Shown here piece by piece: positions 1 through 33,292 of a stretch of DNA of 33,292 bases. This DNA is from Candidatus Thorarchaeota archaeon. GTDB lineage: Archaea; Asgardarchaeota; Thorarchaeia; Thorarchaeales; Thorarchaeaceae. The stretch is from contig JAEORO010000157.1 of the NCBI GenBank assembly GCA_016840855.1, positions 1-33,292 on the forward strand. Reading direction: 5' to 3'. Position 1 is the stretch's first letter; every line of letters starts with the position of its first letter. The notes beneath the pieces are model-generated. The model did no database searches. It had not been told where the DNA came from and was given only the letters and a program-made list of their open reading frames with translations. Position numbers and translations under genes: made by a program.

Positions 1-70
1 ACGGTCTTCATCAGCTTGGTCTTCAGCAGGTCGCAAAGACATTATGCGTGGAAGAAGCAGGGGGCAATGA
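1..70 (+). CDS. 3' end of upstream gene (partial), probably the biotin carboxylase subunit of an acyl-CoA carboxylase
   Basis: The frame from nt 2 reads RSSSAWSSAGRKDIMRGRSRGQ* (TGA 68-70). An S-x-W-x-x-x-GR tail is typical of biotin carboxylase subunits. The stop lies 1 nt before the ATG of the BCCP gene. Confidence 0.55.
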   Translation, partial: RSSSAWSSAGRKDIMRGRSRGQ

Positions 71-71
71 G

Positions 72-596
72 ATGAGTCCAGAGTACAAGATTACACTGGA
101 TGAGAAGCTGTTTGATGTTGATGTGAAAATGTTGGATGAAGGTGGGTTACTTGTCATCACCGTAGGTGATCAAAGTTTTACAATGAAACCAGCAATTACT
201 GAAGATAACAATTGGGTAGTCAATGACACAGCAAACGATTACGCGGTCAAAATTCTAAAGAAATCCGGAAGAGTCGTCACTCTTGAAATAAATGGTGAAG
301 AACGAATAGTTGAGTGGGAACGAGTAAGAAAACAAGAAGCCACGAAGAGTACATCTAGTGCAACTAAAAGTGGACCCAAAGTTAGTGGGGGCATCTATCC
401 TCCAATGCCTGGTAAAATCACGGAAGTCCGTGTAAAAGCTGGTGACTCAGTGAAGAAAGGACAAACTGTCTGCATTCTTGAAGCCATGAAAATGTTCAAC
501 GAATTGAAAACAAGCACATCCGGGGCTGTGAAAGAAGTCAACTGCGAAGTTGGCTTGATGGTAACACCAGATGACTTGCTTGTACTCATCGAGTGA
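72..596 (+). CDS. Biotin carboxyl carrier protein (biotin/lipoyl-binding subunit of an acyl-CoA carboxylase)
   Basis: C-terminal biotinyl domain PPMPGKI...VKAGDSVKKGQ...LEAMKM with the biotin-accepting Lys, and an S/T/K-rich linker. The track starts at GTG 48, but ATG 72 directly after the upstream stop is more likely. Confidence 0.93.
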   Translation: MSPEYKITLDEKLFDVDVKMLDEGGLLVITVGDQSFTMKPAITEDNNWVVNDTANDYAVKILKKSGRVVTLEINGEERIVEWERVRKQEATKSTSSATKSGPKVSGGIYPPMPGKITEVRVKAGDSVKKGQTVCILEAMKMFNELKTSTSGAVKEVNCEVGLMVTPDDLLVLIE

Positions 597-608
597 GGTC
601 CTAGAATT

Positions 609-1775
609 ATGGAGCCAGTGAATGTCATTGGTGTTGGAATGACTTCATTTGGTATCCTTGATGATTCTCTTGTCCAACTTGCTGAAGAAGCATCATTCAA
701 AGCCATGAGTGACTCCCTGACTTTGGAACAACACTTTGATCATATAGTGGTAGGGTCTCAGAATCCTGATGAGTTTGTCAATAAAGGGCATATTTCAACT
801 CTCTTGGCTGATCGACTTGGTCTTGTTCCTGCTGGCGCAACTCGTGTAGAAACCGGACCATCCTCTGGTTCAAGTGCTTTTGAGGCTGCATTCACAATGA
901 TTGCGTCCGGACATTCTGACCTAGTACTTGTGATTGGTGCCGAGAAGATGTCAGAGGTGGATCGTGGGACTGCATCAAAGATACTCGCTAAGATGATGTC
1001 GTACGAGAATGAAACTCGATATGGCGCTACACCTACTGCATTGGCAGCAATGGTGGCACGTCGTTATATGCACGATTATGGGTTAACTCGTGATGAGTTA
1101 TCACTCATCCCTGTAAAGGCTCATAGGAATGGTGCAAAGAATCCTCTAGCACATTTTCAAAAGGAAATCACAGTAGACACAGTCAACACTGCAAGGGTCG
1201 TTGCAGATCCTCTTACCCTGTTTGACTGTTGTCCGACTAGTGATGGGGCTGCTTCCGTTGTTCTGGCATCAGACGCATTAGTTCATGACCTCAGACTCAC
1301 AGATCAAGCTGTTCGAGTTCTTGGCGTTGGACATGGAACTGACTATCATGCCGTCCAACATAGATTATCACTCACTTCCTTTGGGGCAACAAAAGCTGCT
1401 GCTCAACGAGCATACTCTATGGCAAAACTTGAACCAACGGACATTGATGTGTGTGAGCTGCATGATGCATTTTCAATCCTTGAGCTAGTAAATATGGAAG
1501 ACATAGGGCTTGCTAAACTTGGACAGGCAATTGATTTGGTGAAACAAGGAGCCACTGAGGTTGACGGTCAAATACCAGTCAATACGACAGGCGGACTCAA
1601 GGCCAGAGGGCATCCTACCGGAGGGACTGGTGTAGCACAAATTCATGATATCTATTGTCAGCTTATGCAAAAGGCACCAAAGGGGTTGCAAGTCAGCTCT
1701 CCGGTTATTGGGCTCACTCAAAACATAGGTGGATTTGGAAACAACATGGTAGTAGGAATTTTTTCTGCCCCTTAA
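609..1775 (+). CDS. Thiolase-superfamily protein (archaeal/SCP2-thiolase type) lacking the nucleophilic cysteine
   Basis: Motifs IGVGMT-F, GAEKM, N-P-L-A-HFQK, DCCPTSDGA, ELHDAF, VNTTGGLKARGHP-G-TG, QNIGG. The RVE-x-A-C-x-SG motif reads RVETGPSSG. GAGGT SD-like site at 595-599. Confidence 0.9.
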   Translation: MEPVNVIGVGMTSFGILDDSLVQLAEEASFKAMSDSLTLEQHFDHIVVGSQNPDEFVNKGHISTLLADRLGLVPAGATRVETGPSSGSSAFEAAFTMIASGHSDLVLVIGAEKMSEVDRGTASKILAKMMSYENETRYGATPTALAAMVARRYMHDYGLTRDELSLIPVKAHRNGAKNPLAHFQKEITVDTVNTARVVADPLTLFDCCPTSDGAASVVLASDALVHDLRLTDQAVRVLGVGHGTDYHAVQHRLSLTSFGATKAAAQRAYSMAKLEPTDIDVCELHDAFSILELVNMEDIGLAKLGQAIDLVKQGATEVDGQIPVNTTGGLKARGHPTGGTGVAQIHDIYCQLMQKAPKGLQVSSPVIGLTQNIGGFGNNMVVGIFSAP

Positions 1776-2004
1776 GTTATGCACCATGACATCCTATAAG
1801 CCCTCTTTATGATTCATCCAAGATTGTCTTATTTAATTCTGAGAATGCTACTTTGTGTAAACGCTCGAGTTAAGCTAAGCCTGCTCTAATCTGCACTTGA
1901 TGTAGCACAGCTCAAACCTTGCTAATAGTGTCTAGCAATGACGGAGAATCCAGCTTCATCAACAGCGAAAAGCGTCCATCCATCAACAACATGGAGTCAC
2001 TAGT

Positions 2005-5000
2005 ATGAGGAAGAATGTGCTTGTATTGGCTTTTGTTGTATCACTTTTTGGAATCGGCTTGATAATCCCAAACACCAATTTTGATGCATCACAATCTTTT
2101 TTGAACAAGCCTCAATTATTCACAACATCTGGAATAGGTGATAATAATGAGGACTATGTTGATCAATTATCAAATTTGCACTTGCCATCAGACATTGGGA
2201 CACATGATGTATTTAACGACCTTCTAGCCCATGATACTAATTATGATTCATTGACAGAAGCTAACCAAGGATCAGCTGGGAACGATGTACTAGACACAGT
2301 TGACAGCGATGTTACAGACATTGACTCAAACCCAGATATTGGAACACAGGGTACATTTGTAAATGTCCAAGACTTAGGTGACGCTGATTATATGTCGGTA
2401 CAAGAAGCAGATGTGGGTTTTGCTGGAATCAATGAAAATCTCGATTGTAATGGCTACGATGGAACATACAGTGCATGGACTTTCGCTGGCGCTTCTCCCT
2501 ACTTGGATGCGGTAGACTACACGACGAATTATATCTATACATCTGGGGATAATAATAATGTAGGATATTTCACGTTTCCATCCACATCACTTACATCAGG
2601 ATCCGCTACAGTCACTCTCTATGTTTACTGCATGAGTGGCGATGGAAATGACCTGGCATCGGTCTATTACAATGTTGGTGCTGGAGACATTGATACAGGT
2701 GTTGATGTTTGTGATCAAACTAATTGGCAATATGACACTGTTAATCTAGGAACTCTTACAGCTGCTCAGATTAATGCTCTCAGTATTAGATTTACCTCTG
2801 TTAGGTCTCCACCAGGTAGTGAAATCAGAATCGATTACATCTACATCAATGTCTTTGCTGCTGCTGTTCCTGATTATGAGCTTGAATTTGAGTATCAATT
2901 CACTTCCGTTGATTTTAATGAAGTCAATGAAGAGGTCTGTATTAATATCCAATCAGCTACACAAGGCACTGAAGAACTAGAGGTCTACGAGTGGGATGGT
3001 GTTTCAAGCTGGGCTCTTCTTGGTACACTGAACTCTGATGGTTGGAATAATTTCACAGCATCATATATCACTTCAGTAACCTATTACATTGAGATTCGAG
3101 ATAATGAGCGTACAGATGAAACGACTCAATCAATATGGAATATTGATTCAATTATCCTACATCTATGGACAGTACCAACATTAGATTATGAGTTAGACTT
3201 GGAGGTTGGATGGACTGCAGCTGATTTTGATGAAGCAAATGAGGAGTTATGCATCTTCCCTGTGACTGGAGGTGGGTGGCCATCTGAGGACATTATTGTG
3301 GATGTCTGGAATGGTGCTTGGACAACTGTGTTTGCAGATCTCACTCCTGACCAGTGGAACAATGTGAGTATAAGCAGTTATCTAACAGGTTCAGCATTTG
3401 AGATACGTTTCTTAGGTGGCACTGAAACCGGCGATACCACACAGTCTACTTGGGAGATAGATGCGGTTCTAATACACACCTGGACTCCCAGTTATATTCC
3501 TGCCAACGACCAAGCCCCTACTCTGGACAATCCAAGTGACACTGATAATATGTACGCACAATACCAAGAGTATCAGGTCACCGTATACGTTTCAGATCAG
3601 AATGGATATGCAGATATTGACTACTTAGAGATTGGACTATGGGACAACACACGAGCAACCGAATATTGCAGATTCAGGTATGATGAGGACACGAATACTT
3701 TCACTGAGGAATATGATGCTGGTACATATGTGACTCTTAACACTGGAAGCTCTACTGCAACAGAGAGTGGAAATGATATTGATGCAACATTCTATTTCAC
3801 CATCGATTGGGATTTTCCGGATTCAACTGATTTAGATGCAAATTGCTCTGTAATAGATACACAGACTGAATCTGTGACAACATGGTATGAGGTCAATTGG
3901 GATGTTGAAACCAGACTCGATTATTCAGTATTTCCAAGTATCAATGATGGATCTGGGACTGCAGATAGAGGCGATCTTGACGGGTCATTCTCACTAACTG
4001 GTACAGTCATCTACTACAACTCCGTTGATGTCTATCCATCTTCCACTGCAGTGGATGTTTGGGTATCTTCTACCGAATATGGCTCCACTGTTGGTCCTTG
4101 GAGTGACCTTACACTCACATCAGGTGCCTTTGATGTCACTTGTTATGCTGATGACGCTGTTGGTCAGGATACATACACTATCAAGGTAGTTGAGGAGGGT
4201 GCTGGTTCCGGTGGAATCGACCTTTACTACACAACCAGTTATACTGACACATACATCGCTGACCGTGTACAGGTGCAGCTTTACTCTGTTGTTGATGATC
4301 GAATTGATGTTAGCACAAGTGTGAATGTAGATTTTACCCTCTATTATGATTATGACAACAGTCCAGTCTTAGATGGTACAGTAAGTCTAAACTTGATTTC
4401 TGCTACTGATTTGGGCTCTGGCGTTTGGAGAATAACAGATTCTGAAACAACGGCCACTTCAAACACGTACAACATTGTTAGTTATTCTGGAGGAACACAT
4501 GGAATTTCTGTTGTAGACCAGAATGGTCTTTCTCAACAGGTGATATGGGATGAGATAGTTGTTCAAACCACTGTTGCAGATGATATACGAGTCAATGTTG
4601 GAGATAATGTTGAGATTCGAGTCACACTGTGGTTAGCCTATGACAATACCTTTCTGGGAAGTGGCGACACCGTCACCCTTGCCGGACAAGCAATGACTTG
4701 GGATGACGGTAACTCATGGTTTGATCTAACTGTGTCACAGGCAACAGTTGGCATATGGAGCTACTTTGTGAATTCCAGTTCTGAAACGACTTATGGAATC
4801 TCAGCCTTGGACACAAACAGTCAAAGTGTCGGAGTAGTTTGGGACCAGATTGTTGTCCAGACGACGGTGGCTGATGACACTCGCGTCAATGTCGGAAACA
4901 ATGTTGAGATTCGAGCCACCTTGTGGTTGGCTTATGATGGCACCTTCTTGGGTAGCGGTGATACAGTTACTCTTGCTGGGCTGGCAATGACTTGGGATGC

Positions 5001-8000
5001 CGGCAATTCCTGGTTTGATCTAACCGTATCACAAGCTGCAGTTGGAGTCTGGATTTATTTTGTTAATTCGAGTACAGAAACCAATTTCGGAATAACTGCA
5101 ATTGACACAAACAGCCAAAGCGTTGGAGTAGTCTGGGACCAAATTATAGTCCAGACAACGGTGGCTGATGACACTAGAGTCAATGTTGGTTCAAATGTTG
5201 AGATTCGAGTCACTCTTTGGCTAGCTTATGATGGCACATCTCTTGGGAGTGGCGATACTGTCACCCTTGCCGGACAAGCAATGACTTGGGATGCTGGTAA
5301 CTCATGGTTTGACTTGATTGTTTCCCAGGCGTCAGTGGGTCAATGGACTTACTTTGTTAACTCTAGTTCCGAAACAGCATTTGGAATCACTGCTTTAGAT
5401 ACGAACAGTCAGAATGTAGATGTCATCTGGGACCAGATTGTTGTGCAGACTACTGTTGCTGATGACACACGAGTCAATGTCGGGGACAATGTTGAGATTC
5501 GAGTCACCCTATGGTTGGCTTATGACAATACTTTCCTCGGGAGTGGCGATACCGTCACACTTGCAGGACAAGTGACGACTTGGGATGCTGTAAACTCCTG
5601 GTTTGACCTCAGTGTGTCACAGGCGTCAGTTGGTCTTTGGAATTATTTCGTCAATTCAAGTACTCAGACCGGCTTCGGAATCACAGCTCTCGATACAAAC
5701 AGTCAGAATGTTGACGTCATTTGGGACCAAATCGTTGTTCAAACAACCGTGGCTGATGACACCCGTGTAAATGTTGGTTCAAATGTTGAGATTCGAGTTA
5801 CCTTGTGGCTAGCATACGACAGCACATTTCTTGGGAGTGGCGATACCGTCGCACTTGCAGGACAAGCGATGACTTGGGATGCTGTAAACTCCTGGTTTGA
5901 CCTCACAGTATCGCAAGCATCAGTAGGACTCTGGAATTACTTCGTCAATTCAAGTACTCAGACCGGCTTCGGAATCACAGCTCTCGATACAAACAGTCAG
6001 AATGTTGATGTCATTTGGGACCAAATCGTTGTTCAAACAACCGTGGCTGATGACACCCGTGTAAATGTTGGGGGTAATGTAGAAATCCGAGTCACCCTTT
6101 GGTTAGCTCATGACAGTACTTTTCTCGGGAGTGGTGACACTATCACACTTGCTGGACAAGTGATGACTTGGGACTCTGTGAATTCTTGGTTTGACCTCAT
6201 AGTATCTCAGGCATCAGTAGGTCGTTGGAATTACTTCGTCAATTCAAGTGCGGAAACCACTTTTGGTATTTCATTGTTGGATCCCAACAGTCAGAGTGTT
6301 GGAGTAATCTGGGATCGGATTGTTGTTCAGACGACGGTAGTTGATGATAGTCGTATCAATGTTGGAGCTAATGCTGAGATTCGAGTCACCTTGTGGTTAG
6401 CTTATGATAGTACCTTCTTGGGAAGTGGTGACACTGTGACACTTGCAGGACAAGCCATGACTTGGGATGTTGGTAACTCATGGTTCGACTTATCAGTTTC
6501 ACAACTATCTGTTGGTCTATGGAACTATTTCGTCAACTCTAGCACTGACTCAACTTATGGTATCACACTCATTGATACAAACAGTCAGAGTGTCGGAGTA
6601 GTTTGGGACCAAATTATAGTCCAGACGACGGTGGCCGATGATACTAGGGTCAATGTTGGTTCAAATATTGAGATTCGAGTTACACTCTGGCTAGCGTACG
6701 ACAGCACATTTCTTGGGAGTGGCGATACCGTCGCACTTGCAGGACAAGCGATGACTTGGGATGCTGGTAATACTTGGTTTGACCTCACAGTATCGCAAGC
6801 ATCGGTAGGACTCTGGAATTACTTCGTCAATTCAAGTAGCGAAACAAGCTTCGGAATCACAGCTCTCGATACCAGTAGCCAAAGCGCAGGGGTTGTCTGG
6901 GATCAGATTGCTGTGCAGACCACCGTAGCTGATGATGCACGTGTGAATATAGGAGCCAATGTTGAAATTAGAGTTACTCTTTGGTTAGCTTACGACAATA
7001 CCTTCTTGGGAAGTGGTGATACCGTCACACTAGCAGGACAAGTAATGACTTGGGATTCAACCAATTCTTGGTTTGATCTCACAGTATCTCAGGCGTCAGT
7101 GGGAATTTGGAATTATTTCGCCAATTCCAGCTCAGAAGCAACTTTTGGCATCACTTTGCTAGATACTAATAGTCAGAGTGTCGGAGTAGTCTGGGACCAG
7201 ATTGTTGTACAGACTACCGGGACTGACGATACGCGAGTGGATATAGGAGCTAATGCTGAGATTCGAGTCACCTTGTGGTTAGCTTATGATAATACCTTTC
7301 TGGGAAGTGGTGACACTGTGACACTTGCAGGACAAATAATGACCTGGGATGCTGGCAACTCTTGGTTTGATTTAACAGTGTCACAGATGTCCGTTGGTCT
7401 TTGGAGCTATTATGTCAATACGAGTTCCGATGCAACATACGGAATCACTTTACTTGACACAAATAGTCAAAGCATAGATGTCATCTGGGACCAGATAGTC
7501 GTACAAACAACCACTGCTGATGACACACGAGTCAATGTTGGAAACAATGTAGAGATCCGAGTCACACTCTGGCTCGCCTATGACGGTGCTTTTCTCGGAT
7601 TGGGCGATTCTGTAAATGTTGCAGGACAGGCTATGACTTGGGATGTTGGTAACTCCTGGTTTGACCTCACTGTTAGCCAAGCTTCGGTAGGTTTGTGGAG
7701 TTATTTTGTCAATTCAACCTCTGAAACCACCTTTGGAATTACTGCCTTCAATATTAACAGTCAAGGTGTTGATGTTATCTGGGATCAGATTACTGTGCAA
7801 TCGACTGTAGCAATTGATAATCGTGTAAATGTAGGAAGTAATGTGGAAGTGCGTGTCACGCTCCAGCTTGCTTATGACAACGTATTCTTGGGAAGTGGCG
7901 ACACAATCACCCTTGACGGTCAGACTATGATCTGGGACTCTGTGAACTCTTGGTTCGACCTCGATGTGACACAAGCATCTGTGGGACATTGGAATTACTT

Positions 8001-11000
8001 CGTCAATTCCAGCGTAGAAGCCACATTTGGCATTTCATTGCTGGATACAAACAGTCAAAGTGTTGGAGTGGTTTGGGATCAGATTGTTGTGCAGACAACG
8101 GTTGCTGATGACATTAGAGTCAATGTTGGAGCTAATGCTGAGATTCGAGTCACCCTGTGGTTAGCTTATGATAATACCTTTCTGGGAAGTGGCGATACTG
8201 TCACACTTGCTGGACAAGCAATGACCTGGGATGCAGGTAACTCATGGTTTGATCTCACTGTATCTCAAGCATCAGTAAATCTATGGAATTACTATGTAAA
8301 TTCCAGCTCTGATTCAAATTATGGAATCACTCTATTGGATACAAATAGTCAAAGTGTAGGAGTAATCTGGGATCAGATTGTTGTCCAGTCAACTATCGCA
8401 GACGATACGCGAGTGGATATAGGAGCTAATGCTGAGATTCGAGTCACCTTGTGGTTAGCTTATGATAATACCTTCTTGGGAAGTGGCGATACCGTGACAC
8501 TTGCTGGACAAGCAATGACCTGGGATGCAGGTAACTCATGGTTTGATCTCACGGTATCTCAGGCATCAATAGGACTTTGGAATTATTTCGTTAATTCCAG
8601 CTCAGAAGCCACTTTTGGAATTTCATTGCTAGATACTAATAGTCAGAGTGTCGGAGTAGTCTGGGACCAGATTGTTATACAGACTACAGTTGCTGATGAT
8701 GCAAGAGTCGGTATTGGAGATAATGTTGAGATTCGAGTCACCCTCTGCCTTGCCTACGACAGTACATTTCTTGGGAGTGGCGATACCGTCACACTTGCTG
8801 GACAAGTGATGACCTGGGATGCAGGTAACTCATGGTTTGACCTCTCTGTTTCACAGTTGTCAATTGGTCTTTGGACATACTATGTCAATTCGAGTGCTCA
8901 AACAGGTTTCGGAATCACAACTCTCGATACAAACAGTCAGAGTGTTAATGTCATTTGGGATCAAATTGTAATCACTATAGGTGTGGATGATTCAACACCT
9001 CTCAATGGAATCCAAGTCAATTTTACTTTAGCAATCATGTTTGATTATGATAATATTGCATGCACAACCTACCAAATTGTGATTCAGAGAAACAGCACTT
9101 GGTGGCATTCATTTACTGAAAGTAACAAGTCACAGTTTATAGACACAAACTCTGATACCTCCTATACATACACTGTGATGATTGTTACATCAGAGTCAAC
9201 ATACAATGTACTCTCCTTCTCAACAAACAGTCAACAGGTTGTATGGTCAGCTGCACCCAACTCTGCACCAGTAAACGATTCTGCACCTGATCTAGCAAAT
9301 CCTGATGATACTGACAACTTGTATGCTCGCTATACTTACTATGTCATCACAAGTAGTGTATCTGATATTGATGGATACAACGACATCGAGTACATAGAAT
9401 TGACACTTTATGACAACTCCAGAGCCAGTCCTGTCTGGACAGTTAGATACACGGTATCAGGTAATATCTTCTCAGTTGAGTCAGGAAGTACCTATATCAC
9501 GCTGAGCGCTTCATCCTTTGCAGTTGGAGCTGGTAACAATTTAGATGTCACTTGGTACATCAAAATTGGATGGGATCATTCAGACCTGACAGATGTGGAC
9601 ATGAAGCAATATGTCTATGATGGAATTATTGGAGATGAGGACTTCTATGAGTCAAACTGGGATGTTGAAACCCGTCTAGAAATTACTGGTCTGACAATCG
9701 ACGATGGTTCAGGAACCTCAAATCGCGGTCCTCTCGATGGAGCTTTTACTGTTTCAGGAACACTCATTTTCCTAAACTCTGTTGACAACTATCCCCTTGG
9801 CAACGAAACTGATGTCTGGGTGTCTAGTTCAGAATATGGTACATCTACTGGCCCTTGGAGTGACCTTACACTCACTTCTGGGCAGTTTAGTTTGACTGTC
9901 TATGCTGATGATGAAGTTGGACAAGACACACTAACAATCAAAGCTGTTGTGGAGGGTGGTGGAAGTAGTGGAACTGATCTTCTTAACAGTACAGCACAAT
10001 CAACCTACATAGCTGATCGGATTGCTGTTCAATCATACGCAGCTCTCGACCCTCGAATAAACATCAATGATGCAGCTACAATTGATGTGGAACTCCTTTA
10101 CGAGTACGATTCTAGTCCAGTCATGAACGGATCAGTTACAATCAACGGAATTGCAGCAACACATCAAGGAAGTGGAACTTGGAGATTTTCTGACACAAAG
10201 TCTTCTGTACAATCGTTCACCTATAATGTCGTTGCTTATTCTGGTGGAATTCACGGACTTAACCAAGTCAACCAGAATGCCATGACTCAGGATGTCATCT
10301 GGGATCAAATAGTTGTTCAAACAACTGTTGCTAATGACACAAGGGTCGATGTAGGAGCCAATGTTGAGATTCGAGTCACACTATGGCTTGCTTATGATAG
10401 CTCATTCCTAGGCTCAGGCGACACAGTGACTCTAGCTGGATCTGCAATGACTTGGGATTTTGGTGAAGGACGATTCGAATTGATAGTTAGCCAAGCATCA
10501 GTTGGGTCTTGGACATACTTTGTGAACTCAAGCTCTGAGTCCACTTATGGCATAACATCACTGAATCTCTCTGGTAGTAATGTAAGTGTCATCTGGGACA
10601 GAATACAAGTCCAGTCATACTCAATGAGTGATGGTCGTGTTAATGTTGGCGAAAGTGTTGACATTGATGTGAATCTCTACTATGACTATGATGACTCTCC
10701 TGTTACTGATGGTACAATTACAGTGAATGGAGCAATAGCAACTCATCAAGGCACAGGTCTCTGGAGGTTCTCTGACTCTGAAGTTGTTGTCGTTATGAAC
10801 ACTTACAATCTCGTTGTATGTTCTGGCAACATATACGGTCTCACTGCTGTTGATCAAAATAGTCAATCTCTGAATGTGATTTGGGACCAGTTAGTTATCG
10901 TAATTGGCGTTGATGATCCATCTTCACTGAATGGTCATCAAGCGAACTTCACTCTATCAGTGACATTCGACTATGATGACTCAGTATGTACTACATACCA

Positions 11001-14000
11001 GATTGTGGTAGACAGGAATGCAACATGGTGGCACTCATTCACCACTGTCAATTTATCATCATTTGTTGATACTAGCACTAATACAACCTACCTCTACAAT
11101 GTCAGTCTTGTGTCAAGTGAATCTACCTACGGTATAACCGCTTTTAGCACAAACACTCTACAGGTCACCTGGTCTCTCGCACCTAATGAGGTTCCAGTGA
11201 ATGATTTTGGCCCAGTTCTTACGAACGCTGATGATACTGACTATCTATACGCTCGATATCGATACTATGTGATTACGACATCTGTGAGTGATCTTAATGG
11301 ATATGCGGATATTAGCTATGTTGAGTTAACACTCTACTCTGATGACCAGCTTACGCAATACTGGACTGTGCGATATACAGTTGGAACGGGCATCTTCTCA
11401 GTGGAGTCTGGTGGCACGAACATAGCCATCGGTTCAGTGTCTAACGCTGTTGGTGTTGGAGATACGCTGACCATTATCTGGTACATCAAGATCAACTGGG
11501 ACCATCCTGATGTCGTAGATTCAGATGTCAATCAGTATGTCACTGATGGGACTGCAAGTAATTCAGACTTCTATGAGAGTAACTGGAATGTCGAAACTCG
11601 TCTTGATTACTCTGTGTTTCCCGCATTGTCTGATGACCGTGGAGATATTAATACTGGAAACCTATTTGGGACTGGAGCGGTAACATACTATGGCTCTAGT
11701 ATAAGTCCTCGCTCCAATGAAACTGATGTCTGGATTGTTCATGATCTTGCGGGGACTTGGAGTGGAAACCTCCTAGCTGGTAGTTTCAACATCTCAAGCA
11801 TAAGCTCAGCAGCAACAGTCCGAATGAACACCTATACATTCAAGATTGTTGCCGAGGGTGTTGGCTCAGGTGGCACAGACCTCTACTATACAACAAGCCT
11901 TACAGACACTTTCGTCACTGATAGGATCGAGATTTATGAGGCTGGTGTAGTTGACGGTAGAATCAACATCAACTCTGACTGTGAGGTCTGGTGGAGAGCA
12001 AGGTATGAGTATAGCAGCACCGAGATACAGAGTGGGTTGGCAATTGAGCTCGTTGGATCAAAGATTCTTGTCTGGGATGCAGGTAATCTCTACTGGAGAT
12101 GGATAGAATCTTCAATCATTCCTGATTTGGTAGAATTTGAAGTTGCATCTGCAAGCGAGTCGACATATGGGCTTACTGCATGGTTCAATACAACTCCTGT
12201 ACAGCAAGTCATATGGGACTCTCTTGTCATAACAATAACTGACCCTATTGACCAGAGGATAAATGTTGGCGCAAACGCATCAGGTATTGTTGTGAGTGCA
12301 GTCTACGCCTTTGATGGTACTCCCTATGATGGGAGCTTCATTTTGAACAATACTAACTACCAATACGCAACCCCACAGATTCAGGGTTATACCGTTCTAA
12401 GTTGCTCTGGCGATACATATGACATTACAGCGATTGGAATCAATGATGAAACATATTGTATATGGGATAGAGTCTTTGTTGTTTCATTAGATGCTGATGA
12501 ACTCTATCACGACCCCAACGATGATGTGATTATAACAGTTGAGCTTCAGTATGAGTTTGATAGTTCCTCAGTTGAGGACGGTATGTTTTTGATTGCTGGT
12601 CATCCACTCACTCATATAGGCTTAGGCATCTGGGAGGCGCAAGTCACAATAGCTGACTATCAAACGATAAACTTTGACAGCTTCACAATGTGTAATGCTA
12701 CAGTTCATGGCATTAGTGCATACAACATGAACAGCAATGGAGTTGCAGTATATTGGGACCGTCTCGAATTCTATTCGGTATCAGTGGATGATGGTAGAAT
12801 CAATGTCGGATCTTCATCCAATATTCAATGGAGTGTACGATTAGAGAATGCTGGTGTTTCAATCACATCTGGTCTCACAGCAGAGATGACTGGTGGTATA
12901 ACTCTCACTCCATCAGCTGGTTTCTATACTGCTACCGTCACCGAGGGTGTGATTGGAAGTGTATCCTATGGTATTTTGACAGCGACAATAGGGGAGATAG
13001 ATCAATTCACACAAAGTGCATCTGATGCTGTTGTCATCTGGGATAGAGTATCAGTCGCATCCATTCAAGCATATCCTCTCTCCTTGGACGCTGCTACAGC
13101 AACAGAAATTCGAGTCACACTGGTCTATGAGTTCGACTCTACTGAAGTCACAGACGGTGAGGTCTATCTAAATGACAACGGTGCATCTGTAGCAATGTCC
13201 TACAATTCTGCTGGTGGTTACTGGAGTGCATCCATCACGAAAACTACTGCTGGAAACTACACCTTCATTGTTGGAACAGTTCTGGGCAATACTCACGGCA
13301 TCTCTTCTCTTAGCACAGGTGGTTTAAGTGTCGAGGTCGAATGGGTAGCTGTCCCAGGATTCACAATTGACCCCATGACACTGATGCTAATCGGTGGTGT
13401 TGGCATTGGAGTCATTGGTGCTGCAATTGTAGCGTCGCGTCGTGGAAAACGCGGAGATGCTGCCGCGGTTAGCGATGTCGAATTGGCTGATTTCGGTGTT
13501 CCGGAACCTGCTGAACCTACGATAGCAGCTGAGCCAGAAATTGTCGAATCCGAAGCTGAAGCAGTCTCTGAAGAAATAAAGGCCGAAGAAACTGAACTAA
13601 TTGAGCCAGAGGTGTCTGAAGTGCCTGAAATAGAAGCTGAATCAGTCGAGGAAGTGGTTGAGCTTGAAGAGGTTGAACTTCCTCCTGTCGATGAAGAGAT
13701 TGGAGCAGATATAGCCATAATTGAACCTGCAGCTGAAGTAGTTGAAGAAACTCCAGAAGCGGTTGAAATTGAACTTCCTGAAGCCAAAGATTTGGAAATT
13801 GAAGCTGAACCTTCTATTCCTGAAGAGCCTCTTACAGAAGTAGCACCAGAAATTGAAGAGTCAATAGACGAAGTAGAAGTCAAACCTGAGTTTCCGGAAT
13901 ATGAAAAAATCCCGGAGGAGTTCATCGAACCAGCACCTGAGGTAGATTTGACAAAACTGACAAAGAAAGAGCTCCTTGATTTGATTCCTGCAGATATTAG

Positions 14001-14088
14001 GGAATCCACATCACCCAACGAACTCAAACGACTAACAAAACAAGAACTGATCAGTCTCGTAGAATCTTTCAGAGATGTCGAGGAATAG
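2005..14088 (+). CDS. Giant (4027 aa) repetitive cell-surface glycoprotein/adhesin-like protein with signal peptide, C-terminal TM anchor and long acidic cytoplasmic tail
   Basis: Uninterrupted 12-kb ORF. N-terminal MRK plus hydrophobic signal, D/T/S/V/W-rich beta-type repeats with many N-x-S/T sequons, TM MTLMLIGGVGIGVIGAAIVAS followed by RRGKRG, then an E/P-rich tail. Confidence 0.9.
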   Translation: MRKNVLVLAFVVSLFGIGLIIPNTNFDASQSFLNKPQLFTTSGIGDNNEDYVDQLSNLHLPSDIGTHDVFNDLLAHDTNYDSLTEANQGSAGNDVLDTVDSDVTDIDSNPDIGTQGTFVNVQDLGDADYMSVQEADVGFAGINENLDCNGYDGTYSAWTFAGASPYLDAVDYTTNYIYTSGDNNNVGYFTFPSTSLTSGSATVTLYVYCMSGDGNDLASVYYNVGAGDIDTGVDVCDQTNWQYDTVNLGTLTAAQINALSIRFTSVRSPPGSEIRIDYIYINVFAAAVPDYELEFEYQFTSVDFNEVNEEVCINIQSATQGTEELEVYEWDGVSSWALLGTLNSDGWNNFTASYITSVTYYIEIRDNERTDETTQSIWNIDSIILHLWTVPTLDYELDLEVGWTAADFDEANEELCIFPVTGGGWPSEDIIVDVWNGAWTTVFADLTPDQWNNVSISSYLTGSAFEIRFLGGTETGDTTQSTWEIDAVLIHTWTPSYIPANDQAPTLDNPSDTDNMYAQYQEYQVTVYVSDQNGYADIDYLEIGLWDNTRATEYCRFRYDEDTNTFTEEYDAGTYVTLNTGSSTATESGNDIDATFYFTIDWDFPDSTDLDANCSVIDTQTESVTTWYEVNWDVETRLDYSVFPSINDGSGTADRGDLDGSFSLTGTVIYYNSVDVYPSSTAVDVWVSSTEYGSTVGPWSDLTLTSGAFDVTCYADDAVGQDTYTIKVVEEGAGSGGIDLYYTTSYTDTYIADRVQVQLYSVVDDRIDVSTSVNVDFTLYYDYDNSPVLDGTVSLNLISATDLGSGVWRITDSETTATSNTYNIVSYSGGTHGISVVDQNGLSQQVIWDEIVVQTTVADDIRVNVGDNVEIRVTLWLAYDNTFLGSGDTVTLAGQAMTWDDGNSWFDLTVSQATVGIWSYFVNSSSETTYGISALDTNSQSVGVVWDQIVVQTTVADDTRVNVGNNVEIRATLWLAYDGTFLGSGDTVTLAGLAMTWDAGNSWFDLTVSQAAVGVWIYFVNSSTETNFGITAIDTNSQSVGVVWDQIIVQTTVADDTRVNVGSNVEIRVTLWLAYDGTSLGSGDTVTLAGQAMTWDAGNSWFDLIVSQASVGQWTYFVNSSSETAFGITALDTNSQNVDVIWDQIVVQTTVADDTRVNVGDNVEIRVTLWLAYDNTFLGSGDTVTLAGQVTTWDAVNSWFDLSVSQASVGLWNYFVNSSTQTGFGITALDTNSQNVDVIWDQIVVQTTVADDTRVNVGSNVEIRVTLWLAYDSTFLGSGDTVALAGQAMTWDAVNSWFDLTVSQASVGLWNYFVNSSTQTGFGITALDTNSQNVDVIWDQIVVQTTVADDTRVNVGGNVEIRVTLWLAHDSTFLGSGDTITLAGQVMTWDSVNSWFDLIVSQASVGRWNYFVNSSAETTFGISLLDPNSQSVGVIWDRIVVQTTVVDDSRINVGANAEIRVTLWLAYDSTFLGSGDTVTLAGQAMTWDVGNSWFDLSVSQLSVGLWNYFVNSSTDSTYGITLIDTNSQSVGVVWDQIIVQTTVADDTRVNVGSNIEIRVTLWLAYDSTFLGSGDTVALAGQAMTWDAGNTWFDLTVSQASVGLWNYFVNSSSETSFGITALDTSSQSAGVVWDQIAVQTTVADDARVNIGANVEIRVTLWLAYDNTFLGSGDTVTLAGQVMTWDSTNSWFDLTVSQASVGIWNYFANSSSEATFGITLLDTNSQSVGVVWDQIVVQTTGTDDTRVDIGANAEIRVTLWLAYDNTFLGSGDTVTLAGQIMTWDAGNSWFDLTVSQMSVGLWSYYVNTSSDATYGITLLDTNSQSIDVIWDQIVVQTTTADDTRVNVGNNVEIRVTLWLAYDGAFLGLGDSVNVAGQAMTWDVGNSWFDLTVSQASVGLWSYFVNSTSETTFGITAFNINSQGVDVIWDQITVQSTVAIDNRVNVGSNVEVRVTLQLAYDNVFLGSGDTITLDGQTMIWDSVNSWFDLDVTQASVGHWNYFVNSSVEATFGISLLDTNSQSVGVVWDQIVVQTTVADDIRVNVGANAEIRVTLWLAYDNTFLGSGDTVTLAGQAMTWDAGNSWFDLTVSQASVNLWNYYVNSSSDSNYGITLLDTNSQSVGVIWDQIVVQSTIADDTRVDIGANAEIRVTLWLAYDNTFLGSGDTVTLAGQAMTWDAGNSWFDLTVSQASIGLWNYFVNSSSEATFGISLLDTNSQSVGVVWDQIVIQTTVADDARVGIGDNVEIRVTLCLAYDSTFLGSGDTVTLAGQVMTWDAGNSWFDLSVSQLSIGLWTYYVNSSAQTGFGITTLDTNSQSVNVIWDQIVITIGVDDSTPLNGIQVNFTLAIMFDYDNIACTTYQIVIQRNSTWWHSFTESNKSQFIDTNSDTSYTYTVMIVTSESTYNVLSFSTNSQQVVWSAAPNSAPVNDSAPDLANPDDTDNLYARYTYYVITSSVSDIDGYNDIEYIELTLYDNSRASPVWTVRYTVSGNIFSVESGSTYITLSASSFAVGAGNNLDVTWYIKIGWDHSDLTDVDMKQYVYDGIIGDEDFYESNWDVETRLEITGLTIDDGSGTSNRGPLDGAFTVSGTLIFLNSVDNYPLGNETDVWVSSSEYGTSTGPWSDLTLTSGQFSLTVYADDEVGQDTLTIKAVVEGGGSSGTDLLNSTAQSTYIADRIAVQSYAALDPRININDAATIDVELLYEYDSSPVMNGSVTINGIAATHQGSGTWRFSDTKSSVQSFTYNVVAYSGGIHGLNQVNQNAMTQDVIWDQIVVQTTVANDTRVDVGANVEIRVTLWLAYDSSFLGSGDTVTLAGSAMTWDFGEGRFELIVSQASVGSWTYFVNSSSESTYGITSLNLSGSNVSVIWDRIQVQSYSMSDGRVNVGESVDIDVNLYYDYDDSPVTDGTITVNGAIATHQGTGLWRFSDSEVVVVMNTYNLVVCSGNIYGLTAVDQNSQSLNVIWDQLVIVIGVDDPSSLNGHQANFTLSVTFDYDDSVCTTYQIVVDRNATWWHSFTTVNLSSFVDTSTNTTYLYNVSLVSSESTYGITAFSTNTLQVTWSLAPNEVPVNDFGPVLTNADDTDYLYARYRYYVITTSVSDLNGYADISYVELTLYSDDQLTQYWTVRYTVGTGIFSVESGGTNIAIGSVSNAVGVGDTLTIIWYIKINWDHPDVVDSDVNQYVTDGTASNSDFYESNWNVETRLDYSVFPALSDDRGDINTGNLFGTGAVTYYGSSISPRSNETDVWIVHDLAGTWSGNLLAGSFNISSISSAATVRMNTYTFKIVAEGVGSGGTDLYYTTSLTDTFVTDRIEIYEAGVVDGRININSDCEVWWRARYEYSSTEIQSGLAIELVGSKILVWDAGNLYWRWIESSIIPDLVEFEVASASESTYGLTAWFNTTPVQQVIWDSLVITITDPIDQRINVGANASGIVVSAVYAFDGTPYDGSFILNNTNYQYATPQIQGYTVLSCSGDTYDITAIGINDETYCIWDRVFVVSLDADELYHDPNDDVIITVELQYEFDSSSVEDGMFLIAGHPLTHIGLGIWEAQVTIADYQTINFDSFTMCNATVHGISAYNMNSNGVAVYWDRLEFYSVSVDDGRINVGSSSNIQWSVRLENAGVSITSGLTAEMTGGITLTPSAGFYTATVTEGVIGSVSYGILTATIGEIDQFTQSASDAVVIWDRVSVASIQAYPLSLDAATATEIRVTLVYEFDSTEVTDGEVYLNDNGASVAMSYNSAGGYWSASITKTTAGNYTFIVGTVLGNTHGISSLSTGGLSVEVEWVAVPGFTIDPMTLMLIGGVGIGVIGAAIVASRRGKRGDAAAVSDVELADFGVPEPAEPTIAAEPEIVESEAEAVSEEIKAEETELIEPEVSEVPEIEAESVEEVVELEEVELPPVDEEIGADIAIIEPAAEVVEETPEAVEIELPEAKDLEIEAEPSIPEEPLTEVAPEIEESIDEVEVKPEFPEYEKIPEEFIEPAPEVDLTKLTKKELLDLIPADIRESTSPNELKRLTKQELISLVESFRDVEE
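4546..8955 (+). repeat. 15 tandem intragenic repeats of exactly 294 nt (98 aa), probable Ig-like beta-sandwich modules
   Basis: The TGG of W-D-[QER]-I-x-x-Q recurs at 4546, 4840, 5134, 5428, 5722, 6016, 6310, 6604, 6898, 7192, 7486, 7780, 8074, 8368 and 8662; the next, different module starts at 8956. Consensus WDQIVVQTTVADDTRVNVG.NVEIRVTLWLAYD.TFLGSGDTVTLAGQAMTWD.GNSWFDL.VSQASVGLW.YFVNSS....GIT.LDTNSQ.V.V. Confidence 0.95.
10300..10593 (+). repeat. Isolated 16th copy of the 98-aa repeat
   Basis: WDQIVVQTTVANDTRVDVGANVEIRVTLWLAYDSSFLGSGDTVTLAG..., 294 nt to the next WD at 10594. Confidence 0.9.
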
Positions 14089-14099
14089 TCCAAGGCATA

Positions 14100-14123
14100 A
14101 GGAGCTCGAATGTTCGAGCTCCT
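14100..14123 (+). terminator. Perfect inverted repeat just downstream of the giant gene (putative terminator or mRNA-stabilising hairpin)
   Basis: AGGAGCTCGAA-TG-TTCGAGCTCCT, 11-nt arms, 11 nt after the TAG stop. No clear U-tract. Confidence 0.55.
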
Positions 14124-14171
14124 AAATGTTTACGAAACCTTTTCATGAGGTGTGATTAGGAATATATTACA

Positions 14172-14510
14172 ATGTCTGGTCAGACAATATCAAGTTCAAA
14201 ATGCAGTATGTGCAACAGAGTGATTGTTCCCCCTAGAGACACTTGTCCCTTCTGTGGAAAGAGTGCTGGAACAATGAAACTTTTGGAGTTGCCGCCCAAG
14301 GGAAAAATTCAGAGTTATACGACTCTCCAGATGCCTCCAGAAGGTTTCCAAAGTCCGCTTTTAATGGCCCTGGTTGAACTTGACCATGGTGCATTAATTC
14401 TGTGTCTCGCAAGTGAGTCGAATGAACAGTCTATGAACATTGGCGATGATGTTGAGATTGCGCTCGACTCAGAAAAGAGATTCTGTTTTCGCCTTATCAG
14501 TCCAGACTGA
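14172..14510 (+). CDS. DUF35-family Zn-ribbon/OB-fold protein (thiolase/aldolase partner)
   Basis: CSMC...PPR..CPFC zinc ribbon, then G-KI-SYT...PPEGF-SP...ALVELDHG OB-fold and IGDDVE. Confidence 0.9.
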   Translation: MSGQTISSSKCSMCNRVIVPPRDTCPFCGKSAGTMKLLELPPKGKIQSYTTLQMPPEGFQSPLLMALVELDHGALILCLASESNEQSMNIGDDVEIALDSEKRFCFRLISPD

Positions 14511-14568
14511 GTGCATTGGCAGCTATGTATTTTAGCAGGTATTCTTCTAGAAAAACTAGGTTTCAACG

Positions 14569-15738
14569 ATGGTTGACTATCTTTCTAATGCACTTTGGAC
14601 TGATGACGAAATCGTCTTTCGAAAAGAAGTCCAGAATTTCTGTGCCAAAGAAATTACTCCAATTGCAGATGAGCTAGACAAAGGACCCTATCCACGAGAA
14701 CTTCTTCGTAAGATTGGAAAGGCTGGATATATGGGTGTCCACCATGATAAATCAGTAGGTGGAACTGAACGAGGACTCTCCTACGAGATTATAGTAGCAG
14801 AGGAAATTTCTGCTGTTAATGGTGGTCTTGACATGGCTCGAATGGCATCTACTACTCTTTACGGTATGCCAGTAGCTCGTTTCGGTACTGCTGAACAAAA
14901 GAGAAAGTATCTGGAACCAGTGGTTGCTGGTGATAAGATTGGGTGTATAGGTATTACTGAACCCGATGTCGGTAGTGACACTGCTGGTATGAAGACCAGA
15001 GCTGAAAAAGATGGTAGCGACTGGATTCTCAATGGTGAGAAACGATTCATCACAAATGGAAGTCAAGCCGACTATATGTGTGCCTTTGCAATTACAAATC
15101 CAGCGGTGCATGCTAAGGACGGAATGTCCGCGTTTATAGTTGACACAAAAACAGATGGCTTTAGTGTTGTACAGGACCATGATCTTCTTGGAATGAAGTC
15201 TGCAAGAGTGTCTTGGTTGAAACTAGAAGATGTTCGCGTGCCAAGTGATATGATGCTAGGAAAACCCGGCCAGGGCTTTCACATTCTAATGGATGAATTA
15301 GACTCAGAAAGAACTGCCATCGCTGGAGAAGCCATTGGTTATGCAAGGACACCATATGAGATTGCAGTAAGGTATGCAAATGAGCGTCATCAATTTGGTC
15401 GACCAATCCGAGCGTTTGAAGGTATCAGTTTCAAAGTCGCTGATATGGCAATGAAACTAGAAGCTGGTCGTGCTCTCACATTGACTGCTGCGCGTATGTA
15501 TGACCGTGGAGAGAATATAACCAAACAAGCTTCTATTGCAAAACTATACACAACAGAAGCTGCAATTCAAATCACTAATGATGCATTACAGATTCTTGGT
15601 GGTATGGGGTATACCACTGATTATCCTGTTGAGCGATTCCTTCGAGATGCAAGATTAATGACAATTGGTGGTGGAACTGTAGAGATACTACGTTTCCTTA
15701 TACAAAGAGAGGTTTTCAAGGAGTTCTTCCCAGGATAG
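14569..15738 (+). CDS. Acyl-CoA dehydrogenase, isovaleryl-CoA dehydrogenase-type active-site arrangement
   Basis: ITEPDVGSD, LNGEKRFITNG, R-QFGRPI, QILGGMGY, ERFLRDAR. C-terminal IGGGT (no MCAD-type Glu), with the Glu instead in helix G (ELDSER). Confidence 0.92.
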   Translation: MVDYLSNALWTDDEIVFRKEVQNFCAKEITPIADELDKGPYPRELLRKIGKAGYMGVHHDKSVGGTERGLSYEIIVAEEISAVNGGLDMARMASTTLYGMPVARFGTAEQKRKYLEPVVAGDKIGCIGITEPDVGSDTAGMKTRAEKDGSDWILNGEKRFITNGSQADYMCAFAITNPAVHAKDGMSAFIVDTKTDGFSVVQDHDLLGMKSARVSWLKLEDVRVPSDMMLGKPGQGFHILMDELDSERTAIAGEAIGYARTPYEIAVRYANERHQFGRPIRAFEGISFKVADMAMKLEAGRALTLTAARMYDRGENITKQASIAKLYTTEAAIQITNDALQILGGMGYTTDYPVERFLRDARLMTIGGGTVEILRFLIQREVFKEFFPG

Positions 15739-15774
15739 AAAAAAAAATGATAGAAGGGAGTAGCCCTTCCATCA
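15739..15774 (-). terminator. Hairpin plus U-tract terminator for the minus-strand gene(s), between convergent genes
   Basis: Minus strand reads TGATGGAAGGG-CTACT-CCCTTCTATCA-T9. The 11-bp stem has one G.U pair that forms only on the minus strand. Confidence 0.75.
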
Positions 15775-15775
15775 A

Positions 15776-17563
15776 TTAGTTCTTTATAATGGCGATAATT
15801 CGATACATGTCACCCACTATTTGAATCGTGGCAGTGAAATTGTCACTGACATCGAGGTCGTTGAGCAGTGTGTACCAATCTGCAAGATTCATCCAGTCAC
15901 GTGCTCCCTCAATGAATGGGTACGTGACATTGTCAGTTCGTAACACAATATGAGTATCTCCATTATCAACATATGATGTCTTATTGACGACATTTGCTGT
16001 GAGGTTGAATGTCCCTGTAGGTTCAGGTTCTATAATACCTCCAAGAAGTTCCACATACGATGAACGGACTGAATATACAAGATCCTCTCCAGAAAGTGTT
16101 CCTCCAAGAGGTTTCCACACAAATCGGTCGATGTTTGAAGCATCTACCATCCCCAAAGCGTGAAGACGCATGTTTGTTGCGGTATATTCCTCGAGGTCTT
16201 CATCATAGTAGTAATCAGCCCAATAAATTGGACAATACCAAGTCCACTTTGTGAGGGTCGAATTAATCGCAACTGGATAAAGCAGGGGCATTGCTCCATA
16301 GTACATTCCACTAGCTGGGGCACCTATATCTGCAACTACATTTGCAGCAGCCGCGTCACCACTGACATAACCCTCGTTGCTAAGGTCATGATAATAGACT
16401 GCGTCCTTTGTTGCTCTGAACACACCAGCTAGTGTTCTAGTCGCTGTCACAGGATGCACTGCGATGAATGCTTCAATTCTATCAGTATCAGGGTTGATTA
16501 TATAGCGTGTGTCTTCATGTATTTCCAATCTGTCATTGGATGGAGGAATGAACCATAGAAGTCCACCTGCAAAGAGGTCGAATCCATCTCCGCGTCTATA
16601 TCCTCCCCATCTTGATATCTGGCGTTCAAGCCACTCTTCTCCATATGCTTGGGTGATCCAATCAGGAGTTTCTTCGATAGTATCATAGCTAAAAACAGAA
16701 CCGTTCTCTGCGTACACGATGGGGCCAATTGGTCTTTCAACAAAGTCGAATCCAAGTGGTGTTCTTGTCTGAACATAGACTAGCGCACCAGTGGGGTCCC
16801 AAGTCGGATACGCATACTGGTAACTCGCGGTCATATCATTGAGGTAGTTAGCAAACCGAATATCCTTATCCCAGAACAATCCCTCTCCAACAGGTATTGT
16901 TGTTTCTGAAATCAGATGCGGAGTCACTGATTGCGGATCATTCGCATCAACAACAATAAACCCTTTCACATAGTTCTCTGCTAGTACATTAGTTGATACT
17001 ATCGTACACACCCATACAAGCGTGCCATTTGGATTTGAGGTTATATGGGCAGCAGCAACATAGACATTAGATCCAAATGGCGAAATATGTTGAAGAGCTA
17101 CATATTTTGCATATTCCTCAGTAACCAATCTTACCTTGTCATCATCAATTGTATGATTGAAGAGAGGTTCATCAGTCATAATTATCATGCTATCAAAAAA
17201 CTCAGCATTTGTTACATCTGAAGTCCAACTGATGACCCCTGAGAAGATTGGCATAACAATCAGTATAATCAATCCAATACATGTAAGGGGCACTCTAATG
17301 CCTTCGAGTACTTGCTCAATATGTCTCCCACGAAATCCACTGGAAACAACTAGCAAAGCCGAGAAACTCATTATCAGGGCAATAATTGCCCAGGGAAGAG
17401 TGGAAACCAATAACAAGCATATGATGACCCATGCAACAGTCCCCCAAATAAGTCGAAATGGAAGCCATTTAATCAATTTACCAGGCCTCAGCATCTCATG
17501 ACTAAATGGGATTGGTATTGCATGAACTATTAGACTTATCAAAAGAAACACTAGTACATTCAT
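15776..17563 (-). CDS. Hypothetical membrane protein (about 4 N-terminal TMs plus a large, probably extracytoplasmic domain)
   Basis: 595-aa ORF with hydrophobic first ~110 aa and a Y/W/P-rich soluble region. GAGGT SD-like site upstream of the ATG. Confidence 0.8.
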   Translation of the reverse strand: MNVLVFLLISLIVHAIPIPFSHEMLRPGKLIKWLPFRLIWGTVAWVIICLLLVSTLPWAIIALIMSFSALLVVSSGFRGRHIEQVLEGIRVPLTCIGLIILIVMPIFSGVISWTSDVTNAEFFDSMIIMTDEPLFNHTIDDDKVRLVTEEYAKYVALQHISPFGSNVYVAAAHITSNPNGTLVWVCTIVSTNVLAENYVKGFIVVDANDPQSVTPHLISETTIPVGEGLFWDKDIRFANYLNDMTASYQYAYPTWDPTGALVYVQTRTPLGFDFVERPIGPIVYAENGSVFSYDTIEETPDWITQAYGEEWLERQISRWGGYRRGDGFDLFAGGLLWFIPPSNDRLEIHEDTRYIINPDTDRIEAFIAVHPVTATRTLAGVFRATKDAVYYHDLSNEGYVSGDAAAANVVADIGAPASGMYYGAMPLLYPVAINSTLTKWTWYCPIYWADYYYDEDLEEYTATNMRLHALGMVDASNIDRFVWKPLGGTLSGEDLVYSVRSSYVELLGGIIEPEPTGTFNLTANVVNKTSYVDNGDTHIVLRTDNVTYPFIEGARDWMNLADWYTLLNDLDVSDNFTATIQIVGDMYRIIAIIKN

Positions 17564-17641
17564 TTAGTGACCTCTCAGAAGGTGTGTGTCGCGTTTTTAT
17601 GATTAAATCCTTTTAGTGTTTTCCAGTAAACATTCACAGGT

Positions 17642-18145
17642 TTAATGTTTCATCTTGAACCAAGGAACAGCTCCGCCAGCTTTGAGTATCTCCAACATTC
17701 TTTCAGGCAGGGGGTTTCCATGAACAACATCTCCATTCCCTTTAACTGTCAAGGTGCCCTTCAATAGGTTGATACTTACAATTTCTCCATCTTTTACGAG
17801 CTTTGAGATATTTGGAATTATTAGTAGTGGAAGTCCTATGTTAAAGGAATTTCTATAAAAAATTCGGGCAAAAGACTCTGCTACGACGCAACTAATTCCA
17901 CTATGCATGAGGACTTTCGATGCTTCTTCACGAGAGGAGCCGCTACCAAAATTACGTCCTGCAACTATGATATCATTCTCCTTCACTTTCGATGCAAAAA
18001 GGGGTCTTGGTATTTCAAAAGTGTGTTTTGCCATTTCCTTATAGTCTAGGAGTGTCAGATATTGTCCTTGGATGATCTGGTCAGTGTTAATATTGTGACC
18101 AAAAACCCATGCTCTCCCACTGATGTTACTAAAATCCGTCCCCAT
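17642..18145 (-). CDS. leuD: 3-isopropylmalate dehydratase / homoaconitase small subunit
   Basis: GRAWVFG-NINTDQII, IVAGRNFGSGSSREEA, VVAESFARIFYRN-FNIGLP, ILKAGG. ATG 18145 (alternative GTG 18148) abuts the leuC stop. Confidence 0.88.
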   Translation of the reverse strand: MGTDFSNISGRAWVFGHNINTDQIIQGQYLTLLDYKEMAKHTFEIPRPLFASKVKENDIIVAGRNFGSGSSREEASKVLMHSGISCVVAESFARIFYRNSFNIGLPLLIIPNISKLVKDGEIVSINLLKGTLTVKGNGDVVHGNPLPERMLEILKAGGAVPWFKMKH

Positions 18146-18148
18146 CAC

Positions 18149-19414
18149 TTACACACTCCTAGGATCAGTGATTGTCCCTTTCAGAGCACTAGCTGCTACT
18201 GTTGCAGGAGATGCAAGATATATTCGAGAGTCCTGGTGGCCCATTCTTCCTCTAAAATTACGATTTGTGCTTGATATACAGACTTCACCTGCTCCTAGTA
18301 CTCCAAGATGACCTCCTACACAGGCTCCGCATGTTGAATTGGTAACAATTCCTCCTGCTTCCATAAGGATCTTAATGATTCCCCGCTCCAATGCTTCCAT
18401 GCATGTGGCTTTACTTGCTGGTGTAACTATGAATCGGACTCCATCATGTACTTTTTTCCCTTTGAGAATCTCTGCAGCGATGATTAAGTCTCCAATTCTT
18501 CCATTAGTACATGAACCAATGAATGCTTGATCAATTGGGACTCCCTCAACTTCAGCAACAGGTTTTCCATTCGTGGGTAAGTCCGGAGGTGCTACTATTG
18601 GTTCAAGAGGATTCTCATGAAGGTCGAAGTGTAAGTTATCCACAAACTCTGCATCCGTGTCACTAGCAACCTCCTTCCATTTCTTTTTAGGAGCATGATC
18701 CTCCATCCAAAACTTGACATCTTGATTGAGGGGCATTGGAGCACACTTCGCTCCAGCTTCCACAGTCATATTGCACATCGTCATTCTCTCACCCACACTC
18801 ATGGTTTCGATTGTTGACCCATGAAACTCCATGGATTGATAGTTCGCTCCATCGGGCCCAAGCTCACTGATTATCTTTAGTATTAGGTCTTTACTCATCA
18901 CCCTCTCAGGTAGGTCACCTGTGACTTCAATCTTCAATGTTTCTGGTACACGGAACCAACATTTTCCAGTAGCCAATATTAACGCAGAGTCAGTTGCAGC
19001 AAGTCCTGTGGAGAATGCATTGAATGCACCATAAGTGGTGGAATGGGAATCGCTTCCAATAATTGTGGCACCTGGAACAACCAGTCCCATCTCAGGAAGA
19101 ACTTGATGAGAAATCCCGCAGTCAACATCACAGAAATTAGTGATTCCTTGTTCTTTAACAAAATTCCTGTTTCTTCTGTGTATTTCTGCGCTGTTGATGT
19201 CTGATGCAGGTGCCCAATGATCGTTAACGACAAGAACCCTATTGGGGTTCCAAACCTTCTTGAATCCCATTTCCTTCAATATTGGTAGTATCCTCGAACC
19301 TAGAACTTCATGAACCATTAGCAAATCGATTCTTGCTTCGACAATCTCCCCAGCATATGCTTTTCCATCGTCTGTGTGACTTGCTAATATCTTCTCAGCT
19401 ATTGTATTTCCCAT
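18149..19414 (-). CDS. leuC: 3-isopropylmalate dehydratase / homoaconitase large subunit ([4Fe-4S] aconitase family)
   Basis: TIAEKILA, DH, G-DSHSTTYGA, TMCNM-VEAGAK, FIGSCTNGR, CGAC, STNRNFRGRMG, YLASPATVAASA. Confidence 0.9.
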   Translation of the reverse strand: MGNTIAEKILASHTDDGKAYAGEIVEARIDLLMVHEVLGSRILPILKEMGFKKVWNPNRVLVVNDHWAPASDINSAEIHRRNRNFVKEQGITNFCDVDCGISHQVLPEMGLVVPGATIIGSDSHSTTYGAFNAFSTGLAATDSALILATGKCWFRVPETLKIEVTGDLPERVMSKDLILKIISELGPDGANYQSMEFHGSTIETMSVGERMTMCNMTVEAGAKCAPMPLNQDVKFWMEDHAPKKKWKEVASDTDAEFVDNLHFDLHENPLEPIVAPPDLPTNGKPVAEVEGVPIDQAFIGSCTNGRIGDLIIAAEILKGKKVHDGVRFIVTPASKATCMEALERGIIKILMEAGGIVTNSTCGACVGGHLGVLGAGEVCISSTNRNFRGRMGHQDSRIYLASPATVAASALKGTITDPRSV

Positions 19415-19418
19415 AATT

Positions 19419-20561
19419 TCACCTCGCCATCTTTTGGATTATCGCATCAGTTACTTGTTTAGTTGTTGAGGGTTTTACTCTAGACCATTTTCCAACGCAG
19501 AGGTCTGGTGTCCTGATTTTGCCTTCCCGAAGAACTTCCTCAATAGATCCTCTAAGTTGTCTAGCAATTTTTATTGGTGTTTCATCATTATGCTTCTTAC
19601 CTATCCATTCAAACATCATAGCTGTAGAAAGCAATGATGCAATAGGGTTTGCTTTGCTGGTTCCTGCAATATCCGGAGCCGAGCCATGAACCGGTTCAAA
19701 GACGGCATGCGTGTTTCCAATGTTGCTTGAAGGTGCGACACCAAGTCCACCTTGTAATGCTCCTCCTAAATCGCTAATTATATCCCCAAACGCATTTGGA
19801 GCCACTATCACATCATAATGCTCTGGCTTTCTCAGAACCAAAAGTGTCCATGCATCAACATAGGCATAGTCTTTTGCAATGTCAGTGTATTCTCCACCAA
19901 TCTTATCAAACGACTCTCTAAAAAGTTGACAACCAGCTAGAAGGTTGCTTTTATCAACACATGTTACTCGTTTTACTTTATCAACTGGTGCTCCCATCCT
20001 ATTTCTAGCTAATTCGAATGCATACCGTGCTACCCTTTCAGAGCCTTTTGCTGTGATTAATCTCAAGTCGTAAGCAAACTCTCTATCAGTTTCCTTTACT
20101 CTCCCTCTGGCTGGATAATACAGTCCTTCTGTATTTTCACGAATAATGACCATATCAATATCTTTAGGTCCCTTTTCAGCAAGAGGTGTTGGCACGCCTT
20201 CGTATAGCTTCACAGGTCTAACATTTGCATAGAGTTCTAATTCCTGACGAAGACCGATAACAACACTGTATCCTGCTAAGTTACCGTCCGAACGTCTGAC
20301 CGTGGTTCCATCTGGACCTCTCGCTCCAATACCTCCAAGGAGAATTGCATCTGCTTTTGTCTTTGTGAAGTTCTCTGCTTCCTTTGACCACTCAAGACCA
20401 GTCCTTAAGAAATATTCACCTCCACATTCGAATTCATGAATCTCTAAAGTGAGATCACTCGTTGGTAAAATTGCTTCTCGAATTAGTCTGGTTGCCTCTG
20501 GAATTACCTCTCTACCAATACCATCTCCTGGTAAGACTGCTATTTTGTAAACTTGGCCCAC
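19419..20561 (-). CDS. leuB: Isocitrate/isopropylmalate (beta-decarboxylating) dehydrogenase family protein, likely LeuB
   Basis: IAVLPGDGIG, LRQELELYANVRP, IRENTEGLY, VDKSN, N-FGDIISD, FEPVHGSAPDIAG..KANP. GTG start with AGGTGA SD; first of leuB-leuC-leuD. Confidence 0.8.
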   Translation of the reverse strand: MGQVYKIAVLPGDGIGREVIPEATRLIREAILPTSDLTLEIHEFECGGEYFLRTGLEWSKEAENFTKTKADAILLGGIGARGPDGTTVRRSDGNLAGYSVVIGLRQELELYANVRPVKLYEGVPTPLAEKGPKDIDMVIIRENTEGLYYPARGRVKETDREFAYDLRLITAKGSERVARYAFELARNRMGAPVDKVKRVTCVDKSNLLAGCQLFRESFDKIGGEYTDIAKDYAYVDAWTLLVLRKPEHYDVIVAPNAFGDIISDLGGALQGGLGVAPSSNIGNTHAVFEPVHGSAPDIAGTSKANPIASLLSTAMMFEWIGKKHNDETPIKIARQLRGSIEEVLREGKIRTPDLCVGKWSRVKPSTTKQVTDAIIQKMAR

Positions 20562-20571
20562 GTTGAATCAC

Positions 20572-20925
20572 CTAGTAACTCCCTAACCATCCAAGGTCTT
20601 TCCCCTTGTCATCAATCAAATTAACTCTGGTTTCTAATCTTTCGCCATCTAAATAATGAATTACACATCGTATTGTGAATTGGCGATTACACTTTGTGCA
20701 CTCTACTAACCAATCTTCCGTGATTTCCAAATTACCATTATCAGGAATATCTTGTTCCTTTGGAGGTTCAACAAGTATCAATTCTTGTCCATCACAATCA
20801 TAGGTACATTCTTTCAGTGTTAAAGGTTCCATGCCTCTTCTACCAAGAGCAACAAACACTTTTTCTGGCAGTTCATCCAGTGAACGTGTTCCGGCCAAAG
20901 ATATCACCGCAATCGGACTTTGCAC
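20572..20925 (-). CDS. Small hypothetical Cys-containing (putative Zn-binding) protein heading the leuBCD-like operon
   Basis: 117 aa with ECTYDC and ECTKC motifs, 10 nt upstream of leuB. Confidence 0.7.
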   Translation of the reverse strand: MQSPIAVISLAGTRSLDELPEKVFVALGRRGMEPLTLKECTYDCDGQELILVEPPKEQDIPDNGNLEITEDWLVECTKCNRQFTIRCVIHYLDGERLETRVNLIDDKGKDLGWLGSY

Positions 20926-20962
20926 CAGTACGGATAAATGAGATGGTTGTTATGAAAACTAC

Positions 20963-21868
20963 ATGCGACTCGTCACATACGCAAGGATGGGTGTGCCTTC
21001 AATTGGCGTTGAACTGGAATCTGGTATTCTTGACATCCCAGATGCAGCCTCACACTTTGGACGAAAGTACCATGTTCGAGGTCACAGCTTTCCTACGACA
21101 ATGATGGACTTGCTACAATGGGAGTCAGGAATCGACGTAGTACGCCAAATTGTTCAGAGGTACAAGAAAACTCCTACAGGCGAGCGAATCATGACACGCC
21201 CTCTAAGTTCTGTGACACTAGATGCCCCAATATCACGTCCTGGTAAGATCATGGCTTTAGGAAAGAACTACCTGGATCATGTGGAAGAAACTGGTTCAGA
21301 AGTTCCTGCCTTTCCTGTTGTTTTTGCCAAGTTTCCATCTAGTGTGATTGGTCCAGATGATTCCATCCAAATTCCTGAGGTTTCATCAAAGATTGACTGG
21401 GAGGTGGAACTGGGCGTTGTTATAGGGAAAGCCTGTAAAAATGTTAGTGAGAAAAAGGCACTAGACTTTGTTGCTGGATACACAGTCATCAATGATGTGT
21501 CTGCTCGAGACCTCCAGCTGGACGATGGCCAATGGGTTCGTGCCAAATCACTTGACGGATTCTGCCCCATGGGACCATGCATTGTAACACAGGACGAATT
21601 AGGTGATGCTTCAAATTTGAAGATGCATACGAAAGTGAATGGTGCACTAAAGCAGGACTCATCCACATCAAAAATGATGTTCAGCGTACCTAAGATAGTA
21701 TCATACCTTTCCAACTCCTTCACACTCGAGCCTGGTGATGTGATAGCTACCGGTACTCCCTCAGGTGTTGGTTTTGTGAGAAATCCCCCAGAATTCTTGA
21801 AGCCCGGAGATAAAGTGGAGTTGTACATAGAAAAGATTGGGTATTTACGAAACAAAATCATCCAATAA
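20963..21868 (+). CDS. Fumarylacetoacetate hydrolase (FAH) family protein
   Basis: PGKI-ALGKNY-DH-EE, FAKFPSS, DWEVELGVVIGK, GYTVINDVSARD, AKSLDGFCPMGP, TLEPGDVIATGTPSGVG. Confidence 0.93.
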   Translation: MRLVTYARMGVPSIGVELESGILDIPDAASHFGRKYHVRGHSFPTTMMDLLQWESGIDVVRQIVQRYKKTPTGERIMTRPLSSVTLDAPISRPGKIMALGKNYLDHVEETGSEVPAFPVVFAKFPSSVIGPDDSIQIPEVSSKIDWEVELGVVIGKACKNVSEKKALDFVAGYTVINDVSARDLQLDDGQWVRAKSLDGFCPMGPCIVTQDELGDASNLKMHTKVNGALKQDSSTSKMMFSVPKIVSYLSNSFTLEPGDVIATGTPSGVGFVRNPPEFLKPGDKVELYIEKIGYLRNKIIQ

Positions 21869-21932
21869 ATTCTAGGAGTATGACTAGTATCATTATATTT
21901 GATACTATCACCGAAACTATTGCGGTGACCTT

Positions 21933-22478
21933 TTAGAGCCTGTTTGCTCTCTCTAGTGCATCTTGTGCCTCTTCGTATTCGAATAGCTTCTTGTGTGCGC
22001 GATTAAGCATCTCCCAAACTTCTTTGTCTTTTGGTTTTAATTTCAAGTATGCCTTACAAAATAGCTTCATATTCTCCCAATCGCTAAGTTCCTCGTAACA
22101 TAGTGCGCCATAGTATAATGCTCTTTTATGATCCAACTTTGGACCAGCCAAAGCCTTGAATATCTCAACAGCCGCCTCAAATTCCCCATTATCAAAATGC
22201 GATTTTCCTTCATCATACTTTATTTCCATCTCACTATACTCGGGAATTTTCTGTGTGTAAGATGCAACCATTGTTATTGCACTACAACATACCAAAATGG
22301 TACTGAGAAGAATTGCACCTCCTATTGTCATTACAGGGTCAATAGGAATGAAACCCTGTCCAGCTAGAAGGGCAAGGATAACACCTCCAACGAAAATAAT
22401 CACAACAGCTATCCCCACATACTTTGGAGGTAGCATTCTCATTCCTTCATCTTCAGTATCAGGAAATTGAGGTATCAT
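21933..22478 (-). CDS. Membrane-anchored tetratricopeptide repeat protein
   Basis: Two N-terminal hydrophobic segments followed by 2-3 TPR-like helical repeats (GKSHFDNGEFEAAVEIF; ALYYGALCYEELSDW...LKPKDKEVW). Confidence 0.75.
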   Translation of the reverse strand: MIPQFPDTEDEGMRMLPPKYVGIAVVIIFVGGVILALLAGQGFIPIDPVMTIGGAILLSTILVCCSAITMVASYTQKIPEYSEMEIKYDEGKSHFDNGEFEAAVEIFKALAGPKLDHKRALYYGALCYEELSDWENMKLFCKAYLKLKPKDKEVWEMLNRAHKKLFEYEEAQDALERANRL

Positions 22479-22529
22479 GACATGATGAGTTATAAAACTC
22501 CTTTTAGGTCTGGTGAATCAATCAATAAG

Positions 22530-23177
22530 TCAATCCGAATAATCAGACTCCTTAGAACCACTCTTTTCCAATCTTTTTTTCCTGTACTCAGCATCCTCTC
22601 TCTTTGAAGCTAACCGGTTTTTTGCCACGTTAATCCATTGACCAACCAATTTACTCAGACCGGGATCTAGTTGCATCGCCAATTCTGCATATGCAATCGC
22701 GCGTTCATCGTCTTCTTCTATGAAATGAGCATTAGCTTTGTTGTAAAATGCCTCAGCATAGTCTGGCTTTAATGCAACCGCTCTTGTGTATGCCTCTATA
22801 GCTGCTTCTCCATCTGCTAGTCTTGAATGGCAGTTACCAATATTATTCCACGCTTCTGCATCATCAGGATTGATCTCTAACGCCTCTTCGTAGCATTCTC
22901 GAGCTGCTTCAAAGTTTTTCATTTCGTATAGTGCCGCTCCTTTGTTGAACCAAATCTCGAAAATGAAGTTGTCAATTGATAGGGCTTCATCATACGCCTT
23001 GACAGCTTCTTCATACTGGCCTGCTTCAGTCAGAGCATAACCCAAATTGTACCATCCTTCAATGAGATCAGGCTTTTCTTCAACTAATTCTCTTAGAACC
23101 TCTATAGCTCTTTCAATTAATCCTGCATCCAAGAGCTTCAGGGCTTCTTGGAGCTTTTCATTACTATTTCCAGTCAA
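22530..23177 (-). CDS. Tetratricopeptide repeat protein (about 5 TPRs)
   Basis: WYNLGYAL..G.YEEA..YDEAL, WFNKG, INPDDAEAWNNIG, LKPDYAEAFYNKA. TTG start. Confidence 0.9.
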   Translation of the reverse strand: MTGNSNEKLQEALKLLDAGLIERAIEVLRELVEEKPDLIEGWYNLGYALTEAGQYEEAVKAYDEALSIDNFIFEIWFNKGAALYEMKNFEAARECYEEALEINPDDAEAWNNIGNCHSRLADGEAAIEAYTRAVALKPDYAEAFYNKANAHFIEEDDERAIAYAELAMQLDPGLSKLVGQWINVAKNRLASKREDAEYRKKRLEKSGSKESDYSD

Positions 23178-23228
23178 TGTGTTCTAGTTGTTTTTTCACT
23201 TTGTAGGAATAAGGATTCCGTAGTGGAC

Positions 23229-23651
23229 TTACTCCGATTTCACCATCCTTCTAGCTAGAATCGACAAGATGACTCCAATCCATGCCATTGATTGTGAAAT
23301 TAATAAGACAACATCTGTGAGACCTTCCACTCCTCCAACTTGGTATGCCTGCACCAGCATAATGATGAGTCCAATCAGTCCAATACCTGCGCCTAAACTA
23401 ATCACAAATTTCCCCGACTTGACTCGATTCAATGCAAAGAGAATTCCACCAATTATTACTGCTATTCCACCCAATGATGCTATATAGACTAGGAATGTCA
23501 ATAGCAGAGCCATTATTTCAGCAATAGCCGGAAAATATAGAGCTGCATATGCAGCAATATCTGCAATGAAGCCAATGCTACCTACCCAACCTACTTGAAA
23601 TAATAGTATCCCTCCAATAAGGGCTAATGCAATAGAAATGCTATTCCGCAA
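23229..23651 (-). CDS. Small hydrophobic membrane protein (about 4 TM)
   Basis: 140 aa, almost entirely hydrophobic and Gly-rich. TTG start with GGTGA SD. Confidence 0.75.
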   Translation of the reverse strand: MRNSISIALALIGGILLFQVGWVGSIGFIADIAAYAALYFPAIAEIMALLLTFLVYIASLGGIAVIIGGILFALNRVKSGKFVISLGAGIGLIGLIIMLVQAYQVGGVEGLTDVVLLISQSMAWIGVILSILARRMVKSE

Positions 23652-23683
23652 GATATCACCTACAATGATTAATGCAAACCAGT

Positions 23684-24562
23684 TTAATTCCCTTTCTCAT
23701 AAACTAACTTTGACACATCGCAAACAGTAGATTTCCTTTTGCGGTATGTGGACGGGCCATCATATCCTGCATGTTTTAGTATATCAAGTGCAGTCGTTAT
23801 GTCTTTACCAACATCTTCCGGTGAATGAGCATCGGATCCCATTGTGACTATTGTAATCCCTGCTTCCCTTAATGCTTGAATAATGCATTTCTCTGGCATA
23901 GGATGTTCCATGCCTCTTCGTAATGGGGAAGTATTGATTTCAAAACCAATCCCTTTTGCGAGCATTTTACTTGATAATTCCTTCAAGTGAGGTTTCCACA
24001 AACTGCGGATTTCACTACCATAGAAGGGTTCTCCATAACGCCGATAGAGGTCGATGTGTGCCAATACATCAAAAATCTCTAAGTCCATGGAATCGAGAAG
24101 AATCGAGTAATATTTCTCACCAAGCTCTTTCATCGAATACCTACTAAATACATCATCAGCCCTACCATTTGCTGAGATTGCTATGTGGTCAATCAAGTGT
24201 ACTGAGCCAATTATGAGATCGAACTCAGTAGAAAAAAATCCATCAGGGAGTGCATTTTGCACTTCAGGGTAACAGTCTACTTCTACGCCAAGTAATACTT
24301 GAAGACCATGTTCACTATAGACCTCTCCCATTCCACGAACAGTTGCTTCATAATCTTCTAACCAAACGTTTGATTTGACATCTAACTTTTTCCCTTTCAC
24401 ATTGACATAGCAGTCCTCTGCCACCCTGTCTGTGTCTAAATGAGTTGTAAATGCAATCTCCTTGAGACCTGCATTGAGAGCAGCTTTACAGAACTCCTCT
24501 ATTGATCCCTCTGCATCAATAGAGTAGTTGGGGTGGATATGGTAATCATACATCGTAATCAT
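23684..24562 (-). CDS. PHP-family histidinol-phosphatase (HisJ/HisK family)
   Basis: DYHIH..YS.DA, IAFTTH, GVEVD, DLIIGSVH, DVLAHIDL, FEINTS, GSDAHSP metal-binding motifs. Confidence 0.85.
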   Translation of the reverse strand: MITMYDYHIHPNYSIDAEGSIEEFCKAALNAGLKEIAFTTHLDTDRVAEDCYVNVKGKKLDVKSNVWLEDYEATVRGMGEVYSEHGLQVLLGVEVDCYPEVQNALPDGFFSTEFDLIIGSVHLIDHIAISANGRADDVFSRYSMKELGEKYYSILLDSMDLEIFDVLAHIDLYRRYGEPFYGSEIRSLWKPHLKELSSKMLAKGIGFEINTSPLRRGMEHPMPEKCIIQALREAGITIVTMGSDAHSPEDVGKDITTALDILKHAGYDGPSTYRKRKSTVCDVSKLVYEKGN

Positions 24563-24608
24563 CTCAGTACTAGCCCTATATCAGATTGCCTGAAGTGCAA
24601 GAAGCGTC

Positions 24609-25850
24609 CTATTCAGGACGTATCACAGGATCTAGGAATAAGTAGGAGTCAGTGACTGGTTCTGTTGGCTTGACCTCTTTCATTAATAGGGCAACTATTG
24701 TGGCCAGGGTTGTTGTAACTACGAGGAAGAGGATTGATGCTGATAAACCATAGATATCTCCTATCCATCCGAAGATTATTGGCGATATTGCTCCTGGAAT
24801 AGATCCCACCGAGAAGAGAAGACCAAATGCTAAACCCCTTGATGCTCTTGGACTTACTTCAGTTTGATATGCAGTGTTTGCAGGGACTCCAAGATAGAAA
24901 AAGAATCCAATGACAATAAGCACCATGATAAGTGCCAATTCACTCAATGCATAATTCAATAGAAGCAAAGCTGGAGTTGCCAATCCAGTGGAAACAATAA
25001 GAAATGGCACACGTCGACCGATTCTATCTGAGAGTGGTGCTGCAACCATTTCTCCCACAAGTCCAGCACTGAGCATTATTGTAGTTAGGTAACCCGCCCA
25101 TATTGGATCTACAGGATAGGTTGCCACAAGGTAGACCGGCATGAGTAATGAAGTGCATCTGAATGCCATTCCTCTTAGACCCATTAGTGTAAGACTTAAC
25201 CAGTAGCCAATTGTCCATCCATCAGTTCCTTTAGTTTCGTCTTCTCTGTCCATAAACCCTCTTTCGTAACCAGATCTAGAATACATCATTAGAAAGACTA
25301 CTGGGAACAATATTGCAATGCCAATGATGCTTAATAAGATGAGAGAGGGTCTCCAGCCTCCTAACAAAACCAGCAAGGTTACTCCAAGAAATGGAATGAC
25401 CGCCATACCAACAAGTCCTCCCATTGCCTGTATTCCTGTGGCTTTTGCAAGAGTTCTCTGTGGAAATTTCTCTGCAAGAGCAGGAAATACACTTGGGTGA
25501 TAGCCAGAGGCACCCAAACCAAGGAATGCTTGAAAGACCGCAAGAATCAAAAAATCACTAGAGAAGCTCGTCAATAACATTGCAAGAGAGCTAAAAAGGA
25601 CACTCCCTGTGATAAAGCGATCTCGCCAACGCCAACCTCGATCCCCAAGATATCCAACCAGCAAATGCGAAGTGGTCATCGCAACCACTGCAGCGCTTGT
25701 AATAATTCCAATCTGAGTGTAGTTTAATGAAAGTTCAATCTGAATGAGTGGAAGAAAAGGCGAAAGTGCTCCGGTGTAAATATGGTTGAGAAAGTGTGTC
25801 AGTGTGCATGCTGCAAGAACCGCATAGGAGGCTTTTGTGATTCTAGACAA
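24609..25850 (-). CDS. MFS transporter (12 TM)
   Basis: THFLNH...PFLPLI, GYLGDR, G-SGYHP, PLSDRIGRR (MFS motif A), RGLAFG, P-IFGWIGD-YG. TTG start. Confidence 0.9.
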   Translation of the reverse strand: MSRITKASYAVLAACTLTHFLNHIYTGALSPFLPLIQIELSLNYTQIGIITSAAVVAMTTSHLLVGYLGDRGWRWRDRFITGSVLFSSLAMLLTSFSSDFLILAVFQAFLGLGASGYHPSVFPALAEKFPQRTLAKATGIQAMGGLVGMAVIPFLGVTLLVLLGGWRPSLILLSIIGIAILFPVVFLMMYSRSGYERGFMDREDETKGTDGWTIGYWLSLTLMGLRGMAFRCTSLLMPVYLVATYPVDPIWAGYLTTIMLSAGLVGEMVAAPLSDRIGRRVPFLIVSTGLATPALLLLNYALSELALIMVLIVIGFFFYLGVPANTAYQTEVSPRASRGLAFGLLFSVGSIPGAISPIIFGWIGDIYGLSASILFLVVTTTLATIVALLMKEVKPTEPVTDSYLFLDPVIRPE

Positions 25851-25932
25851 ATCCTGATGTCACTTCCAGTTTTATCAATCGCTGAAATACTCCTATGTTA
25901 AGCATGCTGGTATAGATGATTACATAAAACTC

Positions 25933-26020
25933 AAAGAAAAAAGATCGGTGAGCCGGTGACACGATAGAATACCATGCCACCAGCATATTCCGACTTCGAC
26001 TCGGAAAGGTTGTTAGTGGC
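25933..26020 (-). ncRNA. Candidate structured ncRNA / cis-regulatory leader upstream of the MFS gene
   Basis: A 15-bp stem with four G.U pairs that form only on the minus strand, a competing alternative stem, an inner 6-bp hairpin, an upstream TATA box and a downstream U-tract. Confidence 0.5.
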
Positions 26021-26034
26021 TAGGTAAAATCCCC

Positions 26035-26047
26035 TTTTATATATAAA
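26035..26047 (-). promoter_or_regulatory. Archaeal TATA box
   Basis: TTTATATATAAA (palindromic); its 5' edge is about 27 nt upstream of the first base (26020) of the structured element on the minus strand. Confidence 0.55.
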
Positions 26048-26091
26048 GACCAAACTATCGGCAATCATAGTGTTTCAAAATACACCTTGTA

Positions 26092-28059
26092 TCAACCTAG
26101 CAATCCAGCTGTCCATAAAACAATCCGTAGTCCAATGAGTGCATCATCGCCTACTCCATATTCTCCTAGCAAAGCATAATTGTCGATGAAGAAGTTGGTT
26201 CCTGTTACTACGATTCTTCCTCCACTAGTATCTTCCCTACATCCCAAAACTGGTGCTGCTGGGTGGTAGCTGGCAAGCTGAGTCCCTCCTGGAGGAACAT
26301 GTATAGTAGCTCCATGATAATGGAATCCACTTAATCCAGAGGTGATTGGGTGTGAATCAAGATTTTCAATAAGTACTGGATCCTCTCCAGAGGGTACCTC
26401 AAGACCTGTGAGTTCAAATCCGGAAAAGCTCAGGAAATCATTGACTTGCGTGATATTTGTAAAACTAGCACCAAGGGTTGCTAAGAATATTCCTCCTCCA
26501 TTCCCATAATACTGCGAATAGGCAAGTTTCTCAGCAGCAGAGAATGGTAAAGAGTAAGCACTAGTTTCTGTCGGAATGGTTTCATTAGCATCATACACAC
26601 ATGGATCAAGTATGATGACTGAATCAAATTGTTGCAAGACTGAAAGTGTTGTTGCTGTGCTGTTTCGTATTTCAGTAACAGAAATATCGTTTGAAGTTAG
26701 CTCCTTGTAGAATTCCCTAAACTGACCATAGTAGGAATCAATTGACCACGAGGTGTGACTAATATCGAAAGCAACTCTTGCAATAGCTGATGACAACTCA
26801 AATGAAATCTCAAGACTTGTCGCTCCAAAATCTGTTGATGTGAACTGAATCGTATTGTTGAGCACCGATGGTCCTGATGAAGGCATGTGCGCAATAAGTG
26901 GGATAATTTTGCTCTGATTTACTTCGATAGTCGATGGGATATCGAAAATACTTGGGGAATCTCCAGTCACTGAAACTGTGAATGTTGTGCTACCTGATGT
27001 TAGTAATCTAACATTGAAATCGTAAGTGTCATCGTAAAATAGCTTCTCATAATCGATTGGTAGAGTAGCTGGAAAAGCTAAGCTCATAGCAGGTAGCTCG
27101 CCCTCTTGAGCAGCTGCAGCAAGTATCGTTTGAGAGTTTTGAACATTCAATTTCCCAGCTCCTACTACATAACTTGGATATTCAGTCATTGGATCTGCTC
27201 CTTTCATAAGAGCAGTCATTACTGACCCTGGACTATAGGTGATATTATTATCAATAGAATATCCAATGAGTTGCGCTGCTGCACCAGCAACACGAGGTGC
27301 TGCGAAGCTTGTTCCATAATATCTTGAAGTAGAGTCTGAAACCCATCCAAAAGCGCTGATATCTGGTTTCATGTATTTGTCGAATGTTGGGCCAGTCGAT
27401 GAGAATTCAGCGGGTGTATTGTCTTCATAGAGCGCTCCAACTGCAATACATTTTTCAAAAAGGCTAGGTGATGATATACTTGTACCAGCTAAACCGCTGT
27501 CTCCCTCATTACCTGCTGAGGAAACTACCACAACTCCTTTCGCGAAAGCCCATTCAACTGCTTGTTCTAGAGGGTCTCCCAAAACTGGACTTGAACCAAG
27601 ACTCATAGTGATAACGCTGCAATTCTGTTCAACTGCCCAGTATATTGCCGCTGTTAAACCAATAGGTGTTGCCACTCCATCAGTCCCTATCACTTTTCCA
27701 TTCACAATTTCTGCATTAGGTGTTTCAGCGACGAGGGTGGCAACAAGAGTGCCATGCGGAATATTCTCTGGTCGTGAGTCTGTGGTAGCTGTATCTATGA
27801 TATCATATCCATATTGAAGTTCAACGAAGCTTTTCTCCTCAACTACACGCCCTTGCAATGTGAAGCCAATGTCTATTCCCGAATCTAGGACTGCGACTCT
27901 GACTTTCGCGTTTGGACCATCACTAAATGGACCAATTCTGACAAGAAAGACCAATCCTGTTGATATAACGAGCATAAGGATAATGACAACTGCGATTATT
28001 CTTGTTCCACTAGATTTCTGCTTCCTAGGTGGTCCGTGCCAATAGTAATCGTCAATCAT
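26092..28059 (-). CDS. Membrane-anchored S8 (subtilisin-like) serine peptidase with C-terminal Ig-like and GATase-like domains; Site-1 protease (MBTPS1/SKI-1)-like architecture
   Basis: Triad VLDSG / HGTLVA / GTSFAAP and oxyanion AGNEG. N-terminal TM after PRKQK. C-terminal VAFDISH...FREFYKEL...FDSVIILDP...GGGIF. The track starts at 28107; ATG 28059 (MIDDYY) is plausible. Confidence 0.88.
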   Translation of the reverse strand: MIDDYYWHGPPRKQKSSGTRIIAVVIILMLVISTGLVFLVRIGPFSDGPNAKVRVAVLDSGIDIGFTLQGRVVEEKSFVELQYGYDIIDTATTDSRPENIPHGTLVATLVAETPNAEIVNGKVIGTDGVATPIGLTAAIYWAVEQNCSVITMSLGSSPVLGDPLEQAVEWAFAKGVVVVSSAGNEGDSGLAGTSISSPSLFEKCIAVGALYEDNTPAEFSSTGPTFDKYMKPDISAFGWVSDSTSRYYGTSFAAPRVAGAAAQLIGYSIDNNITYSPGSVMTALMKGADPMTEYPSYVVGAGKLNVQNSQTILAAAAQEGELPAMSLAFPATLPIDYEKLFYDDTYDFNVRLLTSGSTTFTVSVTGDSPSIFDIPSTIEVNQSKIIPLIAHMPSSGPSVLNNTIQFTSTDFGATSLEISFELSSAIARVAFDISHTSWSIDSYYGQFREFYKELTSNDISVTEIRNSTATTLSVLQQFDSVIILDPCVYDANETIPTETSAYSLPFSAAEKLAYSQYYGNGGGIFLATLGASFTNITQVNDFLSFSGFELTGLEVPSGEDPVLIENLDSHPITSGLSGFHYHGATIHVPPGGTQLASYHPAAPVLGCREDTSGGRIVVTGTNFFIDNYALLGEYGVGDDALIGLRIVLWTAGLLG

Positions 28060-28256
28060 TTGTACCAGGCTCATATTGCTTTGCATGCGGCTTGTGAACC
28101 CTAACATAAGAGCACATGAACCTATCGAATACTGAACCGGAAAGCTTCAAAAGGTCCAGAAAGGAAAATGAAGATGTCGGACTTGAGGTAGGAACATTCG
28201 AGTTTGATTTATCTATGAAAGAAGTACAGCATCTATACCCTTGAGAGGTCGTAGCT

Positions 28257-31166
28257 TTGTCGAATGAAGACGCCATCACATCCGAGAACGATTCTACTCA
28301 TGCTTATCATGCATTACCTCTTGAGGAAGTCTTCGAAACTCTACGGGCTGACCCTGAAAACGGATTACCAGATGACGAAGTAAGATTAAGGATTCAAAAA
28401 TTCGGACAAAATGCTATACCAAAGATTCGTGGACCATTCTGGCAGGTGTATATTGCCCCGATTATGAACTGGCTAATCACAATTTACATTCTCAGCTCAA
28501 TAGGACTCATCATAATTGCGCAGTTGCTTCCTCCAGGTGAGAATGAGATGGGGCAAGCTTTAGTGTGGCTTGGGATTGTTGCAATTAATGCCCTGGTAGC
28601 AATCTTTCAACAATATAGAGCGCAGAAAAAGCTGGAGGCTTTAGAGAAACTCTCCGCTGGAGAAGCCCGCGTTATCCGTCAAGGTTCTGAAAAGAGTGTT
28701 CCTCCATTTGAAATAGTTCCTGGTGACATCATTAAACTCGACCAAGGGGATCGAATTCCTGCTGACGCTAGATTAATCACTTCATCTAATCTCACTACAA
28801 ATGAAGCCTCTCTGACAGGTGAGAGTGTCCCAGTAGTAAAGGATGAACAAGCGATTGTTGCTCGCGACGTTCCACTCACCGATATGAGAAACATGGTCTT
28901 TTTTGGTACATATATAGCAACAGGAATGGCTACGGTTGTAACCACTGCAACTGGAGGTCACACTGAAATCGGAAAGATTCAGGGAACTCTTGAAGCGCTA
29001 AATACAGGTGATATCCCTCTAAGACGAAAAGTCAACCTTCTGGCAAAATATCTTGGAATTGCAGCATTAATTCTCATGAGTGTATCTGTGCTATGGCAAG
29101 TCTTTGTCTTTGATTGGCTCAATGGGCAACCAATCAACCTCGGGTATGAACATGTATTAGGACAGACGCAGGAAGCAATCACTCGCGCGATGACTATTAT
29201 GCCCATCAATATACCTCTACTAACAACAATTGTTCTATTGACTGGTGTTCTAGCCATGGCAAAGAAAGGTGTCATTATCAGAGACCTATCAGCTGTAGAG
29301 AGTCTTGGTAGAGTTAGTGTCATCTGTAGTGATAAGACTGGAACAATGACTCGCAATCAGATGACAGTCAAGTATTGTTGGGATACGCACAACCTTTACA
29401 CCGTTAAAGGAGATGGATACGACCCCATTGGTGGTATCTATCTTCTAGAGGGAGCTGACGATATAATTACCCTCGAGGTCAAGGAACAAGAGGTTCGAGA
29501 TGTATTCAAATGGAAGGGCCTTTTCCGTCTTGTCGTCTGTGGTGGCATCAATAATGACTCTGAAATAGTTAGAGAAATAATTCCTGATCAAGGTGAAATT
29601 TGGAAACCATTAGGAGACCCCACAGATGCTGCTTTACTTACGTTGTTTCGCAAGAGTGGACTTGATGAAGAAGCAATATCAAAGAAATACGAGATTATTC
29701 AAGAGTTTCCATTTGAATCTGAGCTCAAGCGAATGACCAAAATTTGTAAGGATGGCAAAAAGTTCGTAGCTTTCACCAAAGGCGCAACGGAAGTTCTCTT
29801 ACCTAAATGCACAATGGTGGATGGAAAAGATTCGCCCACGAAAATTACTTCTGATATTGTGAATAAAGTCCGGACATTCACTACCGACTTTGCGTCTAAG
29901 GGTTATCGTGTCATCTCACTCGCATATCGACAACTCGACAAAGTCCCAACGGGTAACGATGCCCGCGATGAAGCTGAGAATAATCTAATCTATCTTGGAT
30001 TCGCTTGTATCGTTGATCCTCCTAGAGATGGTGTGAAGGAAGCTGTGTCTGCTTGTCATAGTGCAGGAATTAATGTGATTATGATTACTGGCGATGCCGC
30101 TGCAACTGCTAAGACAATTGCTGAAGACTTGGGCATCTTCAAAGTAAATTCACTTGTTGTTGAAGGTAGCGACATAGCTGATGTTTCTGATGACGACTTT
30201 GCCCGAACGAACGTTTTCGCCAGAGTTGACCCTGACCACAAACAAATCATTGTAGAACGGTATCAGGATCAACAACGTGTTGTGGCTATGACTGGGGATG
30301 GAGTCAATGACGCCTTAGCACTAGCCATGAGTGATGCCGGTATTGCTATGGGTATTACTGGTACAGATGTGGCCAAGGAAGCTGCGGACCTAGTTATAAC
30401 GGATGATAGTTTTGCTTCAATTGTATCCGGTGTGCATCAAGGTAGAGGTCTCTTCAACAAGATACGTATGATGATTTACTTCTATGTGGCCATCAATCTC
30501 TTTGAAAGCATTATCTTCTTTGGAGCCCTGTTCTTTCTTCCTGATCTTAGTTTCCTAGAAACTTGGCAGAGCATCTATCTCGTAGTTACAACCCACTCAT
30601 TCCCAGGTCTGGCACTTGTCTTTGATAGAACATCGCCACATGCTATGGAAGACAAACCTCGTGACAGCCAAGCACTCATCACACGTAACCTTGGAAAGTT
30701 CATGGCACTAAATGTCATTTTGATGACTATTGGAGCTGCATCAGTCTTTATGCTCACATTGACTGGCTGGGGCAGTATTGTTGATGTCTATGTTGAGAAC
30801 AACTTGGGTTTCTATGGTACAATTGATGCTCCATATAAGGCAAATGTTATGCTTTTGTCAGTAATACTTCTAGTTGAAAGTACCATAGTCCTCAGTATTC
30901 GTCGTATCAATATGCCATTGCACAAAAGTATTCGAGAACCGGGAACGTGGGTTTTTGTGGTCTTGCTGGGACTAATCTATATTGCACACTTTCTCCTCAT
31001 GTATGTGCCATTGGCACAAGAGATTCTATCTGTCTACAGTCTGCATTTCTATTTTGCACCATTAACAAGCTATGACTGGCTAATCGTGGTTCTTGGAGCT
31101 CTTCCAGCAATCATTGGCCTCGAGTTGTATAAGTGGCGTTTTAGGAACCATGATGTTGATCTATAG
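28257..31166 (+). CDS. P-type ATPase with P2-like scaffold and atypical membrane ion-binding motifs
   Basis: LTGES, ICSDKTGTMT, GDPTD, PFES, KGATE, DPPR, MITGD, FARVDP, MTGDGVNDA, GTDVAKEAAD; about 10 TMs. TTG start with GAGGT SD. Confidence 0.93.
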   Translation: MSNEDAITSENDSTHAYHALPLEEVFETLRADPENGLPDDEVRLRIQKFGQNAIPKIRGPFWQVYIAPIMNWLITIYILSSIGLIIIAQLLPPGENEMGQALVWLGIVAINALVAIFQQYRAQKKLEALEKLSAGEARVIRQGSEKSVPPFEIVPGDIIKLDQGDRIPADARLITSSNLTTNEASLTGESVPVVKDEQAIVARDVPLTDMRNMVFFGTYIATGMATVVTTATGGHTEIGKIQGTLEALNTGDIPLRRKVNLLAKYLGIAALILMSVSVLWQVFVFDWLNGQPINLGYEHVLGQTQEAITRAMTIMPINIPLLTTIVLLTGVLAMAKKGVIIRDLSAVESLGRVSVICSDKTGTMTRNQMTVKYCWDTHNLYTVKGDGYDPIGGIYLLEGADDIITLEVKEQEVRDVFKWKGLFRLVVCGGINNDSEIVREIIPDQGEIWKPLGDPTDAALLTLFRKSGLDEEAISKKYEIIQEFPFESELKRMTKICKDGKKFVAFTKGATEVLLPKCTMVDGKDSPTKITSDIVNKVRTFTTDFASKGYRVISLAYRQLDKVPTGNDARDEAENNLIYLGFACIVDPPRDGVKEAVSACHSAGINVIMITGDAAATAKTIAEDLGIFKVNSLVVEGSDIADVSDDDFARTNVFARVDPDHKQIIVERYQDQQRVVAMTGDGVNDALALAMSDAGIAMGITGTDVAKEAADLVITDDSFASIVSGVHQGRGLFNKIRMMIYFYVAINLFESIIFFGALFFLPDLSFLETWQSIYLVVTTHSFPGLALVFDRTSPHAMEDKPRDSQALITRNLGKFMALNVILMTIGAASVFMLTLTGWGSIVDVYVENNLGFYGTIDAPYKANVMLLSVILLVESTIVLSIRRINMPLHKSIREPGTWVFVVLLGLIYIAHFLLMYVPLAQEILSVYSLHFYFAPLTSYDWLIVVLGALPAIIGLELYKWRFRNHDVDL

Positions 31167-31274
31167 GCTCGAACAACTCAAAATAGGAAAAATCTGAATT
31201 GTATATACATTATATATTTTGAAATGGAACTCTATAAATGATGGATTTTACACTAATCAGGTGGAGATATTAGC

Positions 31275-32132
31275 TTGGCTCGAAAGACCACTCATAGTAT
31301 TCGTCTTATGAAAAATAAAGGCAAGAAAATCGTCATGCTAACAGCATATGACGCACCCACTGCTGCAATACTAAGCGAAGTCGGAGTTGACATGATTCTA
31401 GTTGGTGACTCAGTCGGGAATTCATTATTAGGTTATGAGAGCACCATTCCGGTTACACTCGAGGATGTTATTCATCACAGTGCTGCAGTGGCACGAGCAC
31501 GTCCAGACTGTCTCATTGTTGGCGATATGCCTTTCATGTCCTATAAGGTCAGTGTTGAACAGGCTCTGGAGAATTGCGGTCTTATGCTCCAAGAGGGTGG
31601 AGCGGAAGCAGTTAAGATTGAAGGTGGTTCAGACTCTGTCGTTAGCATTGTGAAAACTATTGTTGACGCAGGAATTCCTGTAATGGGTCACATCGGTTTA
31701 ACACCGCAATCAATCTACCAACTGGGTGGTTATCGTATTCAGGGTCGCACTGCTGACATGGCTGAAGCGTTGGTCAAACAAGCCGTTAAACTGGAGGAAG
31801 CTGGTGCTTTTTCAATGGTCATAGAGCTAGTACCATCTGAAACTGCTAAACTCATATCTGAAACAGTAACTATTCCAACAATAGGTATTGGTGCTGGTCC
31901 GTATTGTGATGGACAAGTTCTCGTCCTTTGGGATATGCTGGGTCTATTTGAGGACTTCAAACCAAAATTCGTCAAAAAGTATGCTAATGTTCGTGAATTG
32001 ATCAAGAATGCTGTTTCTGAGTATTCAAAAGAAGTTCGAGAAGGTACGTTTCCTGACAAAGAACATAGCTTTGAGATGACTGAGGAAGAAACCGGCCGAC
32101 TCTACGGTCGTACTAAATCTAGAGATGGATAG
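31275..32132 (+). CDS. panB: 3-methyl-2-oxobutanoate hydroxymethyltransferase
   Basis: MLTAYD, ILVGDS, GDMPFMSY, AVKIEGG, PVMGHIGLTPQ, PTIGIGAG..CDGQVLV, PKFVKKY, GTFP. TTG start with GGTGGAG SD. Confidence 0.96.
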   Translation: MARKTTHSIRLMKNKGKKIVMLTAYDAPTAAILSEVGVDMILVGDSVGNSLLGYESTIPVTLEDVIHHSAAVARARPDCLIVGDMPFMSYKVSVEQALENCGLMLQEGGAEAVKIEGGSDSVVSIVKTIVDAGIPVMGHIGLTPQSIYQLGGYRIQGRTADMAEALVKQAVKLEEAGAFSMVIELVPSETAKLISETVTIPTIGIGAGPYCDGQVLVLWDMLGLFEDFKPKFVKKYANVRELIKNAVSEYSKEVREGTFPDKEHSFEMTEEETGRLYGRTKSRDG

Positions 32133-32154
32133 ATGTTACAAAAAGAGGAATAGT

Positions 32155-32178
32155 CAAGCCCCCTACCTAGAGGGCTTG
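32155..32178. terminator. Inverted repeat between convergent panB and DUF1858 genes
   Basis: CAAGCCC-cct acct aga-GGGCTTG, 7-bp perfect outer stem. Confidence 0.45.
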
Positions 32179-32191
32179 TATTTCGGATAAC

Positions 32192-32404
32192 CTATTTCTC
32201 TTTCTTTTCGATTGTTTCGTTTAGCGCTTTGACTAACTGCTCCGTGTTGATTCCATGAGCTTGTGCTCCTTGCTCAATGGTTTCAAATCTAGCGGCAGCA
32301 CAACCAAAGCACATTAACCCATGTTCTAGGAATGTTCCAGCTGTTTCAGGCCATTTCATGACTACTTCGCCAATGCTCATGTCTTTCGTTACTGCTTCTG
32401 CCAT
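32192..32404 (-). CDS. DUF1858-family small CxxC protein (hybrid-cluster-associated redox disulfide domain)
   Basis: VTKDMSIGEVV.KWPETA..F..HGLMCFGC.AA.FETIEQGA.AHGI....LV..LN. ATG 32404 is preceded by a GGTGA SD, which contains the track's GTG start at 32413. Confidence 0.88.
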   Translation of the reverse strand: MAEAVTKDMSIGEVVMKWPETAGTFLEHGLMCFGCAAARFETIEQGAQAHGINTEQLVKALNETIEKKEK

Positions 32405-32485
32405 TGTATTCACCTTGTTAACAATAATTAATTGTCATAAACACACAAGTCTTGAAATCTGCGAATATATACTTTACTTTTGCTA

Positions 32486-32908
32486 CTATAACAACAAGTG
32501 GTCAAGTCCCATCTCTTTCAAGACAGCTGGATATACATCATATAGCGGCTTAATCTTTGAGAGTAGTCCTAGGGCTTTTGCTACAGAGCCCTCTAATTTG
32601 ACCTGTCCTCTTGCCATTGCCACTGTTGTGTTTAGTTTTCCTTGCCAAAACTTGTTAGTGGTTTCAGATTTTGACCAGACCGAGATTTCAGGTTCAACAT
32701 CACTATCAAATGTCAGAGTACCAATCTCACCACTTGGTCCAGGGTCTCTGAAGTTTATCGTCATATGGACTTCAGGATCCTCAACATCAAAACGAACCAC
32801 AACCTGTGATTTTTTGAGTTTCTCCATAATCTCAGCGTTTCCTCTTGCTTTAACCCAGAAATTGTTGAATATCTCCTTGAACTGCTCACTGCTTTCAAAG
32901 CCAGTCAT
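32486..32908 (-). CDS. Stand-alone SCP2 sterol/lipid-binding domain protein
   Basis: FWQGKLN..VAMARGQVKLEGSVAKALGL is the typical SCP2 C-terminal signature. GAGGAGGT SD. Confidence 0.8.
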   Translation of the reverse strand: MTGFESSEQFKEIFNNFWVKARGNAEIMEKLKKSQVVVRFDVEDPEVHMTINFRDPGPSGEIGTLTFDSDVEPEISVWSKSETTNKFWQGKLNTTVAMARGQVKLEGSVAKALGLLSKIKPLYDVYPAVLKEMGLDHLLL

Positions 32909-32972
32909 ATTTACTGACCTCCTCTAGTATGAAAGCTTATGCTCGATAGAAATCTTTTGATTTACCAAAATC

Positions 32973-33292
32973 CTAATTCACATGCATATATCTAAGAAGC
33001 TCCCACTCTGTAATCTCAGAAGTCCCAGGATTTCCTGTTGACTTAACATAATCTTTCCATTCACGTTTCCGCAAAGAAACCAATGAATTGACAACTGAAG
33101 TTCCAAGTACTTTTTTCATCATTGTACTTCTTTCTAAGACATCAATGGCTTCTTCTAAGGATCCCGGAAGTGACTTCAGAGAGATTCCTGATGTATACAG
33201 ATTCTTGTCAGTTGGCTCAGGTGGTTCAATTCTCCTATCAATTCCATCCATCCCTGCAGCAAGAATGGTTGCTATAACAAGGTGTGGTGAAG
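32973..33292 (-). CDS. glnA: Glutamine synthetase family protein, C-terminal part (partial; gene continues beyond window)
   Basis: SPHLVIATILAAGMDGI.RRIEPPEP.DKNLY...LPGSLEEAIDVL...K.EW..Y...ITEWEL.RY. The frame is open to the window edge. Confidence 0.85.
   Translation of the reverse strand, partial: SPHLVIATILAAGMDGIDRRIEPPEPTDKNLYTSGISLKSLPGSLEEAIDVLERSTMMKKVLGTSVVNSLVSLRKREWKDYVKSTGNPGTSEITEWELLRYMHVN

Follow-up and report, generated by a model that had tools for sequence, protein, structure and literature searches.

A giant surface protein of a Thorarchaeia archaeon with a nested head, a long Ig-like stalk and an exchangeable tip

The 4027-residue protein described here, from an uncultured Thorarchaeia archaeon (Asgard), is probably a fibrillar adhesin of long reach and exchangeable specificity. 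Its gene lies within the 33,292-nt stretch of DNA that was analysed (hereafter, the window). The evidence comes from the layout of the protein, from structural models of its head and stalk, and from comparison with relatives in which tips and stalk arrays have been replaced around conserved neighbouring domains.

Overall organization of the protein

The reading frame claimed in the earlier note is uninterrupted over its whole length (Table 1). Profile annotation gave the module order that had been proposed: head - D E B A x15 C D E B A B C D E F G X3 X4 X5 - transmembrane helix - tail. The earlier estimate of about 35 beta-sandwich modules agrees with a count of 32 stalk modules and three head domains, the modelled parts being Ig-like or jelly-roll. 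The only hydrophobic stretches above the hydropathy threshold are aa 2-26 at the N-terminus and aa 3786-3812, in agreement with a single-pass topology. The export-type N-terminus lies at one end, and the cell anchor, one helix with basic residues behind it, at the other. The ectodomain is strongly acidic (472 Asp plus Glu against 91 Lys plus Arg). Enrichment of N-glycosylation sequons was considered and rejected, 41 being found against a mean of 51 in shuffled sequences. Open reading frames of at least 1500 aa number twenty in this genome and take 4.4% of it.

Table 1. Positions in the window of the gene, its modules and its neighbours
Feature	Position	Strand	Basis or remark
Thiolase gene, upstream edge of insertion site	609..1775	+	Pfam Thiolase
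AT-rich conserved upstream block, about 170 nt before ATG	1812..1838	+	Kept in 5/5 aligned upstream regions; rest of spacer diverges
Giant surface protein gene	2005-14088	+	One unbroken ORF, 4027 aa, about 439 kDa
Signal peptide-like N-terminus, MRK plus hydrophobic core	2005..2082	+	Hydropathy; similar N-termini in full-length relatives
Outer split jelly-roll domain, opening half (aa 44-90)	2134..2274	+	Profile match aa 44-87
Middle split jelly-roll domain, opening half (aa 91-136)	2275..2412	+	Profile match
Innermost tip (aa 137-287), continuous jelly-roll, galactose-binding-domain-like (CBM, MAM, Eph ligand-binding)	2413..2865	+	Fold alignments
Middle split domain, closing part (H1)	2866..3177	+	Profile, fold alignment
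Outer split domain, closing part (H2)	3178..3492	+	Profile, fold alignment
D1-E1-B1, large V-set-like Ig domain D, then E and B	3490..4545	+	Profile; antibody V domains align to model 454..595
Fifteen A units of 98 aa, Ig-like and bounded by Trp-Asp, exactly identical in patches	4546..8955	+	64-86% identical as DNA
C1-D2-E2-B2, first C-D-E cassette	8956..10299	+	Model pLDDT 93, fold matches
A16 and B3	10300..10881	+	Profile, homology
C2-D3-E3, second C-D-E cassette	10882..11919	+	Profile, homology
F, G, X3, X4, X5, membrane-proximal, diverged A/B family	11917..13344	+	Homology to A/B
Transmembrane helix, Gly-x-x-x-Gly spacing, then RRGKR	13372..13437	+	Hydropathy; glycine-rich helices alike in orthologues
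Acidic, proline-rich cytoplasmic linker, 168 aa (60 D+E, 20 P)	13441..13944	+	Length and sequence vary among relatives
Conserved C-terminal helical motif, 47 aa	13945..14085	+	Common to C52 and C99 proteins of same genome
Hairpin just past stop codon	14101..14122	+	z -3.7; retained with changed sequence in orthologues
ChsH2/DUF35 OB-fold gene, downstream edge of insertion site	14172..14510	+	Pfam OB_ChsH2_C

The earlier note had not recognised the family, and no Pfam or NCBIfam family attains cut-off, characterised adhesin and S-layer families included; the best Pfam E-value was 0.012 for the whole protein, below cut-off, and 0.016 for 17 segments. The search of PHROGs returned one family of unknown function by summed score, with no single stretch, and PDB sequences compared with two profiles gave a best E of 0.17, none being assigned. 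No described S-layer family was matched by sequence (Pfam, NCBIfam, segments and PDB sequences), and Foldseek listed the S-layer structures 7ptp, 4aq1 and 8c8l only among generic multi-Ig matches (TM-scores 0.13-0.19). The whole-model Foldseek lists likewise hold generic multi-Ig matches of low TM-score. As leads only, the ESM Atlas offered Big_3_5/MG-type clusters for A-A (0.89-0.90, low recognition) and XylA2_C (0.83), SAP (0.81) and Rho_N (0.79) for the tail. Pfam DUF7738, MerB, F-93 and EF-hand on relatives were discarded as summed weak repeats with zero passing stretches. A literature search, with subscription papers and supplements largely outside its scope, found no paper describing the family.

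Nested jelly-roll domains of the head

Three jelly-roll, CBM-like domains make up the head and are nested like brackets in the structural model (pLDDT 90.7), solved single domains aligning to model residues 1-449, 51-346 and 98-242. For the outer domain, CBM8 (7t7z) aligns to 1..449 with Z 10.5 and rmsd 2.9 over 124 aligned residues. For the middle domain, CBM86 (6sgf) aligns to 51..346 with Z 10.7 and rmsd 2.8 over 122 residues, and 2okx, 1gwk and 8iwf give similar ranges, the four rows spanning 49-51..346-348. Many CBMs, EphA3, the meprin MAM domain and the gingipain K1 adhesin domain align to the tip at 98..242 (Z 9-11, rmsd about 3), all with under 18% identity. The three ranges enclose each other, as the nested head proposed earlier would have it; this nesting is read from first and last aligned positions, not from coordinates, and for the outer domain from one alignment row. 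The two closing parts, H1 and H2, resemble each other with an E of 1e-20. According to the model, a loop of the outer domain carries the middle domain and a loop of the middle domain in turn carries the tip, the chain running to the tip and back.

The tip can be regarded as an exchangeable slot and a candidate ligand-binding domain. Since it also matches protein-binding domains (Eph, MAM), its jelly-roll fold does not imply sugar binding. It has no Pfam or PHROG match and matches no CBM family by sequence; sequence search detected only 3 relatives, none annotated. Prediction of a two-copy complex of the middle-plus-tip head scored 0.00, which weighs neither way.

Ig-like modules of the stalk

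The motif of module D starts at 3505, 9274 and 11200, with NW.VETRL at 3895, 9655 and 11581, and that of module C at 8956 and 10882, so that the three copies of D and two of C listed earlier were all located, as were fifteen exact A units. The motifs quoted at that time recur, but as loose consensuses whose copies differ (NDQAP, NDSAP and NDFGP; DRG, NRG and DRG). Of the hierarchical grammar once proposed the order holds, but a simpler description is available: A, B, the five modules called degenerate and, more weakly, C form a single family by homology, and C, D and E recur together as a cassette. Comparison of 25 segments by phmmer (self-BLAST gave no repeat rows) yielded E-values of 1e-30 to 1e-55 between D copies, 3e-43 between C copies and 1e-41 to 1e-51 between A copies. 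The A/B/C family is linked by A1-B3 (9e-14), A1-F (3e-9), A1-G (2e-6) and C1-A16 (3e-6), whereas D and E match this family no better than 0.004.

The AlphaFold model of A-C-D-E-B-A (pLDDT 93.3) is all beta and all Ig-like. Its best matches are fibronectin III, FdeC, invasin, intimin, SiiE and InvD (Z 8.4-11.6 in multi-domain alignments; Z 8-9.5 and rmsd 2.5-3.2 for single domains). The Ig-like fold was modelled for these six modules and D1 and is assigned to the others, including F, G and X3-X5, by homology. Structure modelling, which the earlier note had suggested, returned an Ig-like stalk and a jelly-roll head, and the long stalk proposed in that note corresponds to 32 Ig-like modules by profile, homology and models. 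The straightness and reach of the stalk are not established by the models, since their pTM values are 0.59 and 0.53. Among A units pN is 0.12 against a pS of 0.69, and dN/dS against genome G351 is about 0.11.

Exchange of tips and stalk arrays among relatives

Among Asgards the stalk cassette is confined to Thorarchaeia; the split domain is also present in other Asgards and Bathyarchaeia. Two of 52 loci are titled 'Ignavibacteria'. Transfer to bacteria was not accepted from these, mis-titling or mis-binning being likelier.

Of the 141 related proteins with a hydrophobic N-terminus, 113 are balanced in their opening and closing halves (137 of 194 over all), against a mean of 37 and a maximum of 56 in 10,000 shuffles of the counts, a significance that is overstated because the proteins are kin and themselves served to train the profiles. 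The other 28 are unbalanced, 12 showing a lone closing part. In relatives the split domain nests 1-6 deep or branches, branched heads being found in L081, L082 and 39 listed proteins.

The innermost slot holds 226 tips that sort into 29 sequence families. Inside the bracketed slot, Pfam F5/8 type C (P0215, P0228) and Laminin_G_3 (P0279, P0299, P0316) were detected above cut-off, and three carriers (P0223, P0260, P0286) begin with Pilin_N above cut-off, a domain that Pfam does not find in the 4027-aa protein. In 26 of 27 cases the tip is only 19-42% identical to ours although D1 of the same protein is 75-93% identical. The three closest heads (L051-L053) retain our tip with a pN of 0.12-0.13, like the flanks; faster amino-acid change at the tip was looked for in these relatives and not seen, and there is thus no sign of rapid point diversification. 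One tip family persists across several species at 76-77% identity or more.

The stalk varies in a similar manner. In 10 orthologues with D1 75-92% identical, the first array is B-type or G-type and 31-44% identical to ours, and stalk subtypes are interchangeable across relatives while total length stays at 21-50 modules. The order F-G-X3-X4-X5 is fixed, being the same in most full-length relatives. Judged from these sequence comparisons, the split domain acts as a socket whose innermost slot takes different domains, and tip and whole stalk arrays appear to be exchanged independently between close relatives, under purifying selection.

Membrane helix and cytoplasmic tail

A basic flank marks the cytoplasmic side of a membrane helix (positive-inside rule), and by this rule the C-terminus is inside the cell. 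The linker behind the helix is probably disordered. The terminal motif matches no Pfam family but matches C52, an unrelated membrane protein, and C99, a soluble protein that we take from its sequence to be HEAT-like, with E-values of 4e-8 and 1e-7 (best reversed-sequence control, 0.078). Within the genus, 15 of 28 genomes have it conserved after an acidic linker that itself varies, and it also ends a second, unrelated giant family. Since paralogues with the same ectodomain grammar carry quite different tails, either purely acidic or short and basic, the motif is dispensable for the family. Pfam did not confirm a suspected resemblance of the tail to Rho_N/HeH motifs.

Insertion site and integrity of the gene

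The upstream block is promoter-like in sequence and may serve as the promoter. The hairpin past the stop codon is not a classic T-run terminator but is a probable 3' end signal, like hairpins being discernible by eye in L164-L168. No tRNA lies within the window. In genome G353 (93% complete) the site is empty, thiolase adjoining ChsH2, and no stalk cassette was matched; this counts indirectly against a lattice-forming dominant surface protein.

Contigs from four runs of four studies cover 24-29 of 30 bins of the gene with no insertion or deletion listed, and three runs contain an in-register A unit absent from the present genome. No 294-nt skip joint is listed among the contigs compared; two skip joints were treated as foreign matches, their short side being only 20-21 letters. 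The metagenome scan gave 9 loci, none of the same array allele, and no RNA run is among those listed as containing the gene. The earlier note had named an assembly artefact as one way in which its reading could fail. A second assembly of the gene (P0002) has 14 A units instead of 15, and no listed contig spans the whole stretch; this shorter version could reflect assembly collapse across an identical tract of 56 or 68 nt. Unit 5 is not a false duplication, because 41 and 58 of its 294 bases differ from its neighbours. With the fifteen units as diverged as they are, an intact frame, purifying selection, 69 giant relatives and the presence of the DNA in four studies, an artefact or a decaying gene has a practically negligible probability.

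Function of the protein

The adhesin role proposed earlier is supported by the comparison with relatives, but judging from these and from the fold of the tip, a glycan on a particle or cell is as likely a target as a partner cell. Three other roles were weighed. A passive envelope brush would be an acidic, glycosylated spacer keeping viruses, predators or minerals off a wall-less cell, with a head that binds nothing useful and tip variation as escape from virus receptors. The acidity of the ectodomain, the genome share of the giant reading frames and the interchange of stalk subtypes at steady length are consistent with it, and tip turnover also fits receptor escape. We consider a brush unlikely, since in relatives the slot is filled by recognised lectin-type domains and mounted on pilins, branched multi-tip heads fit avidity or multiple ligands but not shielding, and sequons are not enriched.

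Even less probable is homophilic kin recognition, in which a tip on one cell or protrusion would bind the tip on another, self groups being distinguished by their swapped tips. MAM-type domains, which share the fold of the tip, mediate homophilic adhesion in animals, and the tip differs sharply between close species while its flanks are conserved. Densities linking protrusions were observed in a cultured Lokiarchaeon, as far as the available text describes them (PMC9834061). Against this, many slot fillers in relatives are lectin-type, and retention of one tip family across several species is coarse for kin discrimination. Similarly improbable is a transmembrane receptor in which a scaffold in the cytoplasm would sense ligand binding or pulling at the tip by way of the glycine-rich helix and the tail motif. 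Conservation of the motif in the genus, its recurrence in a second giant family and the HEAT-like protein, and the Gly-x-x-x-Gly spacing kept in the helix are in its favour; paralogues do with other tails, however, no enzymatic domain is present, and the long disordered linker would make a poor mechanical relay.

For the fibrillar adhesin, the preferred reading, the following mechanism can be proposed. An Ig domain measures about 3.5-4.5 nm, and the stalk, if straight, would hold the head roughly 110-140 nm from the membrane. The tip would bind a ligand outside the cell, most probably a glycan presented by a sediment particle or by another cell; exchange of the tip would change specificity, a change in unit number would alter reach, and the conserved tail motif may tether or cluster the protein from inside. 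A wider and rather doubtful extension is that Asgards and Bathyarchaeia share a combinatorial adhesion kit, in which a self-nesting jelly-roll socket with a balanced-bracket grammar, linear or branched, presents dozens of exchangeable tips on pili or reach-tuned stalks. In Thorarchaeia the conserved cytoplasmic motif would also connect the kit to a scaffold inside the cell, and the protein would then be a variable receptor for partner recognition, such as has been invoked for cell contacts before eukaryogenesis.

Asgard cells bear unnamed surface structures and depend on partners, and almost none of their surface proteins has been named. Concrete candidates from this family are a 150-residue tip, a predicted length that tomography could show and a tail motif suited to pull-downs. 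In addition, the head provides a clear example from nature of domains inserted recursively and with branching to form a plug-in display system, of relevance to protein evolution and design.

Comparison with known systems

As in fibrillar adhesins, the export signal and anchor lie at opposite ends, the stalk consists of Ig-like repeats and a domain of ligand-binding fold is distal. In periscope proteins, stalk length varies within species by loss or gain of repeats. The general plan of head, Ig stalk and anchor, and also split domains, are already known from bacteria. A close counterpart in design is AhLap of Aeromonas hydrophila, an RTX adhesin with a giant chain of Ig-like extenders in which ligand-binding domains bud from split domains, one a fucose-binding CBM; one case of second-level nesting, an insert in a vWFA domain itself within a beta-roll, appears in the available text (PMC12077191). 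The RTX adhesins described there have an Ig-like split domain, one for each ligand domain, are secreted by a type I system, and carry their anchor at the N-terminus and their tips at the C-terminus (PMC12077191). In contrast, the Thorarchaeia protein has a self-nested jelly-roll and an N-terminal head; it begins with a signal peptide-like segment and ends with a membrane helix and 215 aa of cytoplasmic tail, and no sequence similarity to RTX adhesins was found with Pfam, NCBIfam or PDB sequences.

Invasin, intimin, FdeC, InvD and SiiE (1cwv, 1f02, 6tpl, 4e9l, 5ldy, 2yn3) share the tandem Ig-like arrangement, E-B-A aligning to them with Z 8.4-10.8 at 8-18% identity. Unlike invasin and intimin, the protein has no outer-membrane barrel, its N-terminal region models as a jelly-roll, and a V-set-like D recurs periodically in the C-D-E cassette; neither the whole protein nor the 17 segments match Big_1.

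Among Asgards, the giants of the Aloposons (Otus, Ephialtes) and others reach 3000-6000 aa, and giant Thorarchaeota genes are mentioned; the available text of these reports describes tandem giant genes with a tRNA integration site downstream and a ParA-like gene upstream (PMC8813620, PMC11573180). Going by these descriptions, our protein is set apart as a single gene between thiolase and ChsH2, with neither a tRNA in the window nor a tandem partner. A domain-level description of the family is absent from the available text of both reports, although Extended Data Fig. 7 or the supplements may list a member. The cultured Lokiarchaeon has a single membrane and protruding surface structures without an ordered S-layer, according to the accessible part of the report (PMC9834061). 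The pilin-borne proteins P0223, P0260 and P0286 and the Bathyarchaeia carriers have the same bracketed head, its closing part 33-60% identical, with several lectin-type tips, but mounted on Pilin_N or short anchors and not on a 32-domain stalk.

Recursive insertion of a domain into its own copies, to six levels and with bifurcating nodes, is described in the available text on Si3 of the cyanobacterial RNA polymerase beta' subunit; Si3, however, belongs to a cytoplasmic enzyme, has an unrelated fold (sandwich-barrel hybrid) and carries no exchangeable ligand-binding tip in that account (PMC13114784, PMC10895346). Tips carried by split domains thus have a precedent in RTX adhesins, and recursive nesting has one in cyanobacterial RNA polymerase, so that the family is to be regarded as a variant and not as wholly new.

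Gene and module order

The giant gene forms a single uninterrupted frame (2005-14088) of 4027 aa in the window. Val, Thr, Ser, Asp and Trp are abundant in the protein and Lys is scarce; strong hydrophobicity was detected only at the N-terminus and at aa 3786-3812, the latter being followed directly by RRGKR. The motif positions given in the earlier note were all correct within a few codons when checked on the sequence. Module profiles gave the order head - D E B A x15 C D E B A B C D E F G X3 X4 X5 - TM - acidic linker - C-terminal motif, and the count of 32 stalk modules and three head domains agrees with the earlier estimate of about 35. When 25 segments were each compared with all the others, A, B, F, G and X3-X5 fell into a single Trp-Asp-delimited family, to which C also belongs, though more weakly; D and E lay outside it. 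Among 204 proteins, E came after D in 258 of the 282 cases, and C or the head came before D in 210, indicating the grammar head-D-E-(units)n-[C-D-E-(units)n]k. Orthologues retain the stretch of some 20 residues that joins the hydrophobic core to the first domain (aa 27-44; 2083-2136); there it ends in small residues (S-G or S-A), and it may represent an extended signal or a second site of processing.

The nested head

The head is the most unusual part of the giant. It is composed of two 46-aa copies, a 150-aa segment and then two 105-aa copies. A model of aa 44-640 (40 sequences; pLDDT 90.7, pTM 0.53) was aligned against 48,161 structure chains. The outer range matched the CBM 7t7z (model 1..449; Z 10.5, rmsd 2.9, 124 residues), the middle range matched the CBM 6sgf (49-51..346-348; Z 10.7, rmsd 2.8, 122 residues) and likewise 2okx, 1gwk and 8iwf, and the inner range, about 98..242, received most of the alignments, including CBMs, EphA3, meprin MAM and gingipain K1 (Z 9-11). 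Since a single domain of 125 residues can stretch over 450 only when an insert divides it, three jelly-rolls are nested within each other, as read from alignment ranges rather than coordinates and, for the outer domain, from one alignment.

At the sequence level, the balance between opening and closing halves provides a test of nesting that is independent of the structure model. Leaving aside P0002, a duplicate, opening halves matched closing halves in number and stood in the proper order in 113 of 141 relatives with a hydrophobic N-terminus and in 137 of 194 overall; shuffling gave 37 (maximum 56) and 49 (maximum 71), respectively. This comparison is not a probability, since the set consists of related proteins and also served to iterate the profiles. 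The nested head proposed in the earlier note is supported by both the alignment ranges and the balanced halves. Patterns such as (), (()) and (()()) were observed, with nesting up to six levels deep.

Heads of related proteins and features flanking the giant gene
Feature	Location	Description
Branched head	L081:1832-7921 (G370)	three tips on one outer domain
Branched head	L082 (G355)	two tips
Deep head	P0069	six levels
Head with eight closing parts	L080 (G314)	10,138-aa frame; only some opening halves detected
Thiolase gene	609-1775	upstream neighbour of giant
ChsH2/DUF35 gene	14172-14510	downstream neighbour of giant
Hairpin	14101-14122	right after stop codon; kept with different sequence in orthologues (L164-L168)

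Of 400 Asgard genomes, 77 carry the closing part, including 32 that do not belong to the window's own family (27 with E <1e-20); it also occurs in 470 database proteins, Bathyarchaeota accounting for 8 of the 15 taxon-named proteins among the best 120. The split domain also lies inside frames of 20,619 aa (G207:C13, four copies) and 14,729 aa (G071:C14) in other Asgard families.

Exchange of the tip

The 226 bracketed inserts fell into 29 sequence families. In 26 of 27 cases with D1 75-93% identical to ours, the tip was only 19-42% identical, the remaining case showing 65%. Codon by codon, the comparison shows block exchange at the head: in genome G350 both opening halves and the outer closing part are kept (pN 0.09-0.13) and the tip differs (0.47), and in G351 and G345 the whole inner bracket differs (pN 0.37-0.46), the outer closing part being kept (0.10-0.12). 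The three closest heads retain our tip at pN 0.12-0.13, the same as the flanks, indicating that the tip changes by replacement and not by fast drift.

A Pfam scan was made of 18 proteins, picked by precomputed matches or pilin-like starts. The slot is occupied by F5/8 type C in P0215 and P0228 and by Laminin_G_3 in P0279, P0299 and P0316, all above Pfam cut-offs. In P0223, P0260, P0286 and P0228 the bracketed head is mounted on archaeal type IV pilin N-termini, the Pilin_N start being above the cut-off in the first three and just below it in P0228. Our own tip had no match in the family libraries.

The stalk and its repeat units

The AlphaFold2 model of A15-C-D-E-B-A16 (50 sequences; mean pLDDT 93.3, pTM 0.59) was all beta. 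Its best multi-domain matches were fibronectin type III, FdeC, invasin, intimin, SiiE, InvD and titin (Z 8.4-11.6, rmsd 5-17); D resembled antibody V domains (Z 8-9.5, rmsd about 3) and C resembled macroglobulin and C2-type domains (Z 8.7, rmsd 2.5), these scores being middling and identity below 19%. The modules are of beta-sandwich type, as had been proposed, with Ig-type matches, and sequence-library searches assigned no family, in agreement with the view that the family is an unrecognised one: the fold class is clear and the family is new. If straight, the 32 stalk domains would span about 110-140 nm, at about 3.5-4.5 nm per Ig domain.

Full-length members carry 21-50 stalk modules. Among 18 relatives picked to span array types, 10 with D1 75-92% identical to ours have first arrays of B-type or G-type units that are 31-44% identical to ours and 56-87% within themselves; conserved D1 beside such divergent arrays indicates that the first array was repeatedly rebuilt from a different subtype.

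The 15 A units share 64-86% DNA identity, with pN 0.12 and pS 0.69 among themselves, indicating old duplicates under purifying selection rather than an assembly loop; for the C-D-E-B block, dN was 0.081 and dS 0.711 between ours and G351. Identical-codon runs of 22-24 between units 10/14, 5/8 and 4/5 exceeded column shuffles (mean 11.9; the maximum reached 24 in 1 of 2000), which suggests patchy gene conversion. For 11 of our 16 A units the nearest unit was another one of this protein, whereas in three close relatives this held for only 3-5 of 9-15 units; homogenisation is partial.

Contigs of four runs from four studies (4 of 20 runs listed) covered 24-29 of 30 bins of the gene with no indel listed, no single piece spanning the whole gene and the best-covering run possibly being the source sample itself. 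In P0002, this gene from a second assembly, precisely unit 5 is missing and there are four substitutions, one of which (position 7222) recurs in two of the four covering runs; either this is an allele without the unit, or the assembly collapsed over an identical tract of 56 or 68 nt. In three runs there is an in-register A unit with 28 central letters that this genome lacks; the unit may come from a strain or close relative.

Distribution and insertion site

Of 69 giant relatives, 17 carry a taxon name (10 Thorarchaeota, 7 other Asgard labels). By record titles, the 52 loci in named genomes comprise 35 Thorarchaeota, 8 Promethearchaeota, 2 Hermodarchaeota, 5 uncultured archaeon and 2 Ignavibacteria. 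The last two (L098 and L112, titled 'uncultured Ignavibacteria bacterium') carry the family at 43-52% identity and are probably mis-titled or mis-binned archaeal DNA. Within the window's own family, 50 of 85 genomes contain the C-D-E-B block; among 314 other Asgard genomes it was detected in 1, marginally, many genomes being incomplete. A paralogue in the same genome, on contig C149, matches P0020 (5163 aa) in module order and C-terminus.

In the window, the giant interrupts the thiolase-ChsH2/DUF35 pair. Among 30 ChsH2 loci, the giant lies directly upstream of ChsH2 at 12 and another gene at 16; one (L169, G364) has in its place a 79-aa ORF with the tail motif only, a remnant, and one (L171, G353) is an empty site with thiolase directly adjacent to ChsH2. 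A promoter-like conserved block lies about 170 nt before the ATG, within 1812-2004, implying a long leader, and GGAGT stands just 5' of the start in all five aligned upstream regions. The 3' hairpin has no T-run terminator, and a conserved AT-rich block separates it from ChsH2 in orthologues. Its own upstream block and hairpin, together with variable occupancy beside ChsH2, mark the giant as a self-contained unit that was gained or lost at a single site. No aloposon marks were seen when the locus was compared with the description in PMC8813620.

The window also encodes a 595-aa membrane protein with N-terminal helices, a large outer domain and no Pfam match (15776-17563, minus strand) and a second surface protein, a membrane-anchored subtilase (26092-28107, minus strand; Peptidase_S8 E 2e-36) with additional C-terminal domains.

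Tail motif

The TM helix leads into an acidic, proline-rich stretch of 168 residues, after which comes a conserved motif of 47 aa, found in 15 of 28 genomes of the genus, usually in this giant and in a second giant of about 2400-2500 aa. In the same genome it matched the end of a multi-pass membrane giant fragment (G000:C52:2-2446, plus strand; E 4e-8) and three weak copies in a soluble protein (G000:C99:10732-11907, minus strand; E 1e-7) whose N-terminal repeats look HEAT-like, the best reversed control being 0.078. Paralogues with the same ectodomain have other tails, so the family does not require the motif, which is plausibly a docking site. Another motif, helical and of 60 aa, ends six other giant surface proteins of this genome after an acidic linker (C53, C248, C176, C2, C195 and C181; four copies in C195); ORFs of at least 1500 aa number 20 and take 4.4% of the genome.

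Function and relation to known systems

The architecture is real and well supported, and for the function we infer, as the probable reading, a long-reach adhesin. An exported and anchored protein with a stalk and a nested head is what the sequence and the predicted models show. The tip would bind a ligand, most likely glycans on particles or cells, as suggested by its fold, by lectin-type and pilin-borne relatives and by the precedent of RTX adhesins, in which split domains project ligand-binding domains (PMC12077191). A syntrophic partner, as the earlier note proposed, is a possible ligand.

Among other explanations, a passive acidic brush is unlikely, and homophilic adhesion between kin and a signalling receptor are each somewhat less likely still. 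An assembly artefact, the doubt raised in the earlier note, is extremely improbable, as the diverged units, the purifying selection and the contigs in four studies all speak against it.

A literature search, which for PMC8813620 and PMC11573180 covered text passages, found no published description of the family and no image of Thorarchaeia; the passages of these two papers mention giant Thorarchaeota genes without this anatomy, and those of PMC13247210 contained nothing that bears on the family. For a cultured Lokiarchaeon, protruding surface structures and the absence of an ordered S-layer are described (PMC9834061; also PMC12993045). The Si3 region of cyanobacterial RNA polymerase is a described case of a domain inserted recursively, and with branching, into copies of itself (PMC13114784 and PMC10895346). 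On the features tested, the giant falls outside the RTX, invasin/intimin, S-layer and aloposon families; in its way of working it resembles a bacterial fibrillar adhesin. The adhesin plan on which its domains sit is already familiar; here it is built from an unnamed domain set, with a self-nesting, branching socket for exchangeable tips and an independently rebuilt stalk.

What the first reader, a model, noticed from the sequence alone, without database searches (positions are those of the whole stretch)
28257..31166. P-type ATPase with a flippase-like TM4 (PIN for PEG) and erased Ca2+ site II
Seen: TM4 reads TIMPINIPL (29202-29210). Ile317 is exactly 42 residues before the phosphorylated Asp359, the same spacing as SERCA E309-D351. 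TM6 reads QSIYLVVTTHSFPGLAL against SERCA QLLWVNLVTDGLPATAL (N796>V776, D800>H780). The TM5 N/E (N747, E750) and a TM8 Glu are retained, and the cytoplasmic motifs (TGES, DKTGT, TGDGVND) are intact. Established: PEGL is near-invariant in P2 pumps, and Ile at this position (PISL) marks P4 lipid flippases, considered eukaryotic and using DGET rather than TGES. Inference: an active pump with a non-canonical substrate, either a P2-to-P4-like intermediate or a new subfamily. Automatic annotation as a Ca2+-ATPase would likely be wrong.
Basis: partly seen in the sequence, partly recalled or inferred. Interest (0 to 1): 0.85.

Follow-up and report, generated by a model that had tools for sequence, protein, structure and literature searches.

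The report
Asgard P-type pump, rebuilt ion site
This Thorarchaeote gene encodes an intact ATP-driven membrane pump from a large, apparently undescribed Asgard-archaeal offshoot of the calcium-pump family in which one calcium site is filled in and the other is rebuilt around a histidine, so it probably moves a small ion other than calcium and nothing tested marks it as a lipid flippase.

Summary
Window 28257-31166 (+) is a 969-aa P-type ATPase with intact TGES, DKTGT and TGDGVND. TM4 reads MPINIP instead of PEGLP, and TM6 has Val and His where SERCA has N796 and D800. The TM5 Asn/Glu and the TM8 Glu are kept.

The changes define a clade. 218 of 522 distinct P2-like sequences in hand carry the pattern. 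Thirty representatives at 32-64% identity form one branch (SH-aLRT 100) beside prokaryotic PEGL pumps. dN/dS against the nearest orthologue is 0.048. At least 215 of 268 Asgard genomes that are 85% or more complete carry a member; none was found in about 650 genomes of other phyla.

The flippase reading is not supported. The motor reads TGES, the P4 model scores 110 bits against a cut-off of 431, no partner gene is conserved, and the fold matches SPCA/SERCA. An aliphatic residue at this TM4 position is also normal in P3A proton pumps, including this genome's own.

Most likely it is a single-site cation pump for something other than Ca2+; the ion is unknown. This scan reported the same family eight times on other DNA. 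My literature searches found no description of it.

The parts
28257..31166 (+). Gene for a 969-aa P-type ATPase of the 'PIN/His' Asgard clade; TTG start, stop codon included
   Evidence: ORF. Five Pfam domains score above their cut-offs: Cation_ATPase_N, E1-E2_ATPase, Cation_ATPase, Hydrolase and Cation_ATPase_C. The AF2 model has mean pLDDT 83.4 and pTM 0.74.
28458..28469 (+). TM1 P68-I-M-N71. It replaces the Q-F-x-D stretch of PEGL pumps, so the TM1 acidic/polar partners of the lost TM4 Glu are gone as well.
   Evidence: P68 in 208 of 218 PIN-type sequences, against Q in 279 of 299 PEGL-type. Position 70 is L/M/F in 199 of 218, against K in 162 of 299. The model shows helix breaks at residues 66 and 71.
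28815..28826 (+). A-domain dephosphorylation motif TGES (residues 187-190)
   Evidence: G188 and E189 are invariant across the 29 aligned clade representatives.
29202..29216 (+). TM4 P316-I317-N318-I319-P320, in place of PEGLP
   Evidence: Among 218 PIN-type sequences, position 317 is I in 197 and V/F/W/L in the other 21; N318 is present in 212. The model helix is broken at 315-317.
29331..29345 (+). Phosphorylation motif DKTGT (D359)
   Evidence: D359, K360, T361, G362 and T363 are invariant in alignment A1.
30291..30311 (+). P-domain hinge motif TGDGVND (679-685)
   Evidence: G680, D681, G682, N684 and D685 are invariant.
30495..30506 (+). TM5 N747-L-F-E750, the equivalents of SERCA N768 and E771
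   Evidence: Alignment to SERCA2. E750 is present in 215 of 218 and N747 in 206 of 218 PIN-type sequences. E750 is invariant in A1.
30567..30617 (+). TM6 QSIYLVVTTHSFPGLAL: V776 at the N796 position, T779 at T799, H780 at D800
   Evidence: H780 is present in 213 of 218 PIN-type sequences. Position 776 is V/Y/F/S/I/A and never N or D. PEGL pumps have N in 287 of 299 and D in 272 of 299 at these two positions.
30876..30878 (+). TM8 E874, the equivalent of SERCA E908
   Evidence: E874 is present in 209 of 218 PIN-type sequences. It is lost in three loci of one Asgard family, L131-L133.

Best explanation
The gene encodes a working P2-type (Post-Albers) cation pump of a distinct subfamily seen so far only in Asgard archaea, derived from prokaryotic P2A-like Ca2+ pumps.

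Shown:
- The ATP-binding, phosphorylation (D359) and dephosphorylation (TGES) machinery is intact.
- The ten-helix membrane domain is intact, with the unwound TM4.
- The residues that make SERCA site II and its cytoplasmic gate are replaced by apolar residues: the TM4 Glu, the TM6 Asn, and the TM1 Gln/acidic partners.
- The site-I set is kept (TM5 Asn and Glu, TM6 Thr, TM8 Glu). A His takes the place of the shared TM6 Asp, and a new Asn follows the TM4 Ile.

Inferred:
- One small cation per cycle binds from the cytoplasm in this single pocket (N318, N747, E750, T779, H780, E874).
- It is occluded on phosphorylation and released outside.
- The His and Glu residues probably take up protons on the return half-cycle.

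The ion is not Ca2+ bound in the SERCA manner. My rough split is a divalent transition metal or Mg2+ about 30%, H+ about 20%, and Na+/K+/NH4+ about 20%. None of these was tested. The genome also keeps a canonical PEGLP pump, a second PEGL pump, a true P3A H+ pump and three CPC metal pumps, so this is an extra, specialised paralogue.
For: - The core motifs and five Pfam domains are intact.
- It passes the general P-type model TIGR01494 (267.7 bits, cut-off 62.3). It fails every substrate-specific equivalog; the best are PMR1-type at 454 of 798 and SERCA-type at 411 of 703. Nine other clade members behave the same way.
- Residue equivalences come from HMMER alignments to LMCA1 and SERCA2.
- Site residues are conserved across 218 distinct PIN-type sequences, against 299 PEGL-type. 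Across 29 representatives at 32-63% identity, E750 and P316 are invariant, and N111, H780, P783 and E874 are at 90% or more.
- The 30 PIN rows form one clade, SH-aLRT 100, with the TM4 and TM6 motif columns left out of the tree.
- dN/dS is 0.048 against the 96%-identical orthologue.
- The AF2 model keeps the TM4 break at 315-317 and the TM6 break after H780. Its best fold matches are SPCA1, SERCA, LMCA1 and Na,K-ATPase.
- The family is present in at least 215 of 268 Asgard genomes.
Against: - No experiment and no context clue names the ion. Neighbours are conserved only within Asgard families and include no metal chaperone, sensor or regulator of known specificity.
- The TM5-TM10 half is very diverged, scoring only 20 bits on the SERCA-type model. 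The pocket geometry therefore rests on alignment and an unrefined AF2 model whose coordinates I could not inspect.
- Replacing the TM1/TM4 entry residues with apolar ones is also what a pump for a non-ionic or amphipathic substrate might show.
- PIN-type proteins score slightly higher on the P4 model (98-148 bits) than four PEGL controls do (86-96 bits).
- A few members lack N318 (6 of 218), H780 (5 of 218) or E874 (9 of 218).
Confidence: 0.7

Rival explanations
1. It is still a Ca2+ (or Ca2+/Mn2+) pump that binds one Ca2+ at the retained site-I residues, perhaps with altered direction or affinity. The P6/CtpE family, for comparison, lost the TM6 Asp yet handles Ca2+.
For: - N747, E750, T779 and E874 are the site-I ligands.
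- The best family models and PDB matches are all Ca2+ pumps.
- Palmgren 2023 (PMC10654040; passages read) reports that CtpE keeps PEGL, has Ile for the TM6 Asp, and imports Ca2+.
Against: - D800 ligates both Ca2+ ions in SERCA (recalled) and is His here in 213 of 218 sequences.
- The known single-site Ca2+ pumps LMCA1, SPCA and PMCA keep site II, not site I (recalled).
- The genome already has two PEGL pumps.
Confidence: 0.12
2. It moves an organic cation or other bulky polar substrate such as a polyamine, as P5B pumps do, through a widened and more apolar TM1/2/4 entry.
For: Apolar residues replace the polar ones at the TM1 and TM4 gate positions: P68, L/M/F70 and I317. Two Glu and a His remain deep in the membrane. 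The substrate is unknown.
Against: - The P5 model scores 209.5 bits against a cut-off of 618. That is no higher than PEGL controls, which score 232-274.
- There is no PP(x)LP double proline; the sequence is MPINIP.
- No polyamine genes lie nearby.
Confidence: 0.08
3. It is a prokaryotic lipid flippase, or a P2-to-P4 intermediate.
For: - Ile sits at the position of the P4 'hydrophobic gate'. The PISL motif is recalled; reference 171 is only listed in PMC10654040.
- The P4 model score is slightly raised in PIN-type proteins (98-148 bits against 86-96 in PEGL controls).
- The host phylum is the sister lineage of eukaryotes.
Against: - The motif is TGES, not DGET. PMC10654040 states that P4 pumps add an Asp to this motif and are unique to eukaryotes.
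- The P4 model stays at a third or less of its cut-off.
- The same TM4 state occurs in P3A proton pumps.
- The clade branches among prokaryotic PEGL pumps.
- No two-helix partner gene is conserved beside it in 21 loci.
- No P4 structure appears among the 50 fold matches listed (ranks 1-50).
- Buried Glu, Glu and His are conserved, as expected for an ion site.
Confidence: 0.05
4. It no longer transports anything and serves as a sensor, regulator or ATP-driven switch.
For: One ion site is erased. Precedents exist for debated transport roles in P-type pumps (PMC10654040, P1B and P3B sections; passages read).
Against: - All catalytic motifs and the buried polar residues are under strong constraint.
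- Tandem duplicates both keep the site.
Confidence: 0.03

Closest known systems
Prokaryotic P2A Ca2+-ATPases (Listeria LMCA1, PDB 6zhf/9euq/6zhh) and eukaryotic SPCA1/PMR1 and SERCA1/2
   Same: - Same domain order, ten helices, and TGES/DKTGT/TGDGVND motifs.
- They are the best sequence matches: LMCA1 395 bits, SPCA1 361, SERCA about 346.
- They are the best family models and the best fold matches.
- The TM5 Asn/Glu and TM8 Glu are shared with SERCA.
   Different: - TM4 reads P-I-N-I-P, not P-E-G-L-P.
- TM6 has Val and His, not Asn and Asp.
- TM1 has Pro and apolar residues, not Gln and polar residues.
- It falls below every equivalog cut-off.
- It forms a separate clade.
- LMCA1, SPCA and PMCA keep site II (recalled), while this clade keeps site I.
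P3A plasma-membrane H+-ATPases (AHA2 5ksd, Pma1) and this genome's own P3A paralogue (G000 C142)
   Same: An aliphatic residue sits at the E309 position together with TGES. AHA2 reads PIAMP and the own paralogue reads PVALP. No second cation site is present.
   Different: - P3A pumps use a TM6 Asp as the proton acceptor and a TM5 Arg (PMC10654040). Here those positions are His780 and Phe749.
- The P3A model scores 316 bits against a cut-off of 615.5, whereas the true P3A paralogue scores 1024.6.
P6 ATPases (mycobacterial CtpE)
   Same: A prokaryotic offshoot of the Ca2+-pump type in which the TM6 Asp is replaced (PMC10654040; passage read).
   Different: CtpE keeps PEGL and has Ile, not His, in TM6. 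I held no CtpE sequence, so the relationship was not tested by alignment or tree.
P4 lipid flippases
   Same: Ile follows the TM4 Pro (the P4 PISL motif is recalled).
   Different: - P4 pumps read DGET where this protein reads TGES.
- They need a CDC50 partner (recalled for most P4A) and are eukaryote-only (PMC10654040).
- The P4 model TIGR01652 scores 110 bits against a cut-off of 431.

Membership tests
P-type ATPase superfamily (HAD-IC, TIGR01494) | DKTGT phosphorylation site, TGES-type A-domain motif, GDGxND hinge, and a score above the model cut-off | tested here: met
   Motifs located. TIGR01494 scores 267.7 bits against a cut-off of 62.3.
P2A Ca2+-ATPase (SERCA-type TIGR01116, PMR1-type TIGR01522) | Score above the curated equivalog cut-off | tested here: not met
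   411.2 against 703.4, and 453.6 against 798.3. Nine other clade members also score below the cut-offs.
P2A Ca2+-ATPase | TM4 PEGL with the gating Glu (SERCA E309) | tested here: not met
   I317 aligns with the Glu. The Glu is absent in all 218 PIN-type sequences, though the absence of Glu was part of how that group was defined.
P2A Ca2+-ATPase | TM6 Asn and Asp (SERCA N796, D800) | tested here: not met
   V776 and H780 occupy these positions. PEGL pumps have N in 287 of 299 and D in 272 of 299.
P2A Ca2+-ATPase | Site-I ligands on TM5 and TM8 (N768, E771, E908) | tested here: met
   N747, E750 and E874 align with them.
P4 lipid flippase (TIGR01652) | Score above the subfamily cut-off | tested here: not met
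   109.8 bits against 431.25. Other clade members score 98-148 bits, and PEGL controls 86-96.
P4 lipid flippase | DGET in the A domain | tested here: not met
   The sequence reads TGES at 187-190. The motif rule comes from PMC10654040.
P4 lipid flippase | CDC50/LEM3-type partner | tested here: inconclusive
   No conserved two-helix neighbour was found in 21 loci. PF03381 found nothing in the genome, but it also rang in 0 of 14 control genomes, so that search shows nothing.
P3A H+-ATPase (TIGR01647) | Score above the cut-off, a TM6 Asp proton acceptor, and a TM5 Arg | tested here: not met
   315.6 bits against 615.5. His780 and Phe749 occupy those positions. The genome's real P3A pump scores 1024.6.
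P2D Na+/K+ efflux ATPase (TIGR01523) | Score above the cut-off | tested here: not met
   415.1 bits against 645.05. On the TM1-4 and TM5-10 fragments taken alone, the type IIA models still rank first. No P2D sequence was available for a tree.
P5 ATPase (TIGR01657) | Score above the cut-off; double-proline PP(x)LP in TM4 (recalled) | tested here: not met
   209.5 bits against 618.25. TM4 reads M-P-I-N-I-P.
P6 ATPase (CtpE-type) | PEGL kept, with the TM6 Asp replaced by Ile (PMC10654040) | tested here: not met
   PEGL is absent and TM6 has His. Kinship to CtpE was not tested because no CtpE sequence was held.

The most novel reading that the evidence does not exclude
The clade is a functionally new P-type subfamily, an Asgard-only 'P2E', whose single His/Glu/Asn pocket carries a substrate not known for any P2 pump. 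The boldest version is a bulky or amphipathic substrate moved along the now-apolar TM1/2/4 path. That would make it a prokaryotic functional forerunner of the eukaryotic P4/P5 'large-substrate' pumps, in the lineage that gave rise to eukaryotes.
Probability: 0.07. Interest if true: 0.9.

Novelty: new variant of a known kind. Interest (0 to 1): 0.55.

Why it matters
P-type pumps are sorted by the few membrane residues that choose their cargo. A whole clade that rewrites those residues in a fixed way very probably has a cargo of its own.

This clade is found in most Asgard lineages examined, the closest known archaeal relatives of eukaryotes. It is often duplicated in tandem, and it is still labelled as a calcium or generic cation pump in public records.

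Finding its substrate would add a subfamily to the P-type classification. A recent review expects more prokaryotic families (PMC10654040, section 15, read in full). It would also correct ion-budget reconstructions of Asgard cells, and it would show how a two-site Ca2+ pump can be turned into a single-site pump that keeps the 'other' site.

It does not, on present evidence, bear on the origin of lipid flippases.

Tried and rejected
1. The search for related loci on genome contigs with the clade alignment. I used 12 of those loci only as named outgroups.

2. The E <= 1e-100 tally (382 of 400 genomes) is not specific. The clade profile scores ordinary PEGL pumps at up to 894 bits and 920 bits. 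I replaced it with an E <= 1e-285 tally.

3. Mg2+-uptake gap-filling idea, prompted by PMC7997004 (passages read). CorA is present in 4 of 5 PIN-positive genomes, with 5 matches in this genome, and in 2 of 5 PIN-negative genomes. There is no complementarity, so I dropped the idea.

4. P2D kinship lead. TIGR01523 is the second-best model on the whole protein, but on the membrane fragments alone the IIA models still lead. No P2D, P4, P5 or P6 sequence could be brought in, so no tree with them was made.

5. CDC50 search. It was empty, but the control was empty too, so it is uninformative.

6. Expression. No RNA holder is listed among the 20 runs that hold the gene.

7. ESM Atlas. It returned only generic P-type clusters.

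8. Literature searches found no paper on this clade. The motif-string search returned only unrelated words.

9. Complex prediction was not used, because the report claims no protein partner.
Full report
**1. Observation**

The window holds one long ORF at 28257-31166 on the + strand, 969 aa with a TTG start. Its translation carries TGES (187-190), DKTGT (359-363, D359), KGA (508), DPPR (587), MITGD (609) and TGDGVND (679-685). TM4 reads T-I-M-P-I-N-I-P-L (313-321). TM5 reads YFYVAINLFES, TM6 reads QSIYLVVTTHSFPGLAL (771-787) and TM8 reads LLVES.

I317 lies 42 residues before D359. The coordinates 29202-29210 given for 'TIMPINIPL' cover only P-I-N; the nine residues span 29193-29219.

Pfam finds the full P2-type architecture: Cation_ATPase_N, E1-E2_ATPase, Cation_ATPase, Hydrolase and Cation_ATPase_C, all above their cut-offs.

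- Against Listeria LMCA1, 'impinip' lies under 'aipealss' and 'ylvvtthsfp' under 'finlvndslp'.
- Against SERCA2 (5mpm), 'ainlfesi' lies under 'issnvgevv', 'qsiylvvtthsfpglal' under 'qllwvnlvtdglpatal', and 'illvesti' under 'vlvtiemc'.

So I317, V776, T779, H780, N747, E750 and E874 stand at SERCA E309, N796, T799, D800, N768, E771 and E908. The SERCA numbering is recalled.

**2. A conserved clade, not a one-off**

The 120 closest database proteins (66-100% identical) are named, where a name is given, Thorarchaeota or Promethearchaeota. JGI calls many of them 'Ca2+-transporting ATPase'.

I looked at the 150 best of 1.84 billion 50%-identity representatives.
- 34 show P-[ILVFW]-[N, rarely M or S] at D-42.
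- 4 more in the same score range are fragments, or lack an exact DKTGT, and could not be read.
- From rank 38 (P0159) downward only one more (P0160) shows it; among the rest, every single-length pump reads PEGL or a near variant (PESL, PEAL, one PSGL, one SEGL).

Twenty-nine full-length representatives at 32-63% identity to the window protein were aligned as A1. Within the membrane, P316 and E750 are invariant. N111, Q771, H780, P783, E874 and R882 are at 90% or more.

I then aligned every P2-like sequence in hand to the A1 profile, which gave 522 distinct sequences. Of these, 218 are PIN-type, 299 PEGL-type and 5 other. The groups were defined by positions 316, 317 and 780, so counts at those three positions are circular. 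Counts at the other positions are not.

| Position | PIN-type (n = 218) | PEGL-type (n = 299) |
|---|---|---|
| 318 | N in 212 | G in 276 |
| 776 | V/Y/F/S/I/A/T, never N or D | N in 287 |
| 780 | H in 213 | D in 272 |
| 750 | E in 215 | not compared |
| 747 | N in 206 | not compared |
| 874 | E in 209 | not compared |
| 68 (TM1) | P in 208 | Q in 279 |
| 70 (TM1) | L/M/F in 199 | K in 162 |

The sample is weighted towards Thorarchaeota.

The TM1 change was not in the finding. It removes the polar TM1 partners of the lost TM4 Glu.

dN/dS against the 96%-identical orthologue L098 is 0.048. For more distant orthologues the synonymous sites are saturated, with pN about 0.1-0.24.

**3. Phylogeny**

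I built a quick IQ-TREE (LG+G4, SH-aLRT only) on 81 rows and 884 columns, with the TM4 and TM6 motif columns removed. The rows were:
- 30 PIN-type sequences;
- 36 of the 98 full-length PEGL representatives (the first 14 plus 22 drawn at random);
- 12 named PEGL pumps from bacteria and other archaea;
- this genome's two PEGL paralogues;
- its P3A paralogue, used as the outgroup.

The tree puts all 30 PIN rows on one branch (support 100, length 0.27). That branch lies among prokaryotic PEGL pumps, whose backbone is unresolved (supports 82-94).

The earliest PIN branches read PWN/PWS (P0156, P0160) and PVN/PFN (P0147, P0151, P0154, P0158), and all of them already have the TM6 His. The named nearest relatives of P0156 are Promethearchaeota and Helarchaeota, at 59% identity.

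A careful search, bootstraps and eukaryotic subfamilies are missing. I could not bring in P2B-D, P4, P5 or P6 sequences.

**4. Family models**

The protein passes only the general P-type model, at 267.7 bits against a cut-off of 62.3. Scores on the specific models, with cut-offs in brackets, are all below threshold:

| Model | Score (bits) | Cut-off |
|---|---|---|
| PMR1-type | 454 | 798 |
| P2D | 415 | 645 |
| SERCA-type | 411 | 703 |
| PMCA | 395 | 507 |
| P2C | 339 | 946 |
| P3A | 316 | 615.5 |
| P3B | 314.5 | 611 |
| P5 | 209.5 | 618 |
| P4 | 110 | 431 |

Nine other clade members give the same order.

On the P4 model, four PIN-type proteins score 98-148 bits and four PEGL controls score 86-96 bits. 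This is a small rise, still a third or less of the cut-off. On the P5 model there is no difference.

Taken alone, the TM1-4 fragment still ranks the IIA models first. The TM5-10 fragment matches only the SERCA-type model, at 20 bits.

**5. Ile is not a flippase mark**

The genome has seven full P-type ATPases:
- this one;
- a canonical IPEGLPAVV pump (contig C257);
- an IPEGLIAII pump (C28);
- three CPC metal pumps;
- an 826-aa pump reading IPVALPAVL.

The last is a true P3A proton pump, with TIGR01647 at 1024.6 bits against a cut-off of 615.5. Its TM4 aligns to 'ggipiamptvl' of Arabidopsis AHA2 (5ksd, 619 bits).

So an aliphatic residue after the TM4 Pro, together with TGES, is the normal state of proton pumps. 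This clade lacks the P3A proton acceptor Asp and the TM5 Arg (described in PMC10654040). It has His780 and Phe749 at those positions.

**6. Distribution**

The A1 profile scores its own members at 1043-1353 bits. It scores PEGL pumps at up to 894 bits and 920 bits. A cut at E <= 1e-285 therefore separates the two groups.

At that cut, 215 of 268 Asgard-phylum genomes that are at least 85% complete have a member, and 69 of 90 high-quality genomes do. Sixteen of the 28 family codes scored are positive, for example f1 49/57, f8 20/21, f11 12/15, f14 7/7, f21 9/9 and f22 99/106. Twelve small families are negative.

In five 'negative' families the best hits are PEGL, PEAL or PESL pumps. One of those genomes (G127) also holds a contig-truncated PWNFP...TTH member that scored only 849 bits, so the tally is a lower bound.

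Outside the phylum, at E <= 1e-275:
- 0 of 251 and 0 of 151 genomes in two overlapping samples of small-genome archaea;
- 0 of 151 in the phylum of a Methanobacterium;
- 2 of 251 in the phylum of a Desulfofundulus, and both of those read PEGLP with the TM6 Asp.

These are samples. The correct wording is 'not found in those searched'.

**7. Context**

Twenty-one loci, with about 8 kb on each side where the contig allowed, were compared by all-against-all BLASTP. Synteny holds only within families.

- In the Thorarchaeote family, 7 of 7 loci have a divergent membrane-anchored S8 subtilase upstream and panB downstream.
- In family f22, 8 of 8 loci have two PIN-type pumps in tandem, and both keep N318, E750, H780 and E874. 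The pair is preceded in 8 of 8 loci by a soluble 321-aa zinc-ribbon protein with no Pfam hit, and a TFIIB gene lies nearby in 6 of 8.

Nothing is shared across families. There is no two-helix membrane neighbour of the CDC50 or beta-subunit kind. No metal chaperone or ion sensor was seen.

**8. Structure**

AF2 run on alignment A1 gives mean pLDDT 83.4 and pTM 0.74. Helix breaks fall at 315-317 (TM4), after 780 (TM6) and at 66/71 (TM1).

Foldseek against the PDB lists SPCA1, SERCA1/2, LMCA1 and Na,K-ATPase among the 50 matches listed (ranks 1-50) (E 1e-58 to 1e-52, TM 0.59-0.77). No P4 or P5 pump appears there.

I could not inspect coordinates, so the pocket is inferred from alignment.

**9. 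Reading**

Site II and its gate are filled in. Site I is kept, but its shared Asp is now His, and a new Asn sits on TM4.

The most economical mechanism is an ordinary Post-Albers cycle that carries one small cation at this pocket, with His and Glu protonation on the way back.

Two carboxylates, a His and two amides would suit a borderline divalent metal, but they are also compatible with H+, Na+/K+ or Mg2+. None of these was tested.

A gap-filling test for Mg2+ failed, because CorA is present in this genome (5 matches) and in 4 of 5 PIN-positive genomes.

**10. Known or new**

This scan has reported the same family eight times on other genomes, with the same reading. I re-derived that reading independently here.

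Five literature searches found no description of it.
- PMC7997004 (passages read) says only that all five Asgard proteomes hold orthologues of a putative Ca2+-ATPase, TC 3.A.3.2.21. Its supplements were closed.
- PMC10654040 (passages read, and section 15 read in full) describes P6/CtpE and expects more prokaryotic families. It does not mention Asgard archaea.

**Verdict**

This is a real, conserved, apparently undescribed variant of the P2 pump. It is not a flippase on any test I could run. The ion is unknown.

Noticed in passing
window 2005-14088 (+): A single 4027-aa ORF with an ATG start and no Pfam family at E <= 1e-4: a giant orphan protein in a Thorarchaeote genome.
   Followed up: no
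window 15776-17563 (-) and 32277-32927 (+): ORFs of 595 aa and 216 aa with no Pfam match.
   Followed up: no
L134-L141 (Asgard family code f22), e.g. L134:7989-10877, 11682-14549 and 14657-15622, all on the - strand: In 8 of 8 loci the PIN-type pump is a tandem pair, and both copies keep the rebuilt site. The pair is preceded by a soluble 321-aa zinc-ribbon protein with no Pfam hit, and a TFIIB gene lies nearby in 6 of 8. This may be a dedicated transcription factor for the pump pair.
   Followed up: partly
G000 contig C142:11543-13981 (-) = L120: The same Thorarchaeote genome encodes a bona fide P3A plasma-membrane-type H+-ATPase, scoring 1024.6 bits on TIGR01647 and 619 bits to Arabidopsis AHA2.
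   Followed up: partly
L131-L133 (Asgard family code f11): These clade members keep PIN and the TM6 His but have lost the TM8 Glu; the sequence reads LYLTIPLI or LYIAIPLI. They may be a sub-type with a different stoichiometry or ion.
   Followed up: no
G301:C2:41019-41880 (-): In this small, 97%-complete Asgard genome the only CorA match is interrupted by five stop codons: 2 TGA and 2 TAA in one piece, 1 TAG in the other. It may be a pseudogene.
   Followed up: no
window 26092-28107 (-): A 671-aa S8 subtilase with one N-terminal hydrophobic helix sits divergently upstream of the pump in 7 of 7 Thorarchaeote loci.
   Followed up: partly
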